Source of the DNA: Squalus acanthias | Taxonomy: Eukaryota | DNA: 64,000 bases | Assembly: GCA_030390025.1 (NCBI GenBank) | Contig: CM059432.1 | Span: forward strand, 93,064,001-93,128,000 | Direction of reading: 5' to 3' | In this document: positions 1 to 64,000 of the stretch, in pieces | How positions within the stretch are numbered: position 1 is the first letter of the stretch | Layout of the letters: each line of letters starts with the position of its first letter | Notes under the pieces: generated by a model | What the model was told of the DNA's origin: nothing | Seen by the model: only the letters and a program-made list of their open reading frames with translations | Database searches by the model: none | Program-made: the position numbers and the translations under genes

Positions 1-234
1 GTGTAAAATCTTCAACACTTACCTGCGCGTTCAAACCTGAAAAAAAAACTAAGTGTGCTGCGTGCGCGCAACCTGTAGTGCGCACGCGGTTCACTTAGGA
101 ACCGCCCCCTTCGCAATACCCGAAGTGCCGGTTTCCCACGCATGCGCAGTGCATGCAGGAAACCGGCACTTCGGGACCTAATACGCGAGAGTACACAGTG
201 CGTAATCTCCCATATTAGGTCTAATTTTTGGGCC
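1..234 (-). mobile_element. Terminal part of a Harbinger-type MITE (same family as 59849-60613), truncated by the window edge
   Basis: The reverse complement matches 59849-60075. It ends in AATTTTTGGGCC and contains a 16-bp-stem palindrome at 121-173. Confidence 0.75.
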
Positions 235-1646
235 AATGTGTATAAACACATTAATGTAACATATATCAGTGTTTTTCAAACTTAATTGTGTGAAGGACCC
301 CTACAAATAAAATCATGCTTCTGCAGACCCTCCAAATATTGACACACTCCTAGAGATCCCCTGCAAATATTTATATATTCTTGTGTCTAAACTTCTGAAA
401 GAACCATGTCAACTACCCAAAGAAAAAGAAACAGTGCTATCTTGCAGAAAACATTTTTAATATATACAGCAACAGAAATAACACACGTCAACAAATACAG
501 AAAGTATATACTACAGATTTTTTGAGACACTATGCTCATAGCAGGCCTTAAATGGTCAAATCTCATGAACTTAAGGACCCCTTAGCTTGGAAACCTGACA
601 TAGGATTAATATATGACAAATGTCTGCATAATCATGCAATCTCATCAAGGTGGCACCAAAGAGTCTTTGTCTGTATTAATCCCACAATTCTGTTTCCTTG
701 AAGTTAATGGTTTCTCTTGAGAGGGTCCACAACCTACTGCACTCGTTGCCCTCATATAATACGTGAATGATTAGAATAATTACAGTGGATCAAGACATGT
801 TGATTTAGCACCTGGAAATTCATTTGTTTCTCTGTGTGAGCATTGTGTTTTTATATATCTATAATTATCTATAATTACTCAGACTTGGCTTCTTCTCTAT
901 ATATGTTCTCAATCTACATATTAAAAAAGGCTTATTTTTTTGCCTTAGCTTGTTGATGTTTCTTGAGCCATGAGGTTACGTCTGAACTTTCAGTTGTTCA
1001 TAATAGCCGCACCCAAGCTCACATGCTCTGGGACATATTGCCAAGCTCTTTGTCTCTGTTGCCTACCTGTGGATTGTTCTGCTGCACCAAAAAAGGTCAG
1101 CATATTTCTCCATTATGCAGTCCACAAAGACTCTATGGTACTGTCTCCAAAATGGGCTTTTCCCAGATTTAATTATGCCACTCCTGTATTTGGGAACAAC
1201 TCCACAGATGTATTAAAAATGTTTTTGTTATTTATACTGGGCAAGTGGCTTTTCAGCTACGAGCATTATTGCAGATGCACGTTTTCTGTTGTTCTCATAA
1301 ACTAAATTGAAATAAAGATTAATAACCAATAAGAATGAACAACAATTTTTTTGTTTGCAAAATTGAGTTGATCTTACCAGGTTTTCACTGTCCTACTGGA
1401 AGAATTGATGCTTGTTAATTCAATTCAAAATAAAGAATGGTCTCTACTGCCACCCACAGTCAATCCTCTGTACTTGAGAGGCCATAAAGAAATGTTTTAA
1501 AGAAATGCTTGGATTTATATAGCACCTTATCACATGTCATAACATTTCAAAATACTTCGCATGAATTACTTTTTCAAGTGTAGCTGTAGATGTTACACAG
1601 GCAAATAAGTGATTAATAGTGAACAAGTAGATGGTATATTAATTTG

Positions 1647-1935
1647 ATAGCAAAATACTGTGGATGCTGGAAAATTGAAACAACAACACAAAACACTGGA
1701 AAAACTCAGCAGGCCAGGCAACATCCGTGGAGAGAGAAACAGAGTTAACGTTTCAGGTTAGACCACCCCTTTTGTTCTTTTATTCCTCCCCCCAGCCTCC
1801 CCCTTGCTTTTTTATGTTTCATTTCCTGCTTTTTTCTCAGTTCTGATGAATGGTTTCGACCTGAAACGTTAACTCTGTTTCTCTCTCCACGGATGTTGCC
1901 TGGCCTGCTGAGTTTTTCCAGCGTTTTCTGTTGGC
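1647..1935 (+). mobile_element. Fold-back Penelope-like pLTR derivative with hammerhead motif
   Basis: Perfect 63-bp inverted arms at 1696-1758 and 1859-1921. 11-bp TSD ATATTAATTTG at 1636-1646 and 1936-1946. Arms match the 3' end of the Penelope fragments at 3080-3210 and 53610-53700. Confidence 0.8.
1839..1874 (+). ncRNA. Minimal type I hammerhead ribozyme motif (Penelope-associated)
   Basis: AGTT-CTGATGA-(weak stem II)-GAAA-CGTT-AACT: conserved core, stem I AGTT/AACT, loopless palindromic stem III ACGT. Confidence 0.65.
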
Positions 1936-2314
1936 ATATTAATTTGCTGCCTGATCATTAGTGATCAAAGGGAATTTTATTATGTGCTGAGAAATCTCAG
2001 ATAGTCATTGCAGTTGTGAGTGTCTGAATTGTCCTGGTGGGGTAATATCACTGCATATTTACCATTGAAAGAGTTTTTTTTTGCCACCATCAGTAATCCA
2101 ATACTAATCCAGGAATTACTCTGCTACTCCATGTACCTTTAAATAACCTGTGCTGGAGTCATCATTAAGGACATTTGATATTTAATAAAATTTGAAGTAG
2201 AGGCAAATCCTGTTGTCCAATCAATAAACTTCCCAAAGTGTCTTATCCCAGTGGACAAATTTAACACTGCCCACCAGGTAGAAGACACCAGGTAGGCGGG
2301 AAGTTAAAATTGTC

Positions 2315-3215
2315 CACCAAACACATCTTCCCCTCCCCTCCTCTTTCAGCATTCTAAAGGGACCGCGCTCCCTCTGCGACACCCTCAATCACCCCCAACA
2401 CCCCTTCCTCTTCCCACGGCACCTTCCCGTGCAAGCGCAGGAGATGCAACACCTGCCCTTTTACCTCCTCCCTTCCCACTGTCCAGGGCCCCAAACACTC
2501 CTTCCAGACGAAACAGCGATTTACTTGTACTTCTTGCAATTTAGTGTACTGTAGTCGCTGCTCACGATGCGGTCTCCTCAACATTGGGGAGACCAAATGC
2601 AGATTGGGTGACCGCTTTGCGGAACACCTCCGTTCCGGCCACAAGTGTGACCCCGAGCTTTAGGTCGCCTGTCACTTTAATTCTCCGCTCCATTCCCACT
2701 CTGAGCTCTCTGTCCTCGGCCTCTTACACTGTTCCAATGAAACTCAACGTAAGCTCGAGGAACAGCACCTCATCTTTCGATTAGGCACTTTACAGCTTTC
2801 TGGACTCAACATCGAATTCAACAATTTCAGACCATAACCTCTGCCCTTATTTTTTCAGATGGCAGCTGTTGATTCTGCTATTCCCATTTACACCTCTTCT
2901 AGACTCATCTTTTGTTTCTTTAGTTGTCCCATTACCATCTCCTTTTGCTTTGTACAATCATACCTACTGCCATTTAATCACTCCTGCCTTCCATCCTATC
3001 ACAGACCTTCCCTTTTGTTCTTTCCTCCCCTTTCCCTGCCCCGGCACTTGCTTTCTGTTATATCTCTAACTTTTTCCAGTTCTGACGAAAGGTCATCGAC
3101 CTGAAACATTAACTCTTGTTTCTCTCTCCGCAGATGCTGCCTGATCTGCTGAGTATTTCCAGCATCTTCTGTTTTTATTTCAGATTTCCAGCATCCGCAG
3201 TATTTTGGTTTTGTT
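2315..3215 (+). mobile_element. Penelope-like element, 3' fragment (GIY-YIG endonuclease C-terminus plus pLTR)
   Basis: Translates to CTSCNLVYCSRCSRCGLLNIGETKCRLGDRFAEHLRS ... RKLEEQHLIFRLGTLQLSGLNIEF. Hammerhead-type motif at 3078-3114. Confidence 0.8.
3078..3114 (+). ncRNA. Minimal hammerhead motif with stem III mutated
   Basis: AGTT-CTGACGA-A-AGGTC-ATC-GACCT-GAAA-CATT-AACT; ACGT is changed to ACAT. Confidence 0.6.
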
Positions 3216-4799
3216 TGAGTTAAAATTGCCTGTATGACTAACCTGCTGAGGTCCCACACCTACATGCTACTATTTAAGCCTGCTCCTCTGAGCAGGTGAG
3301 AAGGACACCCCCTGGAAAATGGTGGGGTCCATCTTTAAATATGGAGATCCAGCTCCGATGAGGCCATTTTTTAACTGTGCTCATGAGTAGTGAAGCGGAT
3401 GCGGCTTTCCCATTAGGTCCACCTAGCAGAAAGAGGAGTCGGGGCCAGAAGTCTCTTTACTTTTTTTTTTACTTTCCATGTGGGGCCAGGAGGAGCAGGA
3501 AGGCGATGAGCAGGAATGCTCCTTTGTGCACAAGGAGAGTTTATGCAACAGGCTCGAGGGGCTGAATGGCCTACTGCTATTCCTATGTTTAGGACTCCCC
3601 TGTCCCGGGCTTCCCCTTCCCTGATCAACTTACCTGAGTGTTGGGAGACCATTCCTTTGGTTCCTGGCGACGGCCTTCTGCTGCCTGGCATTGAGCTCCT
3701 GCCCACCGGAAGCTGACTCGGGGCATGCAGATAAAGCCCAGGAGTTAAAATTTCCTGGGGCTCACCCTGCCGAGGTCAGGACGGCTTACTGCCCGCCTCA
3801 GCCCCTGTCCGCCCAATTCTTGGCCGGAGTTAAAATCGGGGCTGTATTTCATGAACAACGTAGAGATAGGAGGAGGCTGTTCAGGGACAGAATCATTTCT
3901 AATGATGATCTGCAAGATCATGGCTTTCATTGACCGTTCAATTTTGGCTGTGGGAGCATAAGACGGAAGGTAGTGGATCAGCCATCCTTTATACACCTCG
4001 CTCGATTTTCCTTTCCATCAACGGCAAGCGATCACAGCCCAAAATTGGCCCCAACGCTAATTTTCCATCCAAAAAACTGACAGGACGAGCAACAATTACT
4101 CCCCTTTAGTCTATGATACTATGCCACCAAGCTACAATCCCCCCCAAATCTTATTCTGTTTAATTCCTAGATTGCTCAAGTAAAAGTTTTGTTAGCTCTG
4201 AACATTTCAAACTGAAATTACAGGCAACTGACTACCTGGGAGTTAGCGCAATCAATTATTTATTGCTTAAAAGCATTTAGTAATTCAAAGACCAACAATA
4301 AAAGAAAATGCAATACAATATCATCAACAAATATGGACTGTTTGGAAAAAAAATTGTAAATGTGACTGAGTAGTAGGGTTACTGATTTCTTACTAAACAT
4401 TGGCCCGGATTTTGCGATAAGAATAACTGTGAGGCTATCAGCGTTCATTGTTATTAAAGAGTAAATCGGACAGCAACTTCAGGCGTTCGCACCTGCGCAG
4501 TTAAAAGCGGAATTCAGGAAGTTGCTGTCCGAGTTGCCCTGCTCCTCCACATGCTTCGCTACACTGGTACCTTGCCGAGAAACTCGGCATTCACATACAT
4601 GCAACGGCGTGAAGTTGGGTTACTTACCCACTAAATATGCCAGAAAAAGTTAGGGTTTGTCCATTCAGGTGTAAGTGAATTTTTAACAGTGTGATAAGCC
4701 TTAATTACTGCCAAACAACCTCTCAAACACTGAAAATTTACTTTTACAAGTGTGGAGTCTCATTCCTTAATATTTTAATTGTTGGAGATTTTAAAAAAC

Positions 4800-6175
4800 T
4801 GGTGTATGCAGGCATTTACACTCCACACGAGCCTGCTCCCACCCTTCTTCATCTAACCCTATCAGCATATTCCTTTCTCCCTCAGTGCTTATCTAGCTTC
4901 CCCTTAAATGCATCTATGCTATTCACCTCAACAACTCCCTGTGGTAGTAAGTTCCACATTCTTACCACTCTTTGGGTAAAGACGTTTCTCCTGAATTCCC
5001 CATTGGATTTATTGGTGACTATCTTATACTTACGTCGACCCTATCAAACCCCTTCATAATTTTAAAGATCTCTATTAAGTCACCCCTCAGTCTTCTCTTT
5101 TCTAGAGAAAAGAGCCCCAGCCTGTTCACCCTTTCCTGATAAGTATATCCTCTCAAGTTCTGATATCATCCGTGTGAATCTTTCTTGCACCCCCTTCAGT
5201 GCCTTTATATCCTTTTTATAACATGGAGACCAGAACTGTGCACAGTAAAGTGTGGTCCAAAGAAGGTTTGATACAAGTTTAACATAACTTCTCTGCTTTT
5301 CAATTCTATCCCTCTAGAAATGAACCCGAGTGCTTTGTTTGCTATTTTATGGTCTTATTAACCTGCGTTACTATTTTGTGATTTGTGTATCTGTACCTCT
5401 AGATACCTTTGCTCCTCTACCCCAGTTAGACTCTTGGGGGGAAAAATTGGGTTGCTTTGCGCCTCCCGTTAGCTTCCCCGGGGGCACAAAGCCCCTAGCG
5501 CCTGGGCGCTGCTAACGCCTCCCACAAAATTCAGCGGGAGGTTAGCGGCAGCAGTAGCCGGTAGCGCCCCGTGGTGCTGCTCCACCGGTGATGACATCAT
5601 CGCCGTGCGCAGTGCCCCACTTGCGCCCTGGCCGCAAACTTGGGTTGCGCCCCTGACCTATCGCCAGACGATATGTCCGACAGGGTCAGGGTGGCGCTTT
5701 TGCAGCCGCAGCGGCACTAAAAGGGCTTTTTCATCAGGGTGCCAGCCGTGATCGCTCAGCCCGGCACTCCTCGAGTGGCGCTGTTGCACGTAGTGGCGCG
5801 AAATTCACTGGTAGCGCCCCAAGGAGGGGAGCGCTTCCAGTAGCACCCTTCCTTCTGCTTGGGGCGCTACTACTGAATTTACGGCGCAGGGGCGCTAACT
5901 TTTTCAGGGCGCTAAAATTAGCAACATTAGCGCCCCAAAGGGGGCGCCACCAAATTTTTCCCCCTTATTATCCAAGCAGTATGTGGCCTCCTTATTCCTC
6001 CGACCAAAATGTAAACACCTCACACTTATCGAAATTGAAGATAGTTTGCTAATTACATGCCCATTCTGCAAGTTTATTAATGTCTTATATTTTGTCGTAG
6101 TCTTCCTCTGTATTAGCTAAACCCAATTTGGTGTCGCCCGCAAACTTTGAAATTGTACTTCTGATTCCTGAGTGG
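4800..6175 (-). mobile_element. CR1 (HER1-like) LINE 3' fragment, degenerate, interrupted by a MITE
   Basis: Minus strand matches the RT C-terminus (SKFAGDTKLG-like) and 3' region of the CR1 at 38458-40366. Confidence 0.75.
5437..5964. mobile_element. Harbinger-type MITE (GGGGGAAAAATT family)
   Basis: TIRs GGGGGAAAAATT / AATTTTTCCCCC, imperfect TTG/TTA duplication, many subterminal AGCGCC/GGCGCT motifs. Confidence 0.8.
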
Positions 6176-6182
6176 GGTCCTT

Positions 6183-6900
6183 GGCCTGGATTTTAATCGG
6201 GAGGCGGGTTGGGAGCAGCGGGGCTCGGAAGCAGTCGGGAAACCCGGGAGAACGGGTTTTCTGCAGGCTCTGCTGAATTTAACGGCAGGGCCTGATTTGC
6301 ATTGGAAACCTCTGTTTCCCCCCCCACAGCCACAGATTGAGGCTGGCTGGCTGCAGGCGGGTAGGCCTGGGCACTAGGCCGCAGAGAGGAGGGAGGGAGG
6401 GTTCATGTGGGGGCCAGGGGGGTGGATCCGGAAGGAGGAGGGGGGGGGGAGTGAGCATCGGGAGGCCGGGAGTGGCTGATCGGGGGGCCAGGTCTTAATC
6501 GGGGGACCGGGAGTGGCAGATTGGGGGGCTGGCACTTTTCTTCCATGTCCCCATTCAAGCTGGCACTCCCCTCTCCCCCCCCCCCCGCACCCAGTCAATA
6601 TTGGCACTGTGCTTCCTCCCCCAACCCAATGTACTACTTCCAGCTTCTTCCCTCTTTCTCCCCAACGCATTCCTCTCAGCTTCTTCCCTTTCTCCCCAAA
6701 GCACCACTCCCAGCTTCTGCTGCCTTCCCTCTTCACTTCACTGTTATCCAATTCTCTCCCCTTCATTTCCCTCATCCCTCTCTCCTTCATTGCCATCCAC
6801 TCCACTCTTTACACTCAGCGCCACTCCTATCAGCACATAACTTAATTTCCCCCCCCCCACATTGGCCCCTTCACAAGGGAAAAGATTAAACCTCCAGGCC
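6183..6900. mobile_element. Probable Harbinger-type MITE with GC-rich, low-complexity interior
   Basis: Imperfect TIR GGCCTGGATTTTAATC ... GATTAAACCTCCAGGCC. Confidence 0.5.
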
Positions 6901-9061
6901 GGCTGAATTTTCCGAGGCTTTTACCTGGCAACAGTTAAGCTGCAAACAGGTGAGAAAGGTGTTGGTAAAAAGCCTAAGCTACAACACGCTAGTAACACGA
7001 CAATGTGGTTTGATACAATTTATAATACTGCAACGTATGCATGTAAACAAAAGTTTAGACAGAGTTTCACATGCGCCCCTTTAAGACTACCCAGTGCAAT
7101 TTCAGTCAGTATATAGTAGAGAAAGAAAATAAAAATGACTGACTAATACATTAAATATCTGTATAAAAAGATCCACGTGAAACAATAACTGCATATGAAG
7201 ATTTTTATTACATAGTACATATTTACAATCACGCAATGGTCATACTTGTGATTAACCAGTGCATTCAATTGTTTTTTTCTCCCTGACACTGGATTAGTTA
7301 GGCTCTTCAAAGATAAAGACTTGTATATCTTTTAAAACTGCCTAACATGTGCAAGGGAACATTAGTAATTAGGCCTGGAGTATACAAATTTAGACATTGG
7401 CAACTGCAAAAAATCTATTAAACAAACTCCAGAAATCACAGTGACCAAATTAGCTAATTAACCTTATTAGGCAGAAATTACCCAATTAGGAGGCCTAAAT
7501 ATTGAAGTCTGTCACAAAGAATACCTGACTTGCCAGTTTTCCAGCTCCAGTCAACTTTCAGTTATCTTGGGTTGTTCTCTCATGGACTGTATGAAGAGAT
7601 GTATGTGTCGCTAGCCTGATTAACTCTTCCAGGAATGAAAAATGCACAATCCTTTCAATCCCCCCAAAAACACTGGCCTGGACACAATTGCAGAACCAGG
7701 CCAGATTTGCCCTAAATTCCCACTGGAATGTACAGTTAGACTGACACAGACACTGACAGCACAGCGGTTTAATTGTCTCCACAGTACATGGAAACTGACA
7801 ATGGTAAAACAAAGCATCACATCAAACAGTTAAAGTCTGTAATATGTACAGTCTGTTAATAACTAGTACAGAAATTTTCCCCTATCATTTAACAGTCAAC
7901 ATGAATATCACTTAGAACGTTGCGAGTTTCTAACTTTATAGTCAGTGAAAAACAGGAGTTGCTATCTTCAGTCTCGGAATGCTAATGTTAAGGTGAAACC
8001 TTTATCAATGGTCTTTTTTAGTAGGTGCTTTTTTTCTAATACTTTCAATACTTTATTATACTGTGTATAGGTAATAAAATTGACAGGTAATATTTCAACT
8101 GCACACTCATTCTTCCAGTGGTGGGTTTCTCGGACAGAATTAAAACAGCTAAGATGGCGGACTTGTTTTGGCCATAACTGAGGTGGGTACCAGAGATGAG
8201 TGCCTGATAGTCAAAAAATGCCTCAAAAGGTCTGCACTTCAAAAAGACTGTTCATTTAGCTCCTACTTCCTATCTCCTTTCAGTTTAGTTACTTTCAGGA
8301 TAAAAGGAAGTGGGAAACGGTGATTAATGGGAGCCCAAGAAAGAAACAAACAATAAATACAGAAGAATCCTACTGAACACCCACATGTTCCTGCCACAAA
8401 GGATTTTGGGAACCCACCATGTTTTTATTTTCCAGTAAACCTTGATGGTACAACATAATCAAGACAGATGGTTGCTTTTAAGGCCACCTACCACTAGATT
8501 GGAGCCATGAAGACTTTTTTTTTACAATCCAAAGAATTTGGAAACTAGGATGAACCACTTCATTAATATTGAGGATAACCAATGAGTAACAACCGAATAC
8601 TCATTTTATTCAAAAAGTGTGCCAAAGCAGGAGAAAAATGATTCTATCCTCACCTGGATAGTGCTCAAGAGTAAGAGCTGTGGCCAATTTTCTTTTGCTC
8701 AGGTATACTGAAACCATTACACCTTCATCACTACCCTGGCTCGGTTAGTATAGGCCAGTGATTGAACTTGGAATCTTCCTGGTCTGTATGGCTCAGCGCA
8801 ACATTTAGCCACGTAGCCACCCAGGCCTTTTATTATGGTACCCTTGACTAGTCTTATTGACATGGATTGATATCCTCTGATTTTCCCACCCACCTTCTGG
8901 CGAGGCCACCTTTCCCTGTGGCTACTTTCTCAAATTGTCCAGGAAATTCAGGGAGAAGATCCCACATGCTGCCACTTCCTTAGAGCTGATGCAAATATCA
9001 CTTCTGTTATTTCACCAAAACTTGGGACAGTTAACCCCTTGGATTAGCCCTTATATATAAA

Positions 9062-9262
9062 ATCAAAACAGAAAATGCTGGAAATACTCAGCAGGTCAGG
9101 CAGCATCTGTGGAGAGAGAAACAGAGCTAACGTTTAAGGTCGATGACCTTCCTAAAACGTTAACTCTGTTTCTCTCTCCACAGATGCTGCCTGACCTGCT
9201 GAGTATTTCCAGCATTTTCTGTTTTTATTTCAGATTTCCAGCATCCGCAGTATTTTGCTTTT
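9062..9262 (+). mobile_element. Fold-back Penelope-like pLTR derivative
   Basis: Inverted arms of about 70 bp. 14-bp TSD CCCTTATATATAAA (9048-9061) / CCCTTATACATAAA (9263-9276). Confidence 0.8.
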
Positions 9263-11526
9263 CCCTTATACATAAACTTAGTTTGCTTGCTAAAAGCTGT
9301 TTGGTATGATAGTATGAAGGTGAACAGAGAGTTGTACTAACCATAGATGGAGAGATGAAGAGATTTGTAGATGCAAAATGAAAAAGAAAATAGTTATGGA
9401 TGCAGAAATATTTAGTGTACTGTGCATGAATTTATATCAATGTTATTCCAATAGTATCAGCTACCAACTAAAGAAAGGCCAATGTCTGAAATATGCTGCA
9501 GTTAGTATGTATTGTTCCTACAGGGATTCTAACTTTAGAATATTTGTTGAGGGAGTTACCTGCTCTTGTGAGTGTGCGATTGAGACACCTTTAGAAAGGT
9601 TTGAGAAGTTAATATCTATCACTATTTTTAATATGCTCAGTGATTTTGTTTTATTGAGAAAGGTAAATTACCACATTATTGTCTGGTTTATAATTTTTTT
9701 TTAAAAAAGCAACTATCCTGAACCTGTGAAATACCTGCTCAGAATGTGCTGCCAAATAAATTAAAGCTACAGATTTCCTTTATTGAGAGAAAGAGAATGT
9801 AGCCACAGGCCTCAGGTTAACCACACCACTGATTGTTTAAGAGTGACACAGTGCTTTTTATAACACTGCTCTTTATATAACACTGCTCTACCATTCTTTT
9901 CCCAAAAGAGATAACATTGCAGTTAGAAAGGATTGTTTAAAACCTGATAAAGTTTGCACCTTAAGCAGATACCGTGGTTACAGATATGTTTGGCAATCAG
10001 GCAGATTTGTACAGAGGAATGTTTTACTCATCATTTGTATAATCAGACTGCAGTGTCACAGACAAAATTACAAGATGCATAGCTTACAGTTTTTTTTACA
10101 TTCAGTCAACCATTTTAAAAGGAGATTTTTGCACATGCTACAACTGCACATTCCTGTTACAACTTTGGTCTTTCCATTGGCCATAAAGGACGCTTCAATT
10201 GGCGAAGGGTTCAAAAACTAAGGAACATAATTTTAAAAAAAAGATGTAAATAAGGAACTCAGGCTGAACTATTTCACAAAGGATAATCAACATATGGAAT
10301 AAGTCACCAAGGAAGTCCACTAAAGCAAATGGTCTAAATGGGCAAGAGAGGAATTGCATGAGAAGGCAAGAGGGTGGAATTGAGGTTAACCAAAATGCCT
10401 TGTTGGGCCAAAGGGCCTTTTTCTGTTCCTAACATTTTTTGCAGTTTTATGTGAGGACATTATTAAAAATTTCAATTTGTTCATGGATCTATTCACTGCA
10501 AAATACAGTGTGCAGTTGTGGTGTGTTCAAACCTCCTAAAATAAGAGACAATGATACTGCGCCTGTTCTCCTGAGATAAGTCTTACTATTCCAAACATAA
10601 GAACATTGGTTATGGCTTGAAAAAGTTTCTGTCCAACGTTCTCTGCCATTTAACAAACCTGTGAAAACAGCAATCCTGAGGTTTTTTTTCATTCTCTTTT
10701 CTGGCAAGTAATGTTGGTCTACATATTGACAAAGACAATGTCCTTTGGTAGAAAACAAAACCCATTAACTTGGAAAACACTTGTAGAAAAGTTTATGAAC
10801 AGCATTTGACATAGTTCACTTTATTCGCCATGTGCTGCCTGTGGCGACTGCAGTTTGTGTCTATCAGCACCAGGGAATCACCTGATGATATTTGTAGATA
10901 TTTATTTCTTCAGAGAACATGCATTGTAGTCACTTCTCAGCCAGACTATTAGAAGTCTTGTCTAACAGATACAAAATAATTCCGCAGTGAGTCAAGTTGG
11001 CAAATCTCCACCCCCAGATACATATTGAAATTCATTTACTGTTTTTCAGAATAAAAACATCCTTTCATAGTGTATTGGCAAGAAGGATAGAATTTGAATA
11101 TCTAATACAATTTGGGTTTAATTCAGTTACTTTGGAGTGATTTTAAAATACAGCTAAATCCAAACACTAATCCCTGTCATATAATATATAGAAAACTTTC
11201 AGTAAACTTTAGCATTCCATTTCAAACTTTTAAAATTATATTTAATTTAAGTTGGACATAGTAGTTTTTAGAGTCACTGTTATTGTAATGCAAGGACATT
11301 GTGTAAAATTGTACTGATGTAAGTTTTTCTATATATCCCAAAGGGAAGAATGATTAGCAGAAAATTCTTCTGCAGGAAGAGGTCAGTGGCATTGAGAGTA
11401 AACTCTGTGCTTGGCAAGATAGCAATGCTATAACAGAGTCTACCTAGTGGCATAGCAGTAGAAGATATCTAGTAATGTACTCAGAGAAGCAATAATGGTG
11501 TAACATAGAAAAAGGAGCAAGGTGTT

Positions 11527-11884
11527 TGAAATCCCTCCCTGGCCTCACCCCTCCCTATTGCTGTAATCTCCTCCAGCCCCACAACCCTCCAAGATATCTG
11601 CCTAATTCTGGCCTTTTGAGCATCCCTGATTTCAATCGCTCCACCACTGGTGGCCGTGCCTTCAGCTGCCAAGGCCCTAAGCTCTGGAATTCCCTCCCTA
11701 TACCTCTCTGCCCCTTTACCTTTCTTTGCTCCTTAAAACCTACGACTTTGACCAAGCTTTTGGTCATCTGCCCTAATATCTCCTTATGTGGTGCAGTGTC
11801 AAATTTTGTTTTATAATGCTCCTGTGAAGCGCCTTGGGACATTTTACTACGTTAAAGGCACTATATAAATACAAGTTGTTGTTG
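11527..11884 (+). mobile_element. L2-like LINE 3' end
   Basis: GGRAFSCQGPKLWNSLP motif, then a 3' UTR ending ...CTATATAAATACAAG(TTG)n. Matches 42045-42749 in reverse. Confidence 0.8.
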
Positions 11885-11939
11885 CGGGTAGGAAGGGCAT
11901 AGAACAGGACTAGGAAAGTGTTAGGACATGACTAGCGAG

Positions 11940-12640
11940 GATGTAGTATGGACTATGATGATGATATCAATCAACTGCAACAGGACATAGAAAGGCTAGC
12001 AGAATGGGCAGACAAGTGGCAGATGGAATTTAATACAGAGAAGTGTGAGGTGATGCATTTTGGCAGAAGGAACAGGGAGAGGCAATATACACTTAATGGC
12101 ACAGTTTTAAAGAGTGTGCAGGGACAGAGGGACCTGGGAGTTAATGTGCATAGTTCCCTGAAGGTGGCAGGACATATTGAGAGAGTGGTTAACAAAGCAT
12201 ATGGGATCTTGGGCTTCATAAATAGAGGTATTGAGTACAATAGTAGAAAAGTTATGCTGAACCTTTATAAAGCGCTGGTTAGGCCACAACTAGAGTATTG
12301 CATCCAGTTCTGGTCACCACACTTTAGGAAGAATGTGAAAGGCCTTATGAGGATGCAGAGATTTACCAGAATGGTTCTGGGGATGGGGGATCTTAGCTGC
12401 AAGGACAGGTTGGAGAAGCTGGATTTGTTTTCATTAGAGCAAAGGAGGTTGAGGGGTGATTTGATAGAGGTGTACAAGATTATGACGGGTTTGGATAGGC
12501 TAGACGGGGAAAGGCTGTTCCCACTAGTTGATGGTACAAGGACTAGGGGACACAGATTTAAGGTTTTGGGCAAGAGATACAGGGGGGATGTGAGGAAAAA
12601 CCTTTTTACACAGTGAGTGGTGATGACCTGGAATTCGCTG
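11940..12640 (+). mobile_element. CR1 (HER1-like) LINE RT C-terminal fragment
   Basis: ORF 11948-12616 contains WADKWQMEFNTEKCEVMHFG, LYKALVRPQLEYC and [13 protein letters not shown]. Confidence 0.9.
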
Positions 12641-13348
12641 CCGACGGAAAAGCATCAGGTGAGCAGTACTATCGTAATAACACTGTTAAGAACTGCTTTG
12701 TATTTGAAGTGTTAGATTGAGCTTTTCTTTGGCCAGAAAGGTGAATAGCTCTTTAAATTAAATATACACATTATTTTCATCACATAAAGTATAAATGAAG
12801 CACCTTGTGTGACAATGTATTGCTGAATATTATAAATGTGATTTTAGAGGATTAAGAATAAAGACATTTTTCTTTACTAATGAGACAGCCATTTGTAACA
12901 TCTGAATAAGGGTTAAGAATAACACAATTGCTTGGATATCACTGGAATATTCCTGTGATGTGAGGCTTTTGATGTTTCTCAGTTTATTTTTGGAAGTAGT
13001 ACTAAACATACTCTAATATTTTATCATTTATTAAATGACAAAATGCACAATTTGCAAAATGACTGCATAGCGTTAATTTAGTGAAAATAGGCTAATTTAG
13101 TGAAAATAGGCTAACTTCCTCGTTTTGAAAACATCAAAGAACCCAGGTAAAATTACCTGCTTCCAACTCAAATTGTTTAACTTTTGCTTTTCCTTAACAG
13201 TAGTTTATGACAAGACATCAATGCTAGCTCATATTGGGTAGTCTGAAGACATAGTTACAACTAACTCTTAGTGAGATTTACTATTGCTGAATTACCAGTG
13301 TTCTCCAGATAGTTTGAACACAATAACTGCTTGCAGTTGGGATATTAG

Positions 13349-13860
13349 GGGGGAAAAATTCGGTTGCTTTGCGCCTCCTGCTAACAGAGCGCAAAGCAAC
13401 TAGCGCCCGGGCCCGGCGCCGCCTACACCTCCCGCGAAATTCAACGGGAGGTTAGCGGCGGTGGTAACCGGTAGCACCCTGCGCCGCCGGCGATGACATA
13501 ATCACCGTGCGCAGTGCCCCGTTTGCGATCTTCGGGAGTGCCCCCTGACTTACCACCGGACGCTATGTCCGACAGGGTCAGGGGGGCCTACCTGCGACCA
13601 GGGCGGCGCTATTTAAAGGCGAGGTGCGGGGCGGCCATTTTTGTTGCTGCCCCTGTTGCCGTCCCCGGCCTCCTTACCTGCCCCCCCGCGGCGTGCCGGC
13701 TGCGCTCCATGAGCCCGGCATTTCTCTGTGCAAGGCCCCTCCCCTTTAAGATACCGCGGCACGTAGCGCCCCGCTTCCCTCTTGGGGCGCTACCACTCAA
13801 TTTCCATTGCGGGGGCGCTAATTTAAAAGTACAAAGGGGGCGCTACTCAATTTTTAGCCC
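13349..13860. mobile_element. Harbinger-type MITE (GGGGGAAAAATT family)
   Basis: TIR GGGGGAAAAATT / AATTTTTAGCCC with TAG TSD. Homologous to 5437-5964 and 40696-41366. Confidence 0.8.
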
Positions 13861-13924
13861 TAGAACTTTAAGTCTCAATATTGTGACTATAAAAACCACC
13901 AAAAACTCAAAATGGCAACTCAAA

Positions 13925-14140
13925 GAGTGGTTAGAATGTGAAATTTGTTACCACATGAAGTAGCTGAGGCAAATAGCATAGATGCATTTTAGGGGAAGCT
14001 AGATAAGTACATGAGGGGTAAAGGAATATGTTGCTAGGGTGAGAGAAGTAAGGTGGGAGGAGGCTCATGTGGAGCATAAACACCGGCATAGACTTGTTGG
14101 GCCGAATGGCCTGTTTCTGTGCTGTAACTACTATGTAATA
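13925..14140 (+). mobile_element. CR1 3' end fragment
   Basis: Contains the GGGCCGAATGGCCTGTTTCTGTGCTGTA 3' UTR motif; reverse complement of about 4800-5000. Confidence 0.65.
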
Positions 14141-14455
14141 CACTGTAAAAATGTTTTTTTTTGGCTCGGAGACAATTACAGACACATCTGCTAGACAAGA
14201 GAAATAAACGCATGGCTTCGGTTGTTTTTAACACCCTCGAGAATACAGCACCTTGTACTTTAGATGGTTTCTAGCTCACAGCACAATAGCACAATGTGAC
14301 TAAACATGATAAAATGCAGCAGCACCACTGGCTCAATAGAGAATAAGAGCATTTCTGTAATTTGGAAAAAAAAACGCCCTGGGGCAACCACAAGGGAAAA
14401 CACGTGGCATGTTCACAATACATTCACAATAGGCATTTTATATATACACACACAA

Positions 14456-14478
14456 ATATATATATATATATATATATA
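14456..14478. repeat. (TA)n microsatellite
   Basis: Read directly from the sequence. Confidence 0.9.
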
Positions 14479-17344
14479 GGTAAGGAAAAAGTAGGGATGT
14501 GCAAACATCCTGACATCTGTTTTTTTTAAAAAAATGTTCACCAAACCTCAGAATGTTTCATGAACTTAGGTGCTACCTACTTTCTTACGTCCTTAAGTGC
14601 ATCATTCAGAAATATTGTCACATTTGGTTTAGCAGTGCAAACAAGTCTGCGGGAATTGTCACTGGTGGCTATAAAACGCATATTCAGGAATGAATGATTC
14701 CATCACGTAATGTACAAACAATGCCATAATCCACAATCAACAATTTAAGAGGTCTTAGTCCCCAAATCCATATTTTGTAATATATAACTTTTATATATTT
14801 TTTTACAAAATATATTTCTTGAACAAACTGGAACAAACTGTAATTTTTTATTATTCCAAAACTTTTTTTTAAAACAACACTGCTCTTGACAGAAACATAG
14901 TGGTTAAAGGGCAAGAAACCCTAATAATGGTGCGTGGTCCAAAACCACTTCACATTTTTGTTTGTGTTCCGCTGAATAAGGCTGCTAGCATCAGAAGCTG
15001 CATGTAGCCCAAACTGCTTTAAAAAAAAAATAACTTGGGCATCACCATTGTACCTTGTTACTGAAAAATTGTCTTATATTCCAAATATTTCTATGACTGC
15101 ACTGAATTTTTAAATAATTTTTATGATTTAACAAATTAAATTAATAAATTTGGAAGATGAAAAAGATCATTAAAAAAATTATTCCTGCTGAGGGAATGAA
15201 ATACTTGGAACAAGAATTCCTGTCTACGTCAACACATTAGCTACATTATCAGCTCTCAATGACAAGAATAAATGAAAAGCTCAGTAACCTGGCCGAGAAT
15301 TTCCTCGGAACTGCTTTGTAAACTGGGTTTCCGCTGCACTTACGGTGAAGTTACGGCTATGGAGCAGGAGCTGCTTCAAGAAAATTCCCAGCCAACGCCT
15401 TCTAACTCACTCCACTATAATCTAGATCTCCGAGATGGTTTCATTTTGTATGTCAGCATTCCATCGATATAGAAAACTATGCCTGTCTCATTGGAATTTC
15501 CAAAATTGCAGATCTTATTCACTTTCTTAACCAATAACTAACCCCTATTGTGTCCATTCCCTTCACAATTTTAATACGTGTACCAGGTAAAATTAGTGAT
15601 GACTGGGGTACTTTTAGTATTAGCAAGCAATATTGTAAAGCTGAGTAGGATATATGGCTTGAACTTGTGTTTGAAGACATTGTGTAAAGAATAAGAAATG
15701 GAGTTTGTTAAAAACTGGAACAATTTTTGGAGAAGTATTTGAACAGGTTTGGGGGTAGAAAACTGGGCCAGATGCGGTGTAATATATTTGTGAAATATTT
15801 AAAATGGAGAGGAGGAAAAGAGGAAGAGCATTAACTGGAAAATAAGGGCAGAAAAGATATTAATGAAACATTTGAGAGCTATAGGTGTAAAAATCAGTGC
15901 TAGTAAGAAAAATTAAAAATTCTTATTAATACATGGAACAAGCATCTTGTATGGAATGAGAAAGTGAATAATACAGGCCCAACAAGAGACCCAGTTAAAA
16001 CCAGTAGTTGAGAAGTTTCATATGATAATGGGATCTAAAATATTTAGAAGGAATAGAATGATTGAGAGCACTAGCATGGCTAGAAGAAAAGAACAAATCT
16101 GCTTTATGTAACTCCTATCACATCCTTAGGATATCCCATTCGCTTCACAGTCAATAAGTTACGAAGTTGATTTATAGGACTGTGAGTCAACTTCAGTAGT
16201 AATCTGTGACACAAAGGGGACAAACTTGATTAGGAATTGTTATGGGCGACCAACACATGGCACCATGGAGTGGTGTTCATGAGCTTTCATGCCTCTGCAT
16301 TCCTTATTTCAATCACATCAAATTCGGAGGGGTGTATACCCGGCAGCTTATCCACTACTGTCAGTTTTCTAACATGGCCAAAAGTGAAATGACTCCCAAT
16401 GAATGTTACCTAAGTGTAGCATTCAAACAGAGAACAGCCAAGTTCCGGATTCAGCAAGGTGAAAAGAGCAATGGACCGATGGCAAGGCCTAATGAATGAA
16501 GGTCCTGAAAATGGGCCTCAATGATAGGGGTAAGTTAAATAGCCTTTTCAGGTTCCAACTTTCTTCTGCAAATTCCTTCTGCAAACATTTTTCTTCTAGG
16601 GAGAAGAATTTGGCCTCCATCGCCTTTTGTGTAGAATACAATGATCTCAGTTTGGGAAGCATCGTTGTTGCTCTTCTCTGCACCTTTTCTGGAGGTACAT
16701 GGATTAGATCATTTAAATGCGATCTAATAAAAGGTTAATATAACCTTCCTTAACTGTTGCAACTTTATATTCAAATTTTAATTTGCCTCAATATATGGTG
16801 TTTTACATGACAGAGATGGTTTCAATGGTTGACCAGGTATTACTCTTAATTAGTTTTTCTACTTTTTTTTTTACAAAGCTTTTATTTTAAAGCATAGCTA
16901 TATTTAATATTTTAGGAGCAATGCACATTACATTAGGTTTATCATCACTGAATGCTATTTGAAAGCCATTTGCCCGATTCTCAAGTCTATCAAAATTGTC
17001 TGAATAGCTGCTTCTGTGTTACAATTTGCCCTTTCACATAATCTAGTATAATGATCAATTTGGGGAATTCTGCTCATGGTGTTATCCCAGTTTACGAAGA
17101 AACCAGTTGAAGTGCATGCAATTTCCTGCAATGGCAGCTTTTTTCAGGTGGACATAATGAAAAGTGGATCATACTAATTGGTAACCTTTCAGTTTCCTAC
17201 TAAGTCAGAGATTGCTTTTAGTTACTATCATATCATTTGGTTTGAGTGGAAGCTGTGAACACTTTAACACAATTGCTATACTAATGGTGGACGGCATCAC
17301 TTCTCTGACCAGCCTTACTATCCCTGGGAAATGCCAACACTTAT

Positions 17345-17481
17345 GGGGTAATTTTTACCTTCACTGCCTGGGTGGTAATCTAATGGAGCGGATTGCCTGC
17401 CCATTGTAGAATCTACCCGATTTTCATCCCATTGATTTCAGGCAATTTACTGCCTAGGCGGAGACGGTGAACAATTACCCC
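17345..17481. mobile_element. Short palindromic MITE
   Basis: GGGGTAATTTTTACCTTCAC ... GGTGAACAATTACCCC. Second copy at 21512-21646. Confidence 0.65.
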
Positions 17482-19010
17482 TTTGTCTCACCCACGTTAA
17501 GTGCACTGCCTGTCAGCTGAGCAACACAGCATTTCTAGCATCAGGCCACCGAGGATGTGTTTTTGATTAACAGTCCTTTTCAGTATTGGATAAAGTTTAC
17601 AAGTTAGTAGGGAACTGCAGCCAAAATGACAACATTTAAAAAAAACCTGCTGCCCTCAACGTACCCCAGTGTTAATGTTAAGCAAAACTGGCATCAATTC
17701 AATTGCACTGTCCTTGTTCATTGATCCAGTTCAATGCACATCCCTAAAGAGTCCACTAGTTTGTAATGCAAAGCTATGTAGCTGTTCATTACTTTCAAAA
17801 AAAACAAAGGTTCCTGCTGCGCGTGGCTGGTGTTCCGTGCTGTCTTCTTAATGTTGCAGCACAATCAATTTTGCTTTTGTGGAAGTTTATGACAGCTCTG
17901 GAAAGAAACAATTTCACCCTCCATTCCACGTGACCCTGATCTTCCACCTCCCTTAACCTCCGAGAAAATAAGACACATATCGTTGTAATATCTTCAACAG
18001 TATGCAGTATTCTACTTAGTGATTTTGCTGTAGTTAAATGCAAATGATTAGTAAAAATAGCTTATACTGCTTAGAAGAACAGTGAAGCCACACCAAAAAG
18101 ATAAACCACATGAGTGTTTCATTATAGAGTTCCTTATGTCGGCACTGTGTTCATAGCCATCAGGTTTCCTGAGAAACCTCCACGACCAAGATATAAAATT
18201 GTAACACAATATACTTCATTTCCCGGTCAGACGATGCTTCAAACCAATGCAGAAACATTTGCTTCAGAATTTCTTCATCACTCTACTCCAGCTGCTCACA
18301 GAAAGAGATTTCCATGTAATACATCTTTCATCATTGACATATGAATAACCTGTTTGCTGCTCAGTTCCACACAGGCTTTTTTTAAGTGCATCTTGTTGGA
18401 TATGAATGTTGTTGCTACAGTTACAAATTTATTTAAAAAACACAGTTAAGTGCTTCAAAAACTGTACATAATAGCTGCCCAAAGAATCTTCTTAAAGGCC
18501 CTTCACAACTTGCCTCTAATCAATAAATCTCTGGCAAGCTTTCTTCCAGCGGCAGGCAGTACACCACATGTCTCGGTTTTCCATACCATACACTTTCCGG
18601 CATTTCTTTCCTTCCCCACGAATTTTTCTGAGAGTGAAAAAAACAAACCAAAATTGGACATTTTGATGGTCCGAGGACTGTATGCCCCCCTTCAGTACAC
18701 CTCTTCTAATGAAAAACATGAGAATGAATGACCGCCACTGTAATTAGTGAATCAAGTTGCACTTTCAGAAATCATACATTTCAAAAATTCCTGTTCTGCA
18801 ATTTCATTTGTGGATTATTAATTACCGAGATAAGAAAACATTCTGTTGTTTTTCATTAAAAGAATTTCTCCTCCTCGTTTGTTGTTTGCTTCACTTAGTT
18901 GGAGAAGTTTGGAATTACTTGTGTTTGCCTACATAATATCAATCACTGCACCCCAAAAGTAATTCATCAGGTAAAGTGCTCCGAGATGTTTCGATGTAAT
19001 AAGGCACTAT

Positions 19011-19895
19011 GGGGGAGAAATTCAGTATTTGGGGCGCAATTATCGGCCGGGCACAAAGATTAGCGCCTGGCGCTAATTATCGCCACCGACTGCAAACTTG
19101 ACTTTTATCACCCCTGGAGGTGATTGGAGCGCTAAATCAGGCGCTTCACACCTGTCTTAAGGCGCAAAGGCCGAGGAGCAAGGCGCTACCTCAGAGCACT
19201 GGCGAAGCTCATGTGATGTCAGTCAGCAATGGAACACACACACAATGGCGCAGGCCAGTTCTTAAAGGGGAGGGTTGATCTTGCTTTCCATCCACATCCT
19301 GCTCATTGCAGCCTTGAATCTCGGCCTGAAGAGACCTGCACATCAAATCTGCTGGAAAGAACAATGGAGAGTACCAGGGAAAGAGCTCAGAGTGCAGCCC
19401 CCACAGTCTCTTCTAAATCAATACAAGGAAGGGCAAATCAAAATGAACCTGCAAAGTACTGCTCAGTACCCAAAACTCCTTCACACAGCGTTGAATCTCT
19501 CCAGAAGACTTTCTCTCTCTCTCTCAGAATGCGTGGTTCAAAAATGTCACCAACAATAAAAGGCAGGAAGCGGTCGCCTTTAAATAGCGCTCCCCCAGTC
19601 CCTTCCTGACTGCAAAACGCTCCCCTCAACCTATCGTTGCTAACGGCAGGCGGTAAGGCAGGGGGCGCCACTCAATATCCGCTCCGGGGCGATACCGGGG
19701 CGTTGTGCACTCGACTGACGTCACGATCTGCCGGCGCAGGAGATCGTGGCGGTAGTGTTTAGCGCCGCCGCAAAATGTCTAGTTAATTTCGCTAGCGGCG
19801 CAAACTTTGCCACGCCCGGGCGCTAGATGCTTTGCGCCCCATTAGCGCCCTCTTAAGGTGCTAACGGGAGGCGCAACCAACTGAATTTTTCCCCC
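19011..19895 (+). mobile_element. ~890-bp non-autonomous Harbinger element
   Basis: TIR GGGGGAGAAATTCAG / CTGAATTTTTCCCCC with TAT TSD. Close paralog at 58909-59798. Inserted into a SINE/L2-type tail (AAGGCACTAT|ATAAATACAA). Confidence 0.85.
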
Positions 19896-20175
19896 TATAT
19901 AAATACAAACATTGTTATTAATAACATAAATGACTAGAATAACTTAATAGAAAGCTTTCTCAATTCTAAGAAGAAATGGATCCTTATTAAAAATGTTTAA
20001 TATCCTGAATATAGGTCACAATTTTATTTGTGTCCTGACTGTAGTCTTGTCATGGGTAAATGTTGTTATGGGTTAAATCTCAACCATAGTTAAAAAGCAG
20101 GTCTTGAACCTTAAAAGACTGGATTTGAAGCTGGAGCAAGTTAACTATATTATTAGTGGGAAATGACTACTGTAC

Positions 20176-20273
20176 CTTGCTCCGACCGCAGGTCTAGGTG
20201 GAGAGGAGAGTGAAGTGAGGGGCTGCTGGCGCTGCTCTCCAATACCCACAGGACGGCTATGGGTCGGTGAAAC
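20176..20273 (-). other. Candidate 98-nt host exon, gene unidentified
   Basis: GC-rich non-repeat island bounded on the minus strand by TAG| and AAG|GTACAG. Two frames are open (e.g. VSPTHSRPVGIGEQRQQPLTSLSSPPRPAVGA). The acceptor tract is weak. Confidence 0.3.
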
Positions 20274-21511
20274 CTAGCACACACATAAAATTTACATCAG
20301 TCCTACAAACATACTGCTCCAGTGGGAAGTGTCCTACAATCCACCTAATCAGCAATCCTACTTTCTGTTGGATAGAAAGCCTGTAAAATAAAATTAACAT
20401 TGTTTGCACTATAATCATTTAATCTAAAAGGGCATTAAAGACTGCAGGATCTTTTAGCAGTGTAGAGATTTGCTTCCTGCCACATGTTCATCACATGTAT
20501 CTTCACCCTCCAAAAATCAGCGAACTGAACAAGAGCTTGTTTGCTTTTCTGTTCTTCAGATGAGAACAAACAATCCCCAGCGCTGGCTGGAGAACTGTGA
20601 AAACTTAATCAATCCCAGCAAATATGTTGATGACCAAACCAGAATTCAGCAAGCCAGTCAGCAGGAATGACAACAATACAAAAACATCTGATTTTACATT
20701 GTCATTTTTTGCAATCATATTTTAACAAGATTTTTTAATGTTATGGTATTTACAGTTTACTAACAAGAGCCATCCTACCAAATAAGGTAATTTGAAAACC
20801 TCGTAGTGATAAGCTCTGAAAAGAATAAAGTGTTGTTTTAATTGAGTTCTGTAGTTTCACATCACAGTAGTCAAATTGTTGATAACCAATCTTAAAACCA
20901 CTCTCATTTTGATATTTCAAATATGTGTGTAAGTTGTGACACATGTGTAATATGTAAACTATTACATATGGCTGATAATGTAATTAGAGCTACTTCACAA
21001 TGTTCCTCCCCTCCCCCACAGTGTTTAGGCTGTCAGCTATAGGCCACTGTCTTACAATCCTCTTAGTAAAAGACAAACAGTTAGATTCATATTTCCTTGC
21101 TAGTCCTAAGTCAGTCCCAAGGTCCTGCTGGGAGATGGGCCTCCAACAGGCCATTCTAATTCTAGGACAGGCAAGTCCAGCGAACCTTGGTCTTATGGGT
21201 GCACAGCTCTTAGCCAGCGCCGGGGAAAGGTGGATGGGGGCAAGAAAATCAGCCCCTATAAATGAAACCTACATACACACCAGTCTAGAAGACTGACAAA
21301 AGCTGAAGAACAGCTCCAAAAAAGCTGGCAATTCAAATAACAACCAACAATTCAAAAACAGCCTCCAACATAGGCTGTACCATTGGTACCAGTGTCATTG
21401 CTTTAAGGTGACAGATTTAAGTTAAATTCTGTTCTATTACACAGGATTCTCATCTGTGTCTCAAGATCATAGTTTGCAGATTTCCCTCTTTCTTTTAATA
21501 AAAAACCTTCT

Positions 21512-21646
21512 GGGGTAATTTTTACCTTCACTGCTTGGGCAGTAAACTGGCCGAGTAGATTGCTCGCCCATTCTAGAAATTCTAGGGCAGGTGGGAGATC
21601 TGCTCCGCCAGTTTACTACACAAGAGGTGAAGGTGAAAACTACCCA
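21512..21646. mobile_element. Short palindromic MITE
   Basis: GGGGTAATTTTTACCTTCAC ... GTGAAGGTGAAAACTACCC, with internal self-complementarity. Confidence 0.7.
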
Positions 21647-21842
21647 GCTAAAGTCCTTGCTGACTGCATGAAAACAAGTAGTTATGCTAAGAATGCAGTG
21701 GGACATAAACTAGTAACTTATAAATACCCAATGGTACTGAAAATCCAAGAAAGTTCTACTGGTCTCCCATTATAACTCTGGTGGAATCCCCCAAGGAAAG
21801 GGCATAAAAGCCATTTTCAACTGTTTATTATCCAAAGACATG

Positions 21843-22025
21843 GGTACAGGTTCCACATGTACGCTGCTGACGCCCAGCTCTACCTCCTCCACCACCTCTG
21901 TCGACCCCTCCACTGCCTCGGTGTTGTCTGACGTCTAGTCCTGGACGAGCAGCAATTTCCTCCAGTTAAACATTGGGAAGACCGAAGCTAGCGTGTTCTG
22001 CCCCCACCGCAACTTCTGTGCCCTG
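21843..22025 (+). mobile_element. L2-like RT internal fragment
   Basis: Translates to FHMYAADAQLYLL (degenerate YADD) and WTSSNFLQLNIGKTE. Confidence 0.7.
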
Positions 22026-25000
22026 GCTGAATCTCTCCCTAGTGCTGTCCAGGGCCCTTTACTAGGTTCTCAATGGAGCTCTCGCATTCCGTTGGGTCTA
22101 AGTAGAGGTATAAATGGAAGAATTCCCAGAGTAGCTCAGGAACTTCCCCAGACACACACCCTTGTGTGACAGACTTGCGCATGCAAACCCCCCACCCCAC
22201 CTGAATTTCCCAGGCTTCTTGCATAGGGTGGAATGAATCCCAGCAGGCTCCCCAAATTCCAGCCAGTCGGGCGATCTGACTGACTTTTGTCTTGGCGCTT
22301 GATTGAAATTCCGGGGCCAGGATGACAGAAGATTCTTGGTAAGCTTTGGAAATGTAGATTTTAGCCTTTCCTTCCAAATATAAACATTTAATAACATCAG
22401 TTGCATTCCTTCACATGCAGCCAACAATATGAAATAGAAAAGATGAGATGCTCGCTACAAAGCCATGTGGATGCTTCTTTGAGTCTCAGGGTTTCTCCAA
22501 CCATGGTTGTGATGAACCATGGAAACTTTCAGCCAAGTTGCAAGATGCTACTTTGTTGTGCTGTCAAAGGAGGAGAAATTGGTTAGCGTTCAGCCACGTG
22601 TGCGAAAAGGGCAGCGCAACTGCGACATGTGCCTGAAGAGCTCAGCCTGAGGGTCTACCGAAACTGGTCCTCGGGCCTCATTATCATGAAACTAGTGAGC
22701 TGTGGCCCACAGTACTTGTTTGCACGTACCTGAATGTGGAGCCAGTGCTCCTCCTGACTCCACATTTAGGTAAGTGAAAAAAAGTGTACTTACCTTGATT
22801 CCGATGGCCTCCAGCGGTCCCTTTAAGAACACTGGTTAGGCCACTGTAAAGGCCTGAAAAGCTAGTCAGAACATAGCAGTACAGACCGTGATGTGATTCG
22901 AGCGTGACTTCTCACCAACTTTCTGTGCGGATAAATGGCTACTGGTGGCAAGAACCTACTGAAAATTAAAAAAATGTTTTGTGGATGCCATTCACAGAGG
23001 TTGCAGCTTTCCTAACTCATTTATTGGAGTCTTAAACAGGACATTCTTTGAGAAACAAATATTCACCAGCTAAGAGTCAAATGAAGCAATTTTAATCAGC
23101 ACAAACATTCTTTTGTGCAACAACGCTCAAGATTTATTAAAACCATTAAAGTAAAAAGCGCCAACACAAGCTTTTGGAGGTAGAATTGTAGAGTACAGAA
23201 TAGCAACCAACATCTAGCTATGAAGCCATGCTCATTAGACCCCAGTATCTGGAGAATACATAATGAGCTTTTGATTTGGTTCAATTTTGCCAGGGGGATT
23301 GAAGTACAACATAACAGTGCAGTGCAGCCTTGTAACAAAGCCATTAATTGTATATATCAGAGTTCTCAGAGCTGACAAACACTCTCATCAGTCTGCTCTA
23401 ATAGGCAAAATATGGTAATTCACTAAGAGACATTGAGCACAATTACTGTAAATCACAGTGCCTCATACCAATAACTTCAATATTATTGATGCTTCATGTA
23501 TTCTACTGAGGACTGGGTGAGCATCTGTAGTATATCAAGTGTCTCACTCCAAGCACCATAAAAGGATTGAATATGGATACATTCTGCATCGTATTATTGC
23601 CCATAAAAATCACTGAAGTCCACATTAACTCTTTAGCCAAATTGCTACAAGTACTGAATTTGCTCATCTCCAGGACATTGCGGGTAATTATTATAAATCA
23701 TTGTGAATTGCTTTTTCAGAACAATGACACTGTGGGGTACAGAAAGCATCCGATACCTTTCATGGAAGGGTTATGTCCACAATTATTGTAAATCATCTGC
23801 ACCACTACGATCCTTTTTCAGACAGCAATGACATTGATGGTTGTCTGTATTCTTCACAAACACAGAGATAAAATCAACGGCAGTCACTGTATCCATCATG
23901 GTAACAGTTCTTAGAAGCAGGCCATAAATAAGCACATATGGGTGAGCACAACGTCCATTTCCTGTAATTGGTTCAGCCCATTCCCTCACCAATACACTGC
24001 AACTCTCGAGGAGTTCAACTGCACGTGCAGAAGCTGATAGAAAAGAGGCTTCAAAAGAAGCAGTTTGAAGGAGTAATGAGCTAGGCCATTGAATACAAAT
24101 GCTGCACCACTAAAGTCAGGTAACATTTGATGTCTACAGTAGAACTTCTACAACCAAGTAAAACAAGTTTCCAACTCAGGAAAAAACATTCTATTTCCCC
24201 TCCATTATTAGGCTCCACTGCTGTCCTGTGGTCATCTCTGATAATCAGGTTGTCAAAATGGTTTGGCTCTGGGCTATACTGATCTACAAACATCTGACTG
24301 AAAGCAAGTGCTGGGGGAAGAAGCAGGGGGTTTATTTTTCTGTGCTGCTTGGTATATGCTCCATTAAGGCCCTGGCTGAAAACTGGAAAAATTCACATGA
24401 AGAGAGTGGTGAATTTGAATGAAAATCAATATTGGAATTTCCAGATTCGCACCTGGTTTTCTGGGGGTCCAAATCTCAGTGCCTCAAATGAACAATTTTT
24501 GACTTTAGATAATACTCTCACAAGAAATATTCTATGGTTTCGCACACTTCTCCAACTGTACTTTTTACTCAAAACTATAAAATGACAAAAAACTGGTTTC
24601 TCCAGCTGTTATATAAAAAGCAATATGGCCATGGGGGAGTGGTACAGTGGTACTGTCCTTTTACCTCTGGGACCTGGGCCCTCGGTCTGTCGGCTGCAAA
24701 TGTATCACATAAAATGAGTTTGTTCAGTTCCTCAGAGGTACAGGCCCATAGTACAGTACAGTCATAATTCAATGCTGGACTGACTGTTCCACTGAGAGAT
24801 GATGATGAGATGGAATTGGGAATAACTGAAGCAACATGTGGAGTTGGTTTTCTGAGGTTGGTGTAAAGACACATGTTATTGGGGAACAGTGGAGGAACTT
24901 TCCCTTGCATATAAGCCATGTCATAAGCAATGCTCCCTTTAATTTTTTTTTGTGGGTGCTGCGGCCCATTTAAAATACTGCGCTTGCGTGATTTTTCCCG

Positions 25001-25104
25001 TTTAAAAGCCAGTGAGCCGGCTGCACGGGAGCTCCAGAGCGCTGCAGCTTACAGGGAACATTGGTCATAAGTGAACATTCTAGAATTGTACATTAGAAGA
25101 AGAA

Positions 25105-25422
25105 AGAACTTGCATTTATATAACATCCAATTTGTGCACAGCAAGGTTCCACAAACAGCAAAATGATAAATGACTAGTTAATCTGTTTTTGGTGGTGTTG
25201 GTTGAAGGATGGATGTTGGCCAGGACACCAAGGGAACAGTGCTATGGGATCTTTTACAACCACGTGAACAGGCAGACGGAGTCTTGGTTTGACGTCCCAA
25301 CCAAAAGACGACACCTCAGCCGATGCAGCACTCCCTCAGTGCTGCACTGAAGTATCATCTTGAGATTACGTGCTCAAGTCCTGGCTTAATTCCATGACCT
25401 TCTGATTTAGCCAAGCTGACAC
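25105..25422 (-). mobile_element. tRNA-derived DeuSINE/SacSINE1-like SINE, degenerate
   Basis: Homologous to 30097-30545 (ACTGAGGGAGTGCTGCA core and L2-like tail). Confidence 0.7.
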
Positions 25423-25962
25423 TGAAACTGAAACAGCGCATTAAGCTGAAACTGGATGCCAAAACAAAATGGTTTTCCATACTCCTCCCCTTAACCGAAA
25501 CAAAGTTCATCCACCACCACCCCCCCACCTCCCATATAGATCAGTCATATTTCAAATGGTACAAAGGTCCACTGGTGCTCAGAGAGTTAACCAACAAAGG
25601 CATGACTAAATATGAGCTATTCCAAAACATGAAAGAAGGTGGATTTAATACATCCTCCGCACATACTTATTTACACTTTGCCTTGCAATGAGACCTTCTG
25701 GCCAATTCATTTGCTGACAGTATCCACCTAACATACCTTTATATCAAAGGATCGGTGCAAAGGCTGGGAATTTCTGCATGAATTCTCAATATCGGAAAAA
25801 GCCATCATTAATAACAAGATGGGGGTAAAGATTTCCTCTGTGCAGTATTATAAAGGTGTTTATGATTTGTCTGCATATAACACAGAGGAAATCTTCCAAA
25901 ATGTATTTAGTCACTTTTAAGACTGTTAATTACATTCATTTTTCCATCCCAAAGGGTACATA

Positions 25963-27773
25963 GGGCTAGAGATTCATCTACTTACTGCTACTCTGTAGCG
26001 CCATGAAATGGCGATAAAATGGCAGTCGCCGCTCTTTTGCCAGCTGGTGGCGGTTCTCGCGACAGCCACCATATTCCTCTCCTCCCTTGCGCTGCTGGTA
26101 ACTGGCAGCGCCCTGGAAAAAAAAAGGCGGCATGGTGACGTCAATCGGCGTGCAATGCCGACTTAACATCACCAACGCGAACTTCGACCCTAGCGCTGAA
26201 TTCAGCACTGGGTCCTAAGCAGGCTGACAGTGGCGATGTCTGCAGCTCTTAAAGGGACACACACATCATTCAGATAAGTTTGAATTTAAGGGTTTGGACT
26301 GTTTTTTTTTCATTTTATTGAAGTGGTGGCTTGCTGCAATAGATGTGAAAAGTTTTTTTAAGTGTGCAGGGAGTGCTGCTAGATGCTTGCAAGGGCTCGG
26401 ATGGTAAATGAAGGCCTTTGAGAAGACAGAACATGCTGTGAATACTCAGCAGGTCACGCAACATCCGTAGAGAGAAAAACAGAGTTCACGTCTCAGATCG
26501 ACATGCTGCCTGACCAACTGAGTATTTGCAGCATTTTATGCTGTCATTTCACATTTACAGCATCCGCTTGCAGAGGGAAGAGGAAGATGCATAAGAGGAG
26601 GAATCAGACGGAAGGATGCATCCCAGACAGCCCCTTTGTGGTCGGGATATCGAGGATGGAATCATCCGCCTGGGGTCCCACAGGCTGGGCAGGCTGCCTC
26701 TTCTTGTTGACCCACTGGCTGGGCAGGCTGCATTTCTTGGGTGTATGAAATGAGATAGGCACAAGGGTGGAGTTGTGCTGACGGGAGGGTGGGAAAACAA
26801 GAGATGCATGCTAGAAGGAGGATAACGTACGAGGATACCCACATCTTGTATCCTTTCAGCCCCGCCGCTGGCCAAGGGCTCAACTATGTCCCTGCCAAGA
26901 ATGGCCTGCACCGTCTCCTCCAAGAGGGTGAGGTGAGGCTAGGAATGGGAGATATGCCTCGTCATTGGTGCAGATTGTTGGTAGGTGAGTGATTGGGGGT
27001 TGTGCATTGAGAAGTATGTGAGGATAGTGGTGCAGTTTAGGGGAGACGGCTTTTGAAGATGCATTCATTGACCTTGACCACTGGTCTGAGGTCATGAAGC
27101 TTCTTTGGGCACTGGAGCCAGGTGGTGGGGGCGACACTGCTGGCAGTGACAGCCTTAGTGATGTACTCCCCCATCGTTCTTTCTGGAGGGCTTCCTGGCC
27201 CCTGTGGGTAGAGGGCCGCTCTTGCAGTGTTGACTCCCTGCACAAAGCTAGAGTGCTGCGTGTGAGACCCACGGTGCCCTTTCCCTGGCTTGCTGAGCCA
27301 TTTGTGTTAGTGCTGAGGCAGTTTTCCCATTTGTTGAGGTTAGGAAGGTAATTCAGCTTTAACAGCTGAATATTCACATTTGGGACTTCTTTTAAATATT
27401 GAATATTTCTTAAAAGGCAGAAAGGGATGAAAAATGTATTGATTCACTGCATTTTATTTTGTATTGCTACAGTGTGCATGGCCCCTTTAATTCTCAGACC
27501 TCTTCATTGCCCACAATTCTCTTGCGAGCTCCACAGCTTCGCTCACAGAGGCTGTGTGAAGCTCCAACGCCGGACCTGGACGGGAACTTCGTTCCGGATC
27601 CCTCCAGCAATGCCATCAGGACGGCGTTGCACAGAAGGTGAGCACTGCGCCACCTATCTCCATGCCCCCCAGACCAATTTCACTCAGTTAGCGTTGCGGC
27701 CATTTCCAGCGGCTGTTAACTGCAGTTGCCAGTAACTCCGGCAACTTTGCTGGCGAACACGAATTTTTCCCCC
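25963..27773 (-). mobile_element. Non-autonomous Harbinger derivative carrying a decayed Myb/SANT gene
   Basis: Ends GGGCTAGAGATTC / GAATTTTTCCCCC. Minus-strand exon 27301-27073 reads MAQQARERAP...TWLQCPKKLHDLRPVVK|GT, followed by EETVQAILGRDIVEPLASG. Both align with exons 1-2 of 55182-57050. A pLTR fragment is inserted at about 26420-26570. Confidence 0.7.
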
Positions 27774-29159
27774 TAAGTGTTTACCAATTTGTAATACACT
27801 GTAATCCCAGCAGCAGAGTGAACTCTATTAATATAATTAAATCCTGCGCCTTAATGCAAACAATGTGTTAGCTGTGTTCAGAACAATATAGGAGGCAAAA
27901 CAAAATTGCTGACTGGAACTCCACACCAAAATAAATGCGTCAAACAGTTAAAAAAAATATATTTTACACAAATTAATTCAGTGATAATGTCATACGGCAG
28001 TGTGAAGTGGTAAATTCATAACTGATTTCTGGAAGTTCTTTAAACAAAAAGTGATCAATAGGGAATGGAGTTCCAGGTAGGATAGTGGAAGCAAAATCCA
28101 TGGAATTATTTAAGGAACAGTAGAATCCTGTGATGGCAAGAGGTGGGATTGCAGGTTTGATGAGACAGAAAGAGCCAAATGGCCTTCCTCATTTCCGTCT
28201 ATCCTGTGCTCTTAGAAGATAAATAAGTAATAAGTACTTACATTTGTCTGGCTGTGTTGACAGAGATAAAAATTGCTCTTTTACTAGATAAATCACATTG
28301 GATTTTTTTTATTCTGTTAAGTAGCATGGGAAAGAAAGCAATCCTTCTGCCATTTCGGATCTGTTCCAAAGGTTGCGCATTGCTGCACCTCCCCCGCAGA
28401 CTGACCTATTTTTCTCAAAATGCATGATGCAATGTTCAGTGAAACAGGCTTATGCTGCATTTGATACTCTACATGACCCTGAGTAACACTGGAGCACTGC
28501 AGGACCATTAGAAATAAGGGCCCATTGCCTAAAAATACAATTAATTTTCTATTAAAATAAAAGTGAAATCAAATCAAATTAATAAACTAAAAAATTGTTG
28601 TCATTGGCTTTGAATGCAATTTTCCATTCCTACATTTAATGCCTAAGCACAGATGAGATATTAAAACTCCATTTCAGAAATGAAAATAACACTAAAAATA
28701 TAAGCAATGCACACACTCCATTCGGGGAGTGCGAATTTATGCAAGGCGGGGGGGCGGGGATTCACCTGCTCGTCTGCCCTAACTTCAGTGGGAGAGTCGC
28801 GGTAACCTTGAGAAAATGGTAAATGCCATTTTTTCTGCGGTTCCTGCAACTTTTACGCCAAAGTTACAGAAGATGAGTGAGAGAACACCTGCAGAAATTC
28901 ACTCCCTGGGTTAACTTTCGGATTCAAGAATAGATTTTTTGCTCAGGCAAAATCTTAAGCAGAAATATGGTAGAATGTGATGCACGCTTTCCTGATGAGA
29001 AGTTCCTGGGTTAGCCTCACTTTAATATTGACATCGAGCTCCTGGGGTTATGAATGTCACTGATTATGATCTCCCCATTTCGGAAACTGCTGCAGGATTT
29101 TATGTGTGCAGCAGATTAAGAGACACGACACGCGGAACTAAACGCTTTTTACTGAAAAT

Positions 29160-29552
29160 AGCAACAGCAACTTGCATTTATATTGCACCTTTAGGACAGA
29201 GAAATACTTCACAGAGGTGTGAGGAAAAAAAGATGTTGAACCAAAGGAGAAATTACGAGGGGTGACAAAAGCCTAATTCAAAGGGAGCGGTTTAAAGGAG
29301 AGTCTAAAGGAAAGAGATGGAGGGGCAGATGGGTTTAGGCAGGAAACGGCAACGTTTGGGACCCAGACAGCTAAAGACACTGCCACCAATGGTGGATCGA
29401 AGGGGGGCATATGCACAAGAGGCTGGAGTCAGAGGACCGGAGAATTCAGAGAGTGGGGGAACGGGACGGGGACGACATTGGACGGCAGAAGGAGATACAT
29501 AAATGTGATGGGGCGAAACCATGGAAAGAATTAAACACATGGATGAGAATTT
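29160..29552 (-). mobile_element. L2-like 3' end, degenerate
   Basis: RSTIGGSVFSCLGPK motif; homologous to 42045-42749. Confidence 0.65.
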
Positions 29553-30096
29553 TAACTGTGACCTTGTTCAGAGGGGCAGGGATTTGGATGGGGAGGTGAA
29601 ATTCCTGAGCAGAAGAGCTGAAAGGCCAGGTGAGGGGAGGAGGAGGTGAGCAGGGGTTGATAGTGACTGAGAAAGGGAGGTAGAAGTAATGGGCTCGGGT
29701 CTGGAGTGGCAGCAAAAATTCGCAGGCGAACAGACACAGAGGGAATTCTGGGCCACAGAGATATGGCTGATATCAAGGCGAAACATATTTTCAAAGCTCC
29801 CAGAACACAGCGTGTAATATACGGGAAGCAGATATGGGGTCAGAGGGTGGAATATCTGGCAGCAGCAGCTCTCGCTGGTTACTCTTAAAGGGGAACTTGT
29901 TCCAAATTTGAAAAATGTTAGAGGCAAGGGGCAAAGGCAGGGCAGCACCATGGTGATGATAGCCACCTTCCAGTTAAGAGAATTGCAAGAACAGCCTAGA
30001 TAGAGGTGACAGATTGAATTAATGCTGTCTCAACTGTGGCCAGAATTGGGAGCAGGTGAGGAAGACATTTGCTGGGCTACACACTTGTCTTATAGA

Positions 30097-30545
30097 AAAA
30101 CTTACATTTATATAGCACCTTTCACGACCACCGGACGTCTCAAAATGCTTTACAGCCAATGAAGTACTTTTGGAGTGTAGTCACTGTTGAAATGTGGGAA
30201 ACACGGCAGCCAATTTGCGCACAGCAAGCTCCCACAAACAGCAATGTGATAATGACCAGATAAACTGTTTTTGTTATGTTGATTAAGAGATAAATATTGG
30301 CCAGGACACTGGGGATAACTCCCCTACTTTTCTTCGAAATATTGCCATGGGATCTTTTACGTCCACCTGAGAGAGCAGACGGGGCCTCAGTTTAACATCT
30401 CATCCGAAAGACGGCACCTCCGACAGTGCCGCACTCCCTCAGCACTGCACTGGGGTGACAGCCTAGATTTATGTGCTCAAGTCCCTGGAGTGGGACTTGA
30501 ACCCACAACCTTCTGACTCAGAGGCGAGTGAGCCACAGCTGACAC
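30097..30545 (-). mobile_element. tRNA-derived DeuSINE/SacSINE1-like SINE
   Basis: Minus strand has a tRNA-like head with box B GGTTCAAGTCC, the central GAGGGAGTGCGGCACTGTCGGAGGTGCCGTCTTTCGGATGAG domain, and an L2-like tail. Confidence 0.85.
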
Positions 30546-30599
30546 TTATAAGGCATTTTAATAACACAGAAGAACAATGCCCAGCTTTCTATCAAAAAG

Positions 30600-31021
30600 A
30601 AAAGACTTGCATTTCTATAGTTCCTTTCACGACCACCAGACATCCCAAAGTGCTTTACAGCCAATTAAGTACTTTTTGAAGTGTAGTCACTGTTGTAATG
30701 TAGGAAATGCAGCAGACAATTTGCGCACAGCAAGCTCCCACAAACAGTAATGTGATAATGACCAGATAATCTGTTTCAGTGATGTTGATCGAGGGATAAA
30801 TATTGGCTAGGACTCCCCTGCTCTTCTTCGAAATAGTGCCAGGGGATCATTTACATTCACTTGAGAGGGCAGACAGGGCCACGGTTTAACATCTCAACTG
30901 AAAGACAGCACCTCCGACAGTGTAGCACTCCCCCAGCACTGCTAGGTCTTTTGTGCTCAAGTCTCTGGAGCGGGACTTGAACACACAACATTCTGACCCA
31001 GAGGCGTGAGTGCCAACCACT
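30600..31021 (-). mobile_element. Second SINE copy, split by the Tx1 insertion; its 5' end lies at 40485-40517
   Basis: Homologous to 30097-30545. The sequence stops at ...GAGTGCCAACCACT and resumes as GAGTGCTACCCACTGAGCCACTGGCTGACAC. Confidence 0.85.
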
Positions 31022-31149
31022 TTTTAAAAATTATATTATTTATTGAACATTAAGAACATTTACAACATCGTGATCATTCCATTGTATCATTCAAATCCAT
31101 TCCGCTGCTCTGCACAGCTATTCCTCCACCACATATTAAACATCAAAAC

Positions 31150-34100
31150 CTGAAGTTTAATTTGTCTCCCGCAACATATATTCATCGATTGTACTTTAAA
31201 AATTGATCGTAAAATAATATCTTTAAATTCCTTTCTGAATAAAACATCCAGAGCCTTATAATGATCTTTTAGCTTATATTTAAAATACTCTTAGATTGAT
31301 TCTCCTCCCCTTAAAAAACAGAGCATTCCTTCTTTGCTCAATCACGAATCTAGCCAAACTGAACATTAAATTAATTGCTGCTCCGCTAGACTCAGGCAGA
31401 CTCTCCTGCAATCCCCATCTTAAAATTGAGTCCCACGGGATTCCCATTCTCGCTCTTCGGTCCCCACCCAGCAAAAAAACCTCACACAACTGTCGAACAT
31501 AGTACTTAAAATCATTTAACTGCAGACATAACACTAGTAAATGGGACAGAGTCTCATCCCGTGTCCCACACACTGGGCAAGTTGCCCCCGCCACTTGTCC
31601 AATCTTACATAAGACCGTCATGGTAAAAATCCGGTTATGAGCCAATTTGAAATCCAGTTCAATCCACTCTGGACATTTAAAATTTGCCCACACTCCCTTC
31701 CAAATCCTGTTGAAGTCCAGCTGTGGGTATATACTCTGCTAAAATTCCTGACCAGCAGGTGTCTTGAATCTCCATTCTCTAAATACCCCATAGAAATCTC
31801 GAGTATTACAGTTGTCAAATTGGACCAACTCTTCCCCTTTCTCCAGCAGAAAGCTTGGAAAAGCGGGACGCATTTTACTTCCTTTGGAGATTTCCGCATT
31901 TATTTCTTCCATCCAATCCTGTGGCATTGACCTCACAATCTTCTCATACATGATCATAATTGCTTTTTCCTCTACCTCCTGATTCTCCTCCCACACCATG
32001 TCCCTCACTATCGCTTCCGGCAACCAGCCTGGAATTACCTCGTATAATACATCTTTCACATATATAATACGAGCTTTTATAAAAGCTTGATTAAATAATA
32101 CCTCTGTTGACCCACCTGTTCAAAAATAAGGGCTGTTCTTAAAATTCATCAGCACCCTTGGGCATAAACTGCACACTTTTTAAAAATTGGGCCCAAGTCT
32201 CTACAACCCCCTTATAAAACATAGGGAGAGGTTTAATCGATTTCAAAACATATTATTGTATTCCATATACAATATCCCCTGCCCTCCTATCGCACTTCGT
32301 TTTAAAAATACTCAAAACAACTCTTCCAAAAACTTGTATTTGACTTCTGAAGAAATCTCTTCACCCATTTGATTCTAAAGGATTTTTTCTTCAAATCAAT
32401 ATCTGGGAAATTGAGTCCTCCCTGATTTCTCCGTCCAATGATGGTATTGTAAGCAACCAAGGCTGGTTTCCCTTCCCATAAAAACCTCACATAAGCCTCT
32501 CGGATGGACTTTTCCGCCCACTCAGGAATATCCTCCACCGTCAATAAGTACCATAGCTTAGACAGCAGGAGAGCAGACACCACTGTCGCTCTTCCTTGCA
32601 CTTTCAACCACCTTCTTTCCCATCTTCCCAAAATCTTTTTAATTTTCATAACCTTCGGTTCCCAATTTAATCGATCCACTTCATCCGTCTTTCTTGCACC
32701 CCATATGCACCCCCAGAACTTCCAAAACTTCCACCACCTTAAAAGGGACTTTCCTCCAACCATTCCCCCCTACCCCTTCCTGCAACCAGGCATTTGGACT
32801 TACTATAATTCACTCTGGCTCCTGAAGCTCTACAATACTCCTCCACTACGTCCATAGCTTTTCTCACTGACTCTTCATTTCTTAATGTTAAGGTTGTGTC
32901 ATCTGCATATTGGTGTATCACCGACACCAGCCCGGAACTGGGAACCGCAATCCCAACTACACCTTGTTCCTTTCACATCATGTAACGTAATGGTTCTGCT
33001 ACCAATGTGTACAACAATGGGGACAGGGGACAACCCCATCTCACTGACCTCTGTATCGGAAAATACTTGGATAAAAAACCATTACATTTAACACAGCTAA
33101 ATATGTTTGAATAAAAAATCCTTATCCACTCAATGAAATTTTCCCCGAAACCAAATGCTTCCAAAACCATCAATAAAAACTCATGAGAGACCCTATCAAA
33201 GGCTTTCTCTTGATCTATCTTTAATACATAAGCCTCCCTCCCACTCTCTTCCATGAGCTCTATCACATCCCGGATTGAGACCACAGAGTCTGCGATGTCT
33301 CGGCCTATGACTCCATAGGACTGAGAGGGCAAAGCTATGTGCGGCATCACCTCCTTCACACGATTTGCCACAACCCTCGCCAAGATCTTATAATCCACAT
33401 TTAACAATGTGATGGGCCTCCAATTCTTTAGATCCCTTCTATTCCCTTTATTTTTATAAGCTAAGCTTATGACACCTCTCCTCATAGATGGGGCCAGGCT
33501 TCCCTCAATTTTAATCTCCTTAAAAACCTCTAAAAGCAATGGACTTAAAATCTCTAAAAATTCTTTATAAAATTCTGCACTTAGTCCATCGGACCCTGGG
33601 CTTTTCCCCCCTTCATTCCACTTATTGCTACTTTTATTTCCGCTAATCCTACTTCTTTGTCACACATGCTTCTCTCATCCTCCTTTAAATCCTCTTCAAT
33701 AAAAGCACTAACCTTCTCCATCGGCAATTTGGAAATGTCTTCTTTTGTATATAACTCTTGATAAAAGCTGCTAGCCGCCTCTAAAATCTCCCCACTTTCA
33801 TTAATGATCTTCTCCCCTCTGTCAACTACTTTACAGACATCCGTAAACTTTTTGTTTATATTCTCTTCTCGACGCCGGTTAGCTGCCGCTCTCTCTTTCC
33901 CATAATGTACCGAAAAAACTTTTACCTCATATTTAAAATTGTCCCACCAAACTCTTCTTTCTTTCAAAAACAAAGGTTCCTTCCGAGCATTCTTTATTAT
34001 ATTTAAAATCCCTTCTTTATAAGCAATTTCTTTCAGGTATTGATTGTTTAAAATCCACACCCCTGGACCGATCTTAACTCTGCTGTTCCTAATTCTAAGA

Positions 34101-34785
34101 GTCAAAGCCGAGTGGTCACTAAAAAATACTTTTTTGTAATAAATCTCCATCACCTCAGAACTTAACCCTTCCCGTATTAACAGAAAATCTATTTGGCTCT
34201 GTTTTAAAACATCACCCACCCAACCTGTTCTGGAGAACTCCCTTTTTATGGGGCTCCGATCCCTCCAGAAGTCTCTTAAATTTAAATTTGCCATCATTTT
34301 TACAATCATCCCTCTGGAGTTATCATCCTTAAAGGTCATCTGGGCTGAAATGTCCATCCGAGATAAAAATACATTAAAATCCCCCACTATACAAGGGTTT
34401 TCCGCCTCTGCCACTTCAGTGAGTAACCACCGAAAAAACCCGCGACGCTTACAATGGTCGTTCGGTGCATAGATATTAAAGAGATCGCAATTAAATTCCT
34501 CCATTTTTACCTTTAGCCGTAAAAATCCTCCTCAGTGTCCTTGTCCACCAAGGCAACACTCTCTTTTATGGACAGACTCACCAAAACAGCCACCCCTCTA
34601 CGGTTATTGTTTGCACAACTTGCAAACACCTCTCCCTTCCAAACCTTCCGAACTCTTTCCAGGATATCCTCATCCCAAAAGGTTTCTTGCAGACACAAGT
34701 CAGTGCCTTTAAAACACTACAACAACTGCTGCAATTTCTTCTCACCCCTCAGTCCGTTCATATTAATCGAGACCAATGTAATCAT
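31150..34785 (-). pseudogene. Tx1 ORF2 (APE endonuclease, reverse transcriptase, CCHC), frameshifted
   Basis: Motifs in order across ORF fragments: MITLVSINMNGLR, CLQET, NIYAPN, VGDFN, SDH, NWRPITLLNVDYKILA, DQEKAFDRV, GCPLSPLLY, YADDTTL, CPVCGTRDETLSHLLVLC. Confidence 0.9.
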
Positions 34786-35141
34786 GGCTCCGAATAAGGG
34801 AAGTGTGCCTGATAATCTCCCCATCATTTAATCTCTGGCCCTTCCTTCCTCTCATGCTCCTTCCCAACTTTTCAGGCAGCTGTTGCTTTTTCCTGCAGCC
34901 TCCGGCTCTTTTTCACCACCTTCCCTGCTGTTTCAGCCTCTTCCTTGCATTAGGTTTGGACCGAGGAGCTGCCCCTTCTCCCTCCTTCTGCCCCTCACTA
35001 ACCTTTCCCTTTCCACATGATGCCACCCCACCCCTCACTTCCATGTCTCTGTCCCCCTCTGATTCCTCACTCTCAAGCTCTTCTGTAACATCCTGTTCCT
35101 GCTCCATGTCAGATACATAATCGTGCTCCGTCAGATACATA

Positions 35142-36652
35142 GGGCTGGATTTTGTCTTGGGGTCGGGTTAGGGTCGTGTTACCCACATTTCGTGTTGCCC
35201 CCCCGACTCCAGATTAATGTGGATGAATGATGGAATTTTCACTTAATTGGTCAATTGAGTTCAAGCATGTGGGAACCCATGAACCAATTAGTGGTTTCAG
35301 TCTGAAAGTAGCCTGTGATGATGTCATTATTGCAGGTCAGAGACTGCCTGCCTGGTCTCATAGATTGCCTGGCCTTTGCTGTGAGTGGACCTGGATGCAA
35401 AATGAGCAGCATCTGAGAGAGAGAGAGCGAGCGAGAGAGAGAGAGAGAAGAGAGAGAGAGAAGAGAGAGAGGGCTGGATTTTGAATGACCCGTGGAGTCG
35501 GGTTTGGAGGCGTGTGGGGGGTTAAAGTTGCGGGGTCGGGGGTCCCGACCCCATCCCGCCTCCACGCAATTTTGATAAAATCGTGTGCGGTGTTCCCGAC
35601 TCCGTCCCGCCTCCAAGAGGCGGGAGAGGCCATTAAAGCCCTTAACAAGCCCTAAATTGGCTCTGTAATGCCATTTTGAAACGTTTTAGCTAGTTTAACC
35701 CTTTTCCGACGTAAAGTACGCCTGATGTGAAACACTCCAGTGAAACCTGGCGGGAGCACAAGTGGATCGCTGACTATCAGATGCAGGTCCACTATTACAA
35801 CGGAGATGTGATGAAGGTAGTAGTATTAGGTATTAGATCTGTAAGTCGCCTCTGATGCTGCTGCATTGAATGTTTTCAGAGACTGCCTGGCCTTTGCTGT
35901 GAGAGGACCTGGATGCAAAAAAAATTCTCATTCTCTCTCTCTCTCTCTCTCCTCATTTTGCATCCAGGTCCTCTCACAGCAAAAGCCAGGCAGGTCCTCT
36001 CACAGCAAAAGCCAGGCAGTCAGTCTCTGACCTGCAATGCAGCAGCAATGATGACATCATCAGAGGCGACTTTCAGACTGAAACCACTAATTGTTTCATG
36101 GGTTCCCACATGCTGGAACTCAATTGCCCAATTAAGTGAAAATTGCATCATTCATCCACATTAATCTGGAGTCGGGGAGGAACACGAGATGCGGATGACA
36201 CGACCCTAACCCGACCCCAAGACAAAATCCAGCCCAGAGACTCTCTGAAGACATTCAATGCAGCAGCATCACAATACTGCTACTACTACATCACAATACT
36301 ACTACTACCTTCATCACATCTCCGTTGTAATAGTGGACCTGCCTATCCACTTGTGCTCCCGCCAGGTTTCACTGGCATGTTTCACATCAGGCGTGCTTCA
36401 CGTCGGAAAAGGGTTAAACTAGCTAAAACGTTTCAAAATGGCATTACAGAGCCAATTTAGGGCTTGTTAAGGGCTTTAATGGCCTCTCCCGCCTCTTGGA
36501 GGCGGGACGGAGTCAGGAACCCCGCGCCCGATTTTGTCAAAATTGCGTGGAGGTGGAATGGAGTCGGGATGGGGTCGGGACCCCTGAATCTGCAACTTTA
36601 ACCCCCCACACGCCTCCAAACCCGAGTCCACGGGTCATTGAAAATCCAGCCC
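35142..36652. mobile_element. ~750-bp Harbinger-type MITE (outer copy) containing an inverted copy of itself
   Basis: TIR GGGCTGGATTTT / AAAATCCAGCCC. ATA TSD at 35139-35141 and 36653-36655. Confidence 0.9.
35471..36235. mobile_element. Inner MITE copy, opposite orientation, inserted in the outer copy's (GA)n tract
   Basis: Same TIRs. AGA TSD at 35468-35470 and 36236-36238. Confidence 0.9.
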
Positions 36653-37611
36653 ATAATCTCCCTTAGAGTCTTCCTGCTATCGCGGTTTCTCCAACAGTGC
36701 CGCTCCCTTCGGCCTCATCTCCACCGCTGACCCTTGCTCCCCGTTTCTTCTCTCTCTGGGACAATGGTGCACCTATATTGCTCCCTTCTGGCATCTTTGT
36801 CTCCCCGCTCCCGTCCTGCTGCCCCTTTAAGGCTCCTGCCTCTTGCACCCTCTCCTTGTCTTGCCCCCTCCTGCTCTCCGAGATGCTCGACTCCTCATCT
36901 TTCTTTGGAGTACTTATATTTACCACGCACCCCACTCCTGCCTTCTCTCCCCCCGCAGACACCAGATTCTTTAGGGAGAGCTGAACTGTATTATGGCTCG
37001 ACTCTGCCCTCGACCCGTGCTGCCCTCTGCTGTCTTTGTCCTTTTCCACTGTACTTGGTGTGTTTTCCACAATCTCCATCCTGTTCTCTGCTCTGCAATT
37101 TTCTGCCTCTTCCTGCGCTCTTTTCTCCTTCCATTCACCAGCTGCGTCCTCCGCCTGCTCCGCTCCTCCAGCAGTTCCACTCAGACCTCCTGTTCCTTCT
37201 CCCATCTCATCACTCAAGGGGCTTCCTTCTGCCTCACACTCACAGCGGGTGGGGCCTTTGTGACACATCCCACAGCTCTCCGCCTTGCAGCTCCAAGCAA
37301 TGTGTCCAGACTCATCGCAATTATAACAGTACAAGTCTGGACAGTTTCTTACAAGATGGTCGTGTCCAAGACAATAATAACAAACCTTCACCTGGTTATC
37401 ATGTAGTATCCGGAAGTACTGCACCCCTTCCATTGTCTCAAATTTCATGCTATACGGCAATGACTTCACCCCCTCTGGGAACCGCACCTTTACGTAACGG
37501 GTTCCATCTGCTACCCGTGTTCCTGGATAGTATCTCCTCTTTACTGCCGAGCAAATTTTAATATCCCACGACTCCAACTTTTCGATTAGCACATCATCCT
37601 CAATATAAACA

Positions 37612-38027
37612 TGAGAAGTCGCACAACACCAGGTTATAGTCCAACAGATTTATTTAATTTTACAAGCTTTCGGAGCTATCGCTCCTTCGTCAGGTAAGTT
37701 AGCAATGAGAGAATCTCCCAGAATTCACAATTTAAACCCAGACAAAATCTATTCACATTATTCGCTACAACAAAGAGCACAGCCAAGACAATGAGATGTG
37801 TCCCAGGGGGTCCAGCGTGTCAAACCACCTGCTGGCTGCATATCCTGTCAATTTGTGTTCTTGTGTTTTTAAAAAAAAACACCTGGGAAGACCGGCCATG
37901 ATGTCAAGTCACGTTCTGTATCGTGACATGAACCCGATATCGCGATTGAGGCCATCCTCATGAGTGCGGAACTTGGCTATCAGTTTCTGCTCTATGATTT
38001 TGCGCTGTCGTGTATCTCGAAGGCAGG
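37612..38027 (-). mobile_element. Penelope-like element, 5'-truncated insertion (second PLE family)
   Basis: GIY-YIG C-terminus RQRKIIEQKLIAKFRTHEDGLNRDIGFMSRY*. 11-bp TSD CAATATAAACA at 37601-37611 and 38028-38038. Hammerhead near the 3' end. Confidence 0.88.
37660..37697 (-). ncRNA. Minimal type I hammerhead ribozyme
   Basis: Minus strand reads TTAC-CTGACGA-A-GGAGC-GATA-GCTCC-GAAA-GCTT-GTAA: intact core, perfect stems I and II, palindromic stem III AGCT. Confidence 0.85.
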
Positions 38028-38457
38028 CAATATAAACAGGCAGGTTTAAGAATGAGACCACCAGCTCTTCAGAATATAGCAGAGATACCTCCAAGAACTT
38101 ATCACCAACCTTCAAACTGAGTAAAAGTCTTTCCACCTCCTCTCGGCCACTGACCGTCACCTCGAACCCAACATTCAGCTTTGGTCGGCAGGCAAAGCAG
38201 CTTCCCTCGCCACAGTCCTCATGTGCCACAACCTGGATAATATCCCAAGCTCGTATCTCCTTATCCTCGCACTGAACCACCACCGTGTTTTCTTTTCCAA
38301 ACTGTCTGGGGTCTCGGCCCAAATCTCTGGGCCTTTTTTTCTCCCTTCCCCCAACATTTTCTCCCCTGATTAAATTCATCCTGGGAACACTGTCCTCTGA
38401 GGGGCCCAGCATTCCGGGCCCCTCAGCAGCTATCTGGCTGCTGTTTATGGACCAAAA

Positions 38458-40366
38458 TCAAGAGGGGCAAAATAGCTTACGAAAGCAAGCTGGCGGAAAA
38501 TATAAAAACTAACTCCAAAAGCTTTTATAAGTATATCAAGAGGAAAAGACTGGTGAAAACCAAAGTTGGCCCATTGCAGTCAGATACGGGGGAATATATA
38601 ACGGGAAATAAAGAAATGGCAGACCAACTAAATGCATACTTTGGGTCAGTCTTTACGAAGGAAGACACAAAAAACCTCCCTGGGATATCGGGAAAAATAG
38701 GGACATTTGCAAAGGAGGAAATGACGCAAGTCAATATCTCTAAGGATATGGTGTTAAGGAAGCTAAAGGGATTGAAGGCGGACAAATCCCCAGGGCCTGA
38801 TAACATGCATCCTAGGGTGCTGAAGGAGGTGGCCCTAGAGATAGCGGATGCACTAAGTATGATTTTTCAGAATTCATTAGACTCGGGAACAGTGCCCATG
38901 GATTGGAGGGTAGCTAACGTTACCCCACTATTCAAAAAGGGGGGTAGGGAAAAAGCAGGTAATTACAGACCTGTAAGCCTTACATCAGTTGTGGGCAAAA
39001 TGCTGGAGTCCATCATTAAGGATGAAATAGCGGAGCACTTAGCAAATGGGGACAGGATAGGACAGAGTCAACATGGATTTACAAAGGGTAAATCGTGCTT
39101 GACTAATCTATTGGAATTTTTTGAGGGAGTAACTGGTAAAATAGATGGGGGAGAGCCAGTAGATGTGGTGTACCTGGACTTCCAAAAGGCCTTCGATAAG
39201 GTCCCACATAAAAGATTAGCAGGGAAAATTGAAGCTCATGGGATAAAGGGGAAAGTATTGACGTGGATAGAGAACTGGCTGTCAGACAGAAAACAGAGAG
39301 TTGGAATAAACGGCTCATTTTCTGAATGGCAGGCAGTAACAAGTGGGGTACCACAGGGATCTGTCCTGGGTCCCCAGCTGTTCACAATTTACATTAATGA
39401 CCTGGATCAGGGAGTCGGATGCAGCATTTCCAAATTTGCAGACGACACTAAACTAGGAGGGGGGGTGGGCTCAGAGGAGGAGACCAGGAAGCTCCAGAGC
39501 GATTTGGACAGACTGGGTGATTGGGCGGATAAATGGCAGATGCACTATAATGTGGACAAGTGCGAAGTTATCCACCTTGGGTGCAGGAACGGGAGGGCAA
39601 ATTATTATTTAAATGGCAATAAATTGGGAGAGGGGGAAGTACAGAGAGACCTGGGTGTTCTTGTACACCAGTCACTGAAGGCGAGCATGCAGGTGCAACA
39701 GGCGATCAAGAAGGCAAACGGTATGCTGGCCTTCATAGCAAAAGGGTTGGAATACAGGAACAGGGATACCTTGCTGCAGCTGTACAGGGCACTGGTGAGA
39801 CCACACCTCGAGTACTGTGTACAGTTTTGGTCGCCTCATCTGAGGAAAGATGTTCTTGCCATGGAGGGGGTGCAGCGGCGATTCACCAGGCTGATACCAG
39901 GAATGGCGGGATTGACCTATGAGGAGAGACTATGTAGTTTAGGGATGTACACATTGGAGTTTAGAAGATTGAGAGGGGACCTCATAGAAGTGTATAAAAT
40001 TCTGACAGGTCTAGACAGACTAGATGCAGAAGGAATGTTTCCCTTGGCGGGTGAGAACAGAACTAGAGGACATAATTTAAGGATAAGGGCTAAACCATTT
40101 AGGACAGAAATGAGGGGGAATTTCTTCACTCAGAGGGTGGTGAACCTGTGGAACTCATTGCCACAGAGGGCAGTGTACGCCAGCTCATTAAATATATTTA
40201 AGAGGGAATTAGATATATTTCTACAGGCAAAAGGGGTTAAGGGTTACGGAGAGAAGGCGGGGACGGGATACTGAATTGGAGGATCAGCCATGATCTCATT
40301 AAATGGCGGAGCAGGCTCTAAGGGCCGGATGGCCTACTCCTGCTCCTATCTTCTATGTATCTATGT
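38458..40366 (+). mobile_element. Young 5'-truncated CR1 (HER1-like) LINE
   Basis: Uninterrupted RT ORF followed by a 3' UTR (GGAGCAGGCTCTAAGGGCCGGATGGCCTACTCC) and a (TCTATGT)-type repeat tail. Confidence 0.92.
38553..40274 (+). CDS. CR1 ORF2 reverse transcriptase (573 aa open, endonuclease missing)
   Basis: [60 protein letters not shown]. Confidence 0.85.
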   Translation: MKTKVGPLQSDTGEYITGNKEMADQLNAYFGSVFTKEDTKNLPGISGKIGTFAKEEMTQVNISKDMVLRKLKGLKADKSPGPDNMHPRVLKEVALEIADALSMIFQNSLDSGTVPMDWRVANVTPLFKKGGREKAGNYRPVSLTSVVGKMLESIIKDEIAEHLANGDRIGQSQHGFTKGKSCLTNLLEFFEGVTGKIDGGEPVDVVYLDFQKAFDKVPHKRLAGKIEAHGIKGKVLTWIENWLSDRKQRVGINGSFSEWQAVTSGVPQGSVLGPQLFTIYINDLDQGVGCSISKFADDTKLGGGVGSEEETRKLQSDLDRLGDWADKWQMHYNVDKCEVIHLGCRNGRANYYLNGNKLGEGEVQRDLGVLVHQSLKASMQVQQAIKKANGMLAFIAKGLEYRNRDTLLQLYRALVRPHLEYCVQFWSPHLRKDVLAMEGVQRRFTRLIPGMAGLTYEERLCSLGMYTLEFRRLRGDLIEVYKILTGLDRLDAEGMFPLAGENRTRGHNLRIRAKPFRTEMRGNFFTQRVVNLWNSLPQRAVYASSLNIFKRELDIFLQAKGVKGYGEKAGTGY

Positions 40367-40695
40367 AAAAAGGCCCTAAAACCTGAAAAAAAAAACCACC
40401 ACCAACTTTTTACAAACTCACTCCAACTCCCTGCAGTAATCAAGCAACCAGCAGCATCTACTCACTCCTAGCCCCTCCCACCTAGAGAGTGCTACCCACT
40501 GAGCCACTGGCTGACACTACAGCAAGGGTTCAATAATTTTCTAATTTGGGAAATAACAGGTATGCAATCAGATTGTGGCTTTGCTCTTCAAAAGCAGAGA
40601 AAAGGAAAGTAAAACATCCGAAGAAAAGAAAGTTGGAACATGTATCAAACTATTTTAAAATGTGAGTCGTTAATGTGACTTGATCTGGTTTTATT

Positions 40696-41366
40696 GGGGG
40701 GGAAAATTGGGTCGCGCCCCCTTTGGTGCGCTAGCGCCCCGAAAAAGTTAGCACCCCCGCACCTGAAATTCACCGGTAGCTACTGGAAGCGCCCCGCCTC
40801 CCTCCTGGGGCGCTGCGAGTGAATATCGCGGGGCTACGTGCCGCAGCGCCACGCTCTACGGCACGTCGCGCTGCAGTACTGCAGGCTTTCCTCCCCTTAT
40901 TAAAGGGGTGGGGCCTAGCGCAGCGTGACCTGGGGGCCCAGCTGGGCCACCAGGGATCGGAGTGCCGACAAAAGAGCCCAGCACTCAAGAGAAGTGCGGG
41001 ACTCACGGAGCGCAGCCGGCACTCCGCGGAGGGGGGGGGGGGGGGGGGGGCTTCACAGGAGGCCGGGGACGGCAAAGCGGGCAGGTGCTGGCAAGCGGCC
41101 AGCAATAAAAATGGCCGCCCGGCACCTTCCCTTTAATTTGCGCCACCCCGGCCGCAGGTAGGCCCTCCCGACCCAGTCGGACATAGCGTCCGCCGGTAAG
41201 TCAGAAGGCGCTGTGCATGGTGATGACGCCATCGCCGGCGGCGCAGCGCCGCGCTAACGGTTACCGGCGCTGCTAACACCTCCCGCGAAATTCAGCGCTG
41301 GTTGCTTTGCGCCCCGTTAGCGCCCCAGGGCGCTAACGAGGCGCAAATCAACCGAATTTTTCCCCC
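40696..41366. mobile_element. Harbinger-type MITE (GGGGGAAAAATT family), inverted relative to 5437 and 13349
   Basis: TIRs, ATT TSD and GCGCC-rich subterminal regions. Confidence 0.82.
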
Positions 41367-41504
41367 ATTGTGTTCCTCATCATTATAAATAACATGATTT
41401 CAGTGACTATGATCTATTCTTGTCGTGAATGAATGATTGATCAGTCATTTTTTGCAAGACATGGGAGAAGTTGGATACAATCTTTTTTCTGTGATTGACT
41501 AAAG

Positions 41505-41909
41505 AAGAACTTGCATTTGTCCTAAAGCACTTCACAACCAATTAAGTACCCTGAAGTGTAGTCACTTTTGTAACATAGGGAAACACAGCAGCTAACTCGC
41601 ACAAAGCAATGAGATAAATTACCAGATAATTTGTTTTGATGGTGTTGATTGAGGGATAATGTTGGTCAGGACACTGGGAGAACTCCCTGCGCTTCTTTGA
41701 ACAGTGTCATGGGATCTTTTGCATCCACCGATGGGCAGACATGGCCTCAGTTTAACATCCCATCCGAAAGACGGCACCTCCGACAGTGCAGCTCTCCCTC
41801 AGTACTGCACGTGTCAACCTAGTTTATGTACTCAAGTCTCTGGAGTGAGAGGAACTCATAACCGTATGATTACAGAGGCAACAGTGCTACCACTGAGCCA
41901 AAGCTGACA
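41505..41909 (-). mobile_element. DeuSINE/SacSINE1-like SINE
   Basis: Homologous to 30097-30545; box A TGGCTCAGTGG on the minus strand. Confidence 0.8.
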
Positions 41910-42044
41910 TCTAGCTAGACTAATGAGCGTTCACACTGCTTCTGCCGCTAAACAGGCAACTTGACTGTTTCAAAAGCAAAAATTCAACATGACAGCTGTT
42001 AATGTACAAATCTTGCTGTTAATGTCTCAATGACAACCTTGGAA

Positions 42045-42749
42045 ACAAGAACTTACATTTATACAACACCTTTAACGTAGTAAAACGTCCCAAGGTGCTT
42101 CACAGGAGCGTTATGAAACAAAATTTGACACCGAGCCACACAAGGAGATATTAGGGTAGATGACCAAAAGCTTGGTCAAAGAGGTAGGTTTGAAGGAGCG
42201 TCTTAAAGGAGGAAAGAGAGGTAAGAGAGGCGGAGAGGTTTAGGGAGGGAATTCCAGAGCTTAGGGCCTTGGCAGCTGAAGGCACGGCCACCAATGGCTG
42301 AGCGATTAAAATCAGGGATGCTAAAGAAGCCAGAATTTGAGGAGCGCAGATATCTCGGGGGGTTGTGGGGCTGGAGGAGGTTACAGAGATAGGGAGGGGT
42401 GAGGCCATGGAGGGATTCGAAAACAAGGATGAGAATTTTGAAATCGAGGCATTGCTTAACCGGGAGCCAATGTAGGTCAGCGAGCACAGGGGTGATGGGT
42501 GAACGGGACTTGGTGCGAGTTAGGACACGAGCAGCCGAGTTTTGGATGACTTCAAGTTTACGGAGGGTAGAACGTGGGAGGCCAGCCAGGAGTGCGTTGG
42601 AATAGTCAAGTCTAGAGGTAACAAAGGCATGGATGAGGGTTTCAACAGCAGGTGAGCTGAGGCAGGGGCTGAGTTGGGCGATGTTACGGAGGTGGAAATT
42701 GGCGGTCTTAGTAATGGCGCAAATATGTGTCGGAAGCTCATTTCAGGGC
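42045..42749 (-). mobile_element. L2-like LINE 3' fragment
   Basis: LADLHWLPVKQCLDFKILILVF ... GGRAFSCQGPKLWNSLP plus 3' UTR. Confidence 0.88.
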
Positions 42750-43469
42750 CAAGCCTGCTTTAGCCATGATACCATGCAGGCACTTGTGAACATTTTTGAA
42801 GTCATATAGGAAGCTATTGCTGAGGCGCCACAAAGCAGGCAGACAAAGTGAATGCAGTTACCACCCCATTCTGGACATGGAAAGCAGTGCGCAGGAAGCT
42901 ATGATATGAAAAGAGCACAAAAGTAAATATGACCATTGTGTTAACATGATGAAAATAGCTGCTACTATCTAGATAGACAAGTACAGGTCATAGTTGTCAG
43001 CATTAGGGAATTGTTGACAATTCTCGGAAAGGTATCAAACAGCATGAACAGCAAAACAGCATCAGAACACAAACAGATTCAGGACGTGCTAATAGTGAAG
43101 CCATTCAAATAGACACTTTTCTGAAGAAAATGAGTTGTAAACTACATATAATCAAGATGCAAGAAGCAAGCAAATGTATGTTTAGACTTGAAATGTGATT
43201 GTTTAAATTGTTCTGAAGCACAGGAGTGAAGCAAACATTCTACCTTGTATTTAGGGTTCTACCTTTAATGTAATACAGAATAGTTTCCTATTTGCTCTCG
43301 TGTTGTAGGCCAAGTTTGCTCACAATCAGAAAGCTTTGATGGCCACAGTGTTCCTCAGTCCCAGGAGAAGCCCCTAAGTGTGCATGAAGACCTTACTGCT
43401 GAACAATTCAGGCTGCTGCAGCACATCAAGACCAGTCACTTGGATCTGTGGGCATCTCAGTTTTAAAAA

Positions 43470-44713
43470 ATTCATTCATGGGATGTGGGTGTCGCTGGCA
43501 ACGCCAGTATTTATTGCCCATCCCTAATTGCCCTCGAGAAGGTGGTGGTGAGCCACCTTCTTGAACTGCTGTAGTCCGTAAGTTGAAGGTACTCCCACAG
43601 TGCTGTTAGGGAGGGATTTCCAGGATTTTGACCCAGCAATGATGAAGGAACGGCAATATACTTCTAAGACAGGATAGTGGGTGACTTGGAGGGGAACTTG
43701 CAGGTGGTGGTGTTCCCATGCACCTGCTGCCCTTGTCCTTCTAGGTGGTAGAGGTCGCGGGTTTGGAAGGTGCTGCCGAAGAAGCCTTGGCAAGTTGCTG
43801 CAGTGCATCTTGTAGATAGTACACACTGCAGATACCGTGCGCCGGTGGTGGAGGGAGTGAATGTTTAAGGTGGTGGATGGGGTGCCAATCAAGCGGGCTG
43901 CTTTGTCCTGGATGGTGTCGAGCTTCTTGAGTGTTGTCGGAGCTGCGCTCATCCAGGTGGAGAGTATTCCATCACTCTCCTGACTTGTGCCTTGTAGATG
44001 GTGGAAAGGAGGTAAGACACTCGTCGCAGAATACCCAGCCTCTGATCAGCTCTTGTAGCCACAGTATTTATGTGGCAGGTCCAGTTAAGTTTCTGGTCAA
44101 TGGTGACCATCAGGATGTTAATGGTGGGGGATTCAAAGATGGTAACGCAATTGAATGTCATGGGGAGGTGGTTAGACTTTTTCTTGTTGGAGATGGTCAT
44201 TGCCTGGCACTTGTGTGGCGCGAATGTTAATTGCCACTTATCAGCCCAAGCCTGAATGTTGTCCAGGTCTTGCTGCATGCGGGCACGGACTGCTTCATTA
44301 TCTGTGGAGTTGCAAATGGAACTGAACACTGTGCAATCATCAGTGAACATCCACACTTCTGACCTTATGATGGAGGGAAGGTAATTGATGAAGCAGCTGA
44401 AGATGGTTGGGCCTAGGACACTGCCCTGAGGAACTCCTGCAGCGATGTCATGGGCTGAGATGATTGGCATCTAACAACCACAGTCATCTTCCTTTGTGCT
44501 AGGTATAACTCTAGCCAGTGGAGTGTTTTCCTGGATTCCGATTGATTTCAATTTTACTAGGGCTCCTTGATGCCACACTCGGTCAAATGCTGCCTTGATG
44601 TCAAGGGCAGTCGCTCTCACCTCACCTCTGGAATTCAGCTCTTTTGTCCATGTTTGGACCAAGGCTGTAATGAGGTCTGGTGGTGAGTGGTCCTGGCGGA
44701 ACCCAAACTGAGC
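43470..44713 (-). mobile_element. EN/RT LINE (CR1/Jockey group, distinct from HER1), 5'-truncated
   Basis: ALDIKAAFDRVWH, GVPQGSVLGP, FTDDCTVF, YKAQVRRVMEY. 3' end shared with three other copies. Confidence 0.85.
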
Positions 44714-44879
44714 ATTCTGTTGGGTATGCCCACAAAGCAGTTAGCCTCTGGCATCTACAACTGAAGCTATATGCATGCTGTGTTGGTTTGCACTCACACA
44801 CAGAGGGATGTGCACTGGCCACAGGACTGGGTGTTTGGGCCCCAATTTCTAGCATCCGGTAGTCCAGGAAAAGGCTGTT

Positions 44880-45030
44880 CACAACCACTGGGAAAAAATG
44901 CTCACAGATGATGAGGGACCACCATGATTAAAGCATCTAACCCAATATGAGAAGATGGTCCTTGGCATATGTGGCCTCAGGTGTGTGGAAGATGTATACA
45001 GGCGAAAGTTCAGAGGAGTGCTGCCTTCAC
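44880..45030 (+). pseudogene. Possible relic of a Harbinger Myb-like gene exon 2
   Basis: EGPP*LKHLTQYEKMVLGICG resembles GGGQATVQTLSRQEEPLLDIIVG in the 55707-55869 exon. Confidence 0.3.
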
Positions 45031-45629
45031 TCAGCAAGTATCCTCCTTTTGTTTCTCTCATTGCTACCCTTAATCAGTCTCTCACTCAGTAACACAGAGG
45101 CAGTCAATGCACAAAAGTAGCATGGCACACAATATATTGATATTATGTTTGTAGGATTTTTACACGAGATATTTTCCTTGAGTTCAACAACACAGACAAC
45201 TCCCATAAGTGAGCACATACTCCATGACCTGCCGAGTGTCTCCACCTGCCCAGTGTCTAGGTAAAAAAAAGCAAGCGCCCCCCATGTTCATGGAGACACT
45301 CTTCTTTTCTCTCTCATCCAGTTCACGAACCCTTCTCCCTCAATTCATAGTGACACTTTTCTCCCCCTTCAGTTCATACTAGCAATTTTTTCACCCTTCT
45401 CAATTCCTGTTGGCATTCTTCCTCTTTTCCTTGCCACGCCCAGATCCTAACTGAACTTAACAGAGATGAAACTATGCTGTGGCTAGGAATTTTTGTAAGA
45501 TCAGGAATTCCCACAGAGCAAAGTTCCATCCACCAGAACACCAGCATTCATCAGTTAGGAGCCAGGGGTAGCGCTGAGAGCCAGATTCCGCAGTATTACC
45601 AGGAGTCACACAGAACCCGGTGTGATGGA

Positions 45630-45765
45630 AGAACATAAGAATTAGGAGCAGGAGGAGGCCATATGGCCCTTCGAGCCTGCTCCGCCATTCAATAAGATCA
45701 TGGCTGATCTTCGACCTCAACTCCACTTTCCCGCCCGACCCCCATATCCCTTGCTTCCCCTAGAG
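45630..45765 (-). mobile_element. CR1/HER1 3' end fragment
   Basis: Reverse complement of 40230-40360. Confidence 0.8.
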
Positions 45766-46393
45766 TCAGAAGCAGTGCTCACTTTATGCTGCCCTGGGTA
45801 AAATGTGTCATAAACCTAATGTGACTATGCCCCAGGTCATGTTATGACTTCATAATGTATCAATCAAACAACAGATAGAGTACTGTGTGAAAATAGAACA
45901 ATGAAAGGACTGGGGCCATTATTAAAATGTAATGTAATAACATTTAGGCTTTCAGTCATTTGCTGACAATCCAAAGCCTCCTTTATCTTCAACCCTAGTG
46001 ATCATTTAAACACCTGATACCATGTGAATTAATGATAATGGTGGGTCTTGAGTTGCATGTAATTAAAGCTAGATATTGTGAAACCCACTATTACAATTCT
46101 CTCTTGAAGATACACACATCTGAAATATCATATGATTTAGCTTAAGCATGTCAACTGTGAAAACGATTAGAATGGTCATTGCTAACTGACAATTTTCCTT
46201 ATTGCTGGCCACAATTTAGACCGTGTTAAGGTCAGTTTTTTTCATTGTTTCCTGCAAGTACAGAGAACTTACATTACAGTTTAGCTAATATTGGCACCAC
46301 AGAGCAAGGGAGGAACATGCATAATTCAGGAAGTCCATGGTATTTATGGTCTGATTGCTGCCCTTGAATGTGGATAGACCTGTCCAGCAGATA

Positions 46394-48066
46394 TTTTTTT
46401 ATTCGTTTCAGGATGTGAGCATCGCTGGCAAGGCCTGCATTTATTGCCCATCCCTAGTTGCCCTTGAGAAGGTGGTGGTGAGCCGCCTTCTTGAACCGCT
46501 GCAGTCCGTGTGGTGAAGGAACTCCCACAGTGCTGTTAGGTAGTTCCAGGATTTTGATCCAGCGACGATGAAGGAACGGCGATATACTTCCAAGTCAGGA
46601 TGGTGTGTGACTTGGAGGGGAACTTGGAGGTGGTGGTGTTCCCATGCGCCTGCTGCCCTTGTACTTCTAGGTGGAAGAGGTTGTGGGTTTGGGAGGTACT
46701 GCCGAAGAAGCCTTGGCGAGTTGCTGTAGTGCATCTTGTAGATGGTACACACTGCAGCCACGGTACGTCGGTGGTGGAGGGAGTGCCAATCAAACGGACT
46801 GCTTTGTCCTGGATGGTGTTGAGCTTCTTGAGTGTTGTTGCAGCTGCACTCATCCAGGCAAGTGGAGAGTATTCCATCACACTCCTTACTTGTACCTTGG
46901 AGATAGTGGCAAGGCTTTGGGGAGTCAGGAGGTGAGACACTTGCCGCAGAATACCCGGCCTCTGACCTGCTCTTGTTGCCACAGTATTTATGTGGCTGGT
47001 CCAGTTATGTTTCTGGTCAATGGTGACCCCCCGCCAGGATGATGATGGTGGGGGATTTGGCGATGGTAATGCCGTTGAATGTCAAGGGTAGGTGGTTAGA
47101 CTCTCGCTTGTTGGAGATAGTCATTGCCTGGCACTTGTGTGGCACGAATGTTACTCGCCATTTATCAGCCCAAGCCTGAATGGTGTCCAGCTCTTGTTGC
47201 ATGCGGGCCTTAACTGCTTCATTTTCTGAGGAGTTGCAAATTCAACTGAACACTGTGCAATCATCAGGGAACATCCCCACTTCTGACCTTATGATGGAGG
47301 GAAGGTCCTTGATGAAGCAGCTGAAGATGGTTGGGCCTAGGATACCGCCCTGAGGAACTCCTGCAGCGATGTCCTGGGGCTGAGATCATTGACCTCCAAC
47401 AACCACAACCATTGTGCTTTGTGCTAAGTATGACTCCAGCCAGTGAAGAGTTTTCCCCGTTTCCCATTGACTTCAATTTTACTAGAGCTCCTTGATGCCA
47501 CACTTCGTCAAATGCTGCCTTGATGTCAAGGGCAATCACTCTCACCTCACCTGTGGAATTCAGCTCTTTTGTCCATGTTTGGACCAAGGCTGTAATGAGG
47601 TCTGGAGGCGAGTGGGATCTGGCGGAACCCAAACTGAGCATCGGTGAGCAGGTTATTGGTGAGTAAGTGTCGCTTGATAGCACTGTCGACGACACCTTCC
47701 ATCACTTTGCTGAGATTGGCCGGATTGGATTTATCCTGCTTTTTATGGACAGGACATACCTGGGCAGTTTTCCACATTGTCTGGTAGCTGCCAGTGTTGT
47801 AGCTGTACTGGAACAGCTGGCTAGAGGCACAGCTAGTTCTGCAGCACAAGTCTTCAGCACGATAGCTAGGATGTTGTTGGGGCCCATAGCCTTTGCTGTA
47901 TCCAGTGTGCTCAACCGTTTCTTGATATCACGTGGAGTGAATCGAATTGGCTGAAGACTGGCTTCTGTGATGGTGGGGACCTCAGGTTGAGGCCGATATG
48001 GATCATCCACTCGGCACTTCTGGCTGCAGATGGTTGCAAATGCTTCAGCCTTGTCTTTTGCACTCA
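46394..48066 (-). mobile_element. EN/RT LINE copy, 5'-truncated and frameshifted
   Basis: ORF fragments 46441-48079 carry RT motifs homologous to 60895-63870. Confidence 0.85.
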
Positions 48067-49164
48067 ATATATTTGGCACAGTTCTATGAAACTAGCCATC
48101 TCATTCAATTTAAAACCTCCTAGGTGATTGTCATTCTGGGGTACTGATTCCTGATTGACAACTGTGTCTAGGTGAAGTCATGAGTAGGGTCTGTGAATGG
48201 GGGCAGGTTAAATTATTCTTTGTAGTTCTACTGATAGATCCCTGAGGCCAGGGGTTTATATTGGGCTGCCTACCATTAGCTCAACAGTCAGTCCATAGCC
48301 AGCAGAGAAACGGTGCTAGTTTGACTTTGTGATGGTGTTTCACCATATAGGAAGTGCACTTCTATTTTCATGATCCAAAATATGTTGAGAGATAACTGAG
48401 GGAAAAGTGCTCTTTATTGTTTAGACTTATATCGAACAGGATAGTAGTTTGTAATTACTGTACCATATACTGTTTTGCACTGATTACTATTCATTTACCC
48501 GCTCTATATTAAATAAACCATTTGTTAGTTTATAGCCTGAGCCACGGTCTGTGCAATCTGCCGATTGCAGAAGAGAAGAATCATGTGGTGGCTATTCCAG
48601 TAAGCCAGTGTACAGTGCCAAGGGCTCTCTGCTGAATCCCTGGTTTTTTTATGTTCACTTAAATATTGGGCAGGTAAAGACACATTTGGGTTTGTACGGT
48701 ACGTAAGGTCTACTTAAGGGAATGGTCAGTGATGCTGCACCTGAATAGATTATCCAATGTAAATACTAAAAACATATGGCTAAACATGGAGGAAGATTTC
48801 CTTTGTTTGGCATTTGTAAATGTAAAATTGTAGATTACGGTCCAAAAATGTGTTTATGATTTTGATGCAAATAGGCAACAGAGAAATTTTCTTCACTTGT
48901 GTACATATAGGCCCTCAACTTGCAGCATGATATAATAGCAGACAAATGCTTAACGTTTTTGTCTGAAATTTCTCTCACCGCTATTTTAGCGGAGGTGTTG
49001 AAATATATGCCAAATTCTCACGTGGGATCTTTTTGAAGGATTGTAATGATGAGAGCATTGTAACATATGTTCCTCTTCAGGAAGTTGCTCCAGGGCTCAG
49101 TGTCGATCAGCTCCATAGCATCTCACAGTATCCAATGCCACTCACTCCAGCACAATGAACACTA

Positions 49165-50243
49165 GCTCAAGTGGCTGGAGTCATACCTAGCAGAAAGGAA
49201 GATGGTTGTGGTGGTTGAAGGTCAATCATCACAGCCTCAGGACATCACTGCAGAAGTTCCTCAGGGCAGTGTCCTAGGCCCAACCATCTTCAGCTGCTTC
49301 ATCAATGACCTTCCCTCCAACATAAGGTCAGAAATGGGGATGTTCGCTGATGACTGCAGTGTTCAGCGCCATTCACAACTCCTCAGATAATGAAGCAGTC
49401 CATGCCCGCATGCAACAAGACCTGGACGACGTTCAGGCTTGGGCTGATAAGTGGCAGGTAACATTCGTGCCACTTAAGTGCCAGGCAATGACTATCTCCA
49501 ACAAACGAGAGTCTAACCACCTCCCCATGACATTCAATGGCATTACCATCGCTGAATCTCCCACTATCAACATCCTGGGGGTCACCATTAACCAGAAACT
49601 TAACTGGACCAGCCACATAAATACTGTGGCAACAAGAGCAGGTCCGAGGCTAGGTATTCTGCGGCGAGTGTCTCACCTCCTGACTCCTCAAAGCCTTTCC
49701 ACCATCTACAAGGCACAAGTAAGGAGTGTGATGGAATACTTTCCACTTGCCTGGATGAGTGCAGTTCCAACAACACTCAAGAAGCTCGACACCATCCAGG
49801 ACAAAGCAGCCCGCTTGATTGGCACCCCATCCACCACCTTAAACATTCACTCCCTCCACCACTGGCGTACTGTGGCTGCAGTGTGTACCATCTACAAGAT
49901 GCACTGCAGCAACTTGCCAAGGCTTCTTCGGCAGCACCTCCCAAACCCACGACCTCTTCCACCTAGAAGTACAACGGCAGCAGGCGCATGGGAACACCAC
50001 CACCTGCAAGTTCCCCTCCAAGTCACACACCACCCTGACTTGAAAGTATATCGCCGTTCCTTTATCGTCGCTGGGTCAAAATCCTGGAACTCCCTAACAG
50101 CACTGTGGGAGTTCCTTCACCACACGGACTGCAGCGGTTCAAGAAGGCAGCTCACCACCAGCTTCTCAAGGGCAACTAGGGATGGGCAATAAATGCTGGC
50201 ATTACCAGCGACACCCTGATCCCATAAACGAATAAAAAAAAAA
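49165..50243 (+). mobile_element. EN/RT LINE copy, 5'-truncated, with poly(A) tail
   Basis: VPQGSVLGP and MFADDC; ORF 49350-50192; ends GAATAAAAAAAAAA. Confidence 0.85.
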
Positions 50244-50244
50244 G

Positions 50245-50865
50245 GACGCCATTAGGCCCACCAAGCCTGTGCCGGCTCTTTGGTACAGCTATCCAATTAA
50301 TTCCACTACCCTGCTCTTTCCCCATAGTCCTGTAATTTTTTCCCTTCAAGTATTTATCCAATTCTCTTTTGAAAGAATCTGCTTCCACCATCCTTTCAGG
50401 AAGTGCATTCCAGATCACAACAACTCGCTGTGTAAAAAAATGTTTCCACATGTCCACATCTCACCTCTTTGCCCATCAACTTAAATATGTATCCTCTGGT
50501 TACCGACCCTTCTGCCACTGGTAACAATTTCTCCTTATTTACTCAAAATCGTTCATGATTTTGAACACCTCTATCAAATCTCCTTTTAACCATCTCTGCT
50601 CTAAGGAGAATAACCATAGCTTCTCCAGTCTCTCCATATAACTGAAGCCCCCTTCCCTGGTACCATTCTAGTCAATCTCTTCTGCACCCTCTCCAAGGCC
50701 TTGAACATCCTTCCTAAAGGGTGGTGCCCAGAATTGAACACAATACTCTAGCTAAGGCCTAACCTGTATTTTATAAGGGTTTAGCCTAACCTCTTTGCTT
50801 TTGTACTCTATTCCTCTATTAATAAAGCCAAGGATCCCATATGCTTTTTTAACAGCCTTCTCAAC
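50245..50865 (-). mobile_element. CR1 (HER1-like) 3' fragment
   Basis: HFFTQRVVVIWNALP and FKRELDKYL; GILGFINRGIEY upstream. Confidence 0.8.
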
Positions 50866-51069
50866 AATAGTTTTATTATTTTTATGGTACAAGGAACAGT
50901 AGGAACTAGTTACATCTCAATCGAAACTGTATTCTGTTCATTTGTGCATTGTGTGTAAAATAAACCAGTTTGTTGGTTTATAATTGTGCATCATCTCACT
51001 AGAGTACTTTTCAGTCCACCTACTGTAAAGACAGGAAAACACATGCACGATGTCACCACCAAACACATA

Positions 51070-51810
51070 GGGCTGGATTTTGAATGACCCGTGGAGTCGG
51101 GTTTGGAGGCGTGTGGGGGGTTAAATTTGCGGGGTCGGGGGTGCCGACCCCATCCCGCCTCCACGCAATTTTGACAAAATCAGTCACGGAGTTCCCGACT
51201 CCGTCCCGCCTCCAAGAGGCGGGAGAGGCCATTAAAGCCCTTAACAAGCCCTAAATTGGCTCTGTAATGCCATTTTGAAACGTTTTAGCTAGTTTAATCT
51301 TTTTCCGACGTGAAGTACGCCTGATGTGAAACACTCCAGTGAAACCTGGCGGGAGCACAAGTGGATAGCTGACTATCAGCTGCAGGTCCACTATTACAAC
51401 GGAGATGTGATGAAGGAAGTATTAGGTGTGAATGATGCTGCTGCATTGAATGTCTTCAGAGACTGTATGGCCTTTGCTATGAGAGGACTTGGATGCAAAA
51501 AAATTCTCTCACTCTCTCTCCTGCCACATTTTACATCTAGGTCCACTCACAGCAAAAGCCAGGCAGGTCCTCTCTCACCAACAGCCAGGCAGTCTCTGAG
51601 ACCTGACAGACAGCAATGATGACATCATCAGAGGCGACTGTCAGACTGAAACCACTAATTAGTTCATGGGTTCCCACATGCTGGAACTCAATTGCCCAAT
51701 TAAGTGAATATTGCATCATTCATCCACATTAATCTGGAGTCGGGGGGGGGGGGGGAACACAAAATGCGGATAACACGACCCCAACCCGACCCCAAGACAA
51801 AATCCAGCCC
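51070..51810. mobile_element. ~750-bp Harbinger-type MITE, left member of an inverted dimer
   Basis: TIRs GGGCTGGATTTT / AAAATCCAGCCC. ATA at 51067-51069 and 51811-51813. Confidence 0.9.
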
Positions 51811-51813
51811 ATA

Positions 51814-52543
51814 GGGCTGGATTTTGATACTGGGGCGGATTGGGGTCGTGTCATCCGCATTTCATGTTATCCACCTGACTGCATTTGGATGTGGGAGATT
51901 GATGCAATTTTCACTTAATTGGGCAATTGAGTTCCAGCATGTGGGAACCCATGAACTAATTAGTGGTTTCAGTCTGAAAGTCGCCTCTGATGATGTCAGC
52001 ATTGCAGGTCAGGTCAAAGACTGCCTGGCGTTTGGTGTGAGAGGACCTGGATGCAAACTGAGCAGCAGCTCTAAGGAGAGAGAGAGAGAGAGAATTTTTT
52101 TTGCATCCAGGTCCTCTCACAGCAAAGGCCAGGCAGTCTCTGAAGACATTCAGTGCAGCAGCATCAGAGGCGACTTTCAGACCTAATACTACTACTACCT
52201 TCATCACATCTCCGTTGTAATAGTGGACCTGCAGCTGATAGTCAGCGATCCACTTGTGCTCCCGCCAGGTTTCACTGGCGTGTTTCACATCAGGCGTGCA
52301 CATCAGGGTTAAACTAGCTAAAACATTTCAAAATGGCATTACAGAGCCAATTTAGGGCTTGTTAAGGGCTTTAATGGCCTCTCCCGCCTCTTGGAGGCGG
52401 GACGGAGTCGGGAACACCGCACACGATTTTATCAAAATTGCGTGGAGGTTGGAGGCGGGATGGGGTCGGGACCCCCGAATCTGCAACTTTAACCCCCCAC
52501 ATGCCTCCAAACCCGACTCCATGGGTCATTGAAAATCCAGCCC
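51814..52543. mobile_element. ~750-bp MITE, right member, opposite orientation
   Basis: Same TIRs. ATA at 51811-51813 and 52544-52546. The flanks rejoin a Penelope fragment (CACCACCAAACAC-ATA-TTCTCCTTCCC). Confidence 0.9.
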
Positions 52544-52770
52544 ATATTCTCCTTCCCTCCCCTTTCAGCATTCCGATGGGACCGTTCCCTCCGTGACACC
52601 CTGGTCCACTCTTCCATGTGACACATGCGAGGTCACAGCATCCAGCACACGCAATAAGGGGTCTTTTTTTCAAAGTCCTGAGTCACGGCTATCATTCAAC
52701 CTTTATAAAACACTGGTTAGGCCTCAGCTAGAATATTGTGTTCAATTCTGGGCACCACACTTTGGGCAGT

Positions 52771-53705
52771 AAAACAAAGGCAAAATACTGTGGATGCTAT
52801 ATCATGCCTTCCCCTCCCTCCCAAAACCACGATAGGGTTCCCCTTGACCTCACCTTCCACCCCACCGGCCTCCACATTCAACGAATCATCCTTCGCCATT
52901 TCCGCCACCTCCAGCGCGATGCCACCACCAAACACATCTTCTCCTCCCCTCCCCTTTCAGCATTCTGATGGGACCGTTCCCTCCGTGACACCCTGGTCCA
53001 CTCTTCCATTACCCCCAACACCCACTCCCCTTCCCATGGCACCTTCACATGCAAGCGCAGGAGATGCAACACCTGCCCTTTCACTTCCTCCCTTCCCACC
53101 GCCCAGGGCCCCAAACACTCCTTCCAGGCGAAACAGTGATTTTACTTGTTTTACTTTCAATTTAGTATACTGTATTCGCTGCTCACGATGCGGTATCCTC
53201 TACACTGGGGAGAACAAATGCCCCACTCCCACTCTGACCTCTCCGTCCTCGGCCTCTTACACTGTTCTAACGAAGCTCAACGGAAGCTTGAGGAACAACA
53301 CCTCATCTTTCGATTGGGCACTTTACAGCCTTCTGGACTCAACATCGAGTTCAACAATTTCAGATTATAACCGCTGCCCCCATTTTATCGGACAGCAGGT
53401 GTTGCCATTTACAGTTCCTCTAGAACCATCTTTTGTTTCTTTACTTGTCCCATTACCACCCCCTTTTGCCTTGCACCATCATCCATTTTGTCATGTAAAC
53501 ATGCCTGCCTTCCACCCTATCACAGACCTTCCCTTTTGTTCTTTCCTCCTCTCCACCCATTTACTTGCCTCTGTACTTGCTTAAAACCTGTTACATCTCT
53601 AATTTTTCCAGTTCTCATGACAGGTCATCAACCTAAAATGTTAACTCTGTTTCTCTGTCCATAGATGCTGCCTGACTTGCTGAGTATTTCCACATTTTGT
53701 GTTTA
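52771..53705 (+). mobile_element. Penelope-like element fragment with a short inverted pLTR piece at its 5' end
   Basis: NLVYCIRCSRCGILYTGE and RKLEEQHLIFRLGTLQPSGLNIEF. 52771-52798 is the reverse complement of the pLTR end. Decayed hammerhead at about 53610-53646. Confidence 0.8.
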
Positions 53706-55181
53706 TATGTAAAGGTGCAATCCTGATCATAGAGAATGCAAGGTCTGCTTACAGGATTGACCAGTGACGCAAAATGTATACTGTAGACATATTGTTACTG
53801 GAGATTGTACCAACAAACTGCAACAGCTAAAGCTAGTATAGAGGAGTCCACTACTGCCTCCTTGCAGTTATCAAGAATGGAATAGTATCACTTTCTCCAG
53901 GAATCATGTGAGAATTCCAGACAGTAGAGCCCCACCAGCACAGACCCTATGACATCTCTTGTGTATGCTCAGACTCATGCTAGAGGCCTTGGGTTCCAAT
54001 ATGGAACGGGCTCTCTCTTTTGGATTTGGCAGGCCTGGGAATTGGATAGGGATAACCATGAAGCAGGGCTTCACTGATCTCCTTGGTGCCATAGGGTCTT
54101 CTGCCATGCAGATCAGTAAGCATGGTGGGGCAGTGCCATCATCAGAGGTATTGTTAGAGTTGGCACAGATCTGACTCTAAGAATGACAACACATCTGTCC
54201 TTCCTGCCATCTTGCTCAAATGATTTTAGTCGTGCCAGGACGCCTCACAGATGCAGAAGTGGCAGAGTCGGTCGCTGGGCCATCTCATGACCCAGCTCAA
54301 GGAGGTTGAGGGCCACCTCAATTCCAACAGGCTCTCACTGACACACAATAACTAACCATCTTGTATACTTCTGCCACTGGGGAAGTGCATAGAAGAAGCA
54401 TAACACTAGGGTGTACACCATGGATATCATGTAGTGTCACTTAAGGGATGCACCAGGATACAAAACACTAGGCACACACGTATCACCGTTAGGGCTGTTA
54501 CTATAATAACATTTGGATGTACTGAGGTTCTACTGTTTCTAGAGATTCTTTTTGTATGGTATTGAATAATGTGTCAGCAGATGACAGGAATGGGATCCTT
54601 GGTAGTTCAGTTGAAGCTAATGGCAATGTAGGTGAAGGTGCATATTGGCACAGTGAAGATGTAGAGATCACTAATGATGCTTTGGGTGGAGGGTCACTTG
54701 GGTAAGAGTGTCATCTATGAGAGCTTGGGGTACGAATTTAGCAATGTGCAAAGATGTTTCTCCAGAAAGATTTCATGCCTCTTCCTGCTATCTTGGTTGT
54801 CTCCTGGGCATAGTTGGCTGTCCTCTTACTCCAGCGTTATACCTCAATGGGTGGCAAAGTTGTGCAGCATGCAACAGACTACGATGATCCGGAAGACTTT
54901 GGCAAGGTTGTATCTGTTAAGGCACCAGGGCCTAGAAATTGGATTAGGCCTGAAAATGGGCTGTGTCAAAGGCCAGCTCTATTTGCCTGCACCCGTTGAA
55001 AGTGGTCCAGGCAGCACACAAGTGCTGATTTCAGCGTTAAACGTGCTGCTGATTGGCTTAGCGCTCAACAGGTGGGCCAATATCGGGTGCAGTCTAATGT
55101 CTGGCCTAGGCTCTCTCCACTACTTAAAGGGGAGGTGCTTTGTTGCAGCAGCACCTCATTGTCAGTCTAAACGAAGCACAA

Positions 55182-57050
55182 ATGGGACAATAACCCAGAG
55201 AGAGAGCAAGAAGGTTTTCGGATGCTGCACTCAAGGCCTCGGTAGTGGCAGTTGAAAGAAGGCAGGCTGTACTGTTCCCGCAGGATGGCAGGAAGCCATC
55301 CAAGGCTACTTGCAGAAGGCTCTGGGAGGAAATAGCTAACTCCGTCACGGCCAACAGTGTCGTGCCAAGGACGTGGATCCAGTGCCGAAAGAAGTTTAAT
55401 GACCTTACACGTCAGGTCAAGGTGAGTGAAGGCTTCAGCAAATGCCATCTCCCACCATCTGCACCACAAGCCTCACACACTGCTCAATGCACCACACCCC
55501 CATCACTCACCTACTAACAATCTCTACCTATCACCACTCATACCTCACAATCATGGCTTCTCTTCACCCTCACAACATTACCACTGCTGCAGCACTCACA
55601 CCCAAATCTCACACTTTGCACACACTGACAGGTATTCAAATATAGCAGGCACATCACCCAAACACATTGCACTACACTCACTGACATACTTCCCTTTCTC
55701 TTGCAGGCAAAGGTGGCTCATAACCGGCGGGAACAGCAGCAGACGGGAGGCGGCCAAGCCACTGTACAGACCCTGAGCCGACAGGAGGAGCCACTGCTCG
55801 ACATCATTGTAGGGGCTGTCACCGAGGCTGTGGCAACGGGAGAAGTTGAAGCCCTCGCTGACAATGACGGTTTGGTCATTCCTAATCATTCTTCTCACGT
55901 CACACTTCCCCCTCATCCCACAATCTCTTCTCACTTACAAGCTGCTGATGGTGTATGCATGGATATCTTGCTTTCCCCCACTTCCCTCACGACAACCTGA
56001 ATCTTGTGGCTTTCTGCTTTCAGATACTCAAAAACTGCCAGCAGGCCAGCCTGTCCCTTATGCTGTGGAGGAGAGTGAAGGAGAAGAAAAGAAGACACAG
56101 CGTCACTGCATCTGACTCTCGCAGACAGCAGCTCAGAAACTGGCACTGCGCGAAACATAGAGGGTAGTATAGAGGCGGGATCTGCACATGGTGAGGTATT
56201 GGGCATGAGTGGGCTGCAGCAAGGCCGGGGGAAAGAGTAGCTCGTGGGTCAGCTCCCCGGAGGGCATGTTCGTGCACGAGTTCTGCTGCACTGGACTCAC
56301 GATGACCTCAATGGGGCGGCCTTCAGATGAAGGGTGATGGTCATGCACACTGAATTGCTAGGTACAATGGCAAGCCTGCCAGAGAGCCTCTTTTCAAAGT
56401 CAAGGAGCACAGAGGAGTCCAGCTCCAACATTGGACGGGGCTTTGCACAGAGCTTGGAGCTCATGATTTCCAGGCTGGAAAGATGGACAACTCCAGGAGA
56501 GACCTTATCGACCCAGCCATGATGCTGCGTGTGATGAGCGATACCGTGACTTCCGTTGCAGCACAGGCAGATGCGACCCAACGTCTCAGTGCTGCAGTGG
56601 ACGCGCAGACTGCTCTCCTACAGGCTCAGCTTGCTGCCACGCAAGCTCAGACTGCTCTCAGACTGCTGCCATCGTGGCTGGGTTTACCAGTGTTGAAAGA
56701 GGCTTGCAGTGTGTCACAGCAGGCCAGCAATTTGTCCTCTAACAGATTGTTAAGAATGCTGGGCACTGCCCCAGGGGAGTGGTAGTGGGTCAGTGGAGCA
56801 GGACCCTGCTGTCCTCTCTCAGGATGACAGCATTCCCACTCCCACCACTGCCACTCCGCCATTGCCCTTGCCGCTGCCTATCAGCCAGCCCAGACTGCTG
56901 CCGCCTATGCCGAGGTGCTGCAGTCTACAGCCGGGCCTTCTAGGTCCACAGCTGGTCGAGGTCGTCCTGCAAGGCCATCTGTCGTCTCCCCCACTGAAAG
57001 TCAGCAGCCTTCCACCAACCATGCTGCAACCACTGGGGAAGCACTAGAAT
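55182..57050 (+). pseudogene. Harbinger Myb/SANT-like DNA-binding protein, 3 exons (55182-55421, 55707-55869, 56024 to ~57050)
   Basis: RERARRFSDAAL...LWEEIANSVTANSVVPRTWIQCRKKFNDL is a trihelix/Myb-like motif. GT-AG introns keep phase. Premature TAA at codon 4 and frameshifts in exon 3. Confidence 0.82.
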
Positions 57051-57266
57051 AGGAAAAGACACATGAACGACAGACACTAAGGGACTGCACAAGGATGATT
57101 AGTTCATATTGTAATGTTGTTTGAATAGTGATAAATTTATTAATTTTGTTTGGAATGTTTGTTTTGTGGTGGCTCTCATTTCAGCTTTGTGCCCAGGAGG
57201 ACGCTGTGATATTCCGAGGGACGGTATGATGGGCATGTGGTGAGCAACGGGGATCTGGGGTTTCAT

Positions 57267-58371
57267 TCACTGGAATCGGAGTCTGATAAGGCCTTCATGG
57301 ACATCCTGTCCAGAACGGGTATCTGCTGCCTGCCTCCTCCCTTCCTCCTCCTCTTCCTGAAGTAGTCCTGCATCCCTGTGGCAAGGGCTACGCCCTCATG
57401 ATGGCCAAGTTGTGAAGCATGCAGCAGATCACCACAAAATGGGACACCTGCTCCGGCGAGTACTGGAGGGCTCCTCCCGAGCGGTTAAGGCAGCGGAACC
57501 GTTGCTTGAGCACCCTGATGGTCTGTTCGAAGACGTTCCATGTGGCGGCATGGCTCTCATTATATGAGTGCTGGACAGGGGTGGTGGGGTTGCGGAGGGG
57601 AGTCATCAGCCAGGTGTAGAGCGGATAGCTCTTGTCTCCGAGCAGCCACCCTGGAGTTTGATGTGGTGGCTGGAAGATTGCTGGCACACTGGACTGACAC
57701 AGGATGAAGGCATCGTGACTGTTGCCAGTATAGCGGGCATTGACCATCAGGATGCACTAGGCGTGGTCGCACAACAACTGCACATTAAGTGAGTGGTAGC
57801 CTATCCAGTTACAGAACATCTCAGGATTGTTATGTGGCGCCTGCAAAGTCACGTGGGTGCAGTTGATGGCGCCCTGCACCATGGGGAAGCCCACTATCCT
57901 GGCAAAGCCACATGCACACTCGTCATGCTTCTCTCTGTTCAGAGAGAAGACAAAGTAGTCCCTTCTCCTCGTGTAGAGAGCCTCTGTGACCTTCCAGATG
58001 CAGCGATGGACAGCGAACTGGGAGATGATAGCTATGTCTCCTGCTGCAGACTGGAAGGATCCGCTGACGAAGAAATCGAGGGCCATGGTGACCTTGAGGG
58101 CTACTGGGAGAGCCATGTTTGCCGTGCTCTGAGGCCGCAGGTCTGGTTGCAGGAGGTGGCAGAGTTCTGTGGCCACCTTCTTGGTGAAGCTGAGCCTCCT
58201 AAAACACTGCTCCTCGCTTAAGTGGAGGTAGGAGAAGTGCTCTCGGAAGACCCTAGGTGGTAAAGGCCTCCTGTTGAGAGCCCTCATGGCCCTACTCCTC
58301 CTCCCTCTGCGCGCATCTTCTTGTCTTCTTCACTGCCTCCGCTCGAGGGGAAATGCAAGTAGCGTCCCCAT
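57267..58371 (-). pseudogene. Harbinger DDE transposase (HARBI1-like)
   Basis: GFPMVQGAINCTHV, YHSLNVQLLCD, HDAFIL, WLLGDKSYPL, EQTIRVLKQRFRCL, CCMLHNLA. In-frame stops, and the first catalytic D reads N. Confidence 0.9.
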
Positions 58372-58908
58372 GACTGTGAACAAGTGGTGTGAGCAGAAGC
58401 CTTTAAATAAGGATTAAGGCGTTCTCCACTTGCACCAACACTCCCTGTCACCTCAGGAACTTGAAAAAAGTTTAGAAAGCTGCAAAAGTTACAGAAAGTT
58501 ACACAGAGCCAATCAAAATGAGAAACCATGTCAGCTGCAAGTTGTTGATGATGGTCCCTTTAAATAGTGCTGCTGGAGGCTCCTTCCTGCTAGCGAACAC
58601 TTGGTCGTGATTAACACAGGCCGGTAAGTGGAGCGGCGAATGCGAAAATGGCAGATCGGGCTTTAAGATGCACATTGCACTCACTGATGGCCCAATCTGC
58701 CTAATCTAAATATCTGCAGCGAGCGCAGGCATCGGCAACTCAGCCAACCTGCCCAAAATGGCGGCTGCCGCGGGAGACGCCGAAAGCGAGGCGGCCGCCA
58801 TTTTTCCTTCAAAACGGGCGTTAACGGCCAGCGCTAAACCCCTGAATTTCTAGGCCCAGAAGTTTCTATGATTCTTAAAACCACTTGGGTGCCAATCAAT
58901 AATGCCAA

Positions 58909-59798
58909 GGGGGAAAAATTAGGTCGCGCCCCATTTGGGGCGCAAATATCGTCTGGACGCAAATATTAGCACCTGGCGCTAATTATCGGCACTGACTGGA
59001 AACTTCACTTTTACCGCCCCGGGAGGTGAGTGGAGCACTAAATCAGGCGCTGCACACCTGTCTTAAGGCGCAAAGGCCAAGGAGTGAGGCGCTAACTCAG
59101 AGCGCTGGCGAAGCTCATGTAATGTCAGTCAGCAATGGAACACACACACAATGGCACGGGCCAGTTCTTAAAGGGGATGGTTAATCTTGCTTTCCATCCA
59201 CATCCTGTTCATTGCAGCCTTGAATCTCGGCCTGGAGAGACTTGCACATCAAATGTGCTGGAAAGAACAATGGAGAGTACCAGGCAAAGAGCTCAGAGTG
59301 CAGCTCCCACAGTCTCTGCTAAATCGATACAAGGAATGGCAAATCAAAATGAACCTGCAAAGTGCTGCTCAGTACCCAAAACTCCTTCACACAACGTTGA
59401 ATCTCTCCAGAAGTCTCTCCCTCTCTCAGAATGCGTAGTTCAAAAATGCCACCAACAATAAAAGACAGGAAGAGGCCCCCTTTAAATAGCGCCCCCCCCC
59501 AGCCCCACAGCGATTGATAGCGTTCCAGTCTTCTGGTCGTTGGATGCGCCAGGCGGTAAGGCAGGGGGCGCCACTCAATTTCCGCTCCGGGGCGCCACAA
59601 GGGCGTTGCACCATGGAATGACGTCACAATCTGCGCGCGCAGGTGGTCGCAGCGGTAAAGTTTAGCGCCGCCGCACAATCTCTAGTTAAGTTCCCGAGCG
59701 GCGCAAACATCGCTGCGCCCGGGCGTTAGCGGCTTTGCGCCCCATTAGCGCCCTCTTAAGGCGCTAACGGGAGGCGCAACCAACTGAATTTTTACCCC
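58909..59798 (+). mobile_element. ~890-bp non-autonomous Harbinger element (paralog of 19011-19895)
   Basis: TIR GGGGGAAAAATT / AATTTTTACCCC with CAA/TAA duplication; collinear with 19011-19895. Confidence 0.85.
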
Positions 59799-59848
59799 TA
59801 AGTCTTTAGAAAAAATGCAGTCTCATATTGTTGCTGGGAATAACAATT

Positions 59849-60613
59849 GGGCCAAAAATTCGGCTGTTGTCGGGTGAGTATGCGCTGTGTACTCACCCGT
59901 AAGGCCACCTGAAGTGCCAGTTTCCTGCATGCACTGCGCATGCGCGGGAAACCGGAACTTCCGTTCCCCTGAAGGGAGGGGTTCAGAAGTCGAACGCGTG
60001 CGCGGGAGAGGCTGCGCGCACGCAGCGAACTTCAGGTTTTTTTTCAGGTTTCTCCGGGAAGGTAAGTATGAAGAAGCTGCACTTTTAAAAAGGAGGCGCA
60101 AGGCCTGTTTTTAACAAGGTAAGTGGTTAATTAATTACAATTTAAACATTTTTTCAACAGGTTTATCTTTTTTAGATACTTTAAAGAAAGGTAAGTTTAT
60201 TTTTAGCACCGTTAAAAAGTATAATTAATTTTTTCAAAAATTTAAATTTTTGTTTAAAGTAGTTAATTTATTTAACTTATAGTTATTTTAAAAATGTGAT
60301 TTTTAAAAAAAAGTTTATTTGAAGTTTAAGTGAGGTTTTGGGGCCGATCTCTATTCATAGATTTGACAGGTCTTCCTGTCAAATCTATGAATGAAAATGC
60401 CCTGCTAGGATTGGCTCTCCATGGCCCACGTGATCCCAGGGGACGCTTCGAACTAACTGCGCCCCTGGGATACACAAGCACTGCGCGCCGGCAGCTGCAG
60501 GAGGCCCAGGACCCGAAGTCCTCGTGGGCCCAAAGCACAACTGCAGGCGCGGTAGGCAAGTACGCGCGCGATGCTTGCACCCACAGGAAGCCGGAGAGCC
60601 GAATTTCTGGCCC
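59849..60613 (+). mobile_element. 765-bp Harbinger-type MITE
   Basis: 17-bp TIR GGGCCAAAAATTCGGCT / AGCCGAATTTCTGGCCC with one mismatch, ATT TSD, AT-rich centre. Confidence 0.85.
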
Positions 60614-60894
60614 ATTGTTTCCCTGCCAAATAAGGAAATATCTACTTGCTTGATACATCTGTGCATTGCAGATTGACTGATGTTGCTGATGTGCCTCCAG
60701 GCACACAGGAATAAGCCTAAGGCAGAAAAGTGCAGGGCTGCAGTACAATGTCAGCCACTGGCACTGCCATATCTTTGGTGAGGTTTGGCTAGAGGTCACT
60801 ATCCAGCATGTAGCACAACTCTGTCAACAGGGCTCCTGTGAAGTATAGCCTTGAAGACAGAATATCTTTGACATGCCCTCTGCCTGTACTGTAT

Positions 60895-63870
60895 TTTTAT
60901 TCGTTCCTGGGGTGTGGACATCACTGGCAAGGCCAGCATTTATTGCCCATCCCTAATTGCCCTTGTGAAGGTGGTGGTGAGCCATCTTCTTCAACCGCTG
61001 CAGTCTGTGTGGTGAAGGTTCTCCTATAGTGCTGTTAGGGATGGAGTTCCAGGATTTTGACCCAGCGACGATGAAGGATCGGCGATATATTTCCAAGTCA
61101 GGATGGTGTGTGACTTGGAGGGGAACTTGCAGGTGATGGTGTTCCCATGCACCTTGCTGCCCTTGTGTTTCTAGGTGGTAGAGGTCACGGGTTTGGGAGG
61201 TGCTGCCGAAGAAGCCTTGGCGAGTTGCTGCAGTGCATCTTGTAGATGGTACACACTGCAGCCACGGTACGTCGGTGGTGGAGGGAGTGAATGTTTAAGG
61301 TGATGGAAAGGGTGCCGATCAAGCGGCTGCTTTGCCCTGGATGGTGTCGAGCTTCTTGAGTGTTGTTGGAGCTGCACTCATCCAGGCAAGTGGAGAGTAT
61401 TCCATCACACTCCTGACTTGTGCCTTGTAGATGGTGGCAAGGCTTTGGGGAGTCAGGAGGTAAGACACTCATCACAGAATACCCAGCCTCTGACCTGCTC
61501 TTGTGGCCACATTATTTATGTGGCTGGTCCAGTTAAGTTTCTGGTCAATGGTGACCCCCAGGATGTTGATGGTGGGGGATTTGGCGATGGCAATGCCGTT
61601 GAATGTCAAGGGGCAGTGGTTAGACTCTCGCTTGTTGGAGATAGCCATTGCCTGGCACTTGTGTGGCATGAATGTTAATTGCCACTTATCAGCCCGAGCC
61701 TGAATGTTGTCTCGGTCTTGCTGCATGCGGGCACAGACTGCTTCATTATCTGAGGAGTTGCGAATGGAACTGAACACTGTACAATCATCAGCGAACATCC
61801 CCACTTCTGTCCAAATGCTGCCTTGATGTCAAGGGCAGTCACTCTCGCCTTCGAATCACCTCTGGAATTCAGCTCTTTTGTCTATATTTGGACCAAGGCT
61901 GTAAAGCGGTCAGGAGCTGAGTGGTCCTGCCAGATCCCAAACTGAGCATAGATGAGCAGGTTATTGGTGAGTAAGTGCCACTTGATAGCACTGTCAACGA
62001 CACCTACCATCACTTTGCTGATGATTGAGAGTAGACTGATGGGGCGGTAATTGGCCGGATTGGATTTGTCCTGTTTTTTGTGGACAGGACATACCTGGGC
62101 AGTTTTCCACATTGTCGGATAGATGCCAGTGTTGTACCTGTACTGTAACAACTTGGCTAGAGGAGCAGCTAGTTCTGGAGCATAAGTCTTCAGCATAACA
62201 GCCGGGATATTGTCGGGGCCCATAGCCTTTGTTGTATCCAGTGCGCTCAGCCGTTTCTTGATATCACGTGGAGAGAATTGAATTGGCTGAAGACTGGCTT
62301 CTGTGATGGTGGGGACCTCAGGAGGAGGCCGATATGGATCATCCACTTGGCACTTCTGGCTGAAGATGGTTGCAAAAGCTTCAGCCTTGTCTTTTGCACT
62401 CACGTGCTGGGCTCTGCCATAACTGAGGATGGGGAAATTCATGGAGCCTCCTCCTCCTGTTAGTTGTTTAATTGTCCACCACCATTCACGACTGGATGTG
62501 GCAGGACTGCAGAGCTTTGATCTGATCCGTTGATTGTGGGATCGCTTAGCTCTGTCCATAGCATGCTGCTTCCGCTGCTTAGCATGCATGTGGTCCTGTG
62601 TTGCAGCTTCCCCTATTGGCACCTCATTTTTAGGTACGCCTGGTTTTGTTCCTGGCATGCTCTTCTACACTCCTCATTGAAGCAGGGTTGGTCCCTTGGC
62701 TTGATGGTAATGTTCGAGTGAGTGATATGCCGGGCCATGAGGTTGCAGATTGTGGTGGAATACAATTCTGCTGCTGCTGATGGCCCACAGTGCTCATGGA
62801 TGCTCAGTTTTGAGCTGCTAGATCTGTTCTGAATCTATCCCAGTTAGTATAGTGGTAGTGCCACACAACACAATGGAGGGTGTCCTCAGTGTGAAGATGG
62901 GACTTCGTCTCCATAAGGAATGTGTGGTGGTCACTGCTACCAATGCTGTCATGGACAGATGCATCTGCAATAGGTAGATTGGTGAGGACGAGGTCAAGTA
63001 GGTTTTTCCCTCATGTTGGTTCTCTCACCACCTGCTGCAGGCCCAGTCTGGCAGCTATGTCCTTCAGGACTTGGCCAGCTCGGTCAATAGTTGTGCTACC
63101 GAGCCACTTTTGGTGATGGACATTGAAGTCCCCCACCCAGAGTACATTCTGTGCCCTTGCTACCCTCAGTGCTTCTTCCAAGTGGTGTTCAACATGGAGG
63201 AGTACTGATTCATCAGCTGAGGGAGGGTGGTAGGTGGTAATCAGCAGGACTTCATGGGGTCCGGAGTCAATGTTGAGGATTCCCAGGGTCACTCCCTCCC
63301 GACTGTAAATCACTGTGCCGCCACCTCTGGGATGGTGATGGAGGAGTCTGGGACATTGGCTGAAAGGTATGATTCTGTGAGTATGACTATGCCAGGCTGC
63401 TGTTTGATTAGTCTGTGGGACAACTCTCCCAATTTTGGCACAAGGGCCCAGATGTTAGTGAGGATGACTTTGCAGGGTCGACTGGGCTGGGCGTGCCGTT
63501 GTTGTGTCCGAAGTCGGTGCCGGGTGGTCCATCCAGTTTTGTTCTTATTATTGTTTTCTGTAGCAGTTTGTTACAAATTGGGTGGCTTGCTAGGCCATTT
63601 CAGAGGGCAGTTAAGAGTCTGGAGTCACATATAGGCCAGACCAGGTAAGGACAGCAGATTTCCTTCCCTAAAGGGCATTCGTGAACCAGATGGGTTTTTA
63701 CGACAATCTGATAGTTTCATGGTTACCATTACTGACACTAGCTTTTTATTCCAGATTTATTTAATTATCTGAATTTAAATTCCCCAGCTGCCGTGGTGGA
63801 CGTCTCTGGATCATTAGTCCAGGCCTCTAGATTACTAGTCCAGTAACATAGCCACTATGCTACCGGTCCC
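60895..63870 (-). mobile_element. Near full-length EN+RT LINE with tRNA-like 5' head, no ORF1 and an internal RT deletion
   Basis: APE start ILTNIWALVPKLGEL...IVILTESYL near 63460, then VGDFNVHH, NYRPISLLSIISKV and MFADDC. Deletion junction at about 61810. Head GGGACCGGTAGCATAGTGGCTATGTTACTGGACTAGTAA at 63870-63832. Confidence 0.85.
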
Positions 63871-64000
63871 ATTTTGGGTTCTATGTAAGAGTGGGTGCAG
63901 GCAATATGCTTCTTGTGTAACTTCACTTGTCTGGTATCTCTTCTTAGTTCCTCCTCTTTTTCCTCCAAATAACAGCAATTCAATAGTGTAATAGTAATAG

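Follow-up and report, generated by a model that had tools for sequence, protein, structure and literature searches.

A Dead Tx1-Type Retrotransposon in Box A of a Shark tRNA-Derived SINE Probably Belongs to a Family That Prefers This Site

Within a 64,000-nucleotide stretch of Squalus acanthias DNA (the window), the minus-strand insert at 31022–40484 is a Tx1-type non-LTR retrotransposon, a dead copy in box A of a tRNA-derived SINE. We read it as a member of a Tx1 family with a target preference, which comes from a Mutsu-like lineage and inserts preferentially at one base of the SINE head, and we put the probability of this reading at about 0.7. That the family may target the SINE head had been suggested in a first-pass annotation of this DNA. 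The suggestion is supported by junction contigs of run X16, in which two different element tails meet the target, and by kin that sit in 5S and tRNA-Asp genes.

Results

The host SINE lies on the minus strand. Its 5' start, with the first half of box A (40506–40501), occupies 40501–40517; read from 40517, the complete box A covers 40506–40496 and the D-arm region runs to 40485, where the SINE breaks off. It picks up again at 31021, directly after the A-rich tail of the Tx1-type element, and the rest of it, with box B (30982–30974), body and tail, fills 30600–31005. As the first-pass annotation had stated, excision of 31022–40500 restores the SINE head, and the element (40484–31022) and its host are co-oriented, both on the minus strand. 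The excision joins 40517–40501 to 31021 in a single head with zero surplus bases. The rejoined SINE aligns by BLAST to three other copies in the window (81%, 72% and 71%). It has the attributes of a tRNA-derived SINE, namely a tRNA-like head, boxes A and B and dispersed copies, and it may resemble the Deu-SINE SacSINE1 of dogfish, a type marked by a Deu central domain and an L2/CR1-type tail. Four copies of this SINE fill 2.5% of the 64-kb window, and because SINEs take up that share, one insertion somewhere in a SINE proves nothing. The anticodon arm of the head does not pair. ARAGORN found 0 tRNA genes over the whole window, and it reports the rejoined head only after its threshold is lowered; the head is therefore not a tRNA gene.

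The 16-bp target-site duplication that the first-pass annotation had placed at box A does start in the middle of box A and span the D-arm region, but its two copies, 31006–31021 and 40485–40500 on the minus strand, are identical at only 13 of 16 positions, or at best 12 of 14. A match of 13/16 was reached by 6 of 2,000 shuffles, so the duplication is above chance, yet imperfect. Its 5' copy (40485–40500), comprising the second half of box A and the D-arm, agrees at 16/16 with the SINE-head majority of the contigs described below, and all three differences fall in the 3' copy (31006–31021). At position 31016, within the 3' copy, C is found in 35 contigs of run X1 and 43 contigs of run X16. With 3% change per copy since insertion, an asymmetry of this kind has a probability of 0.007; if the 3' copy is older host sequence (8–13% diverged) and the 5' copy was templated by a copy of the target on the element RNA, the probability is 0.07–0.21. 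To go by this one locus, the element may bring its own 5' copy of the target and write it over the host bases, which would leave a pristine 5' duplication beside a 3' copy with three differences. Extensions at the 5' end that derive from target sequence have been described for SINEU-2 (PMC4494074).

The 9,463-bp insert had been taken as Tx1 throughout. A Tx1-type element is indeed present, but 427, 1,514 and about 1,914 bp belong to nested elements, which together make up 3.86 of the 9.46 kb and leave the Tx1-type element a net length of 5,608 bp. Its 5' end is formed by the first part of the 5' UTR (40372–40484, minus strand), with a T10 run at 40395. A 5'-truncated LINE in the opposite orientation follows at 38458–40371 (plus strand), carrying a 634-aa open RT frame (RVT_1, 1e-31); its ends are approximate, with a possible 4-bp duplication, and we assume it to be of the CR1 type. 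The long open frame at 38616–40274 on the plus strand is part of this LINE and not of Tx1. ORF1 (34913–38412, minus strand) encodes CCHC knuckles with a zf-CCHC match, contains a stop at 36663 and holds the two other nested pieces. One is a 427-bp piece at 37612–38038 (minus strand) with a perfect 11-bp duplication (11/11) and no Pfam match; judged from its peptide only, it is presumably a Penelope-like 3' end. The other, at 35142–36655 with no strand assigned, is a palindromic MITE composite with a 3-bp duplication and a relative at 51069–52552 (80–89%). The arms of the copy at 35142–36655 stand in rearranged order around a (GA)n run.

ORF2 (31280–34827, minus strand) encodes an apurinic-type endonuclease, the RT and a C-terminal zinc finger. 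Five frame changes relative to an intact relative, plus stops, interrupt it, and about 70 codons are missing between endonuclease and RT. With ORF2 broken by the frame changes and the codon gap, the copy is dead and unable to move. The 3' UTR (31022–31279, minus strand) bears an AATAAA signal and ends in a short, decayed A-rich tail. Over 976 letters the window copy differs from three high-depth contigs of run X6 at 26 positions (2.7%). After insertion, the copy appears to have taken up the three nested elements and decayed. Self-BLAST and tblastn found no further copies of the Tx1-type element within the window.

Assignment to the Tx1 clade is supported by the domain set, that is, the CCHC knuckles of ORF1 and the endonuclease, RT and zinc finger of ORF2, together with a poly(A)-type 3' end and a target-site duplication; T8–9 tails occur in the junction contigs. 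Pfam matches were obtained to zf-CCHC, Exo_endo_phos_2 (weak, 0.0043), RVT_1 and zf-RVT. The endonuclease matches those of the L1 family, the best match being the Tx1L loop chimera of PDB 2v0r. Three known elements are ruled out by target. An Rfam search of 29500–42500 returned no 5S and no U2, but only chance hairpin matches on the MITE. The element is thus not Mutsu, its flank being a tRNA-like SINE head. It is not Keno, with no U2 in its flanks and with a U2-inserted relative (L096) outside the group of the window RT; nor is it Dewa, which sits in the spacer of tRNA-Leu arrays, given the ARAGORN result.

Of the words of 30600–35100, 30–47% are present in each of 20 of the 23 runs listed. 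Contigs from four of the runs (X1, X6, X11 and X16), which represent four other organisms and not the host genome, were mapped onto 30985–32200. The numbers that fitted were 1,638, 3,013, 71 and 223, and the Tx1-type family is therefore multicopy in all four organisms. At least 10 contigs of X16 part from the element before 31021, and the majority sequence of their loose ends (agreement 0.78, median length 16 letters) is the SINE head, exactly in register. At least nine more carry a different 3' tail; their loose ends stand before 31039, and the majority sequence (agreement 0.62, median 27 letters) includes the target motif CTACCCACT, adjoining a T run. A further 12 X16 contigs show the empty site, with the target joined to the same SINE start as at 40501–40517, and here the upstream run-on has a median of 194 letters; by contrast, the loose ends of the junction contigs are short, as is to be expected if the flank too is a repeat of high copy number. 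The recurring flank differs from the window locus at 4 of 30 positions, so the junction contigs are not simply the ortholog of that locus. With SINE heads as dense as in the window (4 in 64 kb), only about 0.5 of 5,000 randomly placed insertions would be expected at this base.

Several properties of these counts bear on how they are read. They were taken from the 24 loose-end rows listed and are lower bounds, since 355 further rows lie outside these, and contigs are not equal to insertions, as a single amplified junction could yield several. The depth of X16 at 31016 is 4,596, against 217,695 in the next bin; loose parts are not counted in depth. Depth ratios were rejected as a measure of the targeted share. 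A Tx1 family has been called target-specific when more than 20% of its flanks are of one kind (PMC4494074). Here the corresponding evidence is the at least 10 and 9 X16 junction contigs with a target majority, which is a count among the rows listed and not a share of copies. Recurrence at one base is shown in one organism (X16) of the four, which is not the host genome.

The other runs differ from X16. No junction row is present among the six rows listed for X1. Non-SINE sequence stands before 31038 in X6 (2 contigs, agreement 0.73) and in X11 (5 contigs, 0.64). Because the same two runs also show unlike sequence behind 31086, these flanks probably belong to a sister family. Between 31038 and 31086, another repeat in these two runs seems to have no more than about 48 bases in common with the 3' end of the element, and it may be a sister family or a non-autonomous partner. 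Two contigs of X6 and X11 that cover 31016 end 6 letters away and were read as SINE-only. The first-pass annotation had made its proposal depend on the flanks of other copies; in X16 the SINE-head junction is repeated, while the unlike flanks of X6 and X11 are probably those of another family.

One could suppose that the family has little preference, that the window copy hit a SINE by chance, and that the X16 contigs stem from a few duplicated insertions or from a sister subfamily. The share of the window filled by SINE copies, the non-SINE flanks in X6 and X11, the low junction depth and the uncounted total of targeted and untargeted copies are all compatible with this. However, two distinct element tails are found at one and the same base, the consensus-like target differs from the window locus as described, and kin sit in Pol III genes, and we consider this explanation quite improbable. 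It is likewise conceivable that the junction is inherited, the SINE body being part of the element's own RNA through 3' read-through. Co-orientation, the short tail and the consensus-like recurring flank would be expected, and 5' and 3' additions have been described for Tx1-mobilised elements (PMC4494074, for 5' extensions). Against this, the 5' portion of this very SINE is present at the opposite end of the element, there is a 16-bp duplication and no second head, and tail length and 3' end differ between the two junction groups, all of which makes an inherited junction very improbable.

To place the RT we collected relatives. An RT search gave 2,569 matches, the best 64% identical over the query and none from the same family, and scans of metagenome and genome contigs supplied 149 loci. 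These loci seem to be DNA of animals or other eukaryotes that is present in microbial assemblies. No relative was found in viral contigs. FastTree was run on 147 aligned rows and IQ-TREE on 43 of these, hand-picked as thinned FastTree neighbours plus outside rows; the IQ-TREE tree was midpoint-rooted. The first-pass annotation had called for an RT tree with named Tx1 elements. The references in the tree built here are the zebrafish protein BAC82613.1, a TX1-labelled coral protein and target-typed loci. The window RT groups with target-typed loci, in a set of 28 of the 43 rows set off by a 100/99 branch. Inside this group it has no close sister and forms its own branch, the placement of which is not resolved. 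The relatives are distant, at 55% in the RT at best and a tree path of 1.36 or more.

The group includes 10 loci with DNA. Three have a 3' junction with flank, two stop at the tail and so show none of the flank, three cover internal parts and the remaining two (L001 and L081) have 5' ends only. All three with a 3' junction flank sit inside a Pol III gene and are co-oriented with it. In L084 (junction at 4436) the 5S gene resumes at position 21, and in L085 (junction at 2758) at position 33. In L100 the interrupted gene is a tRNA-Asp, which belongs to a tandem array with units of about 500 bp, and the break is in the D-arm. The gene runs up to base 10 on the 5' side of the element and continues after the tail from base 21 or 22, so that about 10 target bases are lost. 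This relative (3462–7670) is 5'-truncated, and it is a Tx1-type element inside a tRNA gene proper. The cut sites of the relatives thus differ from one another and from that of the window element. The 5' flank of L001 matches the first 30 bases of 5S in register at 20 of 30 (score 40, shuffles 32.8 ± 4.5); since this likeness does not beat the shuffles, L001 was left out of the junction count. The assemblies behind L100, L081–L088 and L094 held no further junction of the RT group.

Small-RNA-gene targets are not unique to the group, because outside it one element ends 5 bases upstream of an intact tRNA-Gln (L107, 7200–7310), one lies inside U1 (L002, 6052) and one, Keno-like, inside U2 (L096, 7352). 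The tails of L093 and L095, also outside the group, end at a U1-like start. At the 5' junction of L106 (3863–4168), a unit of a tRNA-Ala array is duplicated in inverted orientation.

The first-pass annotation had left the choice between the SINE and its parent tRNA as the target. If the true target were a tRNA gene, or the box A motif in general, SINE heads would be hit as look-alikes. In L100, a member of the window RT's group, the cut falls within the tRNA-Asp D-arm, and the rejoined head aligns across the site to tRNA-Gln and tRNA-Ala from fetched loci with scores of 64 and 67 (shuffles 36 ± 4.5), as such a target would predict. On the other hand, the recurring 30-letter flank has the non-pairing anticodon arm of the SINE and not that of the tRNA-Gln of L107, no tRNA flank occurs among the 24 loose-end rows listed, and the L100 junction lies 7–8 bases further along the D-arm. 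We therefore favour the SINE, on account of the unpaired anticodon arm in the flank, and regard the parent tRNA or a general box A motif as unlikely.

Discussion

Target-primed reverse transcription suggests an order for the nicks. The endonuclease would nick the template strand of the SINE between tRNA-equivalent positions 13/14 or 14/15, and the poly(A) RNA would be reverse-transcribed from that nick. A cut of the second strand some 16 bases on would then produce both the 16-bp duplication and the co-orientation. The catalytic motifs of the endonuclease are present. Its beta-hairpin loop is 2 residues longer in 12/12 group members aligned than in 6 outside rows, and its alignment with the Tx1L loop grafted in PDB 2v0r needs no gaps, so that it has the Tx1L length. 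The Tx1L endonuclease nicks almost only its own target and the hairpin loop shapes the nicking preference, but the loop graft alone failed to transfer the Tx1L specificity (PMC1950540).

Box A is retained in the 5' remnant of the host SINE, box B and half of box A are found in the 3' remnant, and T runs follow within 130 bases. Because the boxes are separated and T runs are this close, Pol III transcription of the host SINE would be lost. The insertion moves the two boxes about 5.6 kb apart and would thus silence the SINE promoter, presumably at little cost to the host.

Mutsu, which Kojima and Fujiwara 2004 reportedly placed in the Tx group, shares with the window element its two ORFs, endonuclease and RT, poly(A) tail and position near the 5' end of a Pol III-type unit. 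MutsuDr1–7 are zebrafish LINEs lying about 20 nt inside 5S rRNA genes (PMC5340908), and L084, of the same RT group as the window element, resumes 5S at the Mutsu position. The zebrafish protein BAC82613.1 is probably Mutsu, to judge from its grouping. Unlike Mutsu, which is found in 5S rDNA arrays, the window element lies in a dispersed, tRNA-derived SINE head, and its RT, on a branch of its own, is about 45% identical to the fish 5S-type rows. Dewa of zebrafish occupies the spacer of tRNA-Leu arrays, and Mutsu 5S genes (PMC3706591). Dewa, compared here by description only, also has a tRNA-linked target in a multicopy setting, but in the spacer, whereas the window element and L100 cut inside tRNA-like sequence.

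Tx1L in Tx1D (Xenopus) and Tx1-Mar in Mariner-N4_AMi (crocodilians) likewise use a mobile element as landing site (PMC4494074), and the window element has a hairpin loop of the Tx1L length. Their targets, however, are DNA transposons (also LTR elements and Harbinger), and the available text of PMC4494074 names no SINE target. Dada DNA transposons insert in tRNA genes (PMC3706591) and, as here, the duplicated bases are part of box A; they differ in being DDE transposons with 6–7 bp duplications, a different mechanism and real tRNA genes as targets.

Reported targets of the Tx1 clade are Tx1D, U2, microsatellites, Mariner, LTR elements, Harbinger, satellites, U5 and 5S (PMC4494074). By target, the window family is none of the reported Tx1-clade families, though it works like them. 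The literature searched, in the text available, contains no SINE-targeting Tx1 family; it includes PMC4640811, PMC8869645, PMC3747384 (a table of which names SacSINE1), PMC5753468, PMC10946416, PMC13343379, PMC2684134 and PMC4889948, and Repbase, Dfam, Kojima and Fujiwara 2004 and the supplements of PMC4494074 may list one. A known habit, that of the target-specific Tx1 elements, is likely combined here with a new target, the SINE head.

On our reading, the family would descend from a Mutsu-like lineage targeting Pol III small-RNA genes and would have moved to a dispersed, tRNA-derived repeat of far higher abundance. In its full form, this would mean that a lineage cutting in Pol III genes jumped, in these sharks, to the genome-wide SINE head, where it destroys SINE promoters and may carry a 5' copy of the target; we hold this extended account to be tentative, and rather doubtful as a whole. 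If such a jump took place, a LINE would be preying on SINEs rather than serving them. If the family does target the SINE head, one RT lineage has three related targets, the 5S gene, the tRNA D-arm and box A of a SINE, and shows how targets in gene arrays can give way to dispersed repeats. The lineage would also offer a natural series for finding the endonuclease residues that move the cut site, which bears on site-specific gene insertion. A Tx1 family that targets SINE heads opens no new class of system.

A few further observations were made. L084 and L085 are two related elements at different sites in the 5S gene. Many assemblies in L081–L149 are labelled as prokaryotic and contain LINEs of eukaryotic type, some of them within long arrays of RNA genes, which suggests contamination with host DNA; one such protein bears the NCBI label Cetobacterium. 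In the window, a 190-aa frame at 57757–58329 (minus strand) is, by its look, presumably a piece of a Harbinger-type transposase. A neighbouring SINE copy at 30094–30548 (minus strand) lacks about 12 bases, the gap starting at the inferred nick site. This gap could have been left by the repair of a cut that led to no insertion, or it could be an ordinary deletion through microhomology.

Follow-up and report, generated by a model that had tools for sequence, protein, structure and literature searches.

Among described systems, Harbinger3_DR/Harbinger3N_DR of zebrafish is reported to combine DDE transposase and Myb/SANT genes with a 3-bp TSD (PMC3016246, PMC2836001, PMC4482050) and a 15-bp palindromic target whose consensus is AAACACCWGGTCTTT (PMC3016246). 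The NuwaI group of the PHIS scheme, whose TSD type Harbinger3_DR shares, is characterised by a CWG TSD and by TIRs that 'usually' start with GGG (PMC4482050). In maize and rice, nested and adjacent MITE multimers are attributed to independent insertions in or beside MITEs (Jiang and Wessler 2001, via PMC5172404); multimers accounted for more than 10% of 6,600 MITEs in rice, with some families self-inserting and others targeted by many families (PMC5172404). In Drosophila, TE dimers are described as arising by insertion-site preference (McGurk and Barbash, bioRxiv 10.1101/158386). Cartilaginous fish are little covered in the Harbinger literature that was found. PMC9179366 sampled the elephant shark as the sole member of that group, with none found, and the literature searched yielded no paper about shark Harbinger nests. 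Here the host is a cartilaginous fish, and we describe such a nest in a 64,000-nt stretch of Squalus acanthias DNA, referred to as the window.

In this nest, three TIR elements, A, B and C, interrupt a decayed HARBI1-type transposase (Table 1). The original prediction had placed three inserts in an older transposase with exactly the limits given for A, B and C, and the TIR and TSD ends proved all of them correct. Element A has a perfect 12-bp TIR, GGCCTAGAAATT, on both sides and a CAG/CAG TSD. Its Myb/SANT-like gene contains Myb_DNA-bind_5 (E=1.3e-10) and was aligned in several frames with aa 8-370 of P0085. Its transposase gene contains DDE_Tnp_4 (E=4.4e-22) and is 85% alike to P0001 across the C-terminal ORF, with stop codons at 14, 205, 328 and 359 and Asn in place of the first catalytic Asp. 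Element A thus shows the TIRs with a 3-bp TSD, the DDE_Tnp_4 and Myb/SANT genes (both broken) and the extended palindromic target of PIF/Harbinger (PHIS) transposons, the same gene pair and TSD length as reported for zebrafish Harbinger3_DR. Its CAG is a NuwaI-type CWG TSD, and its site agrees with the Harbinger3_DR consensus at 10/15 positions, a score equalled by 75 of the 2125 CWG sites in the window. In contrast to the usual NuwaI start (PMC4482050), the TIR of A opens with GGC rather than GGG when the CAG TSD is honoured. The 3.9-kb body of A has received no clean insertion.

Table 1. Features of the nest and its surroundings, in window positions.
Feature	Position	Strand	Remark
Element A, dead full-length two-gene Harbinger-type (PHIS) transposon	54929..58856	.	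3928 bp
Myb/SANT-like gene of A, interrupted by stops and frameshifts	55194..57050	+	3' limit approximate
A's transposase gene (DDE, HARBI1-type), convergent with its Myb gene	57250..58371	-	3' end approximate
Element B, 890-bp non-coding TIR element	58909..59798	.	flanks CAA/TAA
Element C, 765-bp non-coding TIR element	59849..60613	.	TSD ATT
Relic 5' piece, ~aa 60-148 of P0001	60614..60881	-	significant alone
Relic spacer between C and B, ~aa 149-177, with deletions	59799..59848	-	weak alone
B-A spacer of the relic, region of the GIID motif (aa 178 to ~205)	58857..58908	-	weak alone
Relic 3' piece (IIVVCCMLHNFA, aa 316-343)	54760..54928	-	left limit approximate
Candidate 3' fragment of a Myb-like gene of the host element itself	54250..54430	+	convergent with relic transposase
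LINE (RT fragments)	60887..63866	-	ends approximate; adjoins relic 5' part

After excision of the three inserts in silico, 79 of 84 HARBI1-like proteins matched the 1.6-kb leftover (E<=0.01), establishing the homology of the host relic to HARBI1-type transposases. A frameshift-aware profile aligned the leftover collinearly with two stretches of P0001, aa 55-208, where the match turns patchy from 149, and aa 320-343. This supports the earlier view of a collinear, internally deleted transposase, whose catalytic core lacks about 100 aa. Each outer piece was significant by itself (0/200 shuffles). The C-B and B-A spacers were not significant singly (108/200 and 39/200), and together, confined to the part of the profile expected of them, they scored 17.6 against a shuffle maximum of 16.7 (0/300), a narrow margin. 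The end scan revealed no paired TIR/TSD ends of the relic's own, the 5' side being cut by the LINE and the window end. Continuation of the relic past the LINE at 63867-64000 was rejected (59/200 shuffles, best blastx E=0.11). A multicopy deleted family was likewise rejected on a depth of a single contig at >=80% likeness in all four runs, although contigs may miss copies. The stretch at 54250..54430, first spotted by eye, scored 56 against the C-terminus of A's Myb gene (shuffle maximum 47, 0/300). Among five Myb queries this one was clear, a second gave 4/300 and three were not significant (P0085 186/300 and P0086 122/300 among them). It is likely what remains of a Myb-like gene that the host element itself carried.

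The insertion points had been put about 50 bp apart, and the A-B and B-C gaps are indeed 52 and 50 nt. Since the spacers are themselves deleted, however, the three sites would span ~170 or ~470 bp in the undeleted gene, not ~100.

Element B has the TIR GGGG(G/T)AAAAATT, identical to the right TIR of a Myb-bearing element at 25963-27773, flanks (CAA/TAA) that differ by one mismatch, and an 87.5% copy at 19011-19895 of the window. Element C has the TIR GGGCCA(A/G)AAATT, which is only similar to that right TIR, a perfect ATT/ATT TSD, and a 76% related copy at 1-234. Both show features of non-autonomous Harbinger/Tourist-like MITEs: TIRs, a 3-bp TSD (in B with one mismatch), a non-coding body and multiple copies, the last seen as very high contig depth. 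Neither B nor C showed internal homology to A or the 25963-27773 element at E<=0.01, and blastx against 84 transposases gave no credible match (a single match, E=0.015). The reading of the inserts as three different Harbinger elements holds for A, which carries Harbinger genes, whereas B and C lack a coding link to Harbinger. The bodies of B and C contain no clean nested insertion. Unlike the maize and rice MITE multimers as described (PMC5172404), the host here is a transposase-coding relic and three families are involved.

The CpG observed/expected ratio was 0.11 for the relic, 0.34 for the LINE, 0.44 for A, 0.81 for B and 0.99 for C. Contigs of the related organisms J and K extend 26 nt into the left end of A, and the LINE is common to J, K and L, whose contigs cross the LINE-relic junction. 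Element C is absent from the 60613 site in organisms K and L, where the contigs cease aligning with 229 and 205 letters left. Contig overlaps at the junctions (26-30 nt into A, 22 nt into C) fall below the 31-nt bridging rule, and no empty-site joint was present among the 15 listed (there were 9502 further joints). Depth in the bin at the right end of C was 107469 in organism A compared to 2116, 884 and 603 in J, K and L, and at 59517, in element B, it was 609550 compared to 890, 247 and 121. Single-site missing alleles in relatives were never used alone, because the second sample of organism A also lacks the window letter at 55783 and 58690. The contigs of the relatives point to A and the LINE as the older insertions, common to the relatives, and to an expansion of B's subfamily in this lineage only. 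Element A probably predates B and C.

A 15-bp palindromic target, RRANAY-nWn-RTNTYY, was defined from seven solo insertions in other parts of the window, with all leave-one-out ranks <=0.8%. By motif score, the A, B and C sites ranked in the top 0.17%, 1.6% and 5.2% of positions (Fisher p=1.4e-4), using a matrix trained without C's family. At least four of five positions of A-N-N-Y-nWn-R-N-N-T were present at 6/8 sites outside the nest compared to a 9.5% background (p=2e-5). This target is close to the one reported for Harbinger3_DR, with the difference that B, C and the other MITEs here take A/T-rich TSDs within a similar flank motif. The solo elements lie in one LINE-like repeat, in one other interspersed repeat and, in five cases, in DNA without detected Harbinger similarity. 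Intact Harbinger bodies are motif-poor, with a mean motif weight of 0.47 compared to 0.94 for the window. The relic has a mean of 2.0, for which A's own site is largely responsible; that the relic is motif-rich was rejected, as it holds 46 sites with >=4/5 positions compared to 48.9 expected. The CAG target of A is itself likely a product of CpG decay at an Arg codon in the conserved FRCL motif.

We consider it probable that the three TIR insertions, each on the 15-bp motif, arrived independently at different times and were clustered by chance in a Harbinger-crowded genome. The original prediction saw a strong hotspot. What stands is a mild excess at this spot: a triple within 102 bp has P 0.002-0.015 per window, with P 0.002-0.003 for 13 elements and 0.015-0.027 for 25. 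Motif weighting left P no higher, in a simulation that draws distinct sites; repeat draws of the training sites would give P=0.42-0.92. Across many Harbinger-dense windows, however, chance suffices, since 185 windows of this genome should yield 0.37-2.8 such triples. Counting against chance, the relic makes up ~1% of the target DNA and a triple in a transposase relic is rarer still, the two gaps are nearly equal, and the copies of one MITE family, four in number, all sit in two dimers. These dimers had been taken as a sign of homing. They are real, but they fit a known route, the reuse of a preferred target site: dimer 51070-52543 has one ATA common to its two copies and fits the route of McGurk and Barbash as described, whereas sites 50 bp apart are outside its scope. 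Local hopping as the dimer source was rejected, the partners being 91.7% and 91.5% alike compared to 89.5-93.7% across loci.

Homing by sequence, as originally proposed, would require that Harbinger-derived DNA is recognised generally or that transposase genes offer preferred targets. Consistent with this, 5/13 clean elements are inside or next to Harbinger DNA, more than a motif-weighted share of 0.157 would give (p=0.04), the relic has the raised motif weight given above, and some rice MITE families are reported to self-insert (PMC5172404). The proposal was nevertheless not borne out and is very improbable: the ordinary motif is present at every site, and leaving out the nest, which caused the selection, reduces the count to 2/10 (p=0.48). 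Among B-type elements the count is 1/6 (p=0.64). Of the 12 two-ended elements, 7 lie outside recognisable Harbinger DNA, as does one that the window start truncates. The relic's ordinary motif-site count, the motif-poor A, B and C bodies without clean nested insertions, the LINE that struck the relic too, and the little recognisable Harbinger sequence left in the spacers also argue against homing. Another account is proximity targeting, in which an incoming transpososome would attach through its Myb-like subunit to a resident Harbinger end and the element would go to the nearest acceptable motif, landing ~50 bp outside that end, using weaker sites and forming a chain in the order A, B, C. The interval is 52 nt from the end of A to B and 50 nt from the end of B to C, A appears older than both, and in zebrafish the Myb-like protein is reported to bind Harbinger3N_DR TIRs and to interact with the transposase (PMC2836001). 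Motif matches are poorer at nested or adjacent sites than at solo ones (U=32/35, one-sided p=0.009 post hoc; p=0.021 without the adjacent dimer), which is what a proximity effect would predict. We nonetheless judge this account unlikely, given that it rests on two intervals, that the distance in the remaining pairs is 3 bp or, for an element inside another, 329 bp and not 50, that 0/7 solo two-ended elements have a clean neighbour at ~50 bp, and that the low rank of C may be a family preference owing to the matrix. Somewhat less likely again is the general form of the idea, that shark Harbinger transpososomes are Myb-tethered to resident ends, insert ~50 bp outside them at weaker motifs and build chains in dead DNA. 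If a proximity effect were true, it would represent protein-tethered target choice by a eukaryotic cut-and-paste transposon, limiting host damage, and could help to direct Harbinger-based insertion tools. It is improbable, too, that the spacing came partly from later deletions between sites first 170-470 bp apart, or from a locally permissive, break-prone stretch that would attract breaks and insertions alike. Deletion junctions lie only a few codons away from the sites of A and B, the flanks of B differ by one base, a 470-bp span raises P to 0.06-0.38, and the spacers have 33% GC, within the lowest 14% of 99-mers. However, the TSDs at A and C are perfect, and B and C seem young and the relic ancient, so that most deletions were likely earlier.

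Independent arrival would have begun with the death of an old two-gene Harbinger, followed by CpG loss and deletions. A and the LINE would have inserted before the split from relatives ~3% diverged, and B and C later, during lineage-specific bursts, with the transposases presumably guided to their sites by the sequence of the DNA rather than by its former coding content. The likeliest reading of the locus is therefore an ordinary nest, a small dated record of Harbinger activity in cartilaginous fish, and motif-driven elements at such density can mimic homing. The LINE that adjoins the relic did not figure in the original prediction; it matches RVT_1 at E=8e-7 and 1e-3, under the curated cut-off, and has four further copies in the window.

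The Harbinger nest is real and layered, and it is made of known kinds of element. The positions predicted for its three inserts, elements A, B and C, were borne out by TIRs at each end and, for elements A and C, flanking duplications. Element A carries a Myb/SANT gene on the + strand (Pfam E=1.3e-10) and, convergent with it on the - strand, a DDE_Tnp_4 transposase gene (E=4.4e-22), both broken. Its closest proteins are shark and ray 'putative nuclease HARBI1' entries, with a top identity of 85%, which suggests that the window likely derives from a cartilaginous fish. No credible protein match was found for elements B and C. An 18-bp perfect hairpin with a 4-nt loop lies within element C (60353-60392), and an imperfect palindrome (59905-59960) is common to element C and a copy at 1-234.

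Elements of the nest and related features (window positions; B-type, TIRs like those of element B)
Feature	Position	Termini or context	Duplication or flanks
Element A	54929-58856	perfect 12-bp TIR	CAG duplication
Element B	58909-59798	TIRs with one-base difference	CAA/TAA
Element C	59849-60613	18-nt inverted match, one mismatch	ATT duplication
Further B-type element	5437-5964		NWN duplication
Further B-type element	13349-13860		NWN duplication
Further B-type element	19011-19895		NWN duplication
Further B-type element	40696-41366		NWN duplication
Non-autonomous Harbinger-type element	25963-27773	B-type right TIR	ATA/TAA
LINE	~60887-63866	adjoins relic's 5' part	

Scripted removal of the inserts left a sequence matched by 79 of 84 HARBI1-like proteins. 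Against a profile built from the 61 of the 84 proteins that were 300-450 aa long, a frameshift-aware alignment was collinear from aa ~55 to 208 and then at aa 320-343 (numbering of reference protein P0001), with ~100 aa of the catalytic core missing, confirming the predicted collinear, internally deleted transposase relic. The outer relic pieces were each significant singly (0/200 shuffles reached the score). The 50- and 52-nt spacers were not (108/200 and 39/200); combined and confined to the expected profile stretch, they scored narrowly above 300/300 shuffles. The predicted ~50-bp spacing holds in the present leftover but not necessarily in the original gene: the deletion junction could lie to one side or the other of element A's site, at aa ~205 (profile alignment) or ~305 (protein matches), so that an undeleted gene would spread the three sites over ~170 or 470 bp. 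The + strand at 54250-54430 aligns to the C-terminus of element A's Myb gene (0/300 shuffles, for one of five queries), suggesting from sequence that the host was likely once a whole two-gene element. Sequence past the LINE could not be connected to the relic.

Contigs from four of 24 public sequencing runs were aligned to 53600-64000. A second sample from organism A, the window's lineage, had single contigs that showed 1 and 0 differences from the relic and continued into element A by 30 nt, into element C by 22 nt and into the LINE by 37 nt. In the relatives J and K, a single contig spanned 53670-54954 at ~3.3% divergence, reaching 26 nt into element A, below the 31-nt bridging threshold. 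Contigs of K and of a third relative, L, spanned the LINE junction, and their alignment ended at 60613, leaving 229 and 205 letters unaligned; element C is therefore absent from this site in K and L. The alignment of J also broke off near 60613. In organism A, depth over the right-end bin of element C and a diagnostic part of element B was 50 to 5000 times that in J, K and L; judged by this subfamily depth only, element B is presumably missing in the relatives. CpG ratios rose from the relic (0.11) through the LINE (0.34), element A (0.44) and element B (0.81) to element C (0.99). The relic was apparently joined by element A and the LINE, and later by elements B and C.

The census counted 12 elements of this type with both ends clean, plus one truncated at the window start; further decayed ends were excluded from counts. 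At least 4/5 positions of a shared flank motif were matched at 6/8 sites outside the nest (p=2e-5). The seven first insertions outside Harbinger DNA yielded a palindrome of 15 bp, approximately RRANAY-nWn-RTNTYY; all leave-one-out ranks were 0.8% or better. PMC2836001 gives 15 bp as the vertebrate Harbinger target preference, and the palindrome resembles the Harbinger3_DR target AAACACCWGGTCTTT (PMC3016246). Sites of elements A, B and C ranked at 0.17%, 1.6% and 5.2% (Fisher p=1.4e-4). Element A's CAG falls on codons reading FRCL in relatives and F-W-C-L in the relic, suggesting that CpG decay likely made this target.

These data are best explained by motif-guided insertions, independent of each other, that would have clustered by chance, which we consider probable. 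The predicted strong hotspot comes down to a mild local excess: a triple within 102 bp is improbable under uniform placement (P=0.003 with 13 elements, 0.027 with 25) or distinct motif-weighted sites (P=0.002 and 0.015), but 0.4-2.8 tight triples are expected over 185 windows of this genome if equally dense, a number that a transposase-relic host reduces, while other host types would have drawn notice too. Within 470 bp, P was 0.06-0.38; that deletions tightened the spacing, or that the spot was permissive, is quite unlikely. General homing to Harbinger DNA, as originally predicted, is unlikely and the least probable reading: 5/13 elements lie in or adjoin such DNA (share expected from motif weight 0.157, p=0.04), but only 2/10 with the nest excluded (p=0.48) and 1/6 of B-type elements (p=0.64). 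Harbinger bodies hold half the window's motif weight, and no clean nested insertions were found inside elements A, B and C.

Tethering near the ends of resident elements via a Myb-like protein is a doubtful alternative to chance clustering, although somewhat better placed than altered spacing. In zebrafish, such a protein binds TIRs (PMC2836001). The two gaps within the nest are almost the same length, and the motif match is poorer at the five sites that are nested or adjacent than at the seven solo ones (U=32 of 35, p=0.009; p=0.021 with the adjacent dimer left out). However, this test was post hoc with small numbers, and element C's family was missing from the motif training set. Also at odds with chance clustering, one MITE family (730-765 bp, TIR GGGCTGGATTTT) has 4/4 copies in two dimers, both in opposite orientation. 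In one, 35471-36235 lies inverted within 35142-36652 where the motif match is strong (0.5%), inserted at the partner's GA repeat (TSD AGA); in the other, 51070-51810 and 51814-52543 adjoin with one common ATA inside another repeat. The predicted dimers are real, and the closest copy of a dimer member is not its own partner, so they are independent insertions. There are precedents for both kinds: multimers and self-insertion of MITEs are reported for rice and maize (PMC5172404), and TE dimers through insertion-site preference are described in bioRxiv 10.1101/158386. Among the papers listed in literature searches, none dealt with such nests in sharks; elephant shark was the only cartilaginous fish sampled in PMC9179366.

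Several side observations were made in the window. The target of the dimer at 51070-52543 is a copy of the interspersed repeat at 52544-53708 and 2314-3215, with ATA here and ATC in two uninterrupted copies. This repeat's reading frame contains YCIRCSRCGILYTGE, a putative Penelope GIY-YIG-like motif; a Pfam search of the repeat gave no match. The B-type element at 5437-5964 lies inside a LINE-like repeat preceded by a Harbinger-like left end at 4402. The element at 25963-27773 contains a decayed Myb/SANT exon (- strand, 27079-27306) and is interrupted by a small repeat at ~26423-26567. At 15291-15393, 17345-17485, 21512-21645, 25822-25900 and 28723-28906, hairpin elements that are small and decayed have Harbinger-like ends; lacking a clean TSD, they were excluded from the census. 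Short GC-richer blocks within AT-rich DNA at 17800-18700 resemble, by eye, possible minus-strand exons of a host gene. The LINE beside the relic has several copies at 85-89% identity, two of them within 43470-50240 in opposite orientation.
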